Shown one piece after another: positions 1 to 64,000 of a stretch of DNA of 64,000 bases. The translations under genes and the position numbers were made by a program. This stretch comes from a virus. Below the pieces are notes generated by a model. That model did no database searches. It saw only the letters and a list, made by a program, of their open reading frames with translations, and was not told where the DNA came from. Within the stretch, counting starts at the first letter, position 1; every line of letters starts with the position of its first letter. The stretch lies in the UHGV virus genome UHGV-0039337; one strand, written 5' to 3'.

Positions 1-15
1 TTTTTTCTACTTTCA

Positions 16-645
16 TTATTTGATTCCCCCTAGTTTAGCTTTTGCTTCTTTTAATCTATGACAATCATCTAAATCTTGATGTTTAAATTCAAATCCTTTA
101 TAATATTTAGCAACTCTAAATACTCTTATTGTATTATTGTTTATATAAGCTCTTTTGCTTATATATTTGTAAGCTTTTTCTTCTGAATCGTATAATCTAG
201 TACATACAAATTTATTATCTTTATTGCTTAATGCAAATGCTATATAGCCTACAACTTCTTTATGAGATCTTTGTTTATATAAATGCATATCTTCTTTATG
301 CACTTTATTTAGAGTTTTTAATGCATTATCTAAACCAAATGCATTTGCTACATTTCCTTCAATATCTTCTATTAAAAATACTCCATCATATTGATTAGTA
401 GTTTTTTCTTTATTAACTATTACAGTTCTTATACCTTCTTTATTAAGTTTTCTTTGTTCTGTTAATGCTTTCTTTTCTGTACTATAAGTTCCATGTCTTT
501 CTAACTTTTTAGTTTTATTATTCTTAACGAAAATCATATATTCTCTATTAGTTACAATCTTTTTAAGAGCGTCAGCTTTAACTGGTACACAGTATTCTAT
601 TTCTATAACATTTTCTTTTCTTTCTGGTTTAAATATTTTATTCAT
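16..645 (-). CDS. hypothetical protein (209 aa)
   Basis: Long ORF on the dominant coding strand, AT-rich codon usage like its neighbours; no motif I can assign. Confidence 0.5.
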   Translation of the reverse strand: MNKIFKPERKENVIEIEYCVPVKADALKKIVTNREYMIFVKNNKTKKLERHGTYSTEKKALTEQRKLNKEGIRTVIVNKEKTTNQYDGVFLIEDIEGNVANAFGLDNALKTLNKVHKEDMHLYKQRSHKEVVGYIAFALSNKDNKFVCTRLYDSEEKAYKYISKRAYINNNTIRVFRVAKYYKGFEFKHQDLDDCHRLKEAKAKLGGIK

Positions 646-751
646 ATCTTTTCTCTCCCTTATTTTTAATATTTTTTTAACTCCATACTCATTTTATTAA
701 TTAGATATGCCGTATTTTCATATTTTAACCTCCATAAAAAAAGGTGGGGTT

Positions 752-1174
752 TTAACCCACCTTAATTCTTTTATTATAATACAATCTTAATCTGTTTAAA
801 TAATAAGTATATTCTTCACATTTACTATTCATTCTATATTGATTGATTATATATAAGTCTATTTTGTTTCTGTTACAGATTGATACTATTTTTTGTACTT
901 CTGATATTACTTTATCAGTATTGTGTTCTTTGTTAGTAAGCATAGGTAAAGAATCTATTATAATAATATCTATAGATCCTGCTAACCTATTTGCTGCATC
1001 TTTAATAATTGATACATCATTACTATTAAGTATATACAAACTAGAATCTATTATATTGTCTTGTAGTTGAAAGTCTGCATTAACGTATAGGCACAATTTA
1101 TTTTCTTTTTGTATTTTGTTTAAGATATAGCTACTTTTACCAACATCAGGATTACCGTATATTTCATATATCAT
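752..1174 (-). CDS. P-loop NTPase, RecA/KaiC-like small ATPase
   Basis: Walker A GNPDVGKSS near the N-terminus and a hydrophobic-D Walker B (IDIIIIDSL); size and layout resemble phage Sak4/RecA-like ATPases. Confidence 0.6.
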   Translation of the reverse strand: MIYEIYGNPDVGKSSYILNKIQKENKLCLYVNADFQLQDNIIDSSLYILNSNDVSIIKDAANRLAGSIDIIIIDSLPMLTNKEHNTDKVISEVQKIVSICNRNKIDLYIINQYRMNSKCEEYTYYLNRLRLYYNKRIKVG

Positions 1175-1347
1175 TTATCTATTATTATATCCTGGAAAAT
1201 TTGATGGTCCTATTATGCCACCTCTGGCTCCTGGTTGCAATGTTTCTTTACTTTGTGTTTTTGCTAATTTAGTATTAGTTTTTTTGGTAGTAGCTTTCTT
1301 CTTTGTTTTAGTTTTACTTTTTTTAGATTTTGCCATAATAACATCTC

Positions 1348-1614
1348 CTATACGTATGATTCATCATCTTTATGTTTATCATAATATTCATCATATTCAG
1401 ATATATACTTTAATGTTCCTGTATTATAATTGCTTAAAGCATATAGTTTATTGTCTGCGCTATATTTTAATATATATACATTTCCATTTTCTGCTTCACC
1501 TACAACTTCTGATTCTCTTAATAGTCTTTGACATTCCACTACTTCTTCTGTTAATTCAATAGAACCATTGTTATATTGTTCTACTAACTCAAGCACTTCT
1601 TTTAAAGATTTCAT
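1348..1614 (-). CDS. hypothetical protein (88 aa)
   Basis: ORF on the coding strand of the block. Confidence 0.4.
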   Translation of the reverse strand: MKSLKEVLELVEQYNNGSIELTEEVVECQRLLRESEVVGEAENGNVYILKYSADNKLYALSNYNTGTLKYISEYDEYYDKHKDDESYV

Positions 1615-1767
1615 ACTTATCTCTCCTTTAATAAAATATTTTTTATTTACTGTACATTATGTACATTACTAATATATATTATATTCAAAAGATAAGCTTA
1701 ATCTTTTTAATTTTCCTTTCATTATTTTTTAATATTTATTTTTTACTCAATCTCCTTATTTTATGAG

Positions 1768-1806
1768 TCCCTACGGTGATCGACTAAACCGTAGGGATTT
1801 TTATTT
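1768..1806. terminator. stem-loop followed by a T-run (terminator-like)
   Basis: TCCCTACGG-12 nt-CCGTAGGGA perfect 9-bp stem followed by TTTTTATTT, just downstream of the AAA ATPase gene. Confidence 0.4.
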
Positions 1807-1857
1807 GTCCATAATAATCACCACCATAAAAAAAATAAGCTGATAAATTATATCAGC

Positions 1858-3012
1858 TTATAGAAAACCAATTGGTTTTGTTTCTTTATCTTTTTTATTT
1901 AGCATTTTATTTAATGTATGTGTTATATGCTCATAGTTAGTTTTTTTAGCTCCATGATCTACTGCATATATACCAGCATGATTACAACAAGCAGCTATAA
2001 ATGCTCCTGTTTTTTCTTCTGTTTGTTCTGCTAATGCTAAATAATCTATATCATCTTCATGTTTTAATTTTCCTACGTATAATTCAAATAATTTAATTCT
2101 TGATTCATAATTAGGAAGTGGTATATTTATTATTTTATCTATACGTCCTTCTCTTATTAATGCAGGATCTAATTGTTCTTTTATATTAGTAGCACATATT
2201 ACTATTATATTTTTTTCTGATGCAGTTGCCATACAATCAAGTAATTTATTTAATGCTGCTCTATATTCTTTATTTTCATCACTACTACTTCTTTGTACTC
2301 CTATGGCATCTATTTCATCTATAAATAAAACACCTCCACCTTCTTTGGCTAGGTCATCAAATTCTTTACCTATACGTTTAGCACTATCGCCTACATATTT
2401 TTGTATTAAATCTGATGCTACTATGCCTTTATAATTCATATTAGTTTCATTTGCTATTGTTTTAGCTATTAGCGTTTTACCAGTACCTGGGCTTCCTTCT
2501 AATAATATACCAGCTGGTACGTCTACTCCCATTTCTAAATATTCGTCCATTCTTTTTACAAAGTTTATAGTGCTTAGTATATCTTCTTTTGTATCTTCTT
2601 CTAATATTACATTTTCAAGTTTACATTCTTGTATTTCTTTAGGTCCTTCTTTAGCTTTTTTTCTAGCTATTATTTCTTGCCATTTTTCATAAGCTCTAGG
2701 ATATGTTTCAAAATGTGATACTATTACTCTCTTATTTGAGTCGTATTTGAAACTTAGTATTTGTCGTGTTAATCCCATACAACAATTTACTATTCTTATT
2801 TTTTCTAGATTACTCATTTCATCTTTATTGGTGAAACTGTTTGCTGTTAGATTATTAGACATTACTACATAATCTGTTATAATAACGTCTTCTGTACTTT
2901 CTTCACTTAATACATATAAATTCATTGTCATTTGTTCAAAATTGACTGCTAACTCATATAATAAGCCATCTACCAAATAATACTTAGTCCTTCTATTTTC
3001 TTTATCTTCCAA
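1858..3012 (-). CDS. AAA+ family ATPase (FtsH/Cdc48-type AAA domain)
   Basis: Walker A GSPGTGKT, Walker B LFIDEIDA, second region of homology, and arginine-finger region ALIREGRIDKII. Matches classical AAA across about 200 aa. Confidence 0.85.
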   Translation of the reverse strand: MEDKENRRTKYYLVDGLLYELAVNFEQMTMNLYVLSEESTEDVIITDYVVMSNNLTANSFTNKDEMSNLEKIRIVNCCMGLTRQILSFKYDSNKRVIVSHFETYPRAYEKWQEIIARKKAKEGPKEIQECKLENVILEEDTKEDILSTINFVKRMDEYLEMGVDVPAGILLEGSPGTGKTLIAKTIANETNMNYKGIVASDLIQKYVGDSAKRIGKEFDDLAKEGGGVLFIDEIDAIGVQRSSSDENKEYRAALNKLLDCMATASEKNIIVICATNIKEQLDPALIREGRIDKIINIPLPNYESRIKLFELYVGKLKHEDDIDYLALAEQTEEKTGAFIAACCNHAGIYAVDHGAKKTNYEHITHTLNKMLNKKDKETKPIGFL

Positions 3013-3029
3013 TTTTACACCAACTCCTA

Positions 3030-3236
3030 TTATCTTTTTTCTATAGTAACAATAATATTACTATTATCTAATAATGTTAAAGTAACATTATTGTTTTCTG
3101 AATATTTGAAATATTTTACATTCTTATTATAAGTAAGTTGATTGAAGCTATTAACACTTATTTTATTATCATATGCTAATAGCTCTCTAATCATTGTAGT
3201 ACTTAATTCAGTATAATTAACATTTTCTGTATTCAT
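3030..3236 (-). CDS. hypothetical protein (68 aa)
   Basis: ORF on the coding strand. Confidence 0.35.
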   Translation of the reverse strand: MNTENVNYTELSTTMIRELLAYDNKISVNSFNQLTYNKNVKYFKYSENNNVTLTLLDNSNIIVTIEKR

Positions 3237-3249
3237 ACATACACCACCT

Positions 3250-3903
3250 TTAATCTAATTCTAATCCTGTATTATCGAGCATTTCATGGAGAAATTTTGC
3301 TATATCTTTTAAAGATTCTCCATCATTTAATAGTTCTATAGCTTCATCAGCTAATTGTCTCATTTGTTCGTCATAATCATGTAGTTCATTAATGTTAGTT
3401 TTAACGACTATAAATTTAGTAGCTAGATGTTTTTGATAGTAATATACTTGCAATATACGCATATTATCTTTTAATATAGGGATAAGCTTGTTTTTAACAT
3501 TCGTACAAGCTGCATAAGCTATTTCTTCATCTCCAGCTAAAAATATATCATGACTATCAGAAGATAAATGATAGGAATACTCTTTTTTTAATTGGTCATA
3601 TGATATATTCATATCTATAGTTTTGCAATAAAGAATATCCTTTTCTTTTGGTGGATTATATTGTTTATAGATATTTTCATTATTAAAGCTTTCTATAGTT
3701 ATTATACTGTAAGTATTGTCGTCGTCATCATCTTCGTCATCGCTTCTATTTCTTTCTAAATCTGCTTTATGAATCCATGCTGCAGTTTTTAAAGCATCTT
3801 CATAATCTTTAGTTATATAAACTATCTCTTCATTATCGTCAAAGTCGAAGTCGTCTATATATGGATAGTATCTTCTTAATATATAATATTCGCTATTATT
3901 CAT
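3250..3903 (-). CDS. hypothetical protein with an acidic D/E tract
   Basis: 217-aa ORF; DDEDDDDD run. Confidence 0.5.
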   Translation of the reverse strand: MNNSEYYILRRYYPYIDDFDFDDNEEIVYITKDYEDALKTAAWIHKADLERNRSDDEDDDDDNTYSIITIESFNNENIYKQYNPPKEKDILYCKTIDMNISYDQLKKEYSYHLSSDSHDIFLAGDEEIAYAACTNVKNKLIPILKDNMRILQVYYYQKHLATKFIVVKTNINELHDYDEQMRQLADEAIELLNDGESLKDIAKFLHEMLDNTGLELD

Positions 3904-4222
3904 TATTCTCTTCTTCCTTTTTTTGTTTTTTAACTATTTCTTCGGCTACTTTATTTATTGTATTGGCTACTATTTCATTATCTATTACACACATTAATAT
4001 TATTGCTAAGGAAAACATTAAATTAAATACTGGCATAAATAAGCATGCAGCTATTGATATTATAATATCTTTTTTTGAGCTTTGTTTAATTTGTAATATA
4101 GTAAAAATATCTAATTTATCTAATAGTGATTTTACTTTAAAAACATATAAAGCCATACACACTATAGATAACATTATTGAAAGTGTATAAAAATTTAATA
4201 AAAAAGTTATAATTGTCTGCAT
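3896..4222 (-). CDS. small membrane protein (2 TM, charged C-tail)
   Basis: Two hydrophobic helices and a KKQKKEEENNE tail; holin-like topology but not next to a lysin. Confidence 0.4.
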   Translation of the reverse strand: MQTIITFLLNFYTLSIMLSIVCMALYVFKVKSLLDKLDIFTILQIKQSSKKDIIISIAACLFMPVFNLMFSLAIILMCVIDNEIVANTINKVAEEIVKKQKKEEENNE

Positions 4223-4256
4223 AAAAATTACTCCTTTATAATTTTGTATTAAAATA

Positions 4257-4282
4257 GGGAGTCCGTAGACTCCCTTTATATT
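4257..4282. terminator. GC hairpin GGGAGTC-CGTA-GACTCCC flanked by T/A runs (bidirectional terminator candidate)
   Basis: Perfect 7-bp GC stem in AT-rich context, T-rich on both sides. Confidence 0.45.
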
Positions 4283-4706
4283 AACAGATAGCTTTTCATT
4301 AAGTTATATCTTCAAACAATTTATAATAAATAGAATAAATCTATCAATTGTTCTGTTTTTAATTAGTTTTCAACTAATAATCCAATATTATATGGCGCTG
4401 ATCGTTTCGTATTTCGTGTTTTTGTATTATAGAATTATCGTACTATAGAATTAATGTAAGTAAGAGTGTCGGTTAGCGCTTCGCTTACTGCTTATCGTAT
4501 GTGGTAGCCATACAGGCTCTTTGATTTATTATATATATGTAAACTTACATATTCATAATCATCCATACCTAGGACAAAGGCAGTATTGTTTTATATATTA
4601 TAGCGTATAATTTAATACATCTATATAATATAAATTTGTAGTTATACTTCACTACGAGAAGCGTTTGACAGATATAATTAATGAAAAGCTAATACTGGCT
4701 AATATG

Positions 4707-5315
4707 CTATTCTAATTCTAACATGTCTTCTAATGTATCAGATATGTTCCATTTAGGTGTAAATATTACTTCTTTATTTATTTGGGTTTTATCTATTAAT
4801 GTACTCATTTCTTCGCATTCGTTCTTTATTGCTTTATATATACGTTTTATTTTATTTCTATCATAGTTTATTGTAGTTACTTCTTTAACTGTATAGTAAA
4901 AAGGTACTTGATTTCCTTCATTGTTTATCATGTATGCTGTTTCTCGTTTTTCTTTTTCTTTTGCTTTAAGATCTATTAATCTTTTTAATATTACAGCTTG
5001 TTTCTGTTTTGCTTTATTCATACTAATAGCATGATCTATGTTTATTTCTGCTTTATTTTTTGCCTCATATATTGCTTTGCTCAATTCAGCTTTTTCTTGC
5101 ATTACTTTATCCATAAAATCTATAAGTTCTATTGCTGTATATTCTAAGTCAGGTTTTATTTCTTTTTCTTCATCAGTGAAAACAGGATTAACTGCTGCTT
5201 TTAAATGTGTTTCTTTAATAGTTACTACGTTTTTTGTATCACGTAATATCCATTCTATTTGTTCCAATTTTTCATCTAGAAAATTCATGTATTGAAAACT
5301 TTCTCTTAGATTCAT
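4707..5315 (-). CDS. hypothetical coiled-coil protein (202 aa)
   Basis: ORF; K/E-rich heptad-like segments. Confidence 0.5.
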   Translation of the reverse strand: MNLRESFQYMNFLDEKLEQIEWILRDTKNVVTIKETHLKAAVNPVFTDEEKEIKPDLEYTAIELIDFMDKVMQEKAELSKAIYEAKNKAEINIDHAISMNKAKQKQAVILKRLIDLKAKEKEKRETAYMINNEGNQVPFYYTVKEVTTINYDRNKIKRIYKAIKNECEEMSTLIDKTQINKEVIFTPKWNISDTLEDMLELE

Positions 5316-5387
5316 TACACATCACTCCTTAGCATTTATATTATATATCTATTATCTTACATAATTGCATATCATTAATAGCAATTC

Positions 5388-5588
5388 TTATTTTCTTATT
5401 ATTTTTACTTTTCTTGATAATATCTCATATTCTTTTCCGTTAATAGTAACTATGTCATGTTTATTGTAAACTAACATATGTTTACGTATTAAACGTTTTT
5501 TATTAAATTCTTCTATTTCACATGCTATTACCGATATAATTATAATTAATAATGTTAGTGCACCTATTATAGCACAAAAATTATACAA
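5388..5588 (-). CDS. small membrane protein (66 aa)
   Basis: Single TM segment. Confidence 0.35.
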   Translation of the reverse strand: MYNFCAIIGALTLLIIIISVIACEIEEFNKKRLIRKHMLVYNKHDIVTINGKEYEILSRKVKIIRK

Positions 5589-5608
5589 TATTTAAAGCAC
5601 CTCCATAT

Positions 5609-5899
5609 CTAAATTTCTTTAAATTCTATTTTGTCTCCATCAATGAATTCTACACTATAATGTTTAGTATTAGACGATTGAGTTCTTTCTTGTACTACTT
5701 TATATATTATATCATATTCTTTTCTTTCTATATCATCTAATAGTTTTTTAAACTCTTTATACATTATGTTATTTAAATTTATATTGTCTAAATTTAATGG
5801 ACATCTTGCTTCCAATTCATCCAAATTATTACAATCATATCTTTCATATAAATATTCTAATATACTCATAAAAACACTCTCCTTATAAAAATACATCAT
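5609..5899 (-). CDS. hypothetical protein (96 aa)
   Basis: ORF. Confidence 0.4.
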   Translation of the reverse strand: MMYFYKESVFMSILEYLYERYDCNNLDELEARCPLNLDNINLNNIMYKEFKKLLDDIERKEYDIIYKVVQERTQSSNTKHYSVEFIDGDKIEFKEI

Positions 5900-6416
5900 A
5901 ATTATAATATAATTCTTCTATTCCATTTATATAGAACTTTATAGTATTGAAATCTATAGGTGTAAAATTATGACAATCAGCACCTACATTTAGTCCATAT
6001 TTCTTTACCATACATAACTTATGTATGTGTCCAAATAAGTTTATAATGTTACTTTCTGTTAGATGTCTTTTATCTTTTATTTTGTGAGGTTCATGCTGCA
6101 TAGTTACAATATTATTATTATATTTAATAGAATATGAGCCTCTATGCACTTCGTTGAATCCATAAGCTAATAATTCTTCATCTGTTAATCTATCTTCATA
6201 ATTGCCACATATTAATATTATTTTGCCATTTAAATGTTTACGTAAATTGTAATCTCCAAAATCACCTAAATGGAATACAATATCATCTGGCTTTACTGTT
6301 TCGTTCCATTTATTAATCATGTCTTTTGTCATTTCTTCTACTGAATTGTAAGGTCTTTTAGATAATACTCTCGTACGTTCTTGCCCGAAAGTGAGTATCT
6401 GATATAAAAAAGACAC
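5883..6416 (-). CDS. calcineurin-like metallophosphoesterase
   Basis: Ordered motifs GDFGD, GNYED (the GNHE position) and GHIH, typical of the MPP superfamily. Confidence 0.75.
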   Translation of the reverse strand: MSFLYQILTFGQERTRVLSKRPYNSVEEMTKDMINKWNETVKPDDIVFHLGDFGDYNLRKHLNGKIILICGNYEDRLTDEELLAYGFNEVHRGSYSIKYNNNIVTMQHEPHKIKDKRHLTESNIINLFGHIHKLCMVKKYGLNVGADCHNFTPIDFNTIKFYINGIEELYYNYDVFL

Positions 6417-6424
6417 TCATAGCA

Positions 6425-7090
6425 TCACTCTCCTATAAATTTTATAGAATTATTGTTTACTAACATACCTTCACTATCTGATAGGGCTACTAACATTATA
6501 TCTTTATTACTTATAGACATTTCTTCAACTATTTCATCTGTAATACGCTGAAATACTTCATGATGTTTGTCATAATCATCATGATAATGTACTATAAGTC
6601 TTAAGTTTTTTATTAGTCCTAATCCATTATATATTTCGTAATAGTCATAATCTTTATCTATATATGGTGTTACGTTATATTGATCTAATTGAATTAAAGC
6701 TCCGGCAGATACTCCTATTATATGCTTATCATATATCTTTAGTAAGTTCCATACTTCAAATTGTTTAAGTATATATTCTAATACTGACATATGTCCACCT
6801 GCTAAAAATATTATATCACAATTATGTAGCCTGCTTTTAATAGTATCTTTATCATCTTGAGGTTTTACTATATAGAAATGATCTTCTGTTATGCTTAAAT
6901 CTTTAAATGGTTCATATTGTTCTTTATAATATCTACCACCTTGAGATAATTCTTTAGTATTTTCTATTTGCCACTCATAATCAGAACCACTAAAGCATAA
7001 TACTTTAGAATTTGAAGTCATTATCTTTTGCATTTCTTTCTTTGCTATTAAATTAAAGTTATTGTTTGAAAAGAGGTATAACAATTTCAT
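6425..7090 (-). CDS. peptidase S51-like (dipeptidase E / cyanophycinase family) protein
   Basis: GVSAGA nucleophile-elbow motif, and LAGG upstream in the arrangement seen in S51/class-I GATase-like folds. Confidence 0.5.
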   Translation of the reverse strand: MKLLYLFSNNNFNLIAKKEMQKIMTSNSKVLCFSGSDYEWQIENTKELSQGGRYYKEQYEPFKDLSITEDHFYIVKPQDDKDTIKSRLHNCDIIFLAGGHMSVLEYILKQFEVWNLLKIYDKHIIGVSAGALIQLDQYNVTPYIDKDYDYYEIYNGLGLIKNLRLIVHYHDDYDKHHEVFQRITDEIVEEMSISNKDIMLVALSDSEGMLVNNNSIKFIGE

Positions 7091-7279
7091 TTTTCTCCTT
7101 TAAATATATCAGTAATTCTATCCAATGTAATACCAATAGTCATACATATGGCTATTATATTTAATTGTGTACTATCATTGAATTGCATAACAAACTTAGT
7201 ATTAAATAATAGATAGAAACTAATTAATAGTATAATAGTTTGCTTAATAAGCTTTTTTATTTTGTCAATATTTCACTTC

Positions 7280-7621
7280 CTATTCTTTATCTTTCTTTTT
7301 TATTATATCTTTTTGCTTACGATATTTACATAAATTTAAATATTCTTGTATTTCTTCTCTTGTTTGTATTTCATCTGGAAATCTAAAGTCTGGATCATGT
7401 CTACGTTTGTTTCTTGTACTTAAGCATCTATAACATTCATTGCTTAAACCATCATAACGATCTTTCTTTTTATTGAATTCTGTTAATTCTTTATATTCTC
7501 TACATCTACTACATTTCTTTTTTTCTATTCCGTCTTCAAATATATGATTTATTCTTTTTTTTGCCATGTTAACATCACTCCTTGTAATATTATTACCAAG
7601 TGATGTCTTATAAAATATCAT
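7280..7621 (-). CDS. zinc-ribbon protein
   Basis: CSRC...CYRC cysteine pairs, basic C-terminus. Confidence 0.45.
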   Translation of the reverse strand: MIFYKTSLGNNITRSDVNMAKKRINHIFEDGIEKKKCSRCREYKELTEFNKKKDRYDGLSNECYRCLSTRNKRRHDPDFRFPDEIQTREEIQEYLNLCKYRKQKDIIKKKDKE

Positions 7622-7740
7622 TTAAAATTTTAAGAATTAAACATGCTAATACAAATAAGCCTATAAAAAAATACATATCTTCATCTCCTTTCTTTTATAA
7701 GGTATATATTATATTCAAATATTTAATGGGAGTGATATTA

Positions 7741-8415
7741 ATGAATGTTACAACGAAAACACATGCACTATATGGTAATGTAAGATTTATAAAAGATTAT
7801 GATGGTATATATAAACCAATAGCTGGTGATATATTAAATATTACAGGCAATAATACAATTGAAAAATATAATAATGAATCATTACTTGAAAAACGTGAAT
7901 TACATAGACTAATGGAATCTAGTACTGATAATATAGATTTATTTAAAGAATGGGTAAATAATAACTATAATAGATTAAATAATATTAGTAATAACAGAGC
8001 TTTAATATTTAAAAATGAATCTGAAATATTAAATACAATAACTCTTGATGATTTTGTTGCAATAGATATACATCCTTTTAGTTGTAATCAAATGTATTGT
8101 GCTAATAGAAATAAGATAGAAAGAACTAATCAGTACGATAATTGGTGGCGTAATTTTCCTGTTGAGAATCTTATAAAGTTTAAGGATATAAATTTTAATA
8201 AGCCAGTATTTGTTTGGTACTATTTCTTGCATCTTAAAAGTTATGATACAGAGAATCTATTAAAACCTACCAGTGATAGATTATGTGATTTCTTAGCTAC
8301 TGATGATAAATACTTTAAACATTTTAGAATTGATGGCGAATATGTTAATAAATATAACGAAGGAAAGATATACATATTTATATGCAATATAGAAGAAGCA
8401 GGACCATTTAATTAA
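7741..8415 (+). CDS. hypothetical protein (the only rightward gene in the left block)
   Basis: ATG at 7741 preceded by GGGAG 8 nt upstream; the track start at 7600 lacks an RBS and overlaps the neighbouring gene. Confidence 0.5.
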   Translation: MNVTTKTHALYGNVRFIKDYDGIYKPIAGDILNITGNNTIEKYNNESLLEKRELHRLMESSTDNIDLFKEWVNNNYNRLNNISNNRALIFKNESEILNTITLDDFVAIDIHPFSCNQMYCANRNKIERTNQYDNWWRNFPVENLIKFKDINFNKPVFVWYYFLHLKSYDTENLLKPTSDRLCDFLATDDKYFKHFRIDGEYVNKYNEGKIYIFICNIEEAGPFN

Positions 8416-8428
8416 TGGCCTGCTTTTA

Positions 8429-9121
8429 TTATGCATTAAATATTATTTCTATACGTTGTTTATATCCTAATTCTCTTAATAATTCAGTTATAGCTGTTTT
8501 AGTTCTTGATTTCAATATATTACTTTTATTCTTTAGGTTGTAATATTCTTTTATATATTCTAGTCCTTTCTTATCAAAAGTATCTTCCCATTGTCTTGTT
8601 GTTGTTTCTGCATCATTTTTATTTGACATTATATTAGCTGTACATTCATCGTCTAGTCTATAGAATGTATTGCTTACTCTATGACAACTTTCTTTATCAA
8701 GTCTTGGCTTGTCTATTGATATTTTAAGTTTATCTTTATTTGCTTCTATTATTTCATAAGATGATAAATTTACAACATAAGAATAATAAAAGTCTGCAGT
8801 ACCTGTTAATTGATAACGTGATTTAAGTCCTAGTATACTATCACGTTCATAATGATATGAATGTTTAATATTTATTGTACTATTAAGTATTTCGTATTTC
8901 TTTTCATTGTTAAATTTTTCTTTTATTGTTGATGTATCTATTGTCGTTTCGGTATAATTCTGTCGTTGTTCTGTTGCTTGTGTTTGTATATATAAGTCTC
9001 TTTTAAGATTGTTGATTTTATTATGTTGTCCTATAAAAATAGAAGTAAGTAAAATACTTACTCCTAATAGTATACCTATTACTATTTTACGTGCTTTACT
9101 ACTTATTCGTTGATTAAGCAT
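8429..9121 (-). CDS. membrane-anchored hypothetical protein
   Basis: N-terminal TM/signal anchor; 230 aa. Confidence 0.5.
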   Translation of the reverse strand: MLNQRISSKARKIVIGILLGVSILLTSIFIGQHNKINNLKRDLYIQTQATEQRQNYTETTIDTSTIKEKFNNEKKYEILNSTINIKHSYHYERDSILGLKSRYQLTGTADFYYSYVVNLSSYEIIEANKDKLKISIDKPRLDKESCHRVSNTFYRLDDECTANIMSNKNDAETTTRQWEDTFDKKGLEYIKEYYNLKNKSNILKSRTKTAITELLRELGYKQRIEIIFNA

Positions 9122-9853
9122 CTAATCACCTTCCTTAAGAATTTTATATATTTCGTCAGCTAATGCTTTACTTACTGACTTTATAACATTTCTACTTGTT
9201 ATAGCTTGTAAATCTCCGTCTATATCAGAGAAAAAGCCGAGTTCAGCAAGCACGGCTATAGTATCTGTACCTTTGAATTCATTTAATTCTCCGATATATG
9301 CTTTATTATTTCTTAAGTTAGGTGCGTTACTTCTTTGTCTTACTGGTGTTACATCTTTAATAGAATTTGATAATCTTTTAGCTATATTCATACTGACTGC
9401 ATCACTATTATTGTACATAAATAAATATCCGTTAGCTCCTGGACAATAGTTATGATGTATTGATAAATATATCTTAGGATTTTTAGCTTTTGCTATACGA
9501 CCAGCAGCATTTAAATCCTGTGCTTTAGATGTAGCAATTTGTAAATCAGCATCTATTCCTTTTTCTTTAAGATTTTTATAAACTTCCTTAGCTATTGCCA
9601 TATTAATGTCCCATTCATGAATGTAATAGCCAGTTTTATCTTTTCTGATTCTTAAATTAGTATTTATACAATCTCTCTCATTTAAGTATATTCTTTTACC
9701 AGGTTTAACAACTTCATTATATGGAGTTCCCCATTCTCCAGCTCTTATTACTACATCTGTGTCTGCAAATGAAGTTATAGGATTCAATAACATAGTTGCT
9801 ATTAATAAACCATACAAAACTTTTCTAAACTTTTTGATTAATATTCCTAACAT
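9122..9853 (-). CDS. N-acetylmuramoyl-L-alanine amidase (Amidase_3 / CwlD-like) with a signal peptide
   Basis: N-terminal signal sequence ending FA, SIHHN zinc-ligand region, C-terminal AELGFFSDIDGD resembling the Amidase_3 terminal motif. Confidence 0.65.
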   Translation of the reverse strand: MLGILIKKFRKVLYGLLIATMLLNPITSFADTDVVIRAGEWGTPYNEVVKPGKRIYLNERDCINTNLRIRKDKTGYYIHEWDINMAIAKEVYKNLKEKGIDADLQIATSKAQDLNAAGRIAKAKNPKIYLSIHHNYCPGANGYLFMYNNSDAVSMNIAKRLSNSIKDVTPVRQRSNAPNLRNNKAYIGELNEFKGTDTIAVLAELGFFSDIDGDLQAITSRNVIKSVSKALADEIYKILKEGD

Positions 9854-9946
9854 AAAATAATTCCCCCGAATTATTAACTCTCTTTATATTATTATCTTTA
9901 GTTTATTAAACATATTTAAGAGTAATTTACCATATTACTCTTATGC

Positions 9947-10222
9947 TTAGTCTTTAGTTTTATAATTTTTAATAAATGATTCTTTATCAATACGCTTAAT
10001 ATCGTATGATGAATATTTTTTATTTTTTTGTGTGCGTTCTGCTATTATTAATACTATCATTCCAATAAATCCAGTTATACTTGCTATTAGTATACATAGA
10101 AGCATAACTAGTATTTCTGAATATTGTGTTAATCCATATAAACAATGATACCAAAAGGAACTATTAATACTAATTATAATAGTTCCTATGGTGGTTCCTA
10201 TTAGAAAGCCGTAGTACTTCAT
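9947..10222 (-). CDS. small multi-TM membrane protein (holin candidate)
   Basis: 91 aa with 2-3 hydrophobic helices, immediately downstream of the amidase. Confidence 0.4.
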   Translation of the reverse strand: MKYYGFLIGTTIGTIIISINSSFWYHCLYGLTQYSEILVMLLCILIASITGFIGMIVLIIAERTQKNKKYSSYDIKRIDKESFIKNYKTKD

Positions 10223-10509
10223 ATTTCTTTATTCTCTATTTTCTTTGATCCTATGAAGTTGCAAAGATTAACATCGAGTTTTTCTTGGAACTTATTTAGT
10301 ATTTCTTTTGGATCTATGCTGTCACTAAATACATAACCATTAATTAAAAACACATTAAAGGTTTTATCTACAGCTACTTCTCCTATAAAATACAGATCTT
10401 CTTTTTGTATGAAATCAAAAAATAGATTGCCTACATTATCTTCATTTGATATATGACCATTTAATACTAGTACATCTCTTCTCATTTTATTCCTCCTTAA
10501 ATTTTGCAT
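10219..10509 (-). CDS. hypothetical protein (96 aa)
   Basis: ORF, overlapping stop/start with its neighbours. Confidence 0.4.
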   Translation of the reverse strand: MQNLRRNKMRRDVLVLNGHISNEDNVGNLFFDFIQKEDLYFIGEVAVDKTFNVFLINGYVFSDSIDPKEILNKFQEKLDVNLCNFIGSKKIENKEI

Positions 10510-11380
10510 AATAATTCATTATATAATCTATAGCAAATACTATTTTACAATCTTTACATGGTGTTTTACCGTCGATAAGACCTCTGTTATAATCTTTATA
10601 TTTACACTCTTCACGATCATGTTGTTTTAATTTACTAGGGCAATAATGATTTAGGCAATATCCTTCATATTCTTTTAATGCTTTTTCATATGTGTTTTTC
10701 ATTAATTCCTCCTTATGCTCATTTCTTTTTAACCAATTATTAAATTCACATTCTTTACAGAAATAATCAAAATCTTTATCTATTTCTTCTTCATGGTCTT
10801 CTACATATTCCATTGCATCTAATAATGCATCTTCGTCATCTAATAACCAATCTATAAATAATTCTTTTTCTATTACTATTATATCTGTATTTGTATCTGA
10901 TTTACTTTTAAAATATTCTATTGTATCACTATACTCTGCTGAATAACGACACATTATATCACCAGGTTGATCATTATCTACTATTGATATAGCACATTCT
11001 AGGACATTGTTATAGTGTTCTTCATCTGTTATAAATATATCTTTATATGTCTCATAAAAATGTCTAGTTATAAGTATAATATTTGGAACTAATAGAGTAT
11101 CTAATTCAAAATTTATAACTGCTTCTATTAATACAGCATAAGGATATGTTTCTTTGCTACGTTCTAAATATAAATTTGTATCACCTAAGTCTGCTTCTTT
11201 TATTTCTACGCCATCTATTTCATCTGCAAATTCATCTGATTTACTGAATTCTTCATAATGATATTCGTTTAATAGAATATTTTTAGGTTCTTCGTTCGTT
11301 AGTTTTTTCATTAAATCTATAGCACGTCTTATTATTTCAGTATAATATTCATCCATATAAATCATCTCCTTAATAGACAA
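10487..11380 (-). CDS. hypothetical protein with a Cys-rich C-terminus
   Basis: 297 aa; CKECE...CLNHYC...CKDCK. Confidence 0.5.
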   Translation of the reverse strand: MSIKEMIYMDEYYTEIIRRAIDLMKKLTNEEPKNILLNEYHYEEFSKSDEFADEIDGVEIKEADLGDTNLYLERSKETYPYAVLIEAVINFELDTLLVPNIILITRHFYETYKDIFITDEEHYNNVLECAISIVDNDQPGDIMCRYSAEYSDTIEYFKSKSDTNTDIIVIEKELFIDWLLDDEDALLDAMEYVEDHEEEIDKDFDYFCKECEFNNWLKRNEHKEELMKNTYEKALKEYEGYCLNHYCPSKLKQHDREECKYKDYNRGLIDGKTPCKDCKIVFAIDYIMNYYAKFKEE

Positions 11381-11399
11381 AATAATAGAGTAAGTATTT

Positions 11400-11594
11400 C
11401 TACTTACTCTCTATTAAAGCATATAGTTTTTTATAATCAGCTTGCAAATCTTCTGCTTTTAAATAATCAAAACCATATCTTACAGAACCTATATTAAGTA
11501 TAAGTTTATTATTATTTAGGTCTATTGCTGATGGATTAATTAATGGAATTTTATCTGTATTAATTGCTGTACCATTAACATCGTTTAGTTTCAT
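11400..11594 (-). CDS. hypothetical protein (64 aa)
   Basis: ORF. Confidence 0.35.
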   Translation of the reverse strand: MKLNDVNGTAINTDKIPLINPSAIDLNNNKLILNIGSVRYGFDYLKAEDLQADYKKLYALIESK

Positions 11595-11666
11595 TATGGT
11601 ATCCTCCTTATATATTATTTTATTCAGTTATAATAACTTCATCTTCTTTCAAGCATTGATCTGTTT

Positions 11667-12161
<495 letters not shown>

Positions 12162-12164
12162 CTT

Positions 12165-12722
12165 TTAGAATAAGTCTACATCAAAGTCATTGTCTTTATC
12201 GTTATTATCAATAACATCATCTTCTAACATATTACTTATATCTATTTCGTATAATTCTTTCATAGATTCTTTAAATATTTCTATAGTAGATTCTACAAAA
12301 TTTATTCCACTAGCTTTACTTAATTCTTTAACTAAATTAACGTCATTGTCGTCACTAGTTTCTATTTCTTCTAATACTTTTTTAAATTCACATACAATGG
12401 AATATACTGCTTCTTCTTTTGTTTCATTATTTAAAAATATGTTATCTTCATTTTTTTCCATCATAAGATCTAATGTTTCATTTATCTTTTCGTCTTTTGA
12501 TACATTTTCTATAATATCTACCATTTCAATATAAGCTTCTTCTGTTGATCCTGGCATTGCTGCAGCAAATAAACCAACTTCTCCAGATACAGCTTCTAAT
12601 AATTCATCTAAACGATTTATATTTTCTATTGTACTTTCTCCTTCATTTTCTTTATTATTAGGCGTTGCTATAAAAGAAAATAAGTCTATATCAGCTTCAT
12701 ATATAATATTAATCATAATCAT
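12165..12722 (-). CDS. highly acidic hypothetical protein
   Basis: 185 aa, about 30% D/E. Confidence 0.5.
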   Translation of the reverse strand: MIMINIIYEADIDLFSFIATPNNKENEGESTIENINRLDELLEAVSGEVGLFAAAMPGSTEEAYIEMVDIIENVSKDEKINETLDLMMEKNEDNIFLNNETKEEAVYSIVCEFKKVLEEIETSDDNDVNLVKELSKASGINFVESTIEIFKESMKELYEIDISNMLEDDVIDNNDKDNDFDVDLF

Positions 12723-12732
12723 TTCTCCTTTC

Positions 12733-13002
12733 TTATAACAAAGTATCTTCCTCTTCTTCTCTTAATCTTGCAATAGAGCTGTCCATGATTTCTTCATTCT
12801 TTAATGCATTTATAAACGTTTTAGTTAATTCCTCGTATGACACTTCAAATTTTTTTGACATAGCCTTTAAAGATAACAGTGTAGTTATAATGAAATCTTG
12901 TGGATTATAAGCTTGTATTTCTATTTTTGAATATTCTGTTCCTTTTTCTGATGGTTCAACATTAATTTTCACATATCTTCTATCTGCTTTTTCCTTTTCC
13001 AT
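12733..13002 (-). CDS. hypothetical protein (89 aa)
   Basis: ORF. Confidence 0.4.
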   Translation of the reverse strand: MEKEKADRRYVKINVEPSEKGTEYSKIEIQAYNPQDFIITTLLSLKAMSKKFEVSYEELTKTFINALKNEEIMDSSIARLREEEEDTLL

Positions 13003-13015
13003 AATATTATCTCCT

Positions 13016-13264
13016 TTACATTCTATCTAATACTCTTATTAAAGTATCTCTTTGTTCACATACTTTGTCATATTCTTTTAATAATAAGTCATATCTATCT
13101 CTTATTGATTCTAACGCTTCACATTGTTGTCTCAATTCATCTACTTCTCTCATAAGATCTGTTTTTTCTTGTGCATGCTCTTTTAGTAATAAATCATATT
13201 CATTAGCTGTTAAATCCTCTCTTTTTGATAATTTGTCATAAGCTTTTTGTAATTTATCTTCCAT
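13016..13264 (-). CDS. coiled-coil protein (82 aa)
   Basis: Heptad-rich E/K/L sequence. Confidence 0.4.
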   Translation of the reverse strand: MEDKLQKAYDKLSKREDLTANEYDLLLKEHAQEKTDLMREVDELRQQCEALESIRDRYDLLLKEYDKVCEQRDTLIRVLDRM

Positions 13265-13618
13265 TTATTCCAACTCCTTTAATAATTCAATATTTGCGTA
13301 TAATATAATTGGCGAAAAAGGCTTATTGCTTACAGCCATTATTTTTACTTCTTGACCATTATATTTATTTATAATAATTGAGTTTTTATCTGTGCTAATT
13401 ACAGTTCCAGAGAGTATTTTGTGTATACTTAACTCTAACGATGATACTAAATACGTAGTATATTTACTGTTTATAGTATTGATTTTCTTTTTTAATAAAC
13501 TTTCTTTATTTCCTATAACATCTATTGAATCTAACGTATTAAATAGACTGTTAATTGATATAGGTATGTTATTTTCGCAATAATCTTTTATAAGATTCAT
13601 AAAATCATCATATGTCAT
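13265..13618 (-). CDS. member of the PINLxSL N-terminal-motif paralog family
   Basis: N-terminus LIKDYCENNIPISINSLFNTL shared with five other genes in the window. Confidence 0.5.
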   Translation of the reverse strand: MTYDDFMNLIKDYCENNIPISINSLFNTLDSIDVIGNKESLLKKKINTINSKYTTYLVSSLELSIHKILSGTVISTDKNSIIINKYNGQEVKIMAVSNKPFSPIILYANIELLKELE

Positions 13619-13634
13619 ATATTAACTCTCCTTT

Positions 13635-13874
13635 CTAAATTAAGTGATACAATAGTACTAATGCTATTAATAATATTATCAGTACTATTGTTACTGATAT
13701 ATACTCGACTGTATATTCATCATCAATGAAATGTCTTAATATTTCCATTAATCCATAACAAATAACTAATCCTAATATCACGCCTATGAAAATCCCTACT
13801 ATAGAAAGTAATACTTCTATAAACATGTAAAACATTCCTCCTTTAAAAATATTATAAAGTATGCTTACTGGCAT
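13635..13874 (-). CDS. small membrane protein (79 aa)
   Basis: Two TM helices. Confidence 0.4.
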   Translation of the reverse strand: MPVSILYNIFKGGMFYMFIEVLLSIVGIFIGVILGLVICYGLMEILRHFIDDEYTVEYISVTIVLIILLIALVLLYHLI

Positions 13875-14445
13875 AATAGTGTTATCTTTTTTTATAACTT
13901 ATATATAATATACATGAATAAATAAATAAGATTAGAAGTTAAGTAGTGGTTAGGTAAGTACACATTGCGTGTGTGTGGTCACTATAAAATATAACCAAGG
14001 GTCATGACCTTCAAATCCATGTAATTTAAATCTTAATTTCAAACTAGAGAAGCCGATACTCTAGTATAAATAAGATACGATAGGTGAACTGTAGCCAATG
14101 CTAAAAAATACAGTGGAAGTAATAATATATATGCCATAGCTACAGACATATATTACTTACCTCAACTGGGAGAGCTTGAGCAAGCTTAACCCTGATACGT
14201 TGTATCAAAAAACAAAAAATGCAAGGATGGATTGCCTGGTAGTTTGTTAACTACGCCTAGTGAAAAGTATTATGTTTGAATGTGTGGGCAGGATGCACAT
14301 GAGTAATACTAGTAGCCACAATTGATGGAACCTATACTGGATTCAAATTGTTTCTCTATATTTAATAGGGATATTATAGGCCTGTTTTAAGGCCTAACTA
14401 TGTCTAAAACATAGCACTTTTACCCTACCTGGGCTTTAACTTTGT

Positions 14446-14838
14446 TTAATTCGTATAGCTTACAACAACTGCTAATAGTGGCTTTGTTGGATAATATGGT
14501 GTAAAGTCATCAGGAAGCTCTTCTTCTAGCTTACTGTTAAACTCTGTTAGAAATGTTTCTCCTCCAAGTATTTTACTTAATCCTCGGATTAATACGTATT
14601 TCTCATCATAGAAGCAGAAGTATAGATAATAACTGTAGTATACTGAATCTTTTCTCAATAGAACTAACTTAAAGCATGGATAACTCATAAATCTTAACTC
14701 TGATATAGTATTTTTAACTTCTATATCATGAGCCGATAAAATATTAAGCAATTTATCTAGCTCTATCAATATTTCCTTATTATATATAGTTGATAGTATA
14801 TTATTTAGTTCTTTATTTATTTCGTTATTCTTTTTCAT
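14446..14838 (-). CDS. hypothetical protein, tandem paralog A
   Basis: Alignable end to end with 14867..15250 (YPCF(K/R)L(V/I)LxRK(D/N)SVYYSY(Y/F)LYFCFY). Confidence 0.5.
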   Translation of the reverse strand: MKKNNEINKELNNILSTIYNKEILIELDKLLNILSAHDIEVKNTISELRFMSYPCFKLVLLRKDSVYYSYYLYFCFYDEKYVLIRGLSKILGGETFLTEFNSKLEEELPDDFTPYYPTKPLLAVVVSYTN

Positions 14839-14866
14839 ATTTCCTCCTTATATTATTCTAGACTTA

Positions 14867-15250
14867 TTAATGATAATCTCTTGGACAGTATGGTGTAAAA
14901 TCATTAGGAGGATCTTCTTCTAATCTATTATTAAATTCTGTTAAAAATACTTCTCCTCCACTTATTCCTTCTAGTCCTTGGATTAATATACATTTTTCAT
15001 TATAAAAGCAGAAGTATAAAAAATAGCTATAGTATACTGAATTTTTTCTTGATAAAATTAATCTAAAACATGGATACTTTACACATTGATGATACTTTGT
15101 AATTTTTGCTTCTAATATGTCTTCTTCAATAGTTACATTGTGACTCGATAAAATCTTTACTAGCTCATTTAGTTCTATTAATATTTTTTTATGATATATG
15201 GTTAATAATATATTATCTAATTCTTTATTCATTTCAATACTCTTTTTCAT
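14867..15250 (-). CDS. hypothetical protein, tandem paralog B
   Basis: See 14446..14838. Confidence 0.5.
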   Translation of the reverse strand: MKKSIEMNKELDNILLTIYHKKILIELNELVKILSSHNVTIEEDILEAKITKYHQCVKYPCFRLILSRKNSVYYSYFLYFCFYNEKCILIQGLEGISGGEVFLTEFNNRLEEDPPNDFTPYCPRDYH

Positions 15251-15252
15251 TT

Positions 15253-15843
15253 TTACTCCTCGTATTGTTCTAATAGTTTATCGTTCTTTTTTATTGCGTT
15301 TTCGTAATGTTCTTTAAAGTCATGTAACTGTGTTTTTAGTAAACTGTTAGGATGTATGAATTTATTATTATCATCATTAAATAGATTCATTTCAGCCACA
15401 AGTGAATTGTTATAAGTAAAAGTAAGTATGATTATATCGTCGTTAATATTTATATTGTATGGATCCATATAACATAGCTCATATTCATTGTATGAACTTA
15501 CTTTTAAGTATTCTTCTTTTGAATATTGCATTTCTAATTTAAACCAATCATTGTAGGTATTGTCGTATACATCGAAAGTTATACAGTTATAATTAAAAAA
15601 TGTTGGACTTATAGATGCATCATAAGTGGTTGTATAAAGACAAGATCCAAAAAATAAACTGTAGTATTCAGTTTCTATTTTTGCATACATATCATTTAAA
15701 GAGTCACGATCTCTATAATTTCTTATTCTTAAATTATGATCATAATAGATTGTATTTATTAGAGATTTTAGATTAATAGGAATGCTATATTTACACATTT
15801 CATATAATGTTTTAACTATTTCATGCATTATTAAACCCTCCAA
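15253..15843 (-). CDS. PINLKSL-family protein
   Basis: N-terminal CKYSIPINLKSLINTI. Confidence 0.5.
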   Translation of the reverse strand: MEGLIMHEIVKTLYEMCKYSIPINLKSLINTIYYDHNLRIRNYRDRDSLNDMYAKIETEYYSLFFGSCLYTTTYDASISPTFFNYNCITFDVYDNTYNDWFKLEMQYSKEEYLKVSSYNEYELCYMDPYNININDDIIILTFTYNNSLVAEMNLFNDDNNKFIHPNSLLKTQLHDFKEHYENAIKKNDKLLEQYEE

Positions 15844-16331
15844 GCAGAACTTTCAATATCTGTAAGTTTCTTTCTTTTAATGTATTTCCATTTTTCATCA
15901 CCTGGATATTGTGATATATCTATATTAGCTATATCGCCATAATCATGTACTTTATTCGTCTTAGTGATGCATAGTATATAAACTTCATCATTAATATTTA
16001 CAGTACAATTATTCTTTACAGTATAGTCTATATCATCAAGAATATTTATACATACTAAGTCAGTACGCGTAAAGAATAAATAATATTTTATATTTTCCCA
16101 ACGTTCTTTTATTGTTATTATTGAAGTATTATTAGCATATATTTCTGTATCTGATTGCTCATCTATATAAAGATCTAGACTGCATGGCTCTTTATATTCT
16201 CTAGTATTTTTTGATGCTAATACATATTCTTTATCTTCATTTATAGTATTTAATAAACTCTTTAAATTAACGGGAGTATTATTATTACATAAATTGATTA
16301 GCTGTATTATTAAATCTTCTTTATAACTCAT
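15831..16331 (-). CDS. PINLKSL-family protein
   Basis: N-terminal LCNNNTPVNLKSLLNTI. Confidence 0.5.
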   Translation of the reverse strand: MSYKEDLIIQLINLCNNNTPVNLKSLLNTINEDKEYVLASKNTREYKEPCSLDLYIDEQSDTEIYANNTSIITIKERWENIKYYLFFTRTDLVCINILDDIDYTVKNNCTVNINDEVYILCITKTNKVHDYGDIANIDISQYPGDEKWKYIKRKKLTDIESSAWRV

Positions 16332-16863
16332 AGCTTATACTTCTTTCTGTTTCATTAATAGAGTTAATAGCTTGAATTATAGCATTAGCGATTGTTTCAG
16401 CCATTTCAATTATGAAATCTAATTGTACATTACTTAGAGATTCTATCGTTTCCATATAATCATTTTTTCCTATACTTACTATTCCTTTTATTGAATAGTC
16501 ACCTATACTTTCTAATTTTTTATTGACTCCAGATCCTGGTCTAATAGGTCCACTATTTATTCTGATGGTTCCTACTTCAAATAAACAACTTGTAGCGGCA
16601 TCTATTGCTAATATAGTAGAATCTTTATGCTTTCTTTTTATTTCAGGTATTTTTTCAGATATATTTAAACCATGTATAGGATTTTTAATAGTTCCATATA
16701 TTGTATTATTAAGATTACTCTTTTCTAATATTGAACCAACATTAGGGCCTAAACTATCTCCTATATATTTATCAGTTCCTATACATACTATTACTGTATT
16801 CTCGTCTAAGATGCTTTTAAGTTTATCAATCATTTTTGTATTCATACTATTTTCTCCTTTCAA
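16321..16863 (-). CDS. YyaC-like protein (GPR/hydrogenase-maturation peptidase-like fold, sporulation-associated family)
   Basis: VIVCIGTDKYIGDSLGPNVG matches the YyaC/Gpr family signature (VCIGTD..GD.LGP.VG). Confidence 0.55.
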   Translation of the reverse strand: MKGENSMNTKMIDKLKSILDENTVIVCIGTDKYIGDSLGPNVGSILEKSNLNNTIYGTIKNPIHGLNISEKIPEIKRKHKDSTILAIDAATSCLFEVGTIRINSGPIRPGSGVNKKLESIGDYSIKGIVSIGKNDYMETIESLSNVQLDFIIEMAETIANAIIQAINSINETERSISYEL

Positions 16864-17198
16864 AATAAAGATAGTTGTATTCGTTTACATACACATATAA
16901 AACCTAAATCGGTTGGTATAAATAAATATAAATATATTATTCTTGCTGATTTACGTACTTTTAATAATAAGTTCATATCTTCGTTTATTCTTTTGTCGTT
17001 TTTATATTTCTTTCCGAATGTTTTTATTACATAATTCTTATTTACTTTATAGACTTCTTTAACTTTATCTAATTTGATTATGTCATTCATTGTTTCTGCG
17101 TTGATGCATATTTCACTTTTATAACATGCATTTAACATTTTGATAACTTCTGTATTTTGCATATATCTCCTCCAAAACAATAGCGCCGTGTTTATCAT
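16860..17198 (-). CDS. hypothetical protein (112 aa)
   Basis: ORF. Confidence 0.4.
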   Translation of the reverse strand: MINTALLFWRRYMQNTEVIKMLNACYKSEICINAETMNDIIKLDKVKEVYKVNKNYVIKTFGKKYKNDKRINEDMNLLLKVRKSARIIYLYLFIPTDLGFICVCKRIQLSLF

Positions 17199-17206
17199 GG
17201 CGCTAT

Positions 17207-17683
17207 TTAATCTATATTATTATTGTATTTTATTATTCCATCCTTTGGTATATAGTAAATATATTTATCATCTTCAAAACAGAAAAACATATATCTTATT
17301 ATTTTGTTTTTATATCTATATATATGTCTTTCAACTTTTGGTTTATCTTTTATATTATTAGATACAAATATATTTTTAGTTAATTGTATTGACATATTTT
17401 TTCTGTCTTTTGTATTATATTTATAATATAAATGATCACCTTCAAAATTTTCTTTTATATATTTTTCATTTTTATATGGAACTAATTTTTCTGATTCAAT
17501 TAGTGCTGTTTCTGTGCTACATACTGTACAAGTTATTAAACTTATAACAACAGTTAAAAGTATTGTAGAAAATACAGATAAAACAAGTTGTAATATAAAA
17601 ATTTCTATTTCTGAAAATGATGATCTTAGCCATTTAAAATATATAATGTTAAATAATACAAACAGTATACATGTTATTATCAT
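17207..17683 (-). CDS. N-terminally membrane-anchored protein (158 aa)
   Basis: Two N-terminal TM helices. Confidence 0.45.
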   Translation of the reverse strand: MIITCILFVLFNIIYFKWLRSSFSEIEIFILQLVLSVFSTILLTVVISLITCTVCSTETALIESEKLVPYKNEKYIKENFEGDHLYYKYNTKDRKNMSIQLTKNIFVSNNIKDKPKVERHIYRYKNKIIRYMFFCFEDDKYIYYIPKDGIIKYNNNID

Positions 17684-17701
17684 ATATTTATTTCTCTCCT
17701 A

Positions 17702-17899
17702 TTATTTTAATAAATAAGTTTCTATTTCTACTATCATAAATGGTTTACTCTCATGTCTATATACAAGAGGTTCTTCTCTGATAGTATATCCTAATTCATG
17801 TACTTTTTTATATGCATCTTCTACATTACTATACATAACTTTACTTACGTCTGGGCCTATAGCGTAATCATAATAAATCAATCCATAGATTCTTTTCAT
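17702..17899 (-). CDS. hypothetical protein (65 aa)
   Basis: ORF. Confidence 0.35.
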   Translation of the reverse strand: MKRIYGLIYYDYAIGPDVSKVMYSNVEDAYKKVHELGYTIREEPLVYRHESKPFMIVEIETYLLK

Positions 17900-17918
17900 A
17901 AAATCAACCTTTCTTTGT

Positions 17919-18155
17919 TTATAATGTTTCTAATATATTGCTTTCTTTTACATTATATACGTCATATTTCCCTTCAAGTAAATACCAGTTTTCTATTTTT
18001 CCGCATACTAATAAAGGTGTACTATTTGTTATAGTACCTTCTACTTCTTTCCATACAGATTTAATGTGCTTAATGCTAGGATCGTATACTCTTACTTCAG
18101 CATTAGATTTTACTCTTTCTCCTATTTTATATTTAAACATTTTTTGATATAACAT
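17919..18155 (-). CDS. hypothetical protein (78 aa)
   Basis: ORF. Confidence 0.4.
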   Translation of the reverse strand: MLYQKMFKYKIGERVKSNAEVRVYDPSIKHIKSVWKEVEGTITNSTPLLVCGKIENWYLLEGKYDVYNVKESNILETL

Positions 18156-18280
18156 AATATCAACTCCTTTATTTATTTTTTCTTATCCATTCATCGTTTT
18201 CAACTGTTTTAACAGTTAACCATAACATTATACATATTACAATAATTCCTATTAACATTTTAAACATATTAATCACTCCT

Positions 18281-18523
18281 TTATTTAATTACGCATGATA
18301 ATATATAGCTTATTGTTATTAATATAGTTATAAAAATAATTTTATTAAATATTTGTATAGTAAACGAATGTTTGTGCTTAAAGTTTCTGATTTTATTTTT
18401 TTTCTTATATTTCTTTATTTTACTTAAGTTATTGTAGTATCTTTTATGACATATCTCAGCTTGTTTATTTATTTTTAAATATAGAATTTTATTATCACAT
18501 TTCATAAAATTACTCCTTCGCAT
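18281..18523 (-). CDS. hypothetical basic protein with a C-terminal TM (80 aa)
   Basis: ORF. Confidence 0.3.
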   Translation of the reverse strand: MRRSNFMKCDNKILYLKINKQAEICHKRYYNNLSKIKKYKKKNKIRNFKHKHSFTIQIFNKIIFITILITISYILSCVIK

Positions 18524-18879
18524 GGATAAAATAATTTTTCATACAATTCTTTTAACTTTTGTGTTCCAATATTTAAGTTGTCATCTTTTTCTAATGCGTA
18601 TAGTTTGTAATTAATTATTAATTGTTCTATTATTTCATTTAATACTTTATTTGTATCTACGACTGCATATTGCACATTCAATTTATTATTTTCCATTACA
18701 AACATAGTATCTTCGTAATTTCCTATTTCAATTTCAATACTAAATTCTTTATTTACTTGCAATTCTAAATTTTTATCTACATTTTTATTTGATATAACAT
18801 CTCCTTTATTAAAAGTAATCAGCATTCTTATCCCTTCTTTCTTTATTACGTACGACAGCCTGTATACATTGAAACACAA
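18502..18879 (-). CDS. hypothetical protein (125 aa)
   Basis: ORF. Confidence 0.4.
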   Translation of the reverse strand: MCFNVYRLSYVIKKEGIRMLITFNKGDVISNKNVDKNLELQVNKEFSIEIEIGNYEDTMFVMENNKLNVQYAVVDTNKVLNEIIEQLIINYKLYALEKDDNLNIGTQKLKELYEKLFYPCEGVIL

Positions 18880-18915
18880 CGATACAGGCTTATCTTTAGT
18901 ACGTTTTATATAATG

Positions 18916-19143
18916 TTATTTTTCTAGTCTTGTTATATAGTCAAATAATGCTTCGATAAGAACATCACTTATTCTTATACGTCTTTGTTTTCCTTTAATG
19001 GTAATGCGTATACTATTTCCGTTGTTATTAGTAAGTATTTTGTGTTTATAACCTGAATAGACATTTCCATCAATGTTGATATAATATTCTGTACCAGGAT
19101 ATTTAAAATATTCCATATTACCTATAAGTATTTTTCTATCCAT
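18916..19143 (-). CDS. hypothetical protein (75 aa)
   Basis: ORF. Confidence 0.4.
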   Translation of the reverse strand: MDRKILIGNMEYFKYPGTEYYINIDGNVYSGYKHKILTNNNGNSIRITIKGKQRRIRISDVLIEALFDYITRLEK

Positions 19144-19301
19144 ATACTATTACACCCCTGATGTAATAGTAGCACTGTTTAATAGATTTTTGTAGATTAT
19201 TTATTATTTTCTAAATAATTCTGCTACAGATGCAGCAAATAGAAAAATAGCAACAACAAGTAAAACAGTTATTAATATAGTTCCTAAAACTTGTGCTAGT
19301 A

Positions 19302-19472
19302 TCATTCATCTATCATCTTCTTTTTTATTAATTTTTCTAAGTCGTCAACTATTTGTGAATAAGCTATCCATTTTCCGTATTCCGTTTCAGTTTGAAGTTC
19401 TCTAAATCTTTTTTTTGTTTCATGCAAGTTCTCTCTATATATATCTAGTAGTCTTTTTAAATCTTCCTTCAT
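19302..19472 (-). CDS. small protein (56 aa), below the ORF-track threshold
   Basis: ATG..TGA ORF (MKEDLKRLLDIYREN...) filling an otherwise empty gap; the downstream 33-aa TM peptide ORF overlaps it in an ATGA arrangement. Confidence 0.35.
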   Translation of the reverse strand: MKEDLKRLLDIYRENLHETKKRFRELQTETEYGKWIAYSQIVDDLEKLIKKKMIDE

Positions 19473-19738
19473 ACTTTCTCCATTCCTATTTATATTTCTT
19501 CTTCAAATTCATTGCCACAATCATTACATTCAATATGAAAAACTGTCACTTCGTATTGTTCGCCTGTGTAATAATTAGTTACTAATGTTTTTTCTTTATT
19601 TACTATGATTAAGTTAGTGCTCCTACATTTTTCACATTCCATATTTACCTTTCACAAAATTAGTTATTGTATATATATTTTTATGCTTACAAAACAATCT
19701 TTTCATTAATCTTATTCGATCTTCCTATAATAAAAGAA

Positions 19739-19939
19739 TTATTTTATTGCATATTCTCCTAGTTTATTGCCACACATAGGGCAATAATTTATTTTTATCC
19801 CATATATGCTTTCTTTTTGTCCACCAACTCTATTTTCTTCTAAATAGTTACAACTATTAATTTTTATTGCATAATCACTATTATTTTTATACATTAATGG
19901 TTCTTTATCTATATATCTACCTTCGCAATATTTACACAT
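19739..19939 (-). CDS. zinc-ribbon protein (66 aa)
   Basis: CKYCEG...CPMCGN. Confidence 0.4.
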   Translation of the reverse strand: MCKYCEGRYIDKEPLMYKNNSDYAIKINSCNYLEENRVGGQKESIYGIKINYCPMCGNKLGEYAIK

Positions 19940-19971
19940 ATTTCCTCCAATAAAAGAATTATTTTATTTAA

Positions 19972-20190
19972 TTAAAGACTATCTATATAATCAAAACATT
20001 CTCTAGTTATATTTTCATACTCTACAAGTTCTTCTTTTTGTTCTTTTGTTAAAAGTTCTTTTTCTGCTATAAATTCATATTTCATTTTTTCAATCTCTTT
20101 TAATTTGCTTACAACAGATGTTAATTCATGAGTTGTACCTATTATAAGTTTTTTATATTCTCTAAATTTATTTTCTTTCATACATTCCAA
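19972..20190 (-). CDS. hypothetical protein (72 aa)
   Basis: ORF. Confidence 0.4.
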   Translation of the reverse strand: MECMKENKFREYKKLIIGTTHELTSVVSKLKEIEKMKYEFIAEKELLTKEQKEELVEYENITRECFDYIDSL

Positions 20191-20324
20191 CCTTTCTAAA
20201 TAAAAATTATATTTTAACTTTTAAATTATGTCTTTTTTCAAAAACATAATATGGCTCATACTTAAGCTGATATGTTGTTATTTTGGGTATACAACTTTAA
20301 GTGTGGAAAATAAAAGAGAGTGAA

Positions 20325-21632
20325 TTAAAATTTATCACTCTCTAATAACTCCATAAGTTGTGGAATATCTACTCCAAACCCTTCTTCTATTATCGTTTTA
20401 GTTTTGGTTATATAACCATCCCAAGTAAACTTACTTATAGGTGCTTGATATTCAACTCTTTTATACTTAGGTTTCTTAGTAGCAGATGTGCCAAATAAGA
20501 CTTTTGCTCTAAGAACTTCGAATGAATAACCTCTACCTGATTTCTCTATATTCTTAATTAGATTATTAACACTTTCAGTATAAGCATTTGTAATGGTACA
20601 TTCAAAGTAATTAAATATCTCATGCTTCCAGTTATCAACTGTTTTAGCAACTTCTTGATAGTATTTCATATCTTCTGGTATGCTTGCTTTCCATTCAAGA
20701 TAAGCATTATAAGCATCGTTCTTATTCTCATACTTATATATCTGCCTAAACTGTTCTTTAAGTTCATATGCCAACTTTAACTGTGGAAACTCTGCAAATA
20801 TTATTTCAAGTTTCCATATATCTCTAGCCTCTAAGTCCTCGTGATTCCTTAGAAGTAAGAATCTTTCCTTTAATAACTTAGACCTTCGCTTAGCATCTAG
20901 AGTTGCTCTAAAAGCCTTTCTCTCGTTTTCTAGTGCCTTTGTAATAAGTTGTATTACATGGAATTTATCAACTATTACCATAGCATTTGGTAACACCTCA
21001 TATACTGCCTCTTTGTAGTATCTCCACATATCTATTGTGACTACTTCTATATCATACTTGTTAGGCAATTTGTTTAAGAATGCTTTTACATCTGACTTCT
21101 TTCTGCTAGGCTGGATGTCTAATACCTTTCTACCAATTATATCTGTATAAACAGCTCTCATGCTCTTATTTAGATGTGCTTCATCTATACCTAGTATAAT
21201 TGGAGTAGTGTAGTCTAAATCCTTTTCTGTCTCTTTTACATAGCTCTCAAAGATACGTTTTACTGTAGTAGGTGAAATACTATATTCTTCTGCTATATTA
21301 GCAAATGGCTTTTTAAGAGATTCTCTTTCTATCTGTTCTCTTAAACGTATAGTGATTTTATCTCTATCATCTATGCTTTCATAATGCTGACTAAATGTAC
21401 TTTTACAGTATTTGCATTTATATCTGTTAGTGTGTATTTCAATACCTACACGCTTTCCAAAACTGTTTAAATCTCTTACAAACCTTTTAGACTTGCCATG
21501 CTTATAGTATTCCACTCCACCGCACTCAGGACATGCTAGAGGCTCTTTAACTGGTTTAACTATTACTGTCATATCGTGTTCATCTTGTATTGTGTCTATA
21601 ACTTCAAACTCTGGTAAATTTAGTATGTTCAT
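20325..21632 (-). CDS. ISL3-family transposase
   Basis: N-terminal zinc-finger CPECG...YKCKYCKSTF and the LNLPEF start typical of ISL3 transposases; 435 aa DDE-type. Confidence 0.8.
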   Translation of the reverse strand: MNILNLPEFEVIDTIQDEHDMTVIVKPVKEPLACPECGGVEYYKHGKSKRFVRDLNSFGKRVGIEIHTNRYKCKYCKSTFSQHYESIDDRDKITIRLREQIERESLKKPFANIAEEYSISPTTVKRIFESYVKETEKDLDYTTPIILGIDEAHLNKSMRAVYTDIIGRKVLDIQPSRKKSDVKAFLNKLPNKYDIEVVTIDMWRYYKEAVYEVLPNAMVIVDKFHVIQLITKALENERKAFRATLDAKRRSKLLKERFLLLRNHEDLEARDIWKLEIIFAEFPQLKLAYELKEQFRQIYKYENKNDAYNAYLEWKASIPEDMKYYQEVAKTVDNWKHEIFNYFECTITNAYTESVNNLIKNIEKSGRGYSFEVLRAKVLFGTSATKKPKYKRVEYQAPISKFTWDGYITKTKTIIEEGFGVDIPQLMELLESDKF

Positions 21633-21633
21633 A

Positions 21634-21996
21634 TTACTCTCTTTCTAATAATTCTGGATTTTCATATATATTACCTATAACTTCCATAAATTCTGAAACA
21701 TTATATATCGGTAATAAGTAATCTCCCTCTACATCGATAAAAAACATACCTTTAGAATATATTATTTGACCCATATGTTCTTTAGTTTTAACTATATCCC
21801 CTTCATAAATTTCTTTTTCGTGTTTATCTTTTACTCCTGTCCATTGCATTAATCTACAAACATATGGATAAGGTGCACTCCAACGTCTACATTCTTCATC
21901 TTCCATTCTTACTTCATAATCTTCTAAGTTTATTGAAGTAACTTTTGCTATTTCTTCTTTTTCTCTATCCCACGCTCTAAATTTAATTTCTCTCAT
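21634..21996 (-). CDS. YopX-like phage protein
   Basis: MREIKFRAWD N-terminus and IGNIYENPELL C-terminus characteristic of the YopX family. Confidence 0.55.
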   Translation of the reverse strand: MREIKFRAWDREKEEIAKVTSINLEDYEVRMEDEECRRWSAPYPYVCRLMQWTGVKDKHEKEIYEGDIVKTKEHMGQIIYSKGMFFIDVEGDYLLPIYNVSEFMEVIGNIYENPELLERE

Positions 21997-22267
21997 ATTA
22001 AACCTCCCATATAATTTAATTACCTAAATTATACCACAGTTCTAGCCATATTTTCCACAGTTAAAGTTATTTCGAGTAATAAATTTTATATTCACTTTTC
22101 AATGTACGTTTTCTTACTAATCCACAGTTATAGTTTCATACCCGTTATTTTATATCTTATATTAGTTCTTTTATCCGTAAAGAAAGTCGTTCGTTTATGT
22201 TGCCATATCAATTTCATTTAGTCGTCTCCAAAATTATTTTACCATTCATCATAGGTACTTAAATCTA

Positions 22268-22798
22268 TTATTTCTCTCCTTTATTATTATCATTATAGGC
22301 AAATACATCATTAAATCTATCTAAATCTAATAAATTATTTTTTACCAAGATATTCAAAGTTGAAATTATCTTACAAGTATCATCATTGCAATTTAGATAT
22401 AAATTTTCTATCATACATTTATCACAAGTATTATAGTCAAATGAATGTATAACTTTATCAAAAAAATTTGCAAGTGCTTTTCGTGAATGTTCGCTTTCTC
22501 GTGCACAACAATACTCTTCAACTAATTGCTCTTTAGTTTTTCCACAATCAGCTAATAAATAATTTAATAAATCATCCGTACTATATTCTACCAACTCAAG
22601 CATATCAAAAGAACAAGTAAATGGATAATATTTAGAATCAAATATTTTACAAGTTCTATATTTTTCATCTACATCTATAACAGTAAATATCATACCTGCA
22701 AATTGTGTCATATTATCTAAATAAACAATTCCATCATAGCTTTCACCTACAACTAAATCACTTCTTAATCTAACTTTATCTCCATTTTTTATTTTCAT
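22268..22798 (-). CDS. hypothetical protein with an N-terminal KxGDxV...VG..YG domain
   Basis: N-terminal domain homologous to the repeats of 23763..24584. Confidence 0.45.
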   Translation of the reverse strand: MKIKNGDKVRLRSDLVVGESYDGIVYLDNMTQFAGMIFTVIDVDEKYRTCKIFDSKYYPFTCSFDMLELVEYSTDDLLNYLLADCGKTKEQLVEEYCCARESEHSRKALANFFDKVIHSFDYNTCDKCMIENLYLNCNDDTCKIISTLNILVKNNLLDLDRFNDVFAYNDNNKGEK

Positions 22799-22821
22799 AA
22801 TATCATCTCCTTATTATTTTA

Positions 22822-23202
22822 TCATTCATCATAACTGCTTACATCTATTATTTCACCACATATAGGACATCTTAATTCAACAATGGTTATTACATTACTT
22901 GGTGTAACAGTATATACAAAACTTCTATACCCTGTATCACATTTTTTATAATGTTCATGTATAAATTCTTCTGCTCTTTTCTTTTGTTTATCTGATAATG
23001 TAGCTAAACTATTTCTTTTATAAAAATCTAGTTCTTCTTTTAATCTTTTTAATTCTTTATCTTTAAATTTTTCATCTTTAATTTCCAGGTATGCTTTTCT
23101 ATAATCTTCTTTATCTTCTTCTAATAATTCTATCAAAGCTTGTAGCTCTTTTAATGAATCTTTAATGCTTTTTCCTCTAAGAACTGCTTTTTTCCAATCC
23201 AT
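22822..23202 (-). CDS. coiled-coil protein with a C-terminal zinc ribbon
   Basis: CPICGE near the C-terminus. Confidence 0.4.
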   Translation of the reverse strand: MDWKKAVLRGKSIKDSLKELQALIELLEEDKEDYRKAYLEIKDEKFKDKELKRLKEELDFYKRNSLATLSDKQKKRAEEFIHEHYKKCDTGYRSFVYTVTPSNVITIVELRCPICGEIIDVSSYDE

Positions 23203-23217
23203 AATATCTCCTCCTTA

Positions 23218-23622
23218 TTAATAACAGTATGAAAATACTAAAGTATCATTTTCCCAATCAAATGTATCATATAATTCTTCTAATGATTCTATATCTTCTT
23301 TTAATGTCTCAACATCTTCTTTTGATAAACTATATAAATTTGATATATATTGTTTCAATTCTTCTCGAGTGATTAAAGTAAAACCATTGGTATCATAAGC
23401 ATTGTAAACTCTTTTATTCATTGATACTAATGTTTGTCTTAGTATTATCACTTGTACCCAGTCATTATCTAATAGTGGTAAATCAATACTAGATTCAAAT
23501 TTATAAAAGTTATCTTCACCTATACAATTATATATTTTATTTCTCAAATTTGCATATTTATTTAAGTCATCTTGATTTCCTATTTTTATTCTTATCTTAG
23601 TGAATCCACCTTCATATTCCAT
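23218..23622 (-). CDS. hypothetical protein (134 aa)
   Basis: ORF. Confidence 0.4.
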   Translation of the reverse strand: MEYEGGFTKIRIKIGNQDDLNKYANLRNKIYNCIGEDNFYKFESSIDLPLLDNDWVQVIILRQTLVSMNKRVYNAYDTNGFTLITREELKQYISNLYSLSKEDVETLKEDIESLEELYDTFDWENDTLVFSYCY

Positions 23623-23762
23623 AATATTCCTCCTAATTAATAAGTAATAAAAGAAATCCTAATACTATCATTCCAATACCTAATAGTATTTCACCTAATA
23701 TTAACGCTATTATTCCTAATCCTATTTCCATCCCAGCTATAATAGCCACTTTATTTCCTCCT

Positions 23763-24584
23763 TTATTGATTCTTGTATTCTCTTTCAACTAACCATAGTA
23801 GACAATAATTTATTAGGTCTAATATAGTATCCTCGATTTTTTCATCTTTTAATAATTGTTGTGTTGCATTCGGATCATATAGTGCTAATAATCTGTTATA
23901 TTTATCTGTTATGTGTATTAGAAATGACATGTCACCAAACTTTTCATAAGTATTTGCAACGCTATTACCATAATCCTCAGTTTCAGCTTTATAGGTTTCC
24001 TCTAAATCGTTTAGTAAATATCTATATATAGCTAATCTAATTTTTTTAGCTTGCTCTAAATCCTTTTTTGTTGTAGACTGCTCTAAATCCTTTTTCGCTT
24101 CAACAAGTTCTAACATATCTTTATTCCATGAATAATGATTATTTTCATTTGTTAAATAAAAATCACCGTCATCGTCTATCTTTTCTATAGTATCAATTGC
24201 TCCTCTGAATCTTAGCATAGTGTCTAAAACATTGCAGTTACCATATTTTTCTCCTACCTGTAAGTCGTTTCTTATTTTAACCGTATCTCCCACTTTATAA
24301 TTCATATTATTTTTCTCTTTTATTTTCTCTACGCAATTAGATTGTTCTAAGTCATTTTTTGCTTTAACAAGTTCTACCATGTCCTTGTTCCACACATAAG
24401 GTGTATTGTCATCTAAACATAAATCACCATCAGGGTCTATATATTCTATAATATGTGTTGTTCCTCTGTATTCCAACATACCCTCTGTAACACGACACGT
24501 TCCATATTTTTTCCCTACTTGTAAATCATTTCTTACTTTAACAACATCTCCTATTTTATATTTCATATTTATCTCTCCTAACAA
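23763..24584 (-). CDS. protein with two tandem ~70-aa repeats (YK(I/V)GD.VK(V/I)RNDLQVG.KYG.C...WNKDM(V/L)ELV)
   Basis: Internal duplication visible at both protein and DNA level. Confidence 0.5.
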   Translation of the reverse strand: MLGEINMKYKIGDVVKVRNDLQVGKKYGTCRVTEGMLEYRGTTHIIEYIDPDGDLCLDDNTPYVWNKDMVELVKAKNDLEQSNCVEKIKEKNNMNYKVGDTVKIRNDLQVGEKYGNCNVLDTMLRFRGAIDTIEKIDDDGDFYLTNENNHYSWNKDMLELVEAKKDLEQSTTKKDLEQAKKIRLAIYRYLLNDLEETYKAETEDYGNSVANTYEKFGDMSFLIHITDKYNRLLALYDPNATQQLLKDEKIEDTILDLINYCLLWLVEREYKNQ

Positions 24585-24846
24585 TCAAATTTTTATTTGT
24601 ATACAAAATCAATAAAAGTCATAATCAATGAAACACCAATTATAAGTAAAATTATTTTTCCTATTAAATCTTGATATAACCAATAAAATATTATAGCTAT
24701 CAAGGTGACACCTAAAACAAATATAGCTAATGCAATAAAGGTTAAAAGCCATCTTTTTAAAAACTCCATGTTATCCTCCTCATTAATAATCGCTCTTTAT
24801 GTTTATAATATGTTTAAATTATGCAAGAAAATGAACCTATTTTTAA

Positions 24847-25011
24847 TTAGTATAATAAATTAATTCCACTTAAATTACTACCAGTTAAATCACTATTTCT
24901 TAAATCACTACCACTTAAATCACTACCACTTAAATCAGCATATTCTCCACCTTTATTATTTAGCCATAATTTATGATTCTTTAATATTTCATCTAATTTT
25001 TTTATTGTCAA
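24847..25011 (-). CDS. small pentapeptide-repeat protein (about 54 aa, TTG start) or remnant
   Basis: Translation ...ADLSGSDLSGSDLRNSDLTGSNLSGI* from the 15-bp DNA repeats CACTTAAATCACTAC; GGTGGTG 5 nt upstream of the TTG. Confidence 0.3.
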   Translation of the reverse strand: MTIKKLDEILKNHKLWLNNKGGEYADLSGSDLSGSDLRNSDLTGSNLSGINLLY

Positions 25012-25034
25012 TTCACACCACTACCTTTATGTTA

Positions 25035-25463
25035 CTATTTTTCATTCCATTTCTTAATTTCTTTTTCCAATTCAATTTCATTCATCATAGCTTGTATAAA
25101 TTGTCTCCAAGTTAAGTTAAATTTTTTTAAATCCTTATCAACACCATTCATTATTTTAGTATATTCTTCTCTTGAATCACATAATATAAGTTTTTTATGC
25201 CATTTATTGACTAATTCACAAATGATCATACAATTATATTCTAATTCACAAGCATCTATACTTAATCTTTTTTCAATTATGTTAAATACAGTATTTTTAT
25301 CCTTAATTAACAAACGAGCGGGGATTAATAATTTTTCCCCACAATCTAATTCCACAAATGCCGATGAAGTTGTCTTATTTATACTTAATATAGTCCCTCT
25401 TTTACCACTAATTGTAGTAGAATTTCCCCCTATAATAACTTTATCTCCAACTTTAAAATCCAC
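25035..25463 (-). CDS. hypothetical protein (142 aa)
   Basis: ORF. Confidence 0.45.
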   Translation of the reverse strand: MDFKVGDKVIIGGNSTTISGKRGTILSINKTTSSAFVELDCGEKLLIPARLLIKDKNTVFNIIEKRLSIDACELEYNCMIICELVNKWHKKLILCDSREEYTKIMNGVDKDLKKFNLTWRQFIQAMMNEIELEKEIKKWNEK

Positions 25464-25500
25464 AATTACTAACCTCCTTTATTATACAATTATATTTTTC

Positions 25501-25692
25501 CTAATTATCTAAACTCATCATGAATATACCAAACCAATATATACAGGATACTATCAATAATAGCCATAAATACGTAGAAAATGCATTTATATATCCCATA
25601 AGATTAAATATTCCCCAAGCCATTCCAGTTATACATACCACGCAAATGATATAAAACAAACCACCTGCTTTTATAACATCCCAATCAATCAT
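25501..25692 (-). CDS. small membrane protein (63 aa)
   Basis: Two TM helices. Confidence 0.35.
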   Translation of the reverse strand: MIDWDVIKAGGLFYIICVVCITGMAWGIFNLMGYINAFSTYLWLLLIVSCIYWFGIFMMSLDN

Positions 25693-25869
25693 ATAATATC
25701 TCTCCTATCTATAATTAATTCTATCTCCAACTTCAAAATTCATAATTATTGACCTCCTTTACTACTTACTTTAATATTTTATAGCATTTTGTTTATTTAT
25801 AAAGAAATGTATACCAGTTGAAACCTTTGTATTTCTATAAATACTAACACTTTAATCTTTATAAGTAAA

Positions 25870-26103
25870 CTATTGACTAATATTTTTTACTTCCAATAAT
25901 TCAAAACGTTTAATAACGGGATTGAATTTTAATTTTAGTGATACATTATTTTCAAATATAACAGTAATTATATTCTCACCAACTTGTTTAATCTCTTTTA
26001 TATCAGTAGTTAGATTATAATTAATTGCAAAGAATGTGCTTATGATATTTAAATTGATATTCTTATCTTTTATATTTTTTAATATATCTGAAATTTCACC
26101 CAT
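25870..26103 (-). CDS. hypothetical protein (77 aa)
   Basis: ORF. Confidence 0.4.
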   Translation of the reverse strand: MGEISDILKNIKDKNINLNIISTFFAINYNLTTDIKEIKQVGENIITVIFENNVSLKLKFNPVIKRFELLEVKNISQ

Positions 26104-26148
26104 TACATTGCCTCCTTATTTTATTTTGAACATACCTATATCTCATAT

Positions 26149-26703
26149 TTACATTTTCCATTCTTTATTTATTTCATCTTTTATTGTATATATAATTTTT
26201 TTCAATAAACCTTCATAATCGTCAATATTTATATAATTTCTAATACCATTCCATTTAGTTTCTATAGGTTTACATATATATTCATTTATTACAGAAGGTT
26301 CAAATTTGCTATCTTTATCGTATAATATATCAAATGATAGTTTATATGATACCTTATTATCATCTTTAACAGTTAATACTTTATCTATAGAAATTATCCT
26401 TTCATCAGAATGTGTAAGGATATCTTTCTTTTTTATCAAAGAGTCATATATAAGATCTGCACTGATATCGTCAGATTCAGTATCGATTGAAACTTTAATT
26501 TCTATTCTATATTCATCATATGTTTTCATTGATCTTTCTGTCTTCTTTTTTACTTGATAACAACTGACTTCGTATTTGCCATGATCTTTAAGAAAATTCT
26601 TATAATCCATAGCTTCTTCTAAAGTATCACAATACTCTCTATATACATAAGCAGATTTTATTTCGTAATCTTTATATTGCACAACATAAATTTTATTTTC
26701 CAT
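26149..26703 (-). CDS. hypothetical protein (184 aa)
   Basis: ORF. Confidence 0.45.
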   Translation of the reverse strand: MENKIYVVQYKDYEIKSAYVYREYCDTLEEAMDYKNFLKDHGKYEVSCYQVKKKTERSMKTYDEYRIEIKVSIDTESDDISADLIYDSLIKKKDILTHSDERIISIDKVLTVKDDNKVSYKLSFDILYDKDSKFEPSVINEYICKPIETKWNGIRNYINIDDYEGLLKKIIYTIKDEINKEWKM

Positions 26704-26890
26704 AATATCAATCTCCTTTTATTAATTAAAATAAATTTCTATTTATACAATCTATTGCTTCTATAGCAATATTATTTATTTCTATTTGATCCTTAGCTAA
26801 TATTGTATTAATCAAATTTATAACTTCTTCATTTTCTTCTAACTCAATGATTGGTCTTTTAAGATTATAACAAATATGAGAGGATATATT

Positions 26891-27121
26891 TCAAAAGTAT
26901 TTAATTACCCATAGTAATAGACATGTAGCTAAATAAACAAGTAATGACTGTATATATAAGTATATTATGATTGATAGAATTATTGTAATTACATTTGGAT
27001 CTTTAGTTAGTAACTTTTGTGTTTCATTTGCTATAGGATTATACTCTAGTATCAAGAACACTATCATGTATATCTTTAGCAATATCTTCTTCTCATGATA
27101 AATAGTCACAAAATCTTTCAT
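26891..27121 (-). CDS. small membrane protein (76 aa)
   Basis: Two TM helices. Confidence 0.35.
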   Translation of the reverse strand: MKDFVTIYHEKKILLKIYMIVFLILEYNPIANETQKLLTKDPNVITIILSIIIYLYIQSLLVYLATCLLLWVIKYF

Positions 27122-27133
27122 ATTTATATCTCC

Positions 27134-27367
27134 TTAATTTTTTACTTTTCGGTCAGTTACATACTCGATTAATTCTACTTCATTACCATCTAAAAAGTGA
27201 TCGCCATTTATAGTCAATAGTTCTTCTGCAGTATTTAAATCAATTAATTGATCGTATATGTCAGGAAGTTTATCTGAATCATGAGCTGTGAAATAGACCA
27301 CCTTGTCTCTATTACGACTAGTAGGTTTTAATTTTACTCTAAATTCACGAATTATCATCATTATCAA
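27134..27367 (-). CDS. hypothetical protein (77 aa)
   Basis: ORF. Confidence 0.4.
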   Translation of the reverse strand: MIMMIIREFRVKLKPTSRNRDKVVYFTAHDSDKLPDIYDQLIDLNTAEELLTINGDHFLDGNEVELIEYVTDRKVKN

Positions 27368-27463
27368 TTCACTCCTTATAAATATTAAATTCTATATGAT
27401 TTTCTTAAATATCTTATAAGATCATTCCTTTAAAATAGGGCTATAAAAAATAGCCCTTTATTA

Positions 27464-28225
27464 TCAATCATCTTCTTCAACTTCATATTCAAGCATTGCT
27501 TTATATAGTTTTTCAGGTATTATATCTCTATATTGATTAGCAACTTCTTTAATATATTTTTCTTTGAAATTTTTATAAACTTGAAATGCTTCTTCTGGTG
27601 TGTTATAGTATCCTAAAAAATTTTGCTTTTTGTCAGTATTACAATAAGCTTTATATTTTTTACTTGATTTATTATAAGATACTCCAACTGGAAAATTACC
27701 TCTATCATTATTGCGTTTTGTAAATAATTTATTTATATTTTGAGGTACAAATATACAAGTATCAGGACTGTATATTTTATTTCCTTTTATTAATATATCT
27801 TTGTCAAGATTCATTATTTGTTCTTCTATCTCATAATAATTATCTTCAAACCATTCAGCGAAATTTTGAAAATTATGCCATGGTTCATATACTTCACATT
27901 GTTCGTATGTTGGATGCTTTTGTATATATTTAGGATCATAACATCTACACAACATTCTATTCCATATGTCATAATGTTTTGTGTGTTTTCCATTTATTGA
28001 TACATTGTATCTTCCTTCACCTATATAACCGGTGTTAAAAATTGTTTTTTCATAAGGACATTTTACTCTACCGTTTATGAAATTAATATATTGCACATGT
28101 TCTTTTGTCCAGTCATATTCAGGGAAATATACATCAATATCATTATATTTTCTGTAATCGATTATAATAATTTCATTACCAAAATTATTATGATTTATTG
28201 CGCCTATAATATTTTCTTTATCCAT
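27464..28225 (-). CDS. AP2-domain DNA-binding protein (homing-endonuclease-associated type)
   Basis: C-terminal VGVSYNK..KKYKAY......FLGYYNTPEEAFQVYKNF fits the AP2/ERF pattern (G.Y.T.EEA..Y). Confidence 0.45.
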   Translation of the reverse strand: MDKENIIGAINHNNFGNEIIIIDYRKYNDIDVYFPEYDWTKEHVQYINFINGRVKCPYEKTIFNTGYIGEGRYNVSINGKHTKHYDIWNRMLCRCYDPKYIQKHPTYEQCEVYEPWHNFQNFAEWFEDNYYEIEEQIMNLDKDILIKGNKIYSPDTCIFVPQNINKLFTKRNNDRGNFPVGVSYNKSSKKYKAYCNTDKKQNFLGYYNTPEEAFQVYKNFKEKYIKEVANQYRDIIPEKLYKAMLEYEVEEDD

Positions 28226-29336
28226 TTGCTTTATCCTTTTCTTTTTTTCTATATTCTTTTATTAAATTTTTTGTATAATTAAATAGACTATTTGGATCTT
28301 TTCTTTGATATTCTACACGTGTCCATTCCATAGGTGTTCTTGAATAATAGTCTCCATATCCTCCTGGTGCAACATGACCATTGTAAACTCCCATGCCTAT
28401 TTCTGTACCATAATATAAACATATGTCACTATCATCAAAAGAAAATAACATTTCTAATGCTTTTTTAACTCTATAAATATCATGATTAAGTGATACTGCT
28501 ATTCTTGTTTGATCATGATTATCCAAGAATACAACATCGTATTTAGGATCGTTTTTGACTGTTAATGGTTCACCTGTATTTAGTGCATGTTTTATCCAAC
28601 CTGATTCTTCAAAATTAAATGCTTTTCCTATTGTTCTAGCATATTTATTAGATTCTTCATAAGTATCCCAACATTCAGCAACTAAATAAGCATCAGGTTT
28701 TATTTTATGAACCATATGACTAAACCAGCCCCAAAATTCTATTGGATCACAACCATAACTTATATATGGAACTGCGTCTAATCTAAATCCATCTACATTA
28801 TGTTCTATCCAAAATCTTACGATATTTGTTATCATATTTCTTACTTTTTGACTACTACCATTTAAAGCTGGCATACTAGCATCCCATGGAGCATAATAGA
28901 ATTTACTATTTTCATAACAATATCTCCATTTGTTATCTATTTGAGTGTCGCTCCAAAAATAACAATCATTTTCTCCTTTGATGCTCTCTCTGAATAACTT
29001 ATTATGATAATCAGTATGACATAATACTAAATCAAGAAATATTTCTATATTTTTATTATGTGCTTTAAATATAAATTTGTCAAAATCTTCCATTGTACCA
29101 TACTGTTTTTTTACTTGATAATAATTGCTAACATTATATCCATGTTCACTTGGAGAATCAAAAATAGGAGTTAGCCACAAACTGCTAACTCCTAATTCTT
29201 CTATATAATTTAACTTATCTGCTAAGTCTTTAAAGTCTGTACAAAATGCTGGTGTATAAATTTCGTATATTATTCTTCGTTTATTATTCAAAGTATCACA
29301 TCTCCTTTTAATTTTAAATCTTTTGATCAAACTCAA
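28218..29336 (-). CDS. glycoside hydrolase family 13 (alpha-amylase superfamily) catalytic domain protein
   Basis: GVSSLWLTPIF..HGY region, DLVLCH (region I-like), GFRLDAVPY (region II with catalytic Asp); no signal peptide. Confidence 0.65.
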   Translation of the reverse strand: MSLIKRFKIKRRCDTLNNKRRIIYEIYTPAFCTDFKDLADKLNYIEELGVSSLWLTPIFDSPSEHGYNVSNYYQVKKQYGTMEDFDKFIFKAHNKNIEIFLDLVLCHTDYHNKLFRESIKGENDCYFWSDTQIDNKWRYCYENSKFYYAPWDASMPALNGSSQKVRNMITNIVRFWIEHNVDGFRLDAVPYISYGCDPIEFWGWFSHMVHKIKPDAYLVAECWDTYEESNKYARTIGKAFNFEESGWIKHALNTGEPLTVKNDPKYDVVFLDNHDQTRIAVSLNHDIYRVKKALEMLFSFDDSDICLYYGTEIGMGVYNGHVAPGGYGDYYSRTPMEWTRVEYQRKDPNSLFNYTKNLIKEYRKKEKDKANG

Positions 29337-29568
29337 AACTGTATGAAGATTTTTTACTCTTTTTAGTTATTTTTTTAGTAGTACTTTCATTTGCTTTATA
29401 TTCTTCAATGCTTTCATTTACTCCGTTTACAAATGCATTACATGTTGTTTTTCCAGCATCTTTTGTTATTCCTAAGAATAGTTTTCCAATTTCTATTGTT
29501 ATGTTACTTAAAGGTAGTATTACATCTTTACAATAACTTTTACATAATTCTTTTTGTAGCTTGCTCAT
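29314..29568 (-). CDS. hypothetical protein (84 aa)
   Basis: ORF. Confidence 0.4.
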   Translation of the reverse strand: MSKLQKELCKSYCKDVILPLSNITIEIGKLFLGITKDAGKTTCNAFVNGVNESIEEYKANESTTKKITKKSKKSSYSFEFDQKI

Positions 29569-29572
29569 GCAA

Positions 29573-29836
29573 TTATCTCCAATACATTTTTTTAATAGAT
29601 TTAATTTTTATTTTAGTATCTGGGGCTAATTCGCCCCAATCTATTGCTGGTCTATCTAATTCTATATCTAATGTTATATATTTTCCCATTGGTGATTCTG
29701 TATATGTTATTTTATTGTTTTCTTCATTAAATCCTGCACAGTCCCAATCTTTAGCATAAAATATATTGTCTATATCTTCTTCAGATACAAATGTATCTTT
29801 GATAGATTCTAATTTATTTAATAATTCTTCGTACAT
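29573..29836 (-). CDS. hypothetical protein (87 aa)
   Basis: ORF. Confidence 0.4.
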   Translation of the reverse strand: MYEELLNKLESIKDTFVSEEDIDNIFYAKDWDCAGFNEENNKITYTESPMGKYITLDIELDRPAIDWGELAPDTKIKIKSIKKMYWR

Positions 29837-29865
29837 AAAAACATCCTCCTTATATTATTTAAATA

Positions 29866-30264
29866 TTAATTTAGCGTATTAAATGCTATAAGTTCTATTC
29901 GTGATGTATAATTATAGTTTTGCTTTCTTATGTCTATTAGATTAACACCCATGTCAAGGCAATAATTGTATCTGTTAAAGAATTGTATCTTGTATGGATG
30001 ATTGCAATCTACTTTTTCGAAGTCGCCTATTTCATCAACTTTACTGTATTCAGTTTTACTATGCATATTAGGAATACGAATGCCATACATTTTATTACAA
30101 TATTCTTTAGCTTCTTTGTAATCGTTAAATAATTTTATTTCATAATCTTCTTGTGGTATCATATATCCTGATATATAATTATTAGAACTTAAACTAATCC
30201 AATTAGGACGTCCTTCCTCTTCTCTATTTATTCTTTCTATCTCTTCATATTTAACAGTTTTCAT
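29866..30264 (-). CDS. hypothetical protein (132 aa)
   Basis: ORF. Confidence 0.45.
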   Translation of the reverse strand: MKTVKYEEIERINREEEGRPNWISLSSNNYISGYMIPQEDYEIKLFNDYKEAKEYCNKMYGIRIPNMHSKTEYSKVDEIGDFEKVDCNHPYKIQFFNRYNYCLDMGVNLIDIRKQNYNYTSRIELIAFNTLN

Positions 30265-30296
30265 AAAAAAATACTCTCCTTTTTTTTAATCATGGT

Positions 30297-30566
30297 CTAT
30301 TTCCATGTTTTTGTTTCTGTATCATATAATAAGCTCATAGGCGCATCATTAATCTCTATTAAAGCCATAGCTATTTCATTGTATAAATTAAAACTTAGTA
30401 TTGTAGCTTTCTTTTCTTCACATTGTTCTAGTAAGGTTTTTAGTTCTTCTGACATGTTATTCCTCCTCTTCTTCACTATCATCATCATTGAAAACACATA
30501 TATAGCAATCTGATTCTTCACATTCTTCGGTTCTAAATAGACAAGAATAAAAATCCATAATATCAT
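30297..30566 (-). CDS. hypothetical protein (89 aa)
   Basis: ORF. Confidence 0.4.
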   Translation of the reverse strand: MILWIFILVYLEPKNVKNQIAIYVFSMMMIVKKRRNNMSEELKTLLEQCEEKKATILSFNLYNEIAMALIEINDAPMSLLYDTETKTWK

Positions 30567-30790
30567 CTCCTATTTTTAATATTAAGAACATTTCTTTTTT
30601 GTTCTTCAGATAATGATTCATAACATGGTTGTTTATATCCTAATTCTTCTTCTAGACCATTAATAATATCGTATGCGTCAAATATTATATCTTTTAATAT
30701 TAACATATTTTTATCTTCTGAGGTTATTATTTTACTAGCTTCTTCATTTGATAATCCATAATGTATTAAACAGTCTTTTAACCAATCCAT
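30563..30790 (-). CDS. hypothetical protein (75 aa)
   Basis: ORF. Confidence 0.4.
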   Translation of the reverse strand: MDWLKDCLIHYGLSNEEASKIITSEDKNMLILKDIIFDAYDIINGLEEELGYKQPCYESLSEEQKRNVLNIKNRR

Positions 30791-30859
30791 AATATACCTC
30801 CTTAATTTTTATAGCTTTGCAAGAGTTATACATTACAATTATGCAAAGCTATAATTTTC

Positions 30860-31294
30860 TTAATAAGAAAGATTCTTGAAATTGTTTTCTATTCTTTTCG
30901 CTAAGCTTTGTAAATCAGTTTCTTCTTTTTTATTTTTATTTTGTCGCAAGTCTTTATTGTAACAAATAATCCAGCTATTTTCTCCATCATAATATTCAAC
31001 TTCTGTTAATAACACATTATCTTCATATGCCATTTCTTGGTTATATTCAGTTGTATGTGTATTAGCTAAACTAACAAATATTATAGCATTATATATTAAG
31101 TGTACTTCAATTGTAATTTCAGGATATATATATTCATTATCTATTCCATTAGTATAAAATGAACGATAGAAAAGTGTCTCTGGATAACCATCATAAAATG
31201 AATAATGAATAGTGTTAAATAAACTTTTAATGTTTATTTCTGTAGTATGATGACATAATTCTTTAAATAGTTCTAATGTATCATATATATTCAT
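30860..31294 (-). CDS. PINLKSL-family protein
   Basis: N-terminal LFKELCHHTTEINIKSLFNTI. Confidence 0.5.
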   Translation of the reverse strand: MNIYDTLELFKELCHHTTEINIKSLFNTIHYSFYDGYPETLFYRSFYTNGIDNEYIYPEITIEVHLIYNAIIFVSLANTHTTEYNQEMAYEDNVLLTEVEYYDGENSWIICYNKDLRQNKNKKEETDLQSLAKRIENNFKNLSY

Positions 31295-31302
31295 ATTGTC
31301 AC

Positions 31303-31338
31303 CTCAAATAAAATGAGGGCTAAAATTAATTGGCCCTC
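31303..31338 (-). terminator. rho-independent terminator (after gene 31349..31606)
   Basis: GAGGGC-12 nt-GCCCTC hairpin followed on the leftward strand by AUUUUAUUU. Confidence 0.5.
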
Positions 31339-31348
31339 TTTGTAATAT

Positions 31349-31606
31349 TTATTGCTCAAATAGGTCTATTGAGTAATTAGTCTTTTCAAGTTCTTCGAGT
31401 GCCGATAAATTAGCTTTTTCAAATATTTCTATTTCGGTACTTCCATGACTTCCACATTCTAATGTAACATTAGTATAAAAACCATTATTATCAAGATTAA
31501 AATAAAATGTATTATTATCTCTTATAAGATAATAGCAATTACTACCTTGTTTGTATCCTTTATTTATTAATAAATATTCTAATCCCATAGTAATGTTGTC
31601 CTCCAA
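31349..31606 (-). CDS. hypothetical protein (85 aa)
   Basis: ORF. Confidence 0.4.
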   Translation of the reverse strand: MEDNITMGLEYLLINKGYKQGSNCYYLIRDNNTFYFNLDNNGFYTNVTLECGSHGSTEIEIFEKANLSALEELEKTNYSIDLFEQ

Positions 31607-31627
31607 ATAATTTTACTATTAAAGCGT

Positions 31628-31888
31628 CTACTTATTTTTGTAATCTTGTATTATTTTGAATCTTTTATGTTTATCTATTATTTCGTTTTTGTACCAAAAA
31701 TCTATTATTGCTTCTTCATTATCAATCATAAATGCATAGTCGCATATATCGTAACTACAATATATCTTTTTATATGCTTTACCATTTGGTATATCTTTTG
31801 CCTTTCTTACTTTCTTATTGGCACATTTTTTATTGTATTTGTCATTTTTTTCTTTTGCTACTAAATTCTTTTTATAACTTCTACTCAT
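31628..31888 (-). CDS. hypothetical basic protein (86 aa)
   Basis: ORF. Confidence 0.4.
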   Translation of the reverse strand: MSRSYKKNLVAKEKNDKYNKKCANKKVRKAKDIPNGKAYKKIYCSYDICDYAFMIDNEEAIIDFWYKNEIIDKHKRFKIIQDYKNK

Positions 31889-31979
31889 AATTTGAGCCTC
31901 CTTGTAATAATATTTAATTACAAGGCACTTTTGTAATAATATGTTAACATTATATTTCCTCCTTACAATTTAAAAATAT

Positions 31980-32384
31980 TTATTCTCTCATAATTTTACG
32001 AATAGTTTTTGTATTATTCTTTTCAAATACACTACTAGAATAGTATTTATTAATAAATATTGCACTTCTTAAACCCTTAGATGTTTTTAACGTTATTTTT
32101 GTTATTACAACATTTTCATCATTATGGTAATATTTATTATCAAAGTATTCGAAACAAACATCTTTTATATATGGCACAAAATATACTGTATATTCTGTTT
32201 GTTCAAATTCAAATATAAGAAAGCCTCCTTTTGTACAAAAATTACTTTCTCCAACAAATGCTCCATAATCTGCTAACATTTCGCTTTCTTCTGTAATGTT
32301 GCTAAGACTATTTTTTAAACTACCAAGATTAATTGGTACGCATTCTTCTGCTAATTGCGTTAATTCCTCTATTAAATTTTCCAT
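31980..32384 (-). CDS. PINLGSL-family protein
   Basis: N-terminal LTQLAEECVPINLGSLKNSL. Confidence 0.5.
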   Translation of the reverse strand: MENLIEELTQLAEECVPINLGSLKNSLSNITEESEMLADYGAFVGESNFCTKGGFLIFEFEQTEYTVYFVPYIKDVCFEYFDNKYYHNDENVVITKITLKTSKGLRSAIFINKYYSSSVFEKNNTKTIRKIMRE

Positions 32385-32437
32385 AACATAACCTCTTTTC
32401 TATTAAGTTTTTAAATTTTATAGATTTATTATTGTTT

Positions 32438-33022
32438 TTATTTATTATAACATTCGTTGCATATAATGTGTAAATTATCATCAGTGAAATAATATTTATC
32501 ATTATCATATATAGGTTTATAACATCTGTAACATTCGCCTACTTGTTCGTGACAACCACACCAATATTCTAAACCCATTCCATCACTTATATCTGTCATT
32601 TCACTTTTTAATTTAAGTTTGCCACATTTACTACATCTATCATATTTTTTTCTTTCTGTTTCTTCTTTTTCATATTTTTGTTTATTTTTTTCATATGAAG
32701 CTATTAACTTTTTGTTATTTGTATTATATAAACATTCTTCATTACAATATGCACCAGAATTAGTAACGATTACATCATCTGGTATTGGTGAATTGTAATA
32801 GAATAATTGTTTACCACAATATTCACAATAATAAGTTTTACTATAATACTTTTGTTTATTGTTACTACATCCAGTATTAAAACTAGAACATACTATTAAT
32901 AGTGCTATAATTATACCTTTCATTTTTATCACCTCTTCTTTTGTTAATTTAATTGTATTACCATGCTTTGGGTAATGATAAAATCTATTCAATTCTATTT
33001 TTTCTCCATCTGGTGTTATCAT
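32438..33022 (-). CDS. lipoprotein with multiple zinc-ribbon CxxC pairs
   Basis: Signal peptide plus lipobox-like FNTGC; CEYCG, CNEEC, CSKCG, CGCH, CYRCY, CNECY. Confidence 0.5.
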   Translation of the reverse strand: MITPDGEKIELNRFYHYPKHGNTIKLTKEEVIKMKGIIIALLIVCSSFNTGCSNNKQKYYSKTYYCEYCGKQLFYYNSPIPDDVIVTNSGAYCNEECLYNTNNKKLIASYEKNKQKYEKEETERKKYDRCSKCGKLKLKSEMTDISDGMGLEYWCGCHEQVGECYRCYKPIYDNDKYYFTDDNLHIICNECYNK

Positions 33023-33064
33023 ATAATAGAATGCTTCACAATCAAAATCCTCTCAAATGATATT

Positions 33065-33331
33065 TTATTCAGAGGTGATTTCAGTTATTGTATACCATTC
33101 GATCAACTCTCTTTTAATACCCATAAAACCAAACACTATTATGTCTTCTTTGTTTTCTATCCTTTGAGTTATAACTTCAGGCATGTCTATTACTTGGTTT
33201 CCTTCTATTTTAATATATTCTCCAGTTGTTAACTTTACCGTTAATATATATTCTTTAGTGTTTTTATATTCGTATTCTTCCATATTATTTCTCCTAATAA
33301 TAAATTTTATTTTCTTTAACAATATCAACAT
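33065..33331 (-). CDS. hypothetical protein (88 aa)
   Basis: ORF. Confidence 0.4.
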   Translation of the reverse strand: MLILLKKIKFIIRRNNMEEYEYKNTKEYILTVKLTTGEYIKIEGNQVIDMPEVITQRIENKEDIIVFGFMGIKRELIEWYTITEITSE

Positions 33332-33731
33332 TTTCTATAATACTATAATCTTTTGTTTTTCTTTTATCAATTTTCCAATTGATATAATAAATATTATTAT
33401 AATATATACAATCAAATAATCCACATGCTATTCTGATAATATATATATTATCGTTATCGTCTATTTTTAAATCTTTTTTATTGAATGCTACAAAATATAG
33501 TGTATATATTATATCTTCGTCATTTTCATCTCTAAAGTCTATCCATCCTCTAACACTTTTATTTTTATCAAGTGTATAATTAGGATATTCTATTTCTTCA
33601 TATTGTTTTGATTTTTTATCTAAATTTACACTATTAATCAGGCTGCCTAAATTAATAGGAGTCTGGTTAGCAGCTAATTCAATTAAGTATTCTAACATTT
33701 TAAATGTTGTTTCTTTATTTTTCATACACAA
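33294..33731 (-). CDS. PINLGSL-family protein
   Basis: LIELAANQTPINLGSLINSV; the track start is a TTG, and the ATG two codons later has AAGGAG upstream. Confidence 0.5.
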   Translation of the reverse strand: MCMKNKETTFKMLEYLIELAANQTPINLGSLINSVNLDKKSKQYEEIEYPNYTLDKNKSVRGWIDFRDENDEDIIYTLYFVAFNKKDLKIDDNDNIYIIRIACGLFDCIYYNNIYYINWKIDKRKTKDYSIIENVDIVKENKIYY

Positions 33732-33817
33732 AATTCTCCTTAAAAATAAAGTAATAAAAAATGCCTCTTAAAAGCTATATATAGAAGAGACATTAATTTA
33801 TTATAAGTATTGTATTT

Positions 33818-34180
33818 TTATACATCATACAATAATTGCATACCTATATATATAAATAAGCATGAACAACGTTTTAGTAATCCATTATATGATTGTATTT
33901 CATTTATTTTGCATTCTGCTTCGCAAGAGTATCCTGATTTATTAGTGCAATAATTATTTTCTAATATTTCTTTCTGTTTATTTATATACATAATAATTTC
34001 TTCATTATTTCCTAATAATTTAGTAGCTAAATAAAGCGCATCACATGGCATACTAATGTTATATTTTTCTTGATTTTTTTTTATTTTACAATTTCTACAA
34101 GGTGTATTGTGATTGCATAACGTAGCATAGAATTCCTGTAATTCTTTATATAAGATATTAGCAAGTTCTTTTTCGGACAT
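33818..34180 (-). CDS. Cys-rich small protein, paralog 1 of 3
   Basis: Shares C..C.I.K....YNI and LYL..KLLG motifs with 34774..35094 and 35190..35525. Confidence 0.45.
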   Translation of the reverse strand: MSEKELANILYKELQEFYATLCNHNTPCRNCKIKKNQEKYNISMPCDALYLATKLLGNNEEIIMYINKQKEILENNYCTNKSGYSCEAECKINEIQSYNGLLKRCSCLFIYIGMQLLYDV

Positions 34181-34228
34181 GTTAAAACTCCTTTCAATAT
34201 ATTTTCTATTTTAGTTTAATAATATTAA

Positions 34229-34819
34229 TTATATTTTTCTCATAATCATTTTAATCGCTTTAAATACAACTATACCTACTATTAAATTAATTACTATAGC
34301 TGGAAGTACAACTGATGCATATAATATAGTTAAATTCATATTTCCTGGAAGACCTACTAATATTTGTGCTGATGTTAAAAATACAAAACCACTAATCGCA
34401 GTACCAATAATCATTAATATATTTGAAACAACTAAATCTTGATTCTTTTGTGACAATTTTTTCATAAAAGGAAGCTTATATATAAACATCATAATTACAA
34501 AAATTAAATTCGTTGTAATAAATTTGTCTATAACATTTGGTACTTGACCTCCTGGAAATGAAGTTGTTATGGCTGAAAATATACCAACTACTATTCCACA
34601 TGCTAAGCAAGTTTTATAACTATCTTTATTTAATATCATAACTGTAAACAACATTATTAAAGTCATATCAGGTTTTACACCAAATATAGCAGGTTCAATC
34701 TGGTGTAAAACTAAACCTATTCCTAAAAGGACTGAATTTAAAACTAATTTTTTCGTATTCATTTTAATCTCTCCTATATTTCTCTTAATATTCTTTCTCC
34801 TATATAACAAAATAAGCAA
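34229..34819 (-). CDS. polytopic membrane protein (ECF-transporter S-component-like)
   Basis: 196 aa, 5-6 TM helices, small-residue-rich helices as in ECF substrate-capture components; homology not demonstrable by eye. Confidence 0.35.
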   Translation of the reverse strand: MLILLYRRKNIKRNIGEIKMNTKKLVLNSVLLGIGLVLHQIEPAIFGVKPDMTLIMLFTVMILNKDSYKTCLACGIVVGIFSAITTSFPGGQVPNVIDKFITTNLIFVIMMFIYKLPFMKKLSQKNQDLVVSNILMIIGTAISGFVFLTSAQILVGLPGNMNLTILYASVVLPAIVINLIVGIVVFKAIKMIMRKI

Positions 34820-35094
34820 GGCATAAAACCATATTTCTTAATTTTGTCACAATCAGCACATAGATTATTGCATGTTTTCTTCCATTCATTTAACTGGTTT
34901 AAATAATAGTTTATAGTATATTGATTTGCTCCAAATGTTTTCATTAATAGATATAATGTAGTACAATATATGTTATCTTCCGGTATGTTATATTCATTTG
35001 CAAATTTTTGTATATTACATACATTACAATTTCCATTTATTCCATTACAATAAGCTCTAGCTTCTTTGGCTATTTCTTCTAATATTTGTTTCAT
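34774..35094 (-). CDS. Cys-rich small protein, paralog 2 of 3
   Basis: See 33818..34180. Confidence 0.45.
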   Translation of the reverse strand: MKQILEEIAKEARAYCNGINGNCNVCNIQKFANEYNIPEDNIYCTTLYLLMKTFGANQYTINYYLNQLNEWKKTCNNLCADCDKIKKYGFMPCLFCYIGERILREI

Positions 35095-35189
35095 GTAATC
35101 ACTCCTTATTTATATAAAACCCAAGCCAGGCGGAGGGCAAAGCCCATATGCCAGCGCAGCGCTAATAGGGGCGTAAATAAAAATGTCTT

Positions 35190-35525
35190 TTATATTTCTT
35201 TACATAAATTATTTGCTACAAAACAAGTAAAACATAACATCTTATTACTTAAATCTTTATTAATACATACACTACAATGATCAATATCAATATTATCAAT
35301 CCATAATTTATATTGTTCTTTATAGTATTGAACAGAACCTTCACTTATACCTAATAAACACATTATAATGTATATAGTCTTACAGTTTGCATTATAACTT
35401 ATGTTATATTCTTTTTCAATCTTTGTTATAATACAGTCTTCACATATACCACTATACATATTTATACACATGTCATCTAGTTTATCACATAGTCCGTATA
35501 TCATGTTTATATCTTCTATGGTCAT
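35190..35525 (-). CDS. Cys-rich small protein, paralog 3 of 3
   Basis: See 33818..34180. Confidence 0.45.
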   Translation of the reverse strand: MTIEDINMIYGLCDKLDDMCINMYSGICEDCIITKIEKEYNISYNANCKTIYIIMCLLGISEGSVQYYKEQYKLWIDNIDIDHCSVCINKDLSNKMLCFTCFVANNLCKEI

Positions 35526-35544
35526 ATATTAATTCTCCTTTATA

Positions 35545-36144
35545 TTATCTTTCAAAACCACATGAATTACATGTACCCATATAAAACAATAGGTTTTCAT
35601 CTTTTAGATTATAATGTTCAATATAAGAATAAGCACCACAATTAGGACATTTAATATTTTTAATATGAACTATATTAGGATCAGGATCCATATCATTCTT
35701 AATATCACCAATAGGTGTTATTGTATTGTTACTACTATCGTTATTATTATCATTGTTACTAGAACTATTATTTTCTGTATTATAATCATTATATTCTCTA
35801 CATTCTTCTCTGTTGTTTTCATCTGCTATTGTTTCTTCTGTTTCATATACTTCTTCGTTATCATTGGCCTCTTCTTCAACTTCGTTATTATCAGATACAA
35901 TATCATTATCATCTGTATCAGTATTATAACTATTTATTATATTGTTGTTAATAGTAGTACTGTTATCATAATATTTATTGTTATAATTATTATTAATTAC
36001 TGTAGTGTTTTTATTATCGCTTTCATTAATAGCCTTTTCTAATCTATCTGTTGATTCATTTGTTACATTACTTCCTACTAATGTACACAGCAATAAGATA
36101 AATATAATTGCTGCTACACAAGATATAAAGAACTTATTTCTCAT
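35545..36144 (-). CDS. N-terminally anchored, N/D-rich low-complexity protein with a C-terminal zinc ribbon
   Basis: TM at the N-terminus; CPNCG...CNSCG. Confidence 0.45.
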   Translation of the reverse strand: MRNKFFISCVAAIIFILLLCTLVGSNVTNESTDRLEKAINESDNKNTTVINNNYNNKYYDNSTTINNNIINSYNTDTDDNDIVSDNNEVEEEANDNEEVYETEETIADENNREECREYNDYNTENNSSSNNDNNNDSSNNTITPIGDIKNDMDPDPNIVHIKNIKCPNCGAYSYIEHYNLKDENLLFYMGTCNSCGFER

Positions 36145-36157
36145 AAAAATACACTCC

Positions 36158-36469
36158 CTATTTATTTATGAGCTCATCAAGCTTATCTAATATTTCTATA
36201 TCTAGTCTCTGCTTTTTTTCAAGCTCATTACGTAATTGGGTCAACTTCTCTTTAACCATATCTTCTGATACATTATCTGTAGTTTTACTATTATTGTTAT
36301 TATTATATATATGTATCTCTGGTTGTTTAGATTCAATAGTATTAGAGGACGATTTCTCGTCCCCTTTACTTACTACAACTAAAGCACATATACATATTAT
36401 AAATGCTATAGATAATATTAAAGACTCTATTAACATATGTGTATTCACATCCTTATTCAAGCTCTTCAT
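36158..36469 (-). CDS. membrane-anchored coiled-coil protein (103 aa)
   Basis: TM plus C-terminal heptads. Confidence 0.4.
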   Translation of the reverse strand: MKSLNKDVNTHMLIESLILSIAFIICICALVVVSKGDEKSSSNTIESKQPEIHIYNNNNNSKTTDNVSEDMVKEKLTQLRNELEKKQRLDIEILDKLDELINK

Positions 36470-36908
36470 CTATAGATTCTTTTAATAGTGTATTTATCTT
36501 TTCTTTAAATTCTTCTTCTGTTATTGCGCCTCTTCTAAAATCATATCTAAGCTTATTTAATGCACTAGTCATCTTTTGAGTAAAGTTCATAGTATCATCT
36601 GTATTATCTATTGTTTCAACTGAAGTATTTACTGTCTTCTTATCTTTTTTAAATAGTCTACCAATAGCTTCTGTAAGTGTTTTCTTTTTATTGTATTCGG
36701 CCTCTAATGTCTCACATTCTTTTTCTAATGTTTCTTTTCGTAAATATTCTTGTCTCATAAGTTCTTGTAATGCAATAATATTGTTCTCTGTATCTTCTAT
36801 GTCTGCTTTCTTTTGTGCTATTTTATTTAATAGCCCTTTGCTTACTTCTACATTTCTTTCAGTTTGTTTTTCTAATGCTTTTTTATCATTTTCAAAATTT
36901 ACTATCAT
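36453..36908 (-). CDS. coiled-coil protein; start revised to the internal ATG
   Basis: The late-type motif plus AAGGAG lies inside the track's extended N-terminus, and the ATG at 36908 has 8-nt spacing to it. Confidence 0.45.
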   Translation of the reverse strand: MIVNFENDKKALEKQTERNVEVSKGLLNKIAQKKADIEDTENNIIALQELMRQEYLRKETLEKECETLEAEYNKKKTLTEAIGRLFKKDKKTVNTSVETIDNTDDTMNFTQKMTSALNKLRYDFRRGAITEEEFKEKINTLLKESIDEELE

Positions 36909-36916
36909 ACTCATAT

Positions 36917-36947
36917 CTCCTTGTTTAAAGTCCATAAGACTGTTATT
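36917..36947 (-). promoter_or_regulatory. late-promoter-like motif, instance 1 (CAGTCTTATGGACTTTAAACAAGGAG)
   Basis: ATAGTC-like half, N4, GACTTTAAA, then an RBS and ATG. Confidence 0.45.
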
Positions 36948-37036
36948 TATTTAAGCCCGGTAATCCCAGGGTAAAGCTCTCCACAGAAGTCGCAGTGTGC
37001 GCGCGAATAAACCTTTTTACCTATTATTTGTTACAT

Positions 37037-37063
37037 AAAAAAAAGAGCGCTATTAAAACGCTC
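37037..37063 (-). terminator. rho-independent terminator for gene 37074..37778
   Basis: GAGCG-9 nt-CGCTC stem followed by U8 on the leftward strand. Confidence 0.55.
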
Positions 37064-37073
37064 ATATATTATT

Positions 37074-37778
37074 CTATTGATCGTCTGTTAATACTTTATT
37101 GTTATTATCGCTATTATCATTTGCTTCTTCATTATCGTTTACATCTTCGTTATTGTTTGTATTTTCTTCGCTATCGCTATTACTATTATCATCATCGTTA
37201 TTTAAAGCACTATAACAGATCCAACAGTAAGGATAACAGTTATCATCGTAATAAGCACTGGCGCCACAATTACAACATTTATAATCGTATTCTTCTTCTT
37301 CATTATTATCTTCTTCTTCATTTTCACTACCAGGATAACCACAATAAGGACAACCATATATATCAGGATCATCAATTAATCCATATCTATTACATTGAGG
37401 GCAAGTATAAGCATCAACATGACATGTTCTATGATGTATAGTACCATCACATTCACACATTTCACGGCCACTTACTCTTTTACCACATATACTACATATA
37501 TTATTGTATGTATCGTCGTCGCTTCGCTCCTCCTCCTCTTCTTTCTTCTTTGTCTTATCAGTAGATTTCTCTTCAGTATTATTATTAGTATTATGTTTCT
37601 TACTACTATCACGTTTAATTTTCTTTTGTTCTTTATATTTCTTATATACTATATTATTCTTATGTATAGCATCATTATCATTATCGTTAGCAAATAACAT
37701 ATATCCTGCCATAAATGCTCCAATGCATAATATAGTTATTAATATTAATGCTAGTATTGCTTTTAATAGTTTTCTCAT
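37074..37778 (-). CDS. N-terminally anchored low-complexity protein with multiple zinc-ribbon motifs
   Basis: TM at the N-terminus; K/E/D/N-rich; CSICG, CPQCN, CPYCG, CCNCG, CWICY. Confidence 0.45.
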   Translation of the reverse strand: MRKLLKAILALILITILCIGAFMAGYMLFANDNDNDAIHKNNIVYKKYKEQKKIKRDSSKKHNTNNNTEEKSTDKTKKKEEEEERSDDDTYNNICSICGKRVSGREMCECDGTIHHRTCHVDAYTCPQCNRYGLIDDPDIYGCPYCGYPGSENEEEDNNEEEEYDYKCCNCGASAYYDDNCYPYCWICYSALNNDDDNSNSDSEENTNNNEDVNDNEEANDNSDNNNKVLTDDQ

Positions 37779-38265
37779 AAATATTCCTCCCCCGTTATAT
37801 TCATTTAAAACTCGTTATTTCGAAGTATTTCTTGTATTATTCGTTATAAAGCTTATTTACTGCGTATTATTATTTGTACTAGCTATTTAATGCGTATGTG
37901 ATATATATATTAAAGATATTGAAAAACTGTGATATATAACCATTTATTATTGTTTAATGCATGTTTTTACAAAACGAAGCATGTAATACATAGTTTATAT
38001 ATGTTATTATCTGTTTATTAGGTATATATTAGCTGCATAGAGTAGGTGCTGCTCCAAAAATTATTAATTTTTTACTGTTTTCACAAAACAATGCTTTGTT
38101 ATCATCATAAGTAACATATTTTTTTACTTATTCTGTGTGAAAATACTCAAAAGCAGTTCAAAACTTACTCTTTTTTACTGTTTTGGGTACAAGCACCTGT
38201 TATATAGCCTCGCTTCGCTCGGCTTACTCAGTCGCCGGGGCCCCTACCCCGGCTCCTTCGTCGCC

Positions 38266-38424
38266 TTATTCATCGTCATCATCATTTTCTGATACAGTCC
38301 CTCCAAATAGCCATCCTTTTGATTCTATAAAGTCAATAAATGCATCAGTAAACTCTTCTTCTGTTACATTTTTATTTATATTTTCACTGAATATAGTGCC
38401 ATTAATAGTTATTATTTTAGCCAT
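38266..38424 (-). CDS. small acidic protein (52 aa) missed by the 60-aa track threshold
   Basis: ATG with GGAGG 8 nt upstream and the recurrent late motif; MAKIITINGTIFSEN...DDDDE*; the 38183..38479 (+) track ORF is its antisense artefact. Confidence 0.55.
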   Translation of the reverse strand: MAKIITINGTIFSENINKNVTEEEFTDAFIDFIESKGWLFGGTVSENDDDDE

Positions 38425-38433
38425 AATCAAAAC

Positions 38434-38462
38434 CTCCACATTTAAAGTCCAAAGACTATTAT
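38434..38462 (-). promoter_or_regulatory. late-promoter-like motif, instance 2 (AATAGTCTTTGGACTTTAAATGTGGAGG)
   Basis: Same architecture, upstream of gene 38266..38424. Confidence 0.5.
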
Positions 38463-38547
38463 TTAGTGTTTTGCTTTAATATTTAAAGCTAAGGGTTTAT
38501 ATTTTCCATAGGGAAACACTTAAATCTTTTTGAAGTCACTTTATTTA

Positions 38548-38721
38548 TTAAAGTTGGCTGTATAATCTTATGTTCTCCATGTCTATTAATGATTCAACAC
38601 GTGCTAACTCTGATTCTAGTATTTCTATCCTTTCGGCCTTTTCGCCATTAGTTGTTGCTCTTAATATCATATCTTTAAGATCAGATCTTCTTATGAATAA
38701 ACTTTGTAATCTTTCACTCAT
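38548..38721 (-). CDS. small protein (57 aa); start revised to the ATG preceded by GGGGGAGGG
   Basis: Strong RBS 6 nt before the ATG at 38721; the track start at 38739 lies inside the RBS. Confidence 0.45.
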   Translation of the reverse strand: MSERLQSLFIRRSDLKDMILRATTNGEKAERIEILESELARVESLIDMENIRLYSQL

Positions 38722-38758
38722 AATGAGTCCCTCCCCCATAACACTATAATAAATACTA

Positions 38759-38971
38759 TTAGCTATCGTATTCCATATATTCTTCAGTTACTGAATAGAG
38801 ATGCCAATCTCCATTATTGTCTTTGTTGCATGATTCAAAAGTCATGTGTATTTGTATATTATCATAGTCGTTAACGATAGTTGCTACTGCTTTGTTGTCT
38901 TCAGGAAATACGTCAATAAAATCTGCTCTTACAGGCATTTCATCTTTCCAATATAGTTTCATATAAATCAC
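38759..38971 (-). CDS. hypothetical protein (70 aa)
   Basis: ORF, apparently translationally coupled in an operon. Confidence 0.45.
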   Translation of the reverse strand: MIYMKLYWKDEMPVRADFIDVFPEDNKAVATIVNDYDNIQIHMTFESCNKDNNGDWHLYSVTEEYMEYDS

Positions 38972-38982
38972 CGTTCCTTTCT

Positions 38983-39255
38983 TTATTGCATATACATGTC
39001 AAAGTATAAATCTTTTAATTCGTCATAAGCTTCTCTTACTAGATCAACTCCTGGGTTGTCTCCATATTCGTCTTCTAAGTCAAATGCTTCTGCAAAGCTG
39101 TTATTATTTATTTCTAGTAGACATTCAGTTGCGCCTATAATAAACTCTAATGTTGCACCTATGTCTATGTTGCTATTATTTGCGTCGTTATTTGTTAATG
39201 CATAGTCTAATTCCAATATAGTATTATATAATTCATTTTTAAATTTATTATCCAT
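38983..39255 (-). CDS. acidic hypothetical protein (90 aa)
   Basis: Preceded by the late motif and GGAGG. Confidence 0.5.
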   Translation of the reverse strand: MDNKFKNELYNTILELDYALTNNDANNSNIDIGATLEFIIGATECLLEINNNSFAEAFDLEDEYGDNPGVDLVREAYDELKDLYFDMYMQ

Positions 39256-39263
39256 AACATGAA

Positions 39264-39294
39264 CCTCCAGTTTAAAGTCACAAGGACTATTATA
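39264..39294 (-). promoter_or_regulatory. late-promoter-like motif, instance 3 (AATAGTCCTTGTGACTTTAAACTGGAGG)
   Basis: Upstream of gene 38983..39255. Confidence 0.5.
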
Positions 39295-39502
39295 TATTTA
39301 AGCTCATAGTTTTGTCGTCTATTTCATAACCGTTGCATTTTAGTTTAAGTGCTATTAATTTACCTTCATCATCTAATTGTGTTCCTTCACATTGATATAT
39401 GTTTCCACTTATTTCTCCGTCAAATGTATAAATATACGTAGCGTATTCTCCTATATACGTAGTATCTATTAAAGCACTTTTATTTCCAGTTAATTTTTTC
39501 AT
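39290..39502 (-). CDS. small protein (70 aa); start revised
   Basis: ATG at 39502 with GGAGG 6 nt upstream and the late motif; the track's extended start at 39583 runs through the promoter motif. Confidence 0.5.
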   Translation of the reverse strand: MKKLTGNKSALIDTTYIGEYATYIYTFDGEISGNIYQCEGTQLDDEGKLIALKLKCNGYEIDDKTMSLNI

Positions 39503-39508
39503 ATAATA

Positions 39509-39540
39509 CCTCCAGTTTAAAGTCCTTCGACTATATAGTA
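39509..39540 (-). promoter_or_regulatory. late-promoter-like motif, instance 4 (TATAGTCGAAGGACTTTAAACTGGAGG)
   Basis: Upstream of gene 39290..39502. Confidence 0.5.
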
Positions 39541-39583
39541 TAATGGATAGGGGCTTTTTAATGGATAAACCCCTAAGAACCAT

Positions 39584-40534
39584 TTAGAATTCAAAAGTAA
39601 ATGAATCGTTTTTGTTTTGTCTTCCATATTGTACTGCTAATTTAGCACAGTTAGATTTAATTGTATTTAATTGTTCACAATGTGGTAAATCTGCTTGTAC
39701 TAATGCGCCAGTTATTTCACCTGCTAATGTCATACCGCTTTTAGCTGTTGCAGTAACACCGCTTCCTATTACTAGACCGCCTACTTTAGCTGCAAGGTCC
39801 ATACCTGGTGCTACTATTCCGTCTAATGCCATCTTAGTAGTAGCATAGCCAGCAGTTGAAGCATTAGATACGAATTTACTCATTTTATCAGATGCTTTCT
39901 TAACTTTAGAAGCTTTCTTTAAGTTAGACATTTGTTGGCCGTCTAAGTTAAATAATGCGATACAGTATCCTAGCATTTGTGGAGTATTAGCATTTAATGG
40001 TTCTTGTACGATCATTAATTGACTATTTTCTCCTTCTGTAGGTATGTTTGCAACTCTGATTACGTTTTCTATTATATGGTTGACTTGTTTTTCATTCTTT
40101 AGTTTTCCTAAATAAGCAGTACCTTTTAATACAGATGCGTTTGAAGGAAGAACCTCAAATGATTTATTATTTTCATCTGCGAATACATTTTGTAATAATC
40201 CTGCTTTCATTCTATGAGTTAATAGTCCTTCTACTAGTATGAATTGTGTCATGTCAGCACTTAGTTGTTGTATTGACCATTTAATACAATTGTCATTAGT
40301 TTCAAAGAAAACGTTATCTGGATTTACTGCTTGTGCTAGTCCAAATATGTTTTTTGCTATTTCTGCTATTGTATTTGTGTCTTCGCTATATAAGAATCTG
40401 TCATAAGTTACAAGTATTTTGTTTTCTTCTTCTTCGTTAGCTTTTTCAGCTTTTTCTAGTTCTTCTTCTGTTACAAATTGACTCATGTCAAAGTCTACTG
40501 AATTATTATTCATATTATTCATTTTTTCACTCAT
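39584..40534 (-). CDS. putative virion structural protein (316 aa)
   Basis: Late-motif promoter; G/A/T/S-rich C-terminal half. Confidence 0.35.
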   Translation of the reverse strand: MSEKMNNMNNNSVDFDMSQFVTEEELEKAEKANEEEENKILVTYDRFLYSEDTNTIAEIAKNIFGLAQAVNPDNVFFETNDNCIKWSIQQLSADMTQFILVEGLLTHRMKAGLLQNVFADENNKSFEVLPSNASVLKGTAYLGKLKNEKQVNHIIENVIRVANIPTEGENSQLMIVQEPLNANTPQMLGYCIALFNLDGQQMSNLKKASKVKKASDKMSKFVSNASTAGYATTKMALDGIVAPGMDLAAKVGGLVIGSGVTATAKSGMTLAGEITGALVQADLPHCEQLNTIKSNCAKLAVQYGRQNKNDSFTFEF

Positions 40535-40552
40535 AATTATATCCTTTCATGA

Positions 40553-40583
40553 TTTAAAGTCTCTCGACTATTATTTATTATTA
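40553..40583 (-). promoter_or_regulatory. late-promoter-like motif, instance 5 (AATAGTCGAGAGACTTTAAATCATGAAAGGA)
   Basis: Upstream of gene 39584..40534. Confidence 0.5.
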
Positions 40584-40718
40584 TTTATAGTAGCGCTCAA
40601 GCGCGTGTTATCAAAAAATAGTCCCAGTGTGAAAGGGGGTATGGTGAACACTGAGACTTAAAATGGGCAGAGGCTTTTAATGGATGAACCTCTGAGAACC
40701 ATTTATACTAAATCCTAA

Positions 40719-41495
40719 TTAGATTAAATCTGCTATATCAGATGCAACTTTAGGTTGTTCTTCTTCTTCTGCGCTTTCAGTTTGTCCAGCATTTGCTAAT
40801 GTTCTTGCTATCATAGATTGTAGTTTTGCTATTTTCTTTTCTAGTTTAGCTTCAACTTCTTCATCTTCTGCGTCCAATAATTCATCTTCAGCTTTTGCAA
40901 GTTTAGCTTTTAATTCTGCTACTCTAGCTTTATCTTCATCTGACATTTTAGGTTTAGAAGCTTTAGTAGTTGCTATAGCACCATTGCCTCTAACAGCATT
41001 TGCTATTTCAGCTTTTAATGCTTTCCATGCTGGGTCCACTACTTCTCTGTCTGCTTTAGACATATTTCTGTCTGCTACTAGCTCAACATTAGCATATTTA
41101 GTTGCCATTAGTTTCATGATATGAGCATATGCTTCCAATCTTTCTTTAGGCATATCTTCACCGCTAGTAACTGATTTGCCTGTTCTAATGTAGTCTATAA
41201 AAGAACCTGTTGCTATACCACTTATAACTCTAGGTAAGACAACTCTAACTGGTTTTTCTACAAGTTCATCTGTATTGTCTGGTATAGATTCTAGTAAATC
41301 TGTTAATGCTTCTATACAACTGTCTACTACTGAATCATTTTGATACATACAAGATATATCAGAACCGTTAGTACATAATACTATACCTTTTTCTCCTACT
41401 ATTGCAACAGTATTTCTTTCTATTTTTGCTTTTAATCCGTTTCCATTACCGTTACCTTTAACACTTGATAATTTAACTCCTGATAATTTAGCCAT
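40719..41495 (-). CDS. putative structural/scaffold-like protein with a C-terminal coiled coil (258 aa)
   Basis: GNGNGNG linker, ELKAKLAKAEDELLDAEDEEVEAKLEKKIAKLQ heptads. Confidence 0.35.
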   Translation of the reverse strand: MAKLSGVKLSSVKGNGNGNGLKAKIERNTVAIVGEKGIVLCTNGSDISCMYQNDSVVDSCIEALTDLLESIPDNTDELVEKPVRVVLPRVISGIATGSFIDYIRTGKSVTSGEDMPKERLEAYAHIMKLMATKYANVELVADRNMSKADREVVDPAWKALKAEIANAVRGNGAIATTKASKPKMSDEDKARVAELKAKLAKAEDELLDAEDEEVEAKLEKKIAKLQSMIARTLANAGQTESAEEEEQPKVASDIADLI

Positions 41496-41514
41496 AATAA
41501 ACCTTCCTTTCTTG

Positions 41515-41915
41515 ATAGCTCGTCGGGTACCATTTTATTTTATTTATTTTTAAACCGACTCAAACGCTAATCAATAGCACTCGTGAGTTTGCTACACAAG
41601 AGTAGACCAAATCCCATAAGTACCAAAAAAAGAGTCTTTGTTGAGCCGACAGCGCTCATGACCGCATGAGCGACAGTGACCCATAAAAGACAAAAAAATA
41701 ATCCTTGTTGTACGACAGTACATAAGGACGACAGTCCGCGACCCCGAAGGGGGACCACGGACACGGGTCTAAGACCCAATTTAAGACAAAAAAAGAATCC
41801 TTGTTGCCGACAGGCGACAAAGACAGTATAAGAATGCTGAAAAAGCTTGTGTCCGACAGGAGGGACCCCCGAAGGGGGTATAGCACTGAACAGTACTCAT
41901 AAAATATCACCCTCC
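41515..41915 (-). repeat. GC-rich non-coding element: three 27-nt direct repeats each with an adjacent hairpin, plus two cUUCGg hairpins
   Basis: Repeats at 41625-41652, 41692-41718 and 41788-41813 (A7-GARTCYTTGTTG-N-CGACAG); perfect hairpin CGCTCATG-ACCG-CATGAGCG (41653-41672); CCCCGAAGGGG at 41741-41757 and 41864-41878. Confidence 0.6.
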
Positions 41916-41920
41916 TCTTA

Positions 41921-43039
41921 CTAATACAAGCTGCTTATATCAGCAGTTGTAGCGTCTTCTACAGCTGATTTACTAGAGTTGTCAGTATTATTTGTAGCTT
42001 CATTCTTAGTTGCCACTTTTCTGTAGTATGCAGAGCTTAATTTTTCAAATTGTTCACATACTGCGTCATATAATAAGCCTACATTGTTTACTAATGTCTC
42101 AGTGTCATATCCTTTAGATGGTGTGCTTTCAAAAGGTTTTTTGCTAAAGATATAGTTATAATTTCTCCAGAATACTTCTTGGTCTCTTCTTACTATAAAA
42201 GCATGACCATTAGTATAACCTTTTGCTATTATGTCTGTATCTTTATCGCTATCAGTTGCTTCTGGTGTCAAATAGATATAAGCGCCTTGATGTAATGCTC
42301 CTAAATATTGTCTACCACTAAAACCGCCAAAATCAGGATGGTCTATTACGCTGTCATACATTGTTAATTCTTTAGGAGATATTTCTTTTACAGCATTTCT
42401 TATTAGTTCTCTAGCTTCTTTTAATGATGCTGCGCCTTCTACGCCATATACTACTGGCATGTCTAATTCATTAGACCAGTGGAAGTTTCTGATATAATTA
42501 TTTAATCTTATTTGCCCATACCATAGATGTTTATTATCCTTTCTTTTTTCTACGAATAATACAGCGTCATCTCCTTCTTGTGGTCCACATTTTATTAGTT
42601 TTTTCGCATCACTAACCTTATAGTTAGTTTTAGGAGCTTGTTTAGGTTCATTGTGGAATTTATCTGTAACTTCATATTCATCTTCTTCAAATAATTCCCA
42701 GCTGTCTCCACATTCTAAGCATACTACTTCTCCGCCTTTTCTGTATTGTTCAGTTTCTTTGTTGCAACTTCCGCAATATGATAATACTACTTGTTGTTCT
42801 TTAATGTCTTTTCCTAATATAGTATTGCTAGTTTTTGTTTCTTTAGGTTCATCTTTAGTTGTAGGTATTTCTTTAACAGTTTCAACTGGTTTAACTTCTG
42901 CTGTAGTCATTCCCATTATGTCATTTAATACTCTTAATTGTTCTTTTATATTTGCTTCTAATGCTTTGTATAATTCAACCTTAAATTCTATACCACTTTC
43001 TAATACTTTGTTCATTAAATTCATTTCAGATTTATTCAT
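41921..43039 (-). CDS. hypothetical late protein with a Cys4 zinc ribbon (372 aa)
   Basis: Late motif plus AGGAGG; CGSC...CLEC. Confidence 0.4.
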   Translation of the reverse strand: MNKSEMNLMNKVLESGIEFKVELYKALEANIKEQLRVLNDIMGMTTAEVKPVETVKEIPTTKDEPKETKTSNTILGKDIKEQQVVLSYCGSCNKETEQYRKGGEVVCLECGDSWELFEEDEYEVTDKFHNEPKQAPKTNYKVSDAKKLIKCGPQEGDDAVLFVEKRKDNKHLWYGQIRLNNYIRNFHWSNELDMPVVYGVEGAASLKEARELIRNAVKEISPKELTMYDSVIDHPDFGGFSGRQYLGALHQGAYIYLTPEATDSDKDTDIIAKGYTNGHAFIVRRDQEVFWRNYNYIFSKKPFESTPSKGYDTETLVNNVGLLYDAVCEQFEKLSSAYYRKVATKNEATNNTDNSSKSAVEDATTADISSLY

Positions 43040-43045
43040 AAAAAC

Positions 43046-43078
43046 CTCCTAGCACTTTTAAGTCTCGCGACTATTAAT
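43046..43078 (-). promoter_or_regulatory. late-promoter-like motif, instance 6 (TAATAGTCGCGAGACTTAAAAGTGCTAGGAGG)
   Basis: Upstream of gene 41921..43039; a variant with TTAAAA. Confidence 0.45.
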
Positions 43079-43163
43079 TAATAAAGGGCTTTAAGGATTA
43101 ACTCTTTTAGAACCATAGTAATATAAAAAGACACCCGTATTTCTACGAGTGCCTTACGTATGT

Positions 43164-44903
43164 CTATTTGTTTTCTGATAAATTTATTTTTTGATCTGCT
43201 ATAATGACAGATTTAAAGCATATTGTATTAGTTACTAAGAAGTCATCTGAGTTATTGAAGTATGCTTCATTTACTTTAGCTGCTGCTGTTATACTTCCAT
43301 CTTCTGCTATTGCGATTACTCCATAGTTTTTTGGTACTCTTGCTATTCTTAATACTGTTGCGTTTTTAGCACTATTATATCCTACAGCTGTATCGTTTTC
43401 TAAATCTTCTACTTTAGCTTCTGCCCATATTGAGAACTTGCATACATCCTTACTATAACTTTCTATTGGTAAAACTGTTGCCTTAGGATATCTGTCAAGT
43501 ATAGTTTGTAAAGGATTGTATAATGCTACTACTTCACCGTCATTTACTTTAACTTGTCCATTTTGGAACGCACTTACAATATGAAGCATGCCACCATATC
43601 CGTATCCGTTTGTTATGTCTATTATTTCGCCTTCTTCAATGTCTATTTCTGTTTCGTAGTCAACTGGAACTTCTATAGTATCTTTACCTGCATATTGTGC
43701 TACAAATACATCTCCAAATAGCATTGCAGTTTTCCAGATGTCTATTTTATATTCATGGTCAGATCCTATTGCTGGTATAATGTATACTTCACCTTTTCTA
43801 ACTTTTACTTCAGATATTGCAAGTTTCATTGCTATTTTAAATACGTCAGATTGGTCTATTTCTAAATCAGCTGCCATATTATAAATACCTGCTAAACATC
43901 TTTCTCTAGTGTCGTTGTCCATGTCCATTACATTGTCTTGTGCTTCTCCTATTACTGTTGCTAATAGGAAATTATTTCTTTCTGTTAAGTCTATATTATC
44001 GTATTGTTTATAGCTGTCATAGCTGCATTCTTTTTCTAATAAGTCAATAAATCCTCTCATAGATTCTTCCATAGTGTCAACTGCAGCTTGTTTTAATAAT
44101 CCTATTGCATCTTCTTTAAAATCTTTGCCATCATATTCGTCGCTTACTTCTATAGTGTAGTTTTCTTTAGTTCTTCTGTAGTCTTTAATGTTTGATTGTA
44201 ATTTCTTTATTGCGCCTATTACTGTAATGTGTGGGCTAATTAATTGTTTCATTGTAGTATAAAATGTATAGTCCACATGTTTAGTTACGTCTATAGTTTG
44301 TTCTCCTAACCCTCTAGTTAAGAACACAAACTCTCTTTGGAATCTTTCTAATTCTTTTAATGTCGTATTAGCATTTATAGCATTAAGTGCCATTTCTGCT
44401 TTTCTTAAATAAAAGTCATTAACACCATAGACATATCTTTTCATGTTGTATTTATTTTCTGCTAACATTATGTCATTTTCATCATAGATAGGTTCTAATG
44501 TTGCTCCTGCTCTAGATTCTACTATTTCAGCAGCTTTTTCAAAGTTTACGCATTTAGTTTGTCTGTCCCATACTTTCCAGTATAGGCCGCTGTACATTAA
44601 TGCTACGTCAACTGCATTTTGTCCTAGCACTCCGTCTTCGTTTACAAATTGTCTAAAGTCTAACGCGCATACATTCATGCCAGTTCTTATAGTACTTGCT
44701 ATTTCGTCGCCTAGTGCTTGAGTTGACATTATTAATCCCATTTCGTCTTTTACTATTTTGACATTAACTTTATTATTTATTATTTCTTTCTTAGTCATTT
44801 CAAATCTTTCACTAGTTGCTTTTTCTATTCTTTTAGCATTATTTCTTTCCATTAATTTTCTTCCTAAAGTATTAGTAGTTGATAGTTTCATAAAATTCAC
44901 CAT
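43164..44903 (-). CDS. large late protein (579 aa), possibly structural
   Basis: AAGGAG RBS; no assignable motif. Confidence 0.35.
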   Translation of the reverse strand: MVNFMKLSTTNTLGRKLMERNNAKRIEKATSERFEMTKKEIINNKVNVKIVKDEMGLIMSTQALGDEIASTIRTGMNVCALDFRQFVNEDGVLGQNAVDVALMYSGLYWKVWDRQTKCVNFEKAAEIVESRAGATLEPIYDENDIMLAENKYNMKRYVYGVNDFYLRKAEMALNAINANTTLKELERFQREFVFLTRGLGEQTIDVTKHVDYTFYTTMKQLISPHITVIGAIKKLQSNIKDYRRTKENYTIEVSDEYDGKDFKEDAIGLLKQAAVDTMEESMRGFIDLLEKECSYDSYKQYDNIDLTERNNFLLATVIGEAQDNVMDMDNDTRERCLAGIYNMAADLEIDQSDVFKIAMKLAISEVKVRKGEVYIIPAIGSDHEYKIDIWKTAMLFGDVFVAQYAGKDTIEVPVDYETEIDIEEGEIIDITNGYGYGGMLHIVSAFQNGQVKVNDGEVVALYNPLQTILDRYPKATVLPIESYSKDVCKFSIWAEAKVEDLENDTAVGYNSAKNATVLRIARVPKNYGVIAIAEDGSITAAAKVNEAYFNNSDDFLVTNTICFKSVIIADQKINLSENK

Positions 44904-44920
44904 TTATTACTCCTTATTGG

Positions 44921-44989
44921 AGTAACCCTTTCATAATAATTTTTTAATAATAAAATAAATAAAATGAGGGCAGCATTCTGTCCATTGGA
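44921..44989 (-). terminator. rho-independent terminator after gene 45016..47199
   Basis: GAGGGCAGCAT...ATGCTTACCCTC imperfect 11-bp stem followed by a U-rich tract on the leftward strand. Confidence 0.5.
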
Positions 44990-45015
44990 TGCTTACCCTC
45001 TTGTGTATTTGGAAA

Positions 45016-47199
45016 TTATAATAAACTGCTAATGTCCATGTTGCTTAAATATTCAGCTGTTTGTTGCTCGTCTTGTTTTTCTTCTGTCGCAAACATAGGA
45101 GTATTCATGTTATATTCTATTAATGCAGCGTATCCTATGTTGTTTTCTCTTACTCTTTTTCTGACTATTAAACTTGTGTAGTCATTTATTATTTCTCCGT
45201 CATAATATAATCCTGTCACTATTTTGCCATCTTCTAATACTGTAAATTCAGGATATATTACAGTCACATCATCTCCGTCAAAATCTGATCCTGCTAATTG
45301 ATGTTTAACTGTGTTGTCTTGTGCTAAGATGATACAATTATTAGGGCATTCATTTATGAATTGCATATATTCTGGAGTTATGCCTCTTACTGCTATTTCT
45401 TCAGATAGTACCATATAAAATACTTCAAACTCATTATCACCTTGAGATGGAGATTTTATTGCTGTTGCTATTCTCATATTATTTAGTACTGTGTCTTTTT
45501 CTTCTTGTGTCATTGCAACATTTGCTTCTAATTGTTCTTTCGTTTGTCTGTATTCTCTTTCGAATGCACTACTATAAACTTCTAATGCTCTAACTTTCAT
45601 AGTTTCACCTGTTGGCATTACATAGCTTACTAATTTTGATCCTAATACTTCTTTGCAGTCATTCAATAAGTGATCTTCTGGGACCATTCTTAGATAATTG
45701 GAATTGATAGAAAGTTTTAAGTTTGCAACTCTATTTAATAATGCAGTGTCAAGTTGTTTAATCTTAAAGTTGTTTAATAACTTATCTTCTTCTGCTCTTT
45801 CAGGTGCTAGGTTATAACAGTTAAAGTATGCTGTATTACTTAATCTTACAACATTATTTTCAAAACTTACTTTACCTTTAGCAGCTTCAGCTTCCACTAA
45901 TTGTCTTTCAGTAATAGCTTTTACATATTTTATTGCATCTTCTAAGTCATCACGCAATTTAAATACAATCTGAGTTCCCATGTTGCCGTTAGTTCTATTT
46001 GACATATTTACTAAGCCTATTTCCATTGGGTCTATTGTGTCTTTTTCTACAATGTATTTTCCCCATTTAAAAGTATCTTTATCTGCCATTATGTTTATCT
46101 TAGCTGCTAATTTTACTAATTCTTTATCAGATAATTTAGTTAAGTCAACTTTATGTCCATCTTCCCAGCAGTAGCATTTATTTATGTCTAGACTCATCAT
46201 CATTTTCATTGCTTTAACTTTTTGGTTTAAGTGATATGCTTTACCATGTCCTTTACCTGCTGCACCTTTTATTCTTCCTTGTATACTCATTCTTCTAGCT
46301 TGTGCTAATGATACTTTTTCTCCTGTTAGTTCGCTTACTATTTCGCTTACCATTCTATCTCCAAACACAAAGTATCCGTCTCTAAAGTTATTGTCAATGC
46401 TTTTTACTTCTGTATTTTCATCTTCAGATTGTATACTACCATTAAAGTAAAATACATTATTAGTTTTTCCAGCTTCTGTCCATAGTGTAGGAGTTGTTGC
46501 ACATAAACTTATTCTTGATGCTATACCTGCTAAACTGTCAAAGTCCATATCTCCTTTAGCTGATTCTTTTTCCAATACTTCTGCTAATAATCCTCCTGTT
46601 AGATTGTTCATAGTCTCGAATTGTAAATCAGCATCATGGTTTGTAAAATAAACTTTAGACTTTTTGCCCATAGATGCGCTACCACTAGCTGGATAGAATG
46701 TTTGTCCATAGTTGTCTAATTTTAGTCCTGACAATCTTAGATCTTCATATTTTGATTCAGCATTTTTAAATGATACTAATACTATGTTGTTGTACAATTT
46801 ATAAGCAGATTCAGTTGGACCAGTTACTACTTGTCTAGTATTTCCTTCTCTGTCTATTTTTACTTCTATTTGTTTAACTTCATTGTTTAATTCTCCAAAT
46901 GCCAACACGACTGGACTATTTCCAACTGTTTGATATCCTGTTTCAATATGTCCAACATCGTCAATGTCTACAGTTTGTACTACTATAAAGTTAGCATTTC
47001 CCATTTCATCTTCGTACATTTTGTGCATTGCTTTTCTTTGTAATCTTTCAATGTTTGCTGCACTTAAACTGTTGTTTGTTTTGCTTACGTTTTTTCTGAT
47101 TCCTTTAAAATTATTAGTAGTAGATTTAGTCATAATGACCTCCTTTGCCCACGTATTAGCCAATACGCAGGACTTTGTGTTACTGCACTTCTTTACCAT
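45016..47199 (-). CDS. 727-aa protein with a DFDGDD motif (candidate non-canonical RNA polymerase subunit / double-psi beta-barrel protein)
   Basis: LAGSDFDGDDVTV at 45268-45291, about 80 aa from the C-terminus, resembling the NADFDGD catalytic loop of multisubunit RNAP beta-prime; the rest is unassignable by eye. Confidence 0.25.
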   Translation of the reverse strand: MVKKCSNTKSCVLANTWAKEVIMTKSTTNNFKGIRKNVSKTNNSLSAANIERLQRKAMHKMYEDEMGNANFIVVQTVDIDDVGHIETGYQTVGNSPVVLAFGELNNEVKQIEVKIDREGNTRQVVTGPTESAYKLYNNIVLVSFKNAESKYEDLRLSGLKLDNYGQTFYPASGSASMGKKSKVYFTNHDADLQFETMNNLTGGLLAEVLEKESAKGDMDFDSLAGIASRISLCATTPTLWTEAGKTNNVFYFNGSIQSEDENTEVKSIDNNFRDGYFVFGDRMVSEIVSELTGEKVSLAQARRMSIQGRIKGAAGKGHGKAYHLNQKVKAMKMMMSLDINKCYCWEDGHKVDLTKLSDKELVKLAAKINIMADKDTFKWGKYIVEKDTIDPMEIGLVNMSNRTNGNMGTQIVFKLRDDLEDAIKYVKAITERQLVEAEAAKGKVSFENNVVRLSNTAYFNCYNLAPERAEEDKLLNNFKIKQLDTALLNRVANLKLSINSNYLRMVPEDHLLNDCKEVLGSKLVSYVMPTGETMKVRALEVYSSAFEREYRQTKEQLEANVAMTQEEKDTVLNNMRIATAIKSPSQGDNEFEVFYMVLSEEIAVRGITPEYMQFINECPNNCIILAQDNTVKHQLAGSDFDGDDVTVIYPEFTVLEDGKIVTGLYYDGEIINDYTSLIVRKRVRENNIGYAALIEYNMNTPMFATEEKQDEQQTAEYLSNMDISSLL

Positions 47200-47331
47200 A
47201 ATTATTTTTAGGACATGAGTGCTACATCCCTTTATTTATAGTGTCTTTATATAGACACATATAAGCCTATTAATAATTAATAGACCTATATCTATCCATA
47301 TAAATGGATTTATCTTTTGTATATAAAAAAA

Positions 47332-48051
47332 TCAGTGCTTTAACACTGATTGTTTAAATTCTGAAAAAGTTAATATCTTAGCCTTTTTTTGATCCCAATA
47401 TGTTGATGCATATTCTTTTGTCCATTTCGCTAGATCAAAGTCTACGCAATTAGCTGGTACAAATCTGTCTATATATTTCCAGTATTTTTTCGCTAGGTTT
47501 ATATGACCTTTTTTTCTCCAAGTGTCGCTTAACATATTGTGCATAATATATAAGTCATCTGGATTTATTTTTAATCCATATTTTTCAGATGACTTTATGC
47601 ATCTGAAATATACAGTAGGACCGTTTAATGAACCTAATGTAATTTCATTATTGCTTATATCCTTTACAGCTTCCTTAAAAATTGATAATCTTCCATTGTT
47701 GTAAGCTATCTTTTTGAAGTTTTGATCGAATCTTTTAATGTGTTCATGCACACTATAGTCAATTACGATTATGTCTAAACTTTCTCCATCTAGTTCATCT
47801 CTCAAAACGTCAATGATATGAGATTTCTTATTGCTATAATCTTTTTTATATTCATCTTTTAAGTCTTTTATAGATATAAAAAGGTCTATATCGTAGAACT
47901 CTTTATCGTAATAGCAATCAGCTAAAGATCCTCCAGCTGCTGTTATTGGACCGTATTTTGCAGACATAATCTCTACTGTCTTTCTTATTTTATTGAATCT
48001 TTCATTATTTCTTATTTTTTTCATTATTTCCTTTGCAGTTATTTTTTTCAT
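47332..48051 (-). CDS. nucleotidyltransferase-fold protein (Pol beta superfamily)
   Basis: GGS-x13-DID (AAGGSLADCYYDKEFYDIDLFI) fits the hG[GS]x9-13Dh[DE] NTase signature. Confidence 0.45.
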   Translation of the reverse strand: MKKITAKEIMKKIRNNERFNKIRKTVEIMSAKYGPITAAGGSLADCYYDKEFYDIDLFISIKDLKDEYKKDYSNKKSHIIDVLRDELDGESLDIIVIDYSVHEHIKRFDQNFKKIAYNNGRLSIFKEAVKDISNNEITLGSLNGPTVYFRCIKSSEKYGLKINPDDLYIMHNMLSDTWRKKGHINLAKKYWKYIDRFVPANCVDFDLAKWTKEYASTYWDQKKAKILTFSEFKQSVLKH

Positions 48052-48133
48052 AATTAAACCTCCCTATTATTGGTAAAATTAATGCTCATTAGTACTTACG
48101 TATGATAACGTTTTCCTAATGAGCATACACATA

Positions 48134-48523
48134 TTAGTATACTTCTATGTTGCTTATATCCATTCCGTACATATCTCTATCTATAGCATCACGGTATGGA
48201 TAAAAGGTGAATGTAAAATAATACAATTCACCTTTTGCAACAGTACGTTTAAATCCATAAGGATAGTCGCACTGTTGCAACCAACAATGATCTATCTCAT
48301 ATTCTTCATTGTTGACACTGAATTGAATGTCTTTCAATAATAAATTTTGTTTTATTCCTTTAGATGTTTTCTTTCTTGTTATTTCTTTTACATAAGCACT
48401 ACCTTGTAGCTCTATACTATTGTCACTTAATATTTTTACCATTACGCTATTTCTTTCTATTGCTTTCATACATAACACCCCTTTATATTTATTTATTAGT
48501 ATGTTGAATGTTTTCATCTTCAT
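48134..48523 (-). CDS. hypothetical protein (129 aa)
   Basis: ORF. Confidence 0.4.
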   Translation of the reverse strand: MKMKTFNILINKYKGVLCMKAIERNSVMVKILSDNSIELQGSAYVKEITRKKTSKGIKQNLLLKDIQFSVNNEEYEIDHCWLQQCDYPYGFKRTVAKGELYYFTFTFYPYRDAIDRDMYGMDISNIEVY

Positions 48524-48914
48524 ATAAGTAATCTATTATACTATCGTAGTATGCTAATATGCTACTTATATTTAGTCTTCCGTCATCTCTTACAAAGTCT
48601 TCTATATGAGTACAAACATATTCTGCATGATATTCAAATACTCTTTTGTTATATGGAAGATTACTTAACTCCCATATCATCATTTTCCTATAACCATTCA
48701 TCCATTGTAAATGATGGATATACTCATGTACAATGGATTGTAATAAGTCATCTAATTGTGCATTTAAGTCTACTACTATTATGTCATTTACTTGATCATA
48801 ATAATGATAGTTTCCAGTACCATTAATGTATTGTACTGGTATGTTGATATTTAATTGTTTTAATTGTTTAAATGTATTCATGCTCAATACCTCCTTAATA
48901 AATATTGTTATCAT
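48489..48914 (-). CDS. putative zinc metallopeptidase (HExxH)
   Basis: IVHEYIHHLQW contains an HExxH motif within a short helical protein. Confidence 0.35.
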   Translation of the reverse strand: MITIFIKEVLSMNTFKQLKQLNINIPVQYINGTGNYHYYDQVNDIIVVDLNAQLDDLLQSIVHEYIHHLQWMNGYRKMMIWELSNLPYNKRVFEYHAEYVCTHIEDFVRDDGRLNISSILAYYDSIIDYLYEDENIQHTNK

Positions 48915-48997
48915 TTAATAATGATGCTAACTTATCTTCTATTTTAGTTTCTTTGTTATAAGCTACAAGACTATGATTGAACACATAGCCTTCATCA

Positions 48998-49189
48998 TTA
49001 TATTTGTAATTTAAATCCTTTACTTTTATTTCTTTCATAACTAACACTCCCTTTTATTTTTTTTATTTGAGTACAGGGGACACTTACATTAACGGTACTC
49101 ATTTTTCTATAGTCTAAGTACCCCGGGGCTATAATTTTAGTCATACTTAAACTATCAATATAAGTAGGTACCTCCATAAAATTTTTCAT
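48998..49189 (-). CDS. hypothetical protein (63 aa)
   Basis: ORF. Confidence 0.35.
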   Translation of the reverse strand: MKNFMEVPTYIDSLSMTKIIAPGYLDYRKMSTVNVSVPCTQIKKIKGSVSYERNKSKGFKLQI

Positions 49190-49208
49190 TTTTTTCTCAT
49201 AATAATGA

Positions 49209-49258
49209 CTTCACATAATATATATTATAACTTTAATAGAGATTAATGACTTCACAAA
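49209..49258 (+). promoter_or_regulatory. two direct copies of TAATGACTTCACA in the divergent region ahead of the rightward morphogenesis operon
   Basis: 49209-49222 and 49243-49256, 34 bp apart; a third GTGACTTCA copy on the other strand at 38531. Confidence 0.3.
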
Positions 49259-49314
49259 TAAGGTACTCGAGTTAAGTAATAATCTATTAGATATAAAATA
49301 AAGGAGGAGATGTT

Positions 49315-49749
49315 ATGGCACTTATACGTGTTAACGATAAAGACGAAAATCTATTAGGAGCATTGTCTTTTGATAGAGAGGCTTCATATGATGAGTATGG
49401 AAAAATAATAGGTATGACTATTAAAGGAATTCTTGCTATACATGATTATGAAGATGAGATAAAAATTATTGAATCAGAACGATACAGATTGGATGATGTG
49501 GAAGTATATAAAGAATCATTTGGTAGCAATGAATATATGATTTTATATTCCTTTACGGCTGGTAAACTTACTATTAAGCCTGATAATGTTGATGATAATA
49601 TTAAATGGTTAATAGAAGAAGATACGATAGCTGAAGAAACAAAAGCTCGTGAATGGTATCATGCTTATCTGCGAAAGGATGCTTACAAAGAAGTAGAAAA
49701 ACTTGCTAATAAATATAAAGCAGAAGAAGGTGATGAAAATGAAAGCTAA
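49315..49749 (+). CDS. hypothetical protein, first gene of the rightward operon
   Basis: AAAGGAGGAG RBS. Confidence 0.55.
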   Translation: MALIRVNDKDENLLGALSFDREASYDEYGKIIGMTIKGILAIHDYEDEIKIIESERYRLDDVEVYKESFGSNEYMILYSFTAGKLTIKPDNVDDNIKWLIEEDTIAEETKAREWYHAYLRKDAYKEVEKLANKYKAEEGDENES

Positions 49750-50470
49750 TGATAAGTCACTTAAAACAGAAGATATTGATGCTGTTAATACTCTTATCGA
49801 AGCTGAAGAAGCACAATTAGCATTAGCTGAAGCTGAGGAACTGCAAAATAAATTAGCATTATTTAAAGAGTCTCAGGACAATCCATGGGGTTATAGTCCA
49901 AAAGGAAAAGTAGCTAAGAGTGCAGCTATGGCTATGCTTTCAACTAAATCAGGACTCTATGCTCGTATTCCGATTACATGCAAAGGAGCTGGTTGTCCAT
50001 ATAGTGAAACATGTGAATTATTAAAAGCCGGACTTGAACCGTATGGAGAAAAATGCGCAATAGAAACAGAACTTATTGATCGTGCATTTGAAGGTTATAA
50101 ATATGATTTTGGTCTTGATGATAATGCCAACTATACTGATTTAAATATTATAAAAAATATAATAACGTGTGATGTAATGTTAGAAAGAGCACAAGCATTA
50201 ATGTCTCAGGAAGGTTCAGCTATATCCGAAACATATGCTGGATCAAATGAGAAAACAGGTGAAGATTTCTATAATAAGGACATATCGAAAGCTCTTGAAC
50301 TTTATGAGAGACATGAAAAACAAAGAAGTAGATTATATGATATGATGCTTGCTACTCGTAAAGCTAAAGCGCAAGCTAAACAAACTAGTGAAAGTAGTAT
50401 TAATGATATGATGATGGCTGCCCTTAATATGGAAATTGAATATGAAGAAAAACCAGATTACATTGAGTAA
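49733..50470 (+). CDS. hypothetical protein with a Cys cluster (CKGAGCPYSETC...C)
   Basis: Start moved to the ATG with GAAGGTG upstream, overlapping the previous gene's stop. Confidence 0.5.
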   Translation: MKMKANDKSLKTEDIDAVNTLIEAEEAQLALAEAEELQNKLALFKESQDNPWGYSPKGKVAKSAAMAMLSTKSGLYARIPITCKGAGCPYSETCELLKAGLEPYGEKCAIETELIDRAFEGYKYDFGLDDNANYTDLNIIKNIITCDVMLERAQALMSQEGSAISETYAGSNEKTGEDFYNKDISKALELYERHEKQRSRLYDMMLATRKAKAQAKQTSESSINDMMMAALNMEIEYEEKPDYIE

Positions 50471-50484
50471 AAGGACGTGATTAT

Positions 50485-51153
50485 ATGGGTGTACTTAATG
50501 GCTTAGCAATGACCGCTAAGAATGTTGGCCAAGATGTAATGAATGGTATGCGTGGAGACGTTAAAAATTTTACTAAGCAATATGGGCAACGTATACTTAA
50601 ATCTAATATGACTGAACAACAGATAAAAGAGTTAGGAACTGAAGGAGCTAGAAATTTTATTAATAGAGAGGCTAAAAAGCAATTAGGCAACGAGTTATTT
50701 GAAAAGATAGCGAATTCTCCAGTTAAAAGAGCTGAAACTAATTTATTAAGAAAAGGAATGCAACCTGATAAAGTAGTTAGTAAAATGAGAGGCGGAGAAT
50801 ATGGTACTGCCATAGAAGATAGAATATTAGGTAAACATTTAGCTAAGGATAGTTTAGGATTTAAAATTGGAGATGCTGTTGGTGGTGGAATACGTGATAC
50901 ATATCGTTCTATGAAATCCGGACACAATTTTAAAACTGCTTTGTCTGCTGGATTTACTCAAAAAGTTGGAGGAGAAGCGATAGATTATGGTAATGGAGTA
51001 ATACAAAAGGTAGGCGGAAAAACACAAATAAGAGCTGGTCGTGTAGCTGGTGCTGCTTTTGGTACTGGTGTTGTAGCTAGAGTAGCAAGTGGCGGAGGTA
51101 TATATAGAGATAGATATGGTAGAATTAATGCTCCAGGTATTCCATTTATATAG
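50485..51153 (+). CDS. Gly-rich protein (possible virion internal protein)
   Basis: AAAGGA RBS; G/K/A-rich. Confidence 0.4.
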   Translation: MGVLNGLAMTAKNVGQDVMNGMRGDVKNFTKQYGQRILKSNMTEQQIKELGTEGARNFINREAKKQLGNELFEKIANSPVKRAETNLLRKGMQPDKVVSKMRGGEYGTAIEDRILGKHLAKDSLGFKIGDAVGGGIRDTYRSMKSGHNFKTALSAGFTQKVGGEAIDYGNGVIQKVGGKTQIRAGRVAGAAFGTGVVARVASGGGIYRDRYGRINAPGIPFI

Positions 51154-51156
51154 GAT

Positions 51157-51876
51157 GTGATTTTATATATGATAGAAAGAATATTTTCTAACGCTACGAA
51201 GTTATTACGTTTAGGTGAAAATATAGCACCAACAATAGCAAGTGGTAAAAATAAAGCAGGAAAGTTTTTAGGTAAAGTAGCTAGTGCAACTACCATTAAT
51301 GGGTTTAAGGGTGCTGCTACTATATTTAATAAAGGAATTGAAAAAGCCATAAAGATGAAAGAAAAGGATTCAGTCAAAAATGCTGCACGTACTGTTGGTA
51401 AGTTTGGAGCATACGCTGCACGAGATGCAGAGACTACTATTTATGGAATAAATAATATAGTTGGTGTAGCTACTGGTGGTGCTGAATTTAAATCATTAAA
51501 TAAAGCTCTTAACAAAGGTCTTAATAGTATACCTGAAAATAAAGCTGGAACATGGATAAAAAATAAAATAGGTCCTAACGGTTTTACAGGACATAGATAC
51601 GGTAAATTATTAAAAGATTCAGATGAAAGTATTATATTAGGTAAAAAAGCTACTGCTTTAGGTGGAAGTTTTATAGTTATTGGTGGTACTATAATATCTG
51701 CTAAAGATGCTGTAGTTGATAAATTACATCAACAACAAGGGACAGTAGTAGGTTCTGCAGGTAATGCTCCAGTTAATAATTATGCTTATCAGGGAGCTAG
51801 TTATGCAGATAATGCAGGAGCTACTGGTGATTTAGTACTTGCTATGCATCGTCAAAGACATGAAGGCATATTATAA
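51157..51876 (+). CDS. Gly-rich protein (possible virion internal protein)
   Basis: RBS AGGATGTGA; compositionally similar to the previous gene. Confidence 0.4.
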   Translation: MILYMIERIFSNATKLLRLGENIAPTIASGKNKAGKFLGKVASATTINGFKGAATIFNKGIEKAIKMKEKDSVKNAARTVGKFGAYAARDAETTIYGINNIVGVATGGAEFKSLNKALNKGLNSIPENKAGTWIKNKIGPNGFTGHRYGKLLKDSDESIILGKKATALGGSFIVIGGTIISAKDAVVDKLHQQQGTVVGSAGNAPVNNYAYQGASYADNAGATGDLVLAMHRQRHEGIL

Positions 51877-51889
51877 AGGAGGTGAGTAA

Positions 51890-54478
51890 ATGGGGCCAAA
51901 AGACATAGGTAAAATACTTAAAAAACTTGGTAAGTCTAAAATAGCAAAAGAAGCAACTAAAGATGTAGCTGAAGAAGGTTTAAAATCTGTTACTGACAAT
52001 CTATTAAAAAAGAACAGTAGAATATTAAATGATATGTCTAATCCTTGGAAGAGTGAAATTATAGATACTGCAGGTGCTTTATCTCATTTATCTAATACTA
52101 AAACTACAAATGAAAAAGTTGAAGATACTATTAAAGAGATATACAGAAGAAAAGGTAATAAAAGCAATTACCCAAAACCTGAAATAACGCCACCTAAAAA
52201 TATATCAGAAGTTATAGACGATTCACAATTATTACTTAATGCTCCAAAAAAAAGAGTATCATCAAAAAAACCAATACATCAGCCAGAATACAATACTATT
52301 GAATTAGGAGAAATGCCTAAGCTTCAACCTCCTTCACAACCAAAACCAAGACAGCCACGTAGACCTCGTAGAGAATACAAATCAGACTTAGGTACTAATA
52401 CCAATCCTATCAACTTATCTGGACCAGTTGAAAAAGATTCGTTAAAACAAACTGATCATAAAAGATATAGAAGAGCTTCAAAAAGTAAAGACATTAAACA
52501 GGTAAGCTCTCTCAATGCTACTTTATCAGATAATGGAACTATACATGCTACATCTTCTTTTAAGAATGGAGAAGCAACTTATACTTCTTCTATAGAGAAA
52601 GCTCCCGGAAAAGATAAAACTTTTCATATGAATGTAGAACGTCAGGGTGAAGGCTATAGAAGTAAATATGGTCTTAATCCTAAGCGTGGTAGTGCTGATA
52701 TAAAAGAAATAAAGAAAATAGCTAATGAAGAATCCTCTCCAAAATGGCTTAAACAATATGCAGATAAGAATATACCAGACGTTAAAACAGAAACGGTTAA
52801 TGATGTAGTAAACGATACAGTAAATGAAAAAATTACAGAACAAAAAGTTCAACCAAATAAGCCAACTGAACCTAAGAAGGTAAACGTGAGTCTAGATGAC
52901 TTCAAAACTGAAGAAGAAATTAATCAGATAGATGATGTTATTAAACAGACTCAGTTAGATAGATTAGAAGAACTTCGTGAAAATGGTGACATATCTCAGA
53001 AAGATTATGAAACAGCAATAGATAACGTTATTAATGACTCTAATATGAATATTGAAGTAGATGAACAGATAATGAATAATGAACCTGAGCCTTTAAGTCC
53101 TAACTCTGGAAATAATAATACGGATAAATCTAAAAAGCAATCGAAAAGAGAACAAAGAAAACAAGAAAACGAAAAGAATAATAAAAAACAGACTAATACT
53201 AAAGAACAACAACTTAAAAATAGAAAACAAATAGATGTTACTGATAGTATTAATACTGAATCTAAAAAAAATGAACAAGATGCTATTGATGAGTTTAGAA
53301 AACAGTTTAATCCAAGACCTGTTGGCGACAATGATAAATTAGCTTATTTCGATAGAGACGGTTATAGTATTACAATGCGTAATGGTGTAGCAGAATCTAT
53401 ATCTGTTGGTGATGACACTTATGAGTATCTATATAATAAAGATGGCCATACCATGTTTAGAAATGTAGCTAATGATGAATTTTTAGAAGATTCTAAAATG
53501 GCACAACAATTTTATGATATAGGTAACCGAGAAAGACGAGATTATTTAAAGAATCTATCCGATAAAGATTGGGAAGACATAACAGGTAACCCTGAAAAGT
53601 TTGGATTCGATAGACATGATGTAGATGAACTTGGTCATGATGCGCATTTATCAAATGAATTTGATGCTTTTAATACTCGTTCTAGTTTAGCTGAAGAAAA
53701 AGCTAAAGATATTCAAAACTTATACGAAAAAGAAAAAGATAATAAAATCAAAAAAGAGTTAGCAGATAAGCGAGATAAGACCAAAATAAAGAGCTTAGAA
53801 GCTCAAAAAGAAGCTAACCGTAGAAAAATTCAATACGAAACAAGACAATCAAAGAAAAAAGCAGGAGAGAAATTTAATAAAGCTTTAGATCTTGATCAAT
53901 TCGAAAAAGGTAGTAAGGAATATTATGAAGCTCTTAAAGCTTCTAAAGGAACGGCTGCTTATGAAGAAGCGCTTAAAAATTTAAAAAGTGATTTAAATAA
54001 AGCAAGCATGATAAAAAATGCAAGAATAAAAAGTGCAGATAAACCATTGGACGGACAAATTAAAGGACTTAGCGGTAAAGGTATGACTCTTGGCAAGGCT
54101 GTTACTATTGGTTTAGCAGCTAAGACAGCAGTAGATAAATATAAAGAATCTAAAGCTGAAGGTAAAAGTACGGGTAGTTCTTTAATACGTGCAGGTGGAG
54201 CGGCTGTAGTTGGTGAAATATTAGGACCAAGTGGTTATGCAGCATTAACTATTGGTCAAGCAGTGCCAAAACTTATTGTTAATGGGGCTGACGCATTATA
54301 TAAAGAAAGTAGAAGAATGAATAGCTTTTCTAACATTACTCCTCTCGGCGGTGTTAGTTTTCAAGATAGTCAAGAATTAGCTACTATGAGACAAAGTGGC
54401 ATGGAATTGGCTAAAATGAGTCAATACAATCTTGAGCAGTCATTAATGGGAGCAGAAGCTAAACATTTACATAGATAA
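51890..54478 (+). CDS. 862-aa K/E-rich low-complexity protein (possible internal/ejection or tape-measure-like protein)
   Basis: AAGGAGGTGAG RBS; long charged low-complexity centre, Gly/Ala-rich C-terminal segment. Confidence 0.4.
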   Translation: MGPKDIGKILKKLGKSKIAKEATKDVAEEGLKSVTDNLLKKNSRILNDMSNPWKSEIIDTAGALSHLSNTKTTNEKVEDTIKEIYRRKGNKSNYPKPEITPPKNISEVIDDSQLLLNAPKKRVSSKKPIHQPEYNTIELGEMPKLQPPSQPKPRQPRRPRREYKSDLGTNTNPINLSGPVEKDSLKQTDHKRYRRASKSKDIKQVSSLNATLSDNGTIHATSSFKNGEATYTSSIEKAPGKDKTFHMNVERQGEGYRSKYGLNPKRGSADIKEIKKIANEESSPKWLKQYADKNIPDVKTETVNDVVNDTVNEKITEQKVQPNKPTEPKKVNVSLDDFKTEEEINQIDDVIKQTQLDRLEELRENGDISQKDYETAIDNVINDSNMNIEVDEQIMNNEPEPLSPNSGNNNTDKSKKQSKREQRKQENEKNNKKQTNTKEQQLKNRKQIDVTDSINTESKKNEQDAIDEFRKQFNPRPVGDNDKLAYFDRDGYSITMRNGVAESISVGDDTYEYLYNKDGHTMFRNVANDEFLEDSKMAQQFYDIGNRERRDYLKNLSDKDWEDITGNPEKFGFDRHDVDELGHDAHLSNEFDAFNTRSSLAEEKAKDIQNLYEKEKDNKIKKELADKRDKTKIKSLEAQKEANRRKIQYETRQSKKKAGEKFNKALDLDQFEKGSKEYYEALKASKGTAAYEEALKNLKSDLNKASMIKNARIKSADKPLDGQIKGLSGKGMTLGKAVTIGLAAKTAVDKYKESKAEGKSTGSSLIRAGGAAVVGEILGPSGYAALTIGQAVPKLIVNGADALYKESRRMNSFSNITPLGGVSFQDSQELATMRQSGMELAKMSQYNLEQSLMGAEAKHLHR

Positions 54479-54503
54479 CATATATAAAATGGAGTGATAT
54501 ATT

Positions 54504-55076
54504 ATGACAAACATAGATATTATAAAAGAATATACACAAAACGGAAAAGAAATACCACAAGATAAATTAGATTATTTAACCAGTAATAAAAGACTTAAAG
54601 GTTACATAGGACCTAGACAGTGTGGAAAAACTTATTTATTGTATCAAGATTTAATAAGTAATGCCTTTACTAATCCAGGTGATTATCTCGTTATAGCTCC
54701 AAACTTTCCAGTACTAAGAATCATTCAACAGCATATTGAAAAATGCCTTAAGGAATTTTTATTAGATTTTGAATATGTTAGTGTGTCACCTAGTCGTACT
54801 ATTAAAAAAATACAAAATGGTTCTACCGTTACATTTATTTCTAATTCTAGCAGAATGGAAGCTGAATATCTTATGCGTGAAAGAAGGAATTATAAAGCTG
54901 TATATATAGATGAGCCCAGAGCTATTAATAGTATATTTAATATGATCGATTTATTAAAATCCAGTATTGCACAAGAATGTGGTTATATATCAGTCTTTGG
55001 TACTATTAATAAAGAATTTGCAGAAGAATTAAAAAGCATAGGCTTTAAATTAATATATAATACAAAGGTAGCATAA
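54504..55076 (+). CDS. small P-loop ATPase translationally coupled to terL (possible small terminase subunit)
   Basis: Walker A GPRQCGKT and Walker B VYIDEP; its TAA overlaps the terL ATG (TAATG); position equivalent to gp16 in T4-like head modules. Confidence 0.4.
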   Translation: MTNIDIIKEYTQNGKEIPQDKLDYLTSNKRLKGYIGPRQCGKTYLLYQDLISNAFTNPGDYLVIAPNFPVLRIIQQHIEKCLKEFLLDFEYVSVSPSRTIKKIQNGSTVTFISNSSRMEAEYLMRERRNYKAVYIDEPRAINSIFNMIDLLKSSIAQECGYISVFGTINKEFAEELKSIGFKLIYNTKVA

Positions 55077-56845
55077 TGAGTTATAATAAAGCAGATCAAG
55101 TTAAGCTCGCTAAAATTATGAAAGACCCGGTAGCATGGGCACAGGCATTTCTTAGAACTTTTAATCCTCAAACTGGAAAAATAGAACCATGGAAAGCTAG
55201 ATGGTATCAGGTAGAAATGTTATCCGATAAAAGCAAAAGACGTGTTTATAGATGTGGACGTCGTACAGGAAAATGTATTCCTGGTTGGGCAGAAGTTATA
55301 GATTATAAAACAGGTGAAAGGGTTACTGCAGAAGAACTATATAAAAGAGGAAGAGCTAATGTAGTTACATTAAATGAAAATTATACAATTGGCAAAAACT
55401 TTACAAATCAAATATGGGATAATGGTGATAAAGAGGTTTATAGAGTTACTACTAAAACAGGTAGATATATAGATGCTACAGGGAATCATCCGTTGTTTAC
55501 AGTTAATGGATGGGTCCAAATTGATGATTTAAAATCTGGTGACAAAATAGGTATACCATCTCATTTAAATTACTGGGGCAATGAAAATATTCCCGATAAT
55601 GAAGTAAAATTATTAGCATATATGATAGGAGATGGAAATTGCACTAGCAATACGATTAGGTTTAGTGCAAACGACAATTATCCGAAAATAAAAAGAGAAA
55701 TGAAATCTATATGTGCATACTATGATTGTCAATTAAAACAATATGAATATAATTCTAATTGCGATTATAATATAGTAAAAATTGATAAAAACATTAATAG
55801 TAAATCTATTAAAAATAATATTAAAGAAGTGTTAATTGATAATGATATTTTCGGAAAGTCAGCAAAAGAAAAAAGAATACCTGATAAAATATTTAGATCC
55901 AATAAAAGGGCAGCGAGTATATTTCTATCTAGATTGTATGCTACAGATGGCTGGGTATCATATAAAACAAAAAATAAATTACAGGCTGAAATAGGATACT
56001 GTACTACAAGTGAGTTATTAGCTAGAGATATACAACACTTACTTCTTAAATTTGGAATAAATTCTTATCTTAAAACAAAAAACGTAAAATATAAAGACTC
56101 TATTAATAGAGCTTATACAGTAACTATTTATGCTAGAGAAGATTTAATTAGATTCATTAATAGTATAGATATATACGGGAAAAAACAAAAGACGAATGAA
56201 TTGTATAAATTATTGGTTAAGTCGAAAAAATCTACAAAACATATACCTAAAGATATATTAATGTTTGTGGAAGAAGAAAGAGTAAAACAGGGACTAAAGA
56301 AAAAAGACTTATGTTTAAACCATAACGATAGAATAAGATACAATAGTGATGTATCAAAAGAAAAGCTATTACATTACGGAAAAGTATTAAAGAATGATGA
56401 TTTAATAGATTTAGCTAATGGTGAAATAATTTATGATGAAATAGTGTCAATAGAATATATAGGAATCTATAAAACATACGATATATCTATTCCAATGACG
56501 TTTAACTTTGTTGTCAATGATTTCATAACGCATAATACTGAGACCATGGTTGTTGAATCATTATTTCATGTATGTACTAAAAGAAACTTTAGGGTACTTA
56601 TAGTAACGCCATATGAAACGCAAGTAAGGCTTGCTTTTATGAGACTTAATGAATTAATTCAGGAATCTCCTGTTGTTAATTCTATGGTAGTAACTAATAC
56701 TAAGAATCCTTATATGATTAAATTAAGTAATGACAGTGCCATATTAGGGTTTACTACTGGAGCGTCTTCAGGTGGTGGAGCAGCCAGTGTCAGAGGTCAA
56801 CGTGCTGACTTAATAGTAATGGACGAAGTCGATTTCGGTACAAGT
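55076..56845 (+). CDS. terL: terminase large subunit, exon 1 (ATPase domain) containing an in-frame intein
   Basis: WKARWYQVEML...RRVYRCGRRTGK / TETMVVESLFHVC... aligns with T4 gp17 (DYQKDML...CNLSRQLGKT TVVAIFLAHFVC); Walker B ADLIVMDEVDF matches gp17 FAMIYIEDCAF. The 3' coordinate is the approximate 5' splice site. Confidence 0.85.
55274..56536 (+). other. intein (421 aa) with a LAGLIDADG homing-endonuclease domain, inserted in the terL Walker A P-loop between GK and T
   Basis: Begins with Cys (CIPGWAEV), has a TxxH-type block B (GNHPLF), LAGLIDADG motifs LAYMIGDGN and LSRLYATDGW, ends ...VVNDFITHN followed by Thr+1; removing it restores GRRTGKT. Confidence 0.8.
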
Positions 56846-57974
56846 GGATTATATATGCATATACTATATTAAAAATATAGTATAGGATGTGATAAATTGG
56901 TTAATAATATTAAGTTTGCAGAACTTTTCGGTTTTATGCTAGGAGATGGCTGGTTATCTTTACATGATAACAGTAAAGGTTCTTTATGTTATAATTGTGG
57001 TTTTTCCGGAGATGAAGAATCATTGCAAAATGTTATTAATGATTTAAAAGCTTTATTTGGGGAAAACATAGGCACTGCCAGAGTTAGAACATACAGTACT
57101 TCTTCAGATAAATATAATATAAAAGGTTCTACAACAGAAGTATCTCTTAATACAAAAATAGCAAAAACATTTTTGCAGTATGGTATGCCAATAGGAAAAA
57201 GAGTAGAACAAGATTACAGCATTCCAGATTGGATTCTAAATGGAGCTTTAGAAATAAAAATAGCTTTTATTTCAGGAATTTATGCAGCAGAAGGATATAC
57301 TCCAAAAATGCAATCAAATAATAAAAGTCCTAGAGTATTGGGTTTTAATATGAGTAAAAGAAAAACTATAGGATGTTCAAATCTTGTAAAACAATTTTCA
57401 AAAATTTTAGACGATATAGGAATTGAATATAACGTAAAAATAGAAGAAGTATTTACCAAAGACTTGAATGAAAAATTTAGATTTGAATTTTGTAATAGTA
57501 CAGAGAACGTTTTTTATATAAGTTCCATATTAAAACTAAATTATTGTATAAAGAAACAGCAAAAAATGTTATTGCTTAATGAATATATAAAATATAAATT
57601 ATCAATTTTAAATAATCCTTTGAGTGAAAAATATAATCCAAATGCTCGAACAAAAAGAAAATGTTCTAATTTAAAAACTTTTGACGAGTATGTGGTTGAC
57701 TTAAAACTCCGTTAAACGGGGAAAGCTTAACTGCTAATCCCGTACCAAGCTTTAATAGTAATATTAAAGTAGCGTCTAACGACTAGAGGTGAGACCGCAT
57801 ATACGGTCAATAAAATCCTCCACGAAAGCGGGGCACTGTCTAATAGTCTTATCGTCCAAAAAATATTCTATTAGATTAAAGATATAGTCTAGCCTGGGTT
57901 GGAAATGACCAACCGATGAAAATGAGGGAAACCTCCAGAGGGTAAGATAAAGAACTTACCGTTAACAACAAGCG
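56846..57974 (+). mobile_element. group I intron (about 1.1 kb) splitting terL; the core lies downstream of the embedded HEG
   Basis: Exon reading frame breaks after DEVDFG and resumes at ...YMSEADFDSV. Intron 3' region contains group I R/S-like elements ...CGACTAGAGG... and ...AAGATATAGTCTAG... (P7 pairing GACTA/TAGTC) and is GC-elevated. Boundaries are approximate. Confidence 0.65.
56897..57715 (+). CDS. LAGLIDADG homing endonuclease encoded within the terL group I intron
   Basis: Two LAGLIDADG motifs (FGFMLGDGWLS and ISGIYAAEGY); TTG start with AGGATGTGA RBS. Confidence 0.75.
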   Translation: MVNNIKFAELFGFMLGDGWLSLHDNSKGSLCYNCGFSGDEESLQNVINDLKALFGENIGTARVRTYSTSSDKYNIKGSTTEVSLNTKIAKTFLQYGMPIGKRVEQDYSIPDWILNGALEIKIAFISGIYAAEGYTPKMQSNNKSPRVLGFNMSKRKTIGCSNLVKQFSKILDDIGIEYNVKIEEVFTKDLNEKFRFEFCNSTENVFYISSILKLNYCIKKQQKMLLLNEYIKYKLSILNNPLSEKYNPNARTKRKCSNLKTFDEYVVDLKLR

Positions 57975-59249
57975 TATATGAGTGAAGCAGACTTTGACTC
58001 TGTTATGATAATAGCTGGTGAACGTCCTGAAATACGTACTGTTATGAGTTCGACTCCTACTGGAAAACGTTCTAAATTTTATCAAGCATGTACAGATCCA
58101 GCTATGGGCTTTAAAGAGCATTTTCATCCTTCTACTCATAATCCAAACTGGAATGACGAAATGGAAGCAGAATTTAGAGCGCAGTTATCTGAACAAGGTT
58201 ATGTTCATGAAGTTGAAGCTGAATTTGGTGTACAAAATACAGGTGTATTTGATAAAGATAGAGTCGACGAAGCTAAAGAATTTTATAATTATGCATATGC
58301 TCCTCTTAACTATTATCAAGAAAATGCAATTAAACATGGAGACATAGCACCACCAGACATGCTACTTTATGATAGAAAAAATCCTGCACCATATAACAGA
58401 TTTAGAACTATTGGAGTAGACTTTGATAAGTATCAAGATACTAGTAGTATTATAGTTTTAGAATTTAACGAAACTTTTAAGAAATTCATGGTATTAAAAG
58501 CATATAACATACCACGTTCTGAATATAGCTATGATATGGCTGTTAAAACTATAATAGAACTTAATTATATATATAATCCAGCAAGAATATATTGTGACAG
58601 AGGAAATGGTGAATACCAAATAGAACAGCTATGTATTTATGGAAAAGAACATCCAGAAACAAGATTACATGAAAAAGTCAAAGGTTATCAATTTTCTCAA
58701 AAGCTTGACATAGAAAATCCTGTTACAGGTGAAATAACAAAAGAACCTATTAAACCATTTATGGTAACTCAATTACAAATAGCTTTTGAAAGAAATCAGT
58801 TAATTATATCCAAATATGATGAAAAGTTTTATAAACAGTTAATAGATTATGAAGTAGTTAATAGAGCGAAAAATGGTAATCCTATTTTTTCTGATACTAA
58901 TGAACATTTTATTGATGCATTAGGATTAGCATATTTAGCTATGACTCTTACTTTTAAACAGTTAACTGGAGTAATGAAAGAAAGAGAAGTAGCTAATAAA
59001 ATAATGATGAGTGCGCGTCATTTAATATCAAATGAAAAGGCTATTAATGCTATTAATAGATCTCAAGAAATTAAACCTGAGATACAAAGTTTTTATGAGA
59101 ATTATCAAAAAGACGAACATCCAGATGAACAACAAAGATGGGTCAAAACTGATTTTAGTACTTATTTTAAAGGTAATGATGATTATAGAGGCGGAAGATC
59201 ATCTTCTGCATGGTCACGTTCTGGTGGCCTAGGGGGATGGAAAAGATAA
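57975..59249 (+). CDS. terL: terminase large subunit, exon 2 (ATPase motif III plus C-terminal nuclease domain)
   Basis: MSSTPTGKRSKFY aligns with gp17 ITTTPNGLNHFY; downstream acidic nuclease-domain residues; reading frame is open from 57966. Confidence 0.8.
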   Translation, partial: YMSEADFDSVMIIAGERPEIRTVMSSTPTGKRSKFYQACTDPAMGFKEHFHPSTHNPNWNDEMEAEFRAQLSEQGYVHEVEAEFGVQNTGVFDKDRVDEAKEFYNYAYAPLNYYQENAIKHGDIAPPDMLLYDRKNPAPYNRFRTIGVDFDKYQDTSSIIVLEFNETFKKFMVLKAYNIPRSEYSYDMAVKTIIELNYIYNPARIYCDRGNGEYQIEQLCIYGKEHPETRLHEKVKGYQFSQKLDIENPVTGEITKEPIKPFMVTQLQIAFERNQLIISKYDEKFYKQLIDYEVVNRAKNGNPIFSDTNEHFIDALGLAYLAMTLTFKQLTGVMKEREVANKIMMSARHLISNEKAINAINRSQEIKPEIQSFYENYQKDEHPDEQQRWVKTDFSTYFKGNDDYRGGRSSSAWSRSGGLGGWKR

Positions 59250-59271
59250 CTAAAACTGGAGGTGAGATTAT

Positions 59272-60663
59272 ATGAGTAAGCAACGTATTGATTATAGACC
59301 TAATATTAAATACATTCCTGATTATCAAACAGATGGAATAAACATTAACGAACAAAATATAGATATTAGCACGCAAAAAAATAAACAACCGTTAGATACG
59401 CAATCAGTACCAGAAATAGAAGATAATATATCATATTTAGATTCAATAATCAAATTCTTACCTGCAGATTTATCTATGGCCATAAAAGAAGTATATGATC
59501 CTGTACGTGATATATTTTATAATACACTAATAGATAAAATAGTAGATCCTAATCCTCATAAACCTGAAATAATAATAAAACCAGATAAACCTCCTGACGG
59601 AGGAGGAGATAAACCTAGCAAGCCGCCAGGTGGAGGAGATAAGCCAGGGTCAGATGATAATAAAAATATTGTGCATCCTATAATTTTACGTCCTATCAAA
59701 GGTAATGATAAAGATGATGACGATCATGATGATGACAATAAAAGCATTTATCCAATTATTCTTCATCCAATAAATCTAAAAGATCCTGATAAAGATCCTG
59801 ATCCTGGACAAAAGCCTGATGAAGATAATAAAGATAAAGCTATATATCCTATTATATTAAAGCCCATATTAGATAGCACTACAAATCCTGACGATGACAA
59901 TGATAATGATAATATCGAATCGCCATATCCAATAATATTGTATCCTATTTATGAATATACAGATGATGACAATGATGATAACAATAAAAAAGACGATAAT
60001 AATAAAGATAACGATAATGACGATGACAATGATGATGAAGACGATGAAGGAGATATTGGCTTATGGGATCCTCCAAATATAAAAATTAAGTATCTGTATC
60101 CTGAACTAAATGATGCAATTGATAGAGAATTTGTATATCTGTTAACTAAATTACTTAAGCATTATACAGGTAAGTTAAAAGATATTCTTAACAACTATTA
60201 TTTTAATACTATGAGACAGTATATTGAACAAGACGAAGAAAATATTAAATTTATATCTAATAAGCTAAAAGTAACAAGTAATGATATATTGAACCATTCA
60301 AAACACTTATTAGATTCATCAGTTAAAAATGAAAATGTTGCAGCGTTAAGAACGGAATTTTTTATAAATGTTTTTACTATAAGAGATACGGCAATTCATA
60401 TTAGAAGCTTTTACGTTTCTCATGAGCTACGTAAACGTTATACAAATATTAAGTATTCAAAGGGAAAAAGTATGGCTAATTCTATGAGCGATTCTATTCT
60501 TACAAAACTTCATGCACAATATGAATTGCAATATAGAAGAGACTTTGAGAATCTGTTTAGATATTTAGAGTCTTCTTTAAAAGTAACTGAAGATATATTA
60601 AGATTGTACATACAAGATGGATTAAGTAAATCCACAATCATTAAGAAGGGCGGTATTAAATAA
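59272..60663 (+). CDS. 463-aa protein with five tandem (I/Y)YPIILxPI repeats separated by D/N/K-rich linkers
   Basis: GGAGGTGAG RBS; repeats IVHPIILRPI, IYPIILHPI, IYPIILKPI, PYPIILYPI. Confidence 0.5.
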   Translation: MSKQRIDYRPNIKYIPDYQTDGININEQNIDISTQKNKQPLDTQSVPEIEDNISYLDSIIKFLPADLSMAIKEVYDPVRDIFYNTLIDKIVDPNPHKPEIIIKPDKPPDGGGDKPSKPPGGGDKPGSDDNKNIVHPIILRPIKGNDKDDDDHDDDNKSIYPIILHPINLKDPDKDPDPGQKPDEDNKDKAIYPIILKPILDSTTNPDDDNDNDNIESPYPIILYPIYEYTDDDNDDNNKKDDNNKDNDNDDDNDDEDDEGDIGLWDPPNIKIKYLYPELNDAIDREFVYLLTKLLKHYTGKLKDILNNYYFNTMRQYIEQDEENIKFISNKLKVTSNDILNHSKHLLDSSVKNENVAALRTEFFINVFTIRDTAIHIRSFYVSHELRKRYTNIKYSKGKSMANSMSDSILTKLHAQYELQYRRDFENLFRYLESSLKVTEDILRLYIQDGLSKSTIIKKGGIK

Positions 60664-60977
60664 TGAAATTAGAACCATTAGGAGATAATATTATAATTGA
60701 ATTAGATGAAATTAAAAAAAGTAAAGAGAAAACATTAAAATCAGGTTTGATAATTCCACCAGCAAATATATCAGATCAAGAAGCACGACAAGATATGGCT
60801 ACTGTTGTAGCAGTCGGTGAGGGACGAATGCTAAACAATGGTAGATTAATACCTTTAAAAGTAAAACCTGGAAGCAGAGTTTTATTTAATAAATATGCTG
60901 GTACTCAATTAGTTAAAGATGATAAAACATACTTAATATTAAAAGAATGTGATATATTAGCTATTATAAAAGACTAA
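60663..60977 (+). CDS. groES: GroES-type co-chaperonin (Cpn10 / T4 gp31 functional analogue)
   Basis: Full-length alignment to GroES: MKLEPLGDNIIIE, SGLIIP, mobile-loop region, VVAVGEGR, GSRVLFNKYAGT, DILAII. Confidence 0.8.
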   Translation: MKLEPLGDNIIIELDEIKKSKEKTLKSGLIIPPANISDQEARQDMATVVAVGEGRMLNNGRLIPLKVKPGSRVLFNKYAGTQLVKDDKTYLILKECDILAIIKD

Positions 60978-60995
60978 TAAATAAGGAGGTTTCGC

Positions 60996-63068
60996 ATGTT
61001 CAAATTACCTTGGCGACAAAACACCTCTAATAACTTACCTTTAAAAGAGTCTGATATTCAATTACCAAAAAAAAGATCTACCATTAGTGATTTAATAATG
61101 AAAATTAAAGCCGTTGGTTATATAAACAATAATACGTATAGACGTGAAAAGTTTCAAAGATGTGAATATAATCTTTCTGAAATTAGAGATGCTAGTGAAG
61201 CAGATTCATATGTGAAAATAGCATTAACTAAATATTCGTATATGATTTATAAAGCAGGTTGGACACTTAAAAGTGAAAATCAAGAGGCTATTGATTATAT
61301 CTTATATAGATGGCGTTTAATGTCTTATCAAACAGATAAACCTATGGATATATTGTTTCAAGAATTAGCTGATGATTTAGTTCGCTATTCTAATGCTTTT
61401 TTAATTAAAGCTAGGGTAGATAGAATGCCTCCTAGTTGTAAAGTTAAAGCTTCTGGAACGGATTCTACAGGAAGACCGGTTGGTGGATATTTTAGAGTAG
61501 ATCCTTCAAGTGTTAAAATAAAAAGAGATAAACATGGAAATATTTTAAAATACGAACAAGGTCGTGGACAAGATAAAAAACAATGGAGTAAAGAAGACGT
61601 AATACATATTTATATGGACAAAGATGGAAATAATGCATACGGTACTCCTAGAATAATAGCAGCACTTGATGATGTTAAATTGTTAAGAAAAATAGAAGGT
61701 AATATGGTTGCTTTGATCCATAGATTTAGTATGCCGCTTTATCATTGGAAAATAGGTATTCCACAAGCTGGATTTCAAGCTTCTGATCCTGAAATTCAAA
61801 AAGCTAAAAGAGAAATAGAAGGCAGTTCACTTGATGGCTTAATTATTACAAATGAAAAAACTGAAATAAAAGCTATAGGATCTGAAGGTTCAGCTATGAA
61901 TATGGCTCCTTATCTTGAATATCTAGAAAATAGAGTATTTAGTGCACTTGGAGTATCTGCTTCTCAAATGGGTAGAGGTGGAGCTAAGCAAGATGCAGAT
62001 AGTATGGAACAACAAATACATGATACTGTTAAATATATTCAAAGAATGCTTTCTAAGTTCATAGAACATGGAATAATAAATGAACTATTAGCAGAAGGAG
62101 GATTTGATATATTTGATCCTAAAAACGAAGTTCAATATGTATTTGAAGAAATATCTCTTGAAACTAAAATCAAGAAAGAAAATCACGAAATGCTTAAATG
62201 GCAATCTAATGTTACTACTTTTGAAGAAGGTAGACGTAGAATGGGATTACGTGATGTTCCTGAAGATGAAGAAAGATTATTCCAACGTATGATTTCTGAT
62301 AAGTCTAGTATAGATCAAATAGACAGAAATGGTGAATGGCAAGAAAAACTTGCTCATATAAATGTAGCAAGTAAAGCAGCTAATTCATCATCTAATGGTA
62401 CATCTACTAGTAAATCGAAAGCGAGAAATACATCTGGAAAAAAGCAACCTAATAAAGCGGCTACAAATAATAATAGACCACAGAATCAACACGGTACTAC
62501 TAGCGTAAAAGTTAAAGAATCAGTTGACTCTGACCATAATACAAGTTTATTGTATAGAATTTATTATAACATACCAGAGCTTAATGAGCATAATACAAAA
62601 AATTATCAGATGATTTTATTTAATGAAATTGAAAGAATTATAAATACAACAGCTTTAGAAGCTATGAATGATGCAATAATAGAAATAAATAGTAGTTATG
62701 ATGATGATTATTACTGTTTACCTAATCTAAACATAAATCATTCATCAATCAACAAAAACTTAAAAGACGATATAGCTTATTTATTAAATTGTATTAAAGA
62801 AGAATCAAAAAGCAATAAAAATATAAATGATTGCTTGCTAAATAATTCATCTATGCTTGGCGATATAGTTAACTATTATTGTCAAAAAATATACAATTAT
62901 TCTTTTATTCAAACAGGTAAATATATAGATGTAAATACTATCTATATCAAATTAAATAATTCTAATAAATTTAAAGAAGCTAATGTTGATGATTTTACAT
63001 TAGCATCAATGTTTGATTCAGCATATGACAATTGCGTGTTAACTTACGACAAAAGTGAGGTGAGATAA
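60996..63068 (+). CDS. probable portal protein (690 aa)
   Basis: AAGGAGG RBS; size and position immediately after terL/groES; homology not verifiable by eye. Confidence 0.4.
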   Translation: MFKLPWRQNTSNNLPLKESDIQLPKKRSTISDLIMKIKAVGYINNNTYRREKFQRCEYNLSEIRDASEADSYVKIALTKYSYMIYKAGWTLKSENQEAIDYILYRWRLMSYQTDKPMDILFQELADDLVRYSNAFLIKARVDRMPPSCKVKASGTDSTGRPVGGYFRVDPSSVKIKRDKHGNILKYEQGRGQDKKQWSKEDVIHIYMDKDGNNAYGTPRIIAALDDVKLLRKIEGNMVALIHRFSMPLYHWKIGIPQAGFQASDPEIQKAKREIEGSSLDGLIITNEKTEIKAIGSEGSAMNMAPYLEYLENRVFSALGVSASQMGRGGAKQDADSMEQQIHDTVKYIQRMLSKFIEHGIINELLAEGGFDIFDPKNEVQYVFEEISLETKIKKENHEMLKWQSNVTTFEEGRRRMGLRDVPEDEERLFQRMISDKSSIDQIDRNGEWQEKLAHINVASKAANSSSNGTSTSKSKARNTSGKKQPNKAATNNNRPQNQHGTTSVKVKESVDSDHNTSLLYRIYYNIPELNEHNTKNYQMILFNEIERIINTTALEAMNDAIIEINSSYDDDYYCLPNLNINHSSINKNLKDDIAYLLNCIKEESKSNKNINDCLLNNSSMLGDIVNYYCQKIYNYSFIQTGKYIDVNTIYIKLNNSNKFKEANVDDFTLASMFDSAYDNCVLTYDKSEVR

Positions 63069-64000
63069 TGGCAATAGAAATAAAAGAATATGTTGGGTTC
63101 TCATGCTCTAATACTACCAAAAATAATGGTATTCTTATTCAAGAATCTATGACAGCTACAGCAACTCCTCAACAAATGATATCTCCGGATTCACTTATGG
63201 TAGAAATAGAAGGTGTACATAGTGATGTATTAACTATCAACTGTACTAAATATACTGAAGGATGTTTAAAGAGATCATTACCTTATTGGACTAGTCCTTA
63301 TGAAAGACCTGTTATAATGCATCACAATGATGAAGATGGTAAAATAATAGGTAGAGTTAAAAAAGTAGAAATGATAGATAGTAAAAGAAGTGGCACACCT
63401 GCTATTAACTTTACTTGTAATATAGGTGATGAAAACGGAGTTAAAGGAATTAAAAATGGTACTTTGTCAACAGTATCTATAGGAGCTATAGGATATGACG
63501 TAACGTGTTCTATATGTGGCGCTAATGTTGCTGAATGCGATTGCGGACACAAAAAAGGACGCATGTATGATGGTAAACTATGTTATTGGACAATTGAAAA
63601 CATGGAGCCAAGAGAAGTAAGTTATGTAATACTTCCTTCTGATGAATACGCTCAAACTATGAAGGTATACAAACCTGGTAAAAAAGAACTTAAAGAATCG
63701 GTCGAGGTGAAAGAAGATATGTCAGTATGCGATGAATTAATAAGACATCTAACTGAAAGCGTTGAAAAAGACGATAGCAACAATGATCAAGTTAAAATTG
63801 ACGAAACTGTTGAAGATGACGTAAAAGACGATAAAGCAGTTGAAGATGACAAAAAAGACAACTTAGAAGATAAAGTTGAAGATAAAGTTGAAGATAAAGT
63901 TGAAGAAGACGAAAAAGAAAAAGAACCTGAAGTTGAAGATAAAACAGAAGATAAAGTAGAAGAAGACGAAAAAGAAAAAGAACCTGAAGTTGAAGATAAA
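63068..64000 (+). CDS. head-morphogenesis protein (protease/scaffold-like), 3' end truncated by the window
   Basis: GTGAGGTGAG RBS; Cys/His cluster CSICGANVAECDCGHKKG; C-terminal acidic tandem repeats encoded by 63-bp DNA repeats. Confidence 0.3.
   Translation, partial: MAIEIKEYVGFSCSNTTKNNGILIQESMTATATPQQMISPDSLMVEIEGVHSDVLTINCTKYTEGCLKRSLPYWTSPYERPVIMHHNDEDGKIIGRVKKVEMIDSKRSGTPAINFTCNIGDENGVKGIKNGTLSTVSIGAIGYDVTCSICGANVAECDCGHKKGRMYDGKLCYWTIENMEPREVSYVILPSDEYAQTMKVYKPGKKELKESVEVKEDMSVCDELIRHLTESVEKDDSNNDQVKIDETVEDDVKDDKAVEDDKKDNLEDKVEDKVEDKVEEDEKEKEPEVEDKTEDKVEEDEKEKEPEVEDK

Follow-up and report, generated by a model that had tools for sequence, protein, structure and literature searches.

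Among RNAs that act by capturing a protein, CsrB and RsmZ titrate CsrA, and EutX titrates the ANTAR protein EutV. The target consensus of ANTAR proteins is a six-base loop with A at position 1 and G at position 4, and the sponge RNA EutX has the same motif as the ANTAR targets (PMC8934654). The start of the YonO late operon of SPbeta lies ahead of a non-coding RNA that is unannotated (PMC5467207). A locus that resembles each of these systems in part is found in an uncultured human-gut jumbo phage, where a structured element sits between two minus-strand genes within the stretch of DNA analysed here (64,000 nucleotides; the window). On comparative sequence evidence the element is a conserved, structured and non-coding RNA whose sense strand is the minus strand, and its array of hairpins arose by tandem duplication of a single module. 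The array probably binds a protein that controls read-through or RNA fate.

The element occupies a gene-free interval of 425 nt (41496-41920) with approximately 45% GC, compared to 28.0% for the whole 64-kb window; the value is 44.6% at 41515-41915 and 47.5% in the core at 41600-41900. The interval is limited on one side by the TAG at 41921-41923 of a minus-strand ORF of 372 aa, with the array beginning 3 nt past this stop codon, and on the other by the ATG at 41495 of a minus-strand ORF of 258 aa. All neighbouring genes share the strand on which the element is read. On both strands, folding of the region is better than that of shuffled sequences (z -5.1 for the minus and -6.8 for the plus strand), and the absolute folding energy is lower on the minus strand (-143.4 versus -124.2 kcal/mol). 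The initial annotation had described a GC-rich, structured, non-coding stretch and an RNA-level element on the leftward-transcribed strand, and composition, folding and conservation in relatives all bear this out. In the order in which they are read, its features are:

41496..41920, minus strand: the complete structured element between the genes, comprising the array and the leader of the downstream gene; GC peak, minimum free energy -143.4 kcal/mol, 15 distinct relatives
41859..41917, minus strand: 5' helix (predicted fold), GGAGGG (41910-41915, within GAGGAGGG at 41910-41917) pairing with CCCUCC (41859-41864)
41866-41878, minus strand: first clamp hairpin, CCCCC-UUC-GGGGG, enclosed with CAGUGCUAUA by the 5' helix
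41854..41859, minus strand: CUGUCG loop 1, hairpin UCC-UGUC-GGA; ACC-UGUC-GGU in relatives is a compensatory change
41787..41824, minus strand: module 1, hairpin GUCUUUGU-C-GCC-UGUC-GGC-A-ACAAGGAU (41797-41824) and tail UCUUUUUUUG (41787-41796); -13.0 kcal/mol, z -3.7; repeat copy
41808-41813, minus strand: CUGUCG loop 2, in module 1
41765..41777, minus strand: small hairpin GGGUC-UUA-GACCC at the start of module 2 (predicted fold); in most modules of relatives a GGGUC is again found, 24-26 nt past CAAGGA
41734..41762, minus strand: clamp hairpin GUCCGUGG-U-CCCC-UUCG-GGGG-UCGCGGAC with a C(UUCG)G tetraloop; UUCG or UCCG in relatives
41726..41737, minus strand: hairpin A of module 2, GGAC-UGUC-GUCC, with CUGUCG loop 3 (41729-41734); compensatory GGGC/GCCC in L005 and L008
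41691..41729, minus strand: module 2, hairpin GUCCUU-AU-GUAC-UGUC-GUAC-AAC-AAGGAU (41701-41729) and tail UAUUUUUUUG (41691-41700); -10.1 kcal/mol; repeat copy
41713-41718, minus strand: CUGUCG loop 4, within the module 2 hairpin
41623..41691, minus strand: module 3, long hairpin closed by GUCUUU/AAAGAC (41634-41691) and tail UCUUUUUUUGG (41623-41633); -26.8 kcal/mol, z -5.3
41653-41672, minus strand: 8-bp hairpin in the interior of module 3, flanked by CUGUCG 5 (41671-41676) and CUGUCG 6 (41647-41652)
41574..41625, minus strand: hairpin with the invariant box CACGAGUGCUAU (41574-41585) as its 3' arm; the box is the same in all 12 aligned relatives and has no second copy in the window
41516..41569, minus strand: leader helix, UAGC (41566-41569) pairing with GCUA (41516-41519) and GUCGG (41555-41559) with CCGAC (41522-41526)
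41493..41513, minus strand: RBS AAGAAAGGAAGG (41502-41513) and ATG (41493-41495) of the 258-aa gene; AAGAAAGGAG is nearly invariant

The array thus consists of three tandem modules on the minus strand, in each of which a basal helix GUCYUU/AARGAY carries one or two CUGUCG elements and a U7 tract comes next; two C(UUCG)G clamp hairpins accompany them. In its general form, a module rests on a basal helix GUCYUU(G)/(C)AARGAY, C-UGUC-G is shown by one or two apical hairpins or internal loops, and a U-rich tail and often also a C(UNCG)G clamp hairpin are present. The next module begins with a GGGUC at a fixed distance of approximately 25 nt: of 44 CAAG instances in total, 20 have a downstream GGGUC-like match, and in 14 of these the spacing from CAAG is 24-26 nt. 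At most loci two hairpin types alternate, type A without CAAG after it and type B followed by CAAGGAYU and a U-rich stretch. The number of modules is three in the window and two to four in relatives. The three direct repeats reported initially were recovered as a 31-nt family (D1, at 41613-41643, 41680-41710 and 41776-41806), 77-87% identical and unequally spaced (67 and 96 nt). The minus-strand pattern CAACAAGGATTNTTTTTTTG, searched for across 64 kb with up to three mismatches allowed, has three matches (0-2 mismatches), all at this locus and compared to 0.09 expected, and the element has no further copy elsewhere in the window. The two C4-UUCG-G4 hairpins and the perfect 8-bp hairpin that had also been noticed are likewise present, the former as two copies of CCCCTTCGGGG (41742-41752 and 41867-41877; 0.01 expected) and the latter as CGCUCAUG-CGGU-CAUGAGCG at 41653-41672.

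By shape, the earlier suggestion of a triple terminator array holds. The hairpins of modules 1-3 (-13.0, -10.1 and -26.8 kcal/mol) each directly precede a tail with at least seven U (UUCUUUUUUU, UUAUUUUUUU and UCUUUUUUU, 0-1 nt past the stem), and so have the geometry of intrinsic terminators, namely a stable GC-containing hairpin with an immediate U-tract. Internal loops in their stems explain why a simple terminator scan passed over the three modules. In module 2 of the window, the 3' arm of hairpin A overlaps the 5' base of the terminator-like stem (shared GUCC), and the two are mutually exclusive; in L008 both fit one closed junction.

The sequence CUGUCG (CGACAG on the opposite strand) occurs six times in the region, fewer than the approximately eight copies first counted; these are six of the nine in the whole window, and all are on the minus strand. 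Its assignment as the hairpin loop of each repeat stands for four of the six, which cap simple hairpins with 2-4 pairs beyond the C-G closure, and fails for the two that flank the 8-bp hairpin of module 3. Within the elements of 16 loci (the window and the 15 distinct relatives), CUGYCG is present 88 times in sense and 0 times in antisense orientation, at a rate of 9.8 per kb compared to 0.042 per strand-kb in the flanks (approximately 230-fold). There are three to seven loop copies per locus, the number differing between relatives. The loop is CUG(U/C)CG in all 67 distinct aligned instances, and the three pairs beside its C-G closure are GC, CG, AU or UA in 45-61 of the 67. Furthermore, 72.9% of cells in the CUGYCG stems are paired, compared to 53% after shuffling (none of 500 shuffles did as well) and 22-52% for slid controls. 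The loop is constant on stems that vary in sequence yet covary.

The clamp loops vary only inside the UNCG family (UUCG or UCCG) on a C-G closure. The basal helix covaries, AAGGAU occurring with GUCCUU, AAAGAC with GUCUUU and, in L006, GUACCC or AUACCC with GGGU(A); in module 3, its pairs show compensatory changes in relatives (alignment columns 244/304 and 245/303). The partners of the 5' helix also change together (GGGG/CCCC, GGAGG/CCUCC, GUGGG/CCCAC), and among five close relatives a compensatory change is seen in 20 of 97 consensus pairs. As A-C mismatches (15) exceed G-U pairs (7) in the apical stems, the strand assignment rests on other evidence. The sense strand folds better than the antisense strand in 15 of 15 loci, by 0.4-52.6 kcal/mol, with more G-U pairs.

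After the last module come the invariant box CACGAGUGCUA and then the covarying leader helix, just before the downstream RBS. The 5' arm of the box hairpin varies yet stays complementary. The leader helices surround an A/U-rich loop ending in AAAUGGU, and here 86.8% of cells are paired, seven pairs are changed on both sides, none of 500 shuffles is as good and slid controls reach 19-47%. The sequence TTGTGT-N17-TG-n-TATTGA, which overlaps the box hairpin, is a possible promoter, not called by a promoter scan. The motifs CACGAGTGCTA, AGTGCTAY and TAWATGGTR were considered as general phage promoters and dropped, as they are not enriched in the window; other nearby genes have a different leader motif. 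The initial annotation had overlooked the pairing of an invariant loop with variable stems, as well as the covarying leader helix and the invariant box at the 3' end of the interval.

The same architecture lies upstream of the orthologous gene in 15 distinct gut-metagenome relatives (47-96% protein identity), and its placement directly upstream of this one gene is constant in all of them. The expectation, stated initially, that genuine repeats would be kept in relatives was borne out. The element is confined to an uncultured clade of human-gut jumbo phages having their own non-canonical RNA polymerase. One related contig is binned with a Clostridium MAG. Strong U-tracts are limited to closer relatives. 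Of the 46 hairpins having CAAR after them, 29 have a U-rich run (at least 6 U among 8 positions) within 35 nt, and the group at approximately 50% identity (L011, L017, L018), which has none with at least 6 U, keeps the hairpins and CAAGGAC with tails of just UUUU or UUUG. Since these distant relatives keep hairpins without long U-tracts, termination is perhaps not the conserved function.

Database searches did not lead to a known family. Rfam 15 at gathering thresholds has no match in the whole window, and a permissive Rfam search of 41400-42000 gave sub-threshold chance matches only, the best being NsiR4 on the plus strand (22.3 bits against a threshold of 40). ARAGORN called no tRNA or tmRNA, and BLAST of the region and its flanks against the INPHARED phages returned no match. 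Scans of IMG/VR with a 20-mer tail and with hairpin-CAAGGAYT-GGGTC found single chance matches only, without stems or clusters, as did a double CTGTCG-CAAGGAY scan among the matches listed; the chance matches are mostly in high-GC coding DNA. Protein-based scans of IMG/VR with single proteins found nothing, and a literature search on CUGUCG gave nothing relevant. By these searches, the array corresponds to no described RNA family.

The block upstream of the element includes a beta-prime/RdRP-like polymerase gene, a 727-aa ORF with a DFDGD motif located two genes upstream. Its product matches the Pfam RdRP family PF05183 (E 3e-6, above the family cut-off) and carries GSDFDGDD; BLASTP detects no similarity of this protein to YonO, and tblastn against phages found no match. 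The 372-aa product has only a zinc-ribbon-like segment, which is not conserved, and its predicted structure gave no fold match. For the 258-aa product, the predicted structure has a weak RNase H-like fold (Foldseek E ~1e-3, TM 0.4-0.55 relative to the target) and a coiled coil, and inspection of alignment A2 by eye revealed no conserved DEDD set. Searches of PDB sequences with the flanking proteins found no match, and no recognisable RNA-binding or antiterminator domain was seen when 36 window ORFs were scanned against Pfam and PHROGs. Portal and terminase genes lie 13-20 kb from the element.

The reading tentatively favoured here is that the loop-carrying modules are protein recognition sites set in terminator-like hairpins, which would give regulated termination or insulation. 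The identical loops on differing stems would be recognised by a sequence-specific RNA-binding factor, probably a phage or host protein. Such a loop-specific reader is implied by the fact that the same RNA uses UUCG for mere stability yet retains UGUC in three to seven further hairpins at each locus, even where protein identity has fallen to 47%. As the loops sit in terminator-shaped hairpins, the array is proposed to be a multi-step transcription insulator or attenuator separating the upstream block, with its polymerase gene, from the downstream block. Binding of the factor could then set the extent of stopping versus read-through, or the lifetime of the upstream message, and the downstream gene would be served by its own start region and a protective 5' stem-loop. 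If true, this would define a new class of RNA motif, in which hairpins capped by C-UGUC-G are arranged in tandem modules shaped like terminators and the support from comparison is unusually clean. It would also point to a matching RNA-binding factor and give a way into the question of how these phages keep their transcription units apart or time them.

A trans-acting sponge or decoy is an unlikely alternative, in which one or several stable small RNAs would end at the U-tracts and their UGUC loops would titrate an RNA-binding protein or nuclease; it is doubtful, if by no means negligible, that such a phage-made decoy soaks up a host RNA-binding regulator, a defence nuclease or a phage regulator during infection. 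EutX is a precedent that carries a terminator-type motif (PMC8934654). The three to seven copies of one loop on variable stems, in variable number, would suit this role, as would the UNCG clamps and terminator-like 3' ends, which fit a stable RNA, and the persistence of hairpins where U-tracts decay. In L027 a promoter-like TTAACA-N16-AATAAT lies approximately 50 nt ahead of the first hairpin; in the window, the stretch from the upstream stop codon to the first hairpin shows no evident promoter. Moreover, a position always just upstream of one gene is more typical of a cis element, and the 36 scanned window ORFs include no partner with a recognised RNA-binding domain. A CsrA sponge was rejected, as GGA is absent from every module of three relatives (AAGUA/AAACA/AAAUA in L006, AAGAC in L026, AAAGA in L027); where present, the GGA segment covaries with the 5' arm of the basal helix, and is thus a helix strand and not a displayed GGA. 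If the decoy reading is true, jumbo phages would gain their first described sponge RNA in the style of CsrB and EutX, and the hairpin-protein recognition code would be new.

It is improbable that the modules are passive tandem intrinsic terminators or 3'-end stabilisers duplicated from one ancestor, with loop and tail inherited and not recognised. The locus does present three consecutive hairpin-plus-U7 units between co-directional genes, which are paralogous (77-87% identical over 31 nt) and are followed by a separate start region and leader of the next gene. However, inheritance leaves unexplained a compensated divergence of the stems around an invariant loop (88 copies, down to 47% identity), another nearby terminator (43128-43155) has an unrelated loop, and distant relatives drop the U-tract and keep the loop.

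Equally hard to favour, and quite improbable, are pause, termination or start signals for the phage's own non-canonical polymerase in a YonO-like late-operon arrangement. The SPbeta YonO late operon begins in a comparable non-coding stretch (PMC5467207), the 727-aa ORF has the PF05183 match and GSDFDGDD described above, and both the 24-26 nt spacing from CAAGGA to GGGUC and the box look like polymerase-specific signals. Such signals should recur at other transcription units, but the motifs occur nowhere else in 64 kb; nearby genes use another leader motif, and similarity is detected neither to YonO nor to the non-coding region of SPbeta. If the reading is true, stop or pause signals would for the first time be defined for a single-chain phage polymerase of the YonO/RdRP-like kind.

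A DNA-level element is very improbable, whether origin iterons, a primase-site cluster or a pac site, the first and last of which had been among the initial candidates. The direct repeats, the GTC trinucleotide (20 copies in 425 nt on one strand, a 10-fold enrichment) and the portal and terminase genes within 20 kb could be cited for it. The compensatory stems, the fixed asymmetric loop in one orientation in all 88 copies, the UNCG variation, the U-tracts and the asymmetry of sense and antisense folding point instead to a single-stranded RNA; duplex-DNA sites would keep sequence and not complementarity, whereas here complementarity is kept. The cumulative GC skew of the window shows no sign change and no inflection. 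GGGTC, TGGTC and GTGTC, which are GTC-rich sites of T7-primase type, were set aside as a by-product of the RNA motifs.

Scarcely credible is a protein-coding origin, be it from a 39-codon Cys-rich ORF or from a gene in decay. In several relatives the array is indeed spanned by open frames of 100-141 codons, and gene callers annotate ORFs of 117-182 aa in relatives, but the ORFs range from 2 to 141 codons in all three frames relative to the first hairpin and are missing in L011 and L018, a 1-nt deletion shifts the frame in the 93%-identical relative L005, the Cys/Pro/Arg/Gly-rich translations are conserved only where the nucleotide hairpins are, and open frames are expected by chance in A-poor sequence. 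The 39-codon ORF noticed initially does exist (41781-41900), with AGGAGG 10 nt and not 8 nt ahead of its ATG; it is not conserved, and the AGGAGG is one strand of the helix with CCCUCC, whose partners change in step in relatives. The ORF-track calls at 41567-41779 and 41656-41910 are likewise real as mechanical ORFs, and a degenerate coding remnant is not borne out, as frame, start and length all vary. As such, the 117-182-aa proteins in public assemblies are mis-annotations of this region by gene callers.

A mimic of tRNA-Asp or tRNA-Gly anticodon loops (CUGUCG, CUGCCG) was rejected as the covarying pair leaves a loop no larger than 6 nt instead of 7. A CRISPR array or solitary repeat units, in which near-identical repeats of 28-37 nt and unique, unstructured spacers would be expected, are not supported either, the repeats being 77-87% identical with 67/96-nt spacing and the "spacers" being conserved hairpins that relatives share.

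Compared with CsrB, RsmY and RsmZ, the array similarly has repeated short hairpins and linkers with one motif, a variable copy number and a terminator end, and ACAAGGAU, found in many modules, matches the CsrA SELEX core ACARGGAU. In contrast to those RNAs, GGA is not conserved here, and the truly invariant motif is the UGUC loop.

ANTAR targets, such as those in the E. faecalis eut leaders, contain, like this locus, paired short hairpins whose six-base loop is conserved while the stems vary; an intrinsic terminator is part of the arrangement, and there are several such units per locus. Two neighbouring hairpins with six-base loops are present here (for example, the window pairs 41734/41718 and 41676/41652), and hairpin A competes with the base of the terminator stem in module 2 of the window, inconsistently across relatives. 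Unlike ANTAR targets, the loop has C at position 1 and U or C at position 4 in 67 of 67 instances, the loop proper is probably a UGUC tetraloop closed by the C-G, hairpin B forms the top of the terminator itself and does not compete with it, and no ANTAR domain was found among the window ORFs scanned. An ANTAR-like antiterminator switch is, therefore, only partly consistent with the locus.

Type III toxin-antitoxin systems (ToxI, CptI) and phage pseudo-ToxI, which occur in mobile elements of gut Firmicutes, also have tandem RNA repeats followed by a terminator upstream of a protein gene. An antitoxin RNA of this type is not supported, as the repeats here are diverged (77-87% and not near-identical) and unequally spaced (67/96 nt), and the downstream protein has RNase H-like matches only, its predicted fold with a coiled coil not being that of ToxN/AbiQ.

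The yonN-yonK stretch of SPbeta is, like this element, GC-enriched, gene-free and hairpin-rich, and shares its strand with a non-canonical DPBB polymerase gene located a few genes upstream, but it has no sequence or motif similarity and measures 1.68 kb, compared to 0.43 kb here. Finally, tandem Rho-independent terminators and the lambda pR'-6S-tR' leader resemble the array in placing hairpin-plus-U-tract units between co-directional phage genes, and the lambda leader, which precedes late genes, likewise forms a short transcription unit without coding content in front of a block of genes. They differ in that the array has three paralogous units with an invariant loop, and no boxA/boxB and no N- or Q-like protein were recognised here. 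In lambda nut/boxB, a hairpin loop serves as the recognition site of a phage factor (boxB for N), and the same role is predicted for the UGUC loops of this array.

The 425-nt gene-free interval at 41496-41920, between two minus-strand ORFs, is a structured RNA element not described before, real and well supported on comparative sequence evidence, and specific to a single clade of jumbo phages from the gut. Its flanks are:

41921-43039, minus: 372-aa ORF, upstream of the element
40719-41495, minus: 258-aa ORF, downstream of the element

The initial annotation had called 41515-41915 GC-rich and rich in repeats and hairpins. The stretch has 44.6% GC (core 47.5%) against 28.0% in the whole window, and its three direct repeats can be recognised as 31-nt paralogous copies with 77-87% identity. 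A UUCG hairpin sequence, CCCCTTCGGGG, occurs twice (0.01 expected) and the perfect 8-bp hairpin lies at 41653-41672. When the repeat was sought elsewhere in the 64 kb, as had been proposed, its minus-strand tail CAACAAGGATTNTTTTTTTG was found three times in the element and nowhere else (0.09 expected). The earlier count of about eight CGACAG was too high: the element holds six of the nine CTGTCG copies in the window, all six on the minus strand. Four of these cap simple hairpins, but the remaining two sit on either side of the 8-bp hairpin.

Folding of the minus strand predicts a chain of local structures:

minus: 5' helix GGAGGG/CCCUCC enclosing CAGUGCUAUA and a C(UUCG)G hairpin, then the first UCC-UGUC-GGA hairpin
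minus: three modules with basal helices GUCUUUGU/ACAAGGAU, GUCCUU/AAGGAU and GUCUUU/AAAGAC
minus: GGGUC-UUA-GACCC hairpin and a long C(UUCG)G clamp, between modules 1 and 2
minus: hairpin after module 3, with 3' arm CACGAGUGCUAU
minus: two-part leader helix, UAGC/GCUA and GUCGG/CCGAC, enclosing an A/U-rich loop
minus: ribosome-binding site AAGAAAGGAAGG, then the ATG of the 258-aa gene, last in the chain

Each module displays one or two CUGUCG, with a tail of at least seven U directly after the hairpin (-13.0, -10.1 and -26.8 kcal/mol), and in the predicted fold all three have intrinsic-terminator geometry. A simple terminator scanner did not flag them because their stems have internal loops.

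The element and its flanks had no match in the GenBank phage collection. The 258-aa protein has 58 homologues in metagenome assemblies, mostly from human gut, on contigs as long as 270 kb, and its exact window copy occurs in contigs of the 0.2-1 Mb class, by which measure the source is a jumbo phage. One 104-kb contig of a relative was binned as a Clostridium sp. MAG, a weak hint on the host. Conservation in relatives, on which the initial annotation had staked its reading, extends to all 15 distinct loci compared (protein identity 47-96%), each with a GC-enriched interval of 400-550 nt upstream of the orthologous gene and 3-7 CUG(U/C)CG on the gene-sense strand. Over 16 loci this motif occurs within the element 88 times in sense and never in antisense, and only 7 copies were found in about 83 kb of double-stranded flanking sequence, an enrichment of about 230-fold.

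The bases flanking CUG(U/C)CG vary between copies yet remain complementary (gug/cac, gca/ugc, gcg/cgc, ggg/ccc, cuccuc/gaggag, gaaug/cauuc). Among 67 distinct instances, the pair adjoining the C-G closure is GC in 38, CG in 12, AU in 9 and unpaired in 6, and the next two pairs are similar. Apical stems have 72.9% of cells paired, compared to 53% after shuffling, where none of 500 shuffles did as well, and 22-52% with a slid partner, and the leader helix in 12 loci is 86.8% paired, with 7 pairs changed on both sides (better than 500 of 500 shuffles); these shuffle figures are not probabilities, since paralogous and related sequences are counted as independent. Similarly, basal helices covary (AAAGAC with GUCUUU; in relative L006, GUACCC or AUACCC with GGGU(A)), and five close relatives show compensatory changes in 20 of 97 consensus pairs. 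Despite the kinship in these counts, the UGUC-capped hairpin is secure in view of the slid-partner controls and of how widely the stems differ in sequence.

Two types of hairpin tend to take turns: CAAG is absent after type A, and after type B CAAGGAYU appears within 2-6 nt, with a U-rich stretch behind it (consensus anchored on CAAG, caaCAAGGA.U.uuuu.Uug). A GGGUC-like match lies downstream of CAAG in 20 of 44 instances, starting 24-26 nt later in 14 of the 20. The U7 tails, strong in closer relatives, are weakened to UUUU or UUUG in the group of about 50% identity, which retains the hairpins and CAAGGAC; this argues that the UGUC-capped hairpin, not the terminator, is the deepest conserved feature.

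Several observations point to an element acting as RNA, read in the direction of the genes. Clamp loops are only UUCG or UCCG, each with C-G closure, and the UNCG loop family stabilises RNA. Hairpins are trailed by U-tracts, basal helices contain G-U pairs, and the sense strand folds better than the antisense by 0.4-52.6 kcal/mol in 15 of 15 loci. The short apical stems do not settle the strand, because A-C mismatches (15) outnumber G-U pairs (7). No GC-skew switch occurs. Binding of a dimeric protein to DNA would leave unexplained why an asymmetric core of 4-6 nt stays fixed between arms that change freely but remain complementary. The AGGAGG and ATG noted for a 39-codon ORF are present, although 10 nt apart rather than 8; as a gene the ORF fails, being unconserved in relatives and shifted in frame by a 1-nt deletion in L005, a 93% relative. 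ORFs over the element in other relatives have 2-141 codons in any of three frames, and two loci have none. Public assemblies carry 117-182-aa "genes" here, conserved solely where the hairpins are. Annotated protein genes over orthologous arrays are:

L008: 2535-2942
L009: 2380-2928
L023: 2498-2866
L024: 2553-2942
L025: 2522-2947
L027: 2514-2867

The 117-182-aa annotations are probably false calls over RNA arrays, since their Cys/Pro/Arg/Gly-rich translations are not conserved in frame.

UUCG is used in the element where stability alone is needed, and yet several further hairpins in each locus have retained C-UGUC-G even between deeply diverged relatives; this implies a reader of the loop, for which a protein is the simplest candidate. 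A loop-binding factor would recognise C-UGUC-G within terminator-shaped domains between co-directional genes, and for this placement we prefer a multi-step insulator or attenuator, in which the factor would set efficiency or transcript stability. The downstream gene, for its part, would rely on a start region of its own and on a 5' stem-loop with a protective role. We rate the element as a hairpin array coupled to termination and, as we infer, read by a protein; its comparative signal is exceptionally clean and lends itself directly to experiment. No known RNA-binding domain was detected among 36 window ORFs scanned, and the 372-aa product had no match. In the AlphaFold model of the 258-aa product (pLDDT 73), the N-terminal alpha/beta domain matches RNase H-like folds weakly (E ~1e-3 to 1e-4 against PDB and BFVD), with the usual catalytic acidic set not obviously conserved, and an acidic coiled coil forms the C-terminal part.

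The main rival is a sponge RNA. Of the known sponges, the CsrB type resembles the element in plan, but the element does not follow its GGA rule. Signals specific to a phage-encoded polymerase are an attractive reading, given the gene two positions upstream:

45016-47199, minus: 727-aa ORF, Pfam RdRP PF05183 (E 3e-6, above the family cut-off), with RdRP/beta-prime-type GSDFDGDD

Double-psi-beta-barrel RNA polymerases have GSDFDGDD as their catalytic loop, and the ORF is probably a phage-encoded non-canonical polymerase. Comparison with GenBank phages by tblastn and with PDB sequences gave no match for the 727-aa protein. Furthermore, the YonO-dependent late operon of SPbeta is likewise reported to start in a long non-coding stretch with an unannotated ncRNA, between yonN and yonK (PMC5467207). 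In SPbeta (L167, NC_001884) this is 1.68 kb of gene-free sequence (59153-60833; 40-47% GC) with several UUCG-type hairpins and a sole Rfam match, DUF3800-VIII RNA (47.5 bits). Against this reading, the motifs of the element do not recur elsewhere in the 64 kb, and the 727-aa protein has no BLASTP similarity to YonO. Passive duplicated terminators would account for the module shape but not for the invariant loop.

Elsewhere in the window, a leader motif recurs upstream of the minus-strand genes starting at 43039, 40534, 39255 and 38424: an A/T-rich stretch, AAUAGUC, a 4-5-nt loop (GAGA, GCGA, UUUG or CUUGU), GACUU(U)AAA, 3-7 nt and GGAGG, folding as a small 5' hairpin adjoining the ribosome-binding site. 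It is probably a promoter or leader type common to genes of the phage. A second stretch that is both GC-rich and palindromic, GGAGCCGGGGUAGGGGCCCCGGCGAC...GCCGAGCGAAGCGAGGCU, directly follows a stop codon (~38200-38285, minus), and after it come ~480 nt of AT-rich DNA without a long ORF (37779-38200). The terminase large subunit appears to be in pieces (54504-59249, plus), which points to an intein and perhaps also an intron or the insertion of a homing endonuclease. A complete ISL3-family transposase inside the phage genome marks an insertion sequence, which could help identify the host. These and the auxiliary-type genes are:

20325-21632, minus: ISL3-family transposase (DDE_Tnp_ISL3, E 6e-61)
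28218-29336, minus: alpha-amylase catalytic domain (E 2e-54)
34229-34819, minus: TrpP tryptophan transporter (E 6e-51)
54504-55076, plus: Terminase_6N
55076-56872, plus: intein with LAGLIDADG domain
56897-57715, plus: free-standing LAGLIDADG ORF
57978-59249, plus: terminase C-terminal part
60663-60977, plus: Cpn10/GroES co-chaperonin (E 1e-24), just upstream of the portal gene
60996-63068: portal gene

Among known systems, the element matches no Rfam family, its repeats, just 77-87% identical, do not form a CRISPR array, and it does not have the form of a ToxI-type repeat. In architecture it comes closest to the ANTAR dual-hexaloop/terminator unit and the associated sponge EutX (PMC8934654), with which it has in common paired short hairpins and a conserved six-base loop tied to terminators. 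However, the defining A1/G4 loop rule of ANTAR units is not followed and mutually exclusive folding is inconsistent across the relatives. The element is not a member of this class, but by analogy it may work similarly.

Follow-up and report, generated by a model that had tools for sequence, protein, structure and literature searches.

The DNA analysed here, a 64,000-nt stretch of UHGV-0039337 (hereafter the window) from an uncultured, AT-rich jumbo phage (approximately 28% GC), raises the question of how a single large terminase subunit could be produced from a terL gene spread over three open reading frames (ORFs). As noted in a preliminary description, these lie on the plus strand at 55076..56872 (598 aa), 56897..57715 (272 aa, TTG start) and 57978..59249 (423 aa, with its own ATG at 57978). 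We propose that terL is interrupted by two independent homing elements, an intein and a group I intron, whose removal at the protein and RNA levels would restore one intact 589-aa TerL, and we assign this reading, taken as a whole, a probability of roughly 90%.

When the 421-aa intein and the 1141-nt intron are removed in silico, the resulting 589-aa protein can be aligned collinearly, at 81-92% identity and 100% coverage, with dozens of homologues of 587-591 aa that lack interruptions. The first exon is divided by the intein into an N-extein (M1-K66; 55076..55273, plus strand), which ends in the Walker A sequence GRRTGK and is collinear with uninterrupted homologues P0001-P0066 (nucleotide junction defined against contigs L006 and L007), and a C-extein part (T67...LIVMDEVD165, mature numbering; 56537..56833, plus strand), which ends in Walker B where homologues read MDEVD|YM. 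The second exon (Y166...R589 and stop; 57975..59249, plus strand) encodes the remaining ATPase domain and the RNase H-like nuclease domain, and matches the PHROG 2 terminase large subunit family (E = 1.3e-12). In agreement with the earlier assignment to the T4 gp17 type, Pfam Terminase_6N scores 30.6 bits on the spliced protein (cut-off 22) over residues 61-211, covering both insertion sites, and a predicted model has T4 gp17 (3cpe) as its top Foldseek match (E = 1e-21), with additional matches to separate ATPase and nuclease domain structures from other terminases.

The first interruption is a class 1 intein of exactly the 421 aa originally proposed (residues 67-487 of the first ORF; 55274..56536, plus strand), beginning with Cys after GRRTGK and ending in THN ahead of TET (GRRTGK|C...HN|TE), at a site where uninterrupted homologues read GRRTGKTE. 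This is the classic P-loop site, the term applied to insertions between the Walker A Lys and Thr in a survey of mycobacteriophage TerL proteins (Kelley et al. 2016, PMC5050341). Comparison with intein HMMs, as the preliminary description had recommended, recovered splicing blocks and two LAGLIDADG motifs above curated cut-offs: Pfam Intein_splicing at 87.3 bits (cut-off 35.8, E = 1.2e-24), Pfam LAGLIDADG_3 at 57.3 bits (cut-off 22.5, E = 1.9e-15) and TIGR01445 intein_Nterm at 36.6 bits (cut-off 24.5). Across its whole length the intein scores 243 bits against the intein portion of the DnaB model NF005852, and among solved structures it most closely resembles the DnaB mini-inteins of Npu and Ssp (4o1r and 1mi8). 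The full set of class 1 catalytic splicing residues is intact, comprising Cys1, block B GRYIDATGNHPLFT (aa 63-76), block F YDISIPMTFNF (aa 402-412), block G FITHN (aa 417-421) and the +1 Thr, and the two endonuclease motifs are LLAYMIGDG (aa 113-121) and FLSRLYATDG (aa 217-226). P0068, P0103 and P0118 carry homologous inteins at exactly this site and share 48-67% identity with the whole first ORF of the window (extein and intein together). The translated precursor would retain the intein between Lys66 and the Thr of Walker A until standard four-step splicing, effected by Cys1, the block B Thr and His, the terminal His-Asn pair and the +1 Thr, yields GRRTGKTE.

The second interruption is a group I intron of 1141 nt (56834..57974, plus strand), delimited by homology at its junctions, by the Rfam model RF00028 and by covariation. 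Homologues read MDEVD|YMSEAD without extra residues, placing the break directly after Walker B, and exon 1 therefore ends at T56833, after DEVD. An interruption of about 1.1 kb had previously been placed downstream of a Walker B motif read as DEVDFG; its size and its position after Walker B hold, but FG is intronic and the boundaries are corrected by the homologues. The string FGTSGLYMHILY was rejected as terminase sequence, as it represents read-through into the intron where homologues pass from DEVD to YM. Given the requirement for U at -1 (U56833) and a terminal G (omega G, 57974), the nucleotide junctions are unambiguous (T56833|T56834 and G57974|T57975), and the predicted ligated exon junction is ...GAAGTCGAT|TATATGAGT....

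Both exon ends pair with an internal guide sequence at 57689..57702 (plus strand). Its 3' portion, GTTGACTT (57695-57702), forms an 8-bp P1 with the last 8 nt of exon 1, AAGTCGAT (56826-56833), with a G.U pair at the splice site, while its 5' portion, TATGTG (57689-57694), forms a 6-bp P10 with TATATG of exon 2. These 14 consecutive pairs make it the best pairing site in the whole intron, the runner-up having 8. Compensatory changes are evident in P1, with exon GUCGAU and guide GUUGAC in the window and L009, GUGGAU and GUCCAC in L012, L014 and L022, and AUGGAU and GUCCAU in L030, where P10 is weak. P2 is absent from the window intron, P3 beginning 4 nt after the guide; in L022, an ORF-less intron of 261 nt occupies the same site, and its P1 is closed by a 16-nt loop and followed directly by P3.

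Downstream of the guide, RF00028 aligns to 57663..57912 with a score of 49.3 bits (E = 4e-11). The gathering cut-off is 50, so the match misses it by 0.7 bit, and a default Rfam scan reported nothing. A P3-P9.2 core (57707..57961, plus strand), supported by covariation, was mapped on alignment A3. This core consists of P3 (57707-13/57827-33), P4 (57716-21/57738-43), P6 (57744-45/57774-75), P6a (57749-57/57762-70), P7 (57781-85/57885-89), P7.1 (57786-89/57817-20), P7.1a (57793-97/57804-08), P8 (57838-46/57868-76), P9 (57896-902/57909-15), P9.1 (57924-27/57932-35) and P9.2 (57940-46/57955-61). The group I R/S-like strings reported earlier are real, GACTA (57781-57785) forming the 5' strand of P7 and AAGATATAGTC (57879-57889) forming J8/7 and the P7 3' strand, as is the GC-elevated tail (36-39% across the ribozyme compared with 20-26% in the 3' half of the endonuclease ORF). 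Across 17 sequences, 84.5% of cells pair, falling to 32-49% when the partner is slid, and 37 of 65 pairs show changes on both sides; the observed values were reached by none of 500 shuffles. P3 and P7 are invariant across these sequences and hence contribute no covariation evidence. The core has a folding energy of -80.5 kcal/mol (z = -4.8).

These features bear on whether terL might instead be genuinely split, with a free-standing endonuclease gene between separately translated halves that assemble noncovalently and no RNA splicing. Phage genes split in this manner are known, and the ATG at 57978 could be taken as a start for the second half. However, a complete covarying group I core is situated precisely in the interval between the stop of the endonuclease ORF and exon 2, the guide pairs and co-varies with both exon ends, the same site holds an ORF-less intron in L022, and the break falls immediately after Walker B in a protein whose homologues have no extra residues there, such that we regard a split gene as the least probable of the explanations considered. 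In the intron reading that we favour, the RNA would fold through P3-P9.2, the guide would hold the end of exon 1 (P1) and the start of exon 2 (P10), and guanosine-initiated transesterification would ligate ...GTCGAT to TATATG..., restoring MDEVD-YMSEAD.

The intron encodes a homing endonuclease gene with two LAGLIDADG motifs, LFGFMLGDG (aa 10-18) and FISGIYAAEG (aa 124-133), at 56897..57715 (plus strand; 272 aa, TTG start, AGGA at 56885-56888). The double-motif ORF was recognized previously but described as free-standing and followed by a tail; it is instead located within the loop of P1, and its final codons supply the guide and the P3 5' strand (57689-57715). Its Pfam scores fall below the cut-offs (LAGLIDADG_2, 21.1 versus 25; LAGLIDADG_3, 19.8 versus 22.5), and in NCBIfam it aligns with the endonuclease portion of an intein-containing RtcB (E = 4e-25). 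Homologues with 44-95% identity occur inside the same terL intron in all fetched contigs (P0121, P0123, P0126, P0133; L009-L015). A related ORF with LAGLIDADG motifs, judged by eye without scoring, is present in the same loop in L030. At the DNA level, each element's own LAGLIDADG endonuclease is predicted to cut empty alleles at the invariant catalytic motifs of terL when relatives co-infect, after which repair would copy the element into the empty allele.

Related contigs display four states: both elements (the window, L009, L010), intron only (L011, L012, L014, L022, L030), intein only (L002, L003) and neither (L006, L007 and the majority of matches). One contig, L008, has a frameshift in terL (a damaged copy or assembly). 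Such damaged copies or assemblies among relatives, together with the RF00028 score marginally under its cut-off, might indicate a decaying pseudogene in which at least one element is splicing-dead and the contig represents a defective or helper-dependent phage. This is very improbable, given that the two-element allele recurs in two other samples at 93-96% nucleotide identity with all features retained, that the intein catalytic residues are all intact, and that compensatory changes maintain pairing in P1, P10 and the core helices. Furthermore, terL exons are as conserved as in uninterrupted alleles, and stop-free runs of 421 codons (intein) and 272 codons (intron endonuclease) have chance probabilities of ~7e-20 and ~9e-13, respectively, at the window's base composition.

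Two working homing elements might also do more than persist as neutral parasites, in that conditional splicing of the intron (dependent on a maturase, a host factor or translation) and/or of a redox-sensitive Cys1 intein could serve as a timer or sensor for the terminase. The endonuclease ORF traverses the guide and the P3 5' strand, so ribosomes must compete with ribozyme folding, and some terL introns of Bacillus phages splice in vivo, at a late stage of infection, yet fail to do so in vitro (PMC11878797). Against this, both elements are absent from most close relatives, and a regulatory role is therefore not required for the phage; no sequence feature demands one, and we consider such a role unlikely.

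In general, each element has counterparts in known systems. Phage subgroup IA introns (T4 td/nrdB/sunY, Twort orf142, SPO1) are characterized by P7.1/P7.1a, the J8/7-P7 string AAGATATAGTC, P9.1/P9.2 and residence in a conserved phage enzyme gene. The window intron shares all of these, with P7.1/P7.1a between P7 and the P3 3' strand, but lacks P2 and carries its ORF in L1, whereas theirs sit in the P6, P8 or P9 loops. In the SPbeta prophage of B. subtilis, ribonucleotide reductase genes combine intron(s) and an intein in one gene. Like SPbeta and the crAss-like Zeta/Delta phages, the window stacks RNA-level and protein-level selfish elements in essential phage genes. These crAss-like phages are intron- and intein-rich, Delta TerL proteins typically carrying an intein and in one example two (PMC7886860).

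Among terL introns, those of the Bacillus Bastillevirinae phages SIOphi and phiAGATE (PMC11878797) and of gut 'Jug' jumbo phages (PMC12880540) have been shown to splice by RT-PCR, nanopore sequencing or metatranscriptome reads. Likened by description, the Bastillevirinae loop-encoded nucleases are mostly HNH (PMC11878797), in contrast to the LAGLIDADG gene in the P1 loop here, and Jug introns average ~206 nt and are mostly ORF-less (PMC12880540), compared with 1141 nt and an ORF in the window. Also compared by description, mycobacteriophage TerL1-a type inteins (PMC5050341) share with the window intein the Walker A Lys|Thr site in the TerL ATPase domain, Thr as +1 nucleophile and class 1 status; the window intein, however, is full-length and LAGLIDADG-bearing, best matches DnaB-type inteins, and resides in a Terminase_6 (T4 gp17-like) host, whereas Terminase_6 inteins in that survey occur at the C-motif only. 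A cultured Bacillus phage, vB_BceM_WH1 (LC597490.1; 230 kb), encodes a TerL of the same broad lineage, gp116 (37% identity). The intein of gp116 is homologous to that of the window (32% identity and E = 8e-65 across 421 aa) and is inserted at exactly the same position, CGRRVGK|C...VHN|T; unlike the window gene, gp116 is annotated as a single 974-aa CDS with no apparent intron, and its intein is unannotated in the record. Describing the stacking as uncommon was consequently an overstatement, as the literature documents both inteins in the TerL P-loop and group I introns in terL (PMC5050341, PMC11878797, PMC12880540, PMC7886860) and vB_BceM_WH1 has an intein at the same site. None of the published accounts consulted describes a terL that contains both an intein and a group I intron; both kinds of element and both kinds of site are known, and the window represents a new combination rather than a new mechanism.

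The large terminase gene (terL, 55076-59249) of UHGV-0039337 is divided over three plus-strand ORFs, which lie where the preliminary description had placed them: ORF1 (55076..56872; 598 aa), comprising the N-terminal part of terL and an intein; ORF2 (56897..57715; 272 aa, with a TTG start), encoding a predicted LAGLIDADG homing endonuclease; and ORF3 (57978..59249; 423 aa), the ORF of terL exon 2. At the GC content of the window (28%), the probability that a run without stop codons arises by chance is approximately 7e-20 for 421 codons and 9e-13 for 272. Using as query the TerL sequence with the intein removed and the exons joined in silico, a search of a 5.8-billion-protein collection recovered dozens of uninterrupted homologs (587-591 aa, 81-92% identity, 100% coverage) from contigs of up to 279 kb. 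In these homologs the intein site reads YRCGRRTGKTETMVVES (GRRTGKTE) and the intron site LIVMDEVD-YMSEADFDSV. Joining the two exons of the window produces MDEVD|YMSEAD with the frame kept, exactly as in the uninterrupted homologs, and the resulting 589-aa protein regains both Walker A (GRRTGKT) and Walker B (LIVMDEVD). The Walker B motif had earlier been read as DEVDFG, which is off by two residues: the homologs have DEVD-YM, and "FGTSGLYMHILY*" is read-through into the intron.

Empty alleles from related phages allowed both junctions to be placed at the nucleotide level. At the intron site, empty alleles (e.g. L006) read ...GAGGTTGAC TATATGAGT..., and the window reads ...GAAGTCGAT|TTCGGT...AACAAGCG|TATATGAGT...; only one placement has both a U preceding the 5' splice site and a terminal intron G: the intron occupies 56834..57974 (1141 nt) and exon 2 begins at 57975. 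The corresponding empty DNA at the intein site, in L006 and L007, is ...CGTACCGGGAAA|ACAGAAACA....

The identity of the spliced protein is supported by both sequence and fold. Pfam Terminase_6N matches residues 61-211 (30.6 bits; cut-off 22), a region that spans both insertion sites, and is also matched by 24 of 24 aligned homologs; for a C-terminal RNase H-like nuclease domain, Terminase_6C gives 17.3 bits, below its cut-off of 22.6, and PHROGs assigns ORF3 to the terminase large subunit. Searching the PDB by sequence alone returned only a weak match, to the P74-26 TerL ATPase, so that a fold search was needed. With an AlphaFold model of the spliced protein (mean pLDDT 74), Foldseek placed T4 gp17 first (3cpe; E = 1e-21, 519 aligned columns), in keeping with the gp17-type terminase proposed in the preliminary description, followed by the large terminases of Sf6, D6E, T7 and HK97 and then by isolated ATPase and nuclease domains; the model matches the nuclease domains of RB49 gp17 and SPP1 G2P in addition to full-length gp17. 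The nearest cultured relatives of TerL are found in Moorella phage MTATph1 (44% identity) and in 0305phi8-36-type Bacillus jumbo phages (31-37%), and almost every one of these cultured matches is annotated as TerL. A megablast search of window positions 54000-60000 against deposited phages gave no match. A portal gene lies 1.7 kb downstream of terL, and homologous loci are arranged alike.

Several neighboring features were also observed. A 104-aa Cpn10/GroES homolog (60663..60977, plus strand; Pfam PF00166), kept in all related loci, sits between the portal gene and the ORF that follows terL. Immediately upstream of terL, a 190-aa ORF (54504..55076, plus strand), the stop codon of which overlaps the terL ATG, matches Terminase_6N (24.8 bits; cut-off 22), carries Walker A (GPRQCGKT) and Walker B-like (YIDEP) motifs, and has a counterpart of the same size and position in four related loci (L007, L008, L009 and L011). 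This ORF looks like a truncated paralog of the TerL ATPase adjoining terL, and might possibly act as a small-terminase substitute. Three uninterrupted TerL homologs of this clade (P0061, P0077 and P0119) are labeled in public sources as "DEAD/DEAH box helicase family protein" (in a Romboutsia timonensis MAG) or "replicative DNA helicase", labels which look like misannotations. The Romboutsia MAG, together with the 28% GC content, hints at a clostridial host.

The intein is an in-frame stretch of exactly 421 codons (55274..56536), in which a Cys directly follows GRRTGK and ...FITHN directly precedes TETMVV. It carries the splicing residues of class 1, namely Cys1, Thr69 and His72 in block B (GRYIDATGNHPLFT; T69-G-N-H72), block F (YDISIPMTFNF), His420 and Asn421 in block G (FITHN), and a Thr at the +1 position. 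Scores exceed the cut-offs for the splicing models Intein_splicing (PF14890; 87.3 bits, cut-off 35.8) and TIGR01445 (36.6 bits, cut-off 24.5) as well as for LAGLIDADG_3 (PF14528; 57.3 bits, cut-off 22.5), and both LAGLIDADG motifs keep their acidic residues (LLAYMIGD120G and FLSRLYATD225G). The 421-aa P-loop intein proposed in the preliminary description is upheld by the GRRTGKTE of the homologs, by a complete set of splicing residues, and by splicing-domain and LAGLIDADG models above their cut-offs. Over its whole length the element aligns with the intein contained in a DnaB model of NCBIfam (243 bits). Among solved structures, the cyanobacterial DnaB mini-inteins 4o1r (Npu) and 1mi8 are the closest, and both splicing halves align to them. 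Judged by its sequence, the element is a class 1 intein consisting of a Hint domain with a nested LAGLIDADG endonuclease. Homologous inteins occupy the same site in three uncultured phages (P0068, P0103 and P0118; 48-67% identity to ORF1 of the window as a whole).

Recognition of the group I intron by covariance model alone is less clear-cut. RF00028 was matched only in E-value mode, in a local scan of a short stretch (57663..57912; 49.3 bits, E = 4e-11), which misses the gathering score of 50 by 0.7 bit, and a default Rfam scan of the window gave no match. Among related loci, Rfam found no match in L001, L002 or L004, nor in the subregions L004 7100-8420 and L012 4880-7260. Furthermore, RF00028 gives no match at E <= 1 on the intron core of L012 (5884..6189), which is 78% identical to that of the window; since this core is clearly homologous yet is missed by the model, a missing Rfam match is uninformative within this lineage, and Rfam-based scans will undercount it. 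A score under the cut-off calls for independent evidence, and four lines (the guide sequence, same-site relatives, co-variation in P1 and covariation of the core) support the view that the element is a functional ribozyme.

The guide sequence GUUGACUU (57695-57702) forms P1 with the terminal 8 nt of exon 1 (8 bp, with G57695 and U56833 as a G.U pair), and UAUGUG, immediately before it (57689-57694), forms P10 with the opening 6 nt of exon 2. In a systematic search of the intron, this site offers 14 consecutive pairs versus 8 at the next-best site. Another candidate guide, GUGGAU at 56845 and thus close to the start of the intron, was rejected, as it contains a G-G mismatch and is unranked in the systematic search. 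Introns at the same site were found through homologs of the endonuclease (44-95% identity; L009/L010, L011, L012/L013 and L014/L015), and a conserved core 21-mer, CTCCACGAAAGCGGGGCACTG, recovered L022 and L030 along with family members in other genes. Across these alleles the P1 pairing is preserved by compensatory changes: exon end GUCGAU is found with guide GUUGAC in the window and L009, GUGGAU with GUCCAC in L012, L014 and L022, and AUGGAU with GUCCAU in L030, representing three exon/guide pairs. P10, too, follows the third exon base. P10 comprises 6 bp in the window, L009, L012, L014 and L022, and is weak in L030. Exon 1 ends in GAT in every intron-bearing allele and in GAC in empty alleles, and the terminal G (omega G) directly precedes exon 2 in 6 of the 6 introns at this site.

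Covariation of the core was assessed in a 17-sequence alignment with a hand-drawn P3-P9.2 structure of 65 pairs that includes the P3/P7 pseudoknot. Pairing was found in 84.5% of cells, versus 32-49% when partners were slid, and 37 of the 65 pairs had changes on both sides, values reached by none of 500 shuffles; P3 and P7 themselves are invariant across the 17 sequences. Taken alone, the core folds at -80.5 kcal/mol (z = -4.8), and its minimum-energy fold has P3, P4, P6a, P7.1a, P8, P9, P9.1 and P9.2. The group I core fold suggested by the preliminary description is thus present, with P3-P9.2 supported by covariation. The P7.1/P7.1a pairings between P7 and the 3' strand of P3 suggest, at the level of predicted structure, membership of subgroup IA. 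In L022 the same terL site contains an ORF-less intron of 261 nt (5532..5792), in which P1 closes on a 16-nt loop and runs straight into P3, indicating an intron family that lacks P2; this intron is a naturally occurring mini-ribozyme that could serve as an experimental template. The window's intron has its 272-aa LAGLIDADG ORF within the loop of P1. Introns with the invariant 21-mer interrupt other phage genes in metagenomes (L016, L020, L023-L028, L031 and L032). By eye, and from translations only, several of the downstream exons in this family resemble DnaB-type helicases or other ATPases.

The intron-encoded endonuclease, of the monomeric double-motif type, retains two LAGLIDADG motifs, each with an acidic residue (LFGFMLGD17G and FISGIYAAE132G), and scores below the Pfam cut-offs for LAGLIDADG_2 (PF03161; 21.1 bits, cut-off 25) and LAGLIDADG_3 (PF14528; 19.8 bits, cut-off 22.5). 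It aligns to the endonuclease part of an intein-containing RtcB model (E = 4e-25), and a back-translated search of IMG/VR found no relative. A common origin of the two LAGLIDADG proteins of the window was rejected, the two sharing 23% identity over 107 aa (E = 0.011). The final codons of the ORF double as guide sequence and 5' strand of P3, and its stop codon falls in J3/4. According to a review, terminases are typical targets of introns in phages, and LAGLIDADG enzymes are not the type usually found in these introns (PMC3984707). The endonuclease ORF shares the reading frame of exon 1, from which a single TAA (56870-56872) divides it. This TAA is spanned by a perfect 9-bp hairpin, ATACTATAT/ATATAGTAT (56860-56868 / 56874-56882), which ends just upstream of the AGGA (56885) in front of the TTG start; a role for the hairpin in expression of the endonuclease is possible.

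All four allelic states occur in related phages, which provides a clean natural example of such polymorphism. Both elements are found in the window, L009 and L010 (93-96% nucleotide identity), the intron alone in L011, L012, L014, L022 and L030, the intein alone in L002 and L003, and neither in most matches, including L007. Samples with the window's allele include SRR29134079 and SRR29133889. Exon 1 of the empty L007 is 95% identical to exon 1 of the intron-bearing L011. That the L011 lineage acquired the intron horizontally in recent times is unsupported, as intron identity (83%) is similar to exon identity (81%). The terL genes of this clade also contain at least two further intron sites, giving at least three intron sites and one intein site in all. 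One, represented in L001 (1..135), lies 24 nt upstream of the window site, before LIVMDEVD; P0067/L001 had been a candidate for the window's intron and proved to contain this different group I intron. Another lies in the nuclease domain at CDRGxG|EYQ and is occupied in L004 (7150..8290) and also L005, with a different 268-aa LAGLIDADG ORF, and by an ORF-less intron in L012 (6850..7150), the terL of which thereby has two introns. The nuclease-domain introns have a 3' tail (GATGAAAATGAGGGAAACCTCCAGAGG..AAGATAAA) in common with the window intron and a different core. All insertions in the terL of this clade fall on catalytic motifs, as expected for homing elements. P0071/L008 was rejected as a second split allele: its terL contains no intron and is divided into 155-aa and 421-aa ORFs (L008 6900..7000) where a frameshift or small deletion affects the Gly-rich loop (GASSGGGAAS), and probably represents an assembly error or defective copy.

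Taking these in silico observations (anatomy, exact junctions, intact catalytic residues, covariation and presence/absence polymorphism) together with established knowledge of these families, terL expression would involve two successive splicing steps. Guanosine-initiated self-splicing would join exon 1 to exon 2, with the predicted ligated junction ...ATGGACGAAGTCGAT|TATATGAGTGAAGCA..., and the translated precursor would then undergo class 1 protein splicing to yield the 589-aa TerL. Each endonuclease would be expected to cut empty alleles during co-infection, after which the element would be copied in by repair. Some terL introns of Bacillus phages splice only in vivo, late in infection (PMC11878797). 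A more far-reaching reading, which we consider unlikely (roughly one chance in eight), is that the intron represents a distinct and undescribed phage group I lineage, characterized by the absence of P2, an ORF in the P1 loop overlapping the guide and P3, the invariant P3/P7.1 21-mer and a shared P9.1/P9.2 tail. Such a lineage would favor P-loop NTPase genes of phages (terL, DnaB-like helicases and other ATPases), inserting at their catalytic motifs, and would carry a LAGLIDADG gene of a type otherwise found in archaeal-style inteins. Combined with a DnaB-type intein, it could gate the production of terminase in two steps that are sensitive to translation and redox state.

These results correct the annotation of terL in a clade of uncultured gut jumbo phages, for which gene callers give three ORFs, and supply base-exact junctions that are checkable in metatranscriptomes. 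The terL alleles are useful for studies of homing dynamics and co-conversion and for terL-based phylogenies, which unrecognized insertions would distort. Knowledge of how inteins or group I introns work is unchanged by the finding.

With regard to known systems, insertion between the Lys and Thr of Walker A is the "classic" P-loop intein site of mycobacteriophage TerL, where such inteins are already documented (PMC5050341). A homologous intein occupies the identical site (CGRRVGK|C...VHN|T) in TerL gp116 of the cultured Bacillus phage vB_BceM_WH1 (32% identity over 421 aa, E = 8e-65). That protein (LC597490.1; L033 1567..4491) is deposited as a 974-aa "terminase large subunit family protein" with its P-loop intein of ~404 aa unannotated, and phage Edson (PV796108.1) shows a nearly identical tblastn pattern, its matching CDS being labeled hypothetical. 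Group I introns in terL have been experimentally validated (PMC11878797, PMC12880540), and phage genomes dense in introns and inteins have been documented (PMC7886860); none of the publications consulted describes an intein and a group I intron in one terL. Set against these systems, the doubly interrupted terL is a genuine, well-defined case that combines known kinds of element and does not constitute a new kind.
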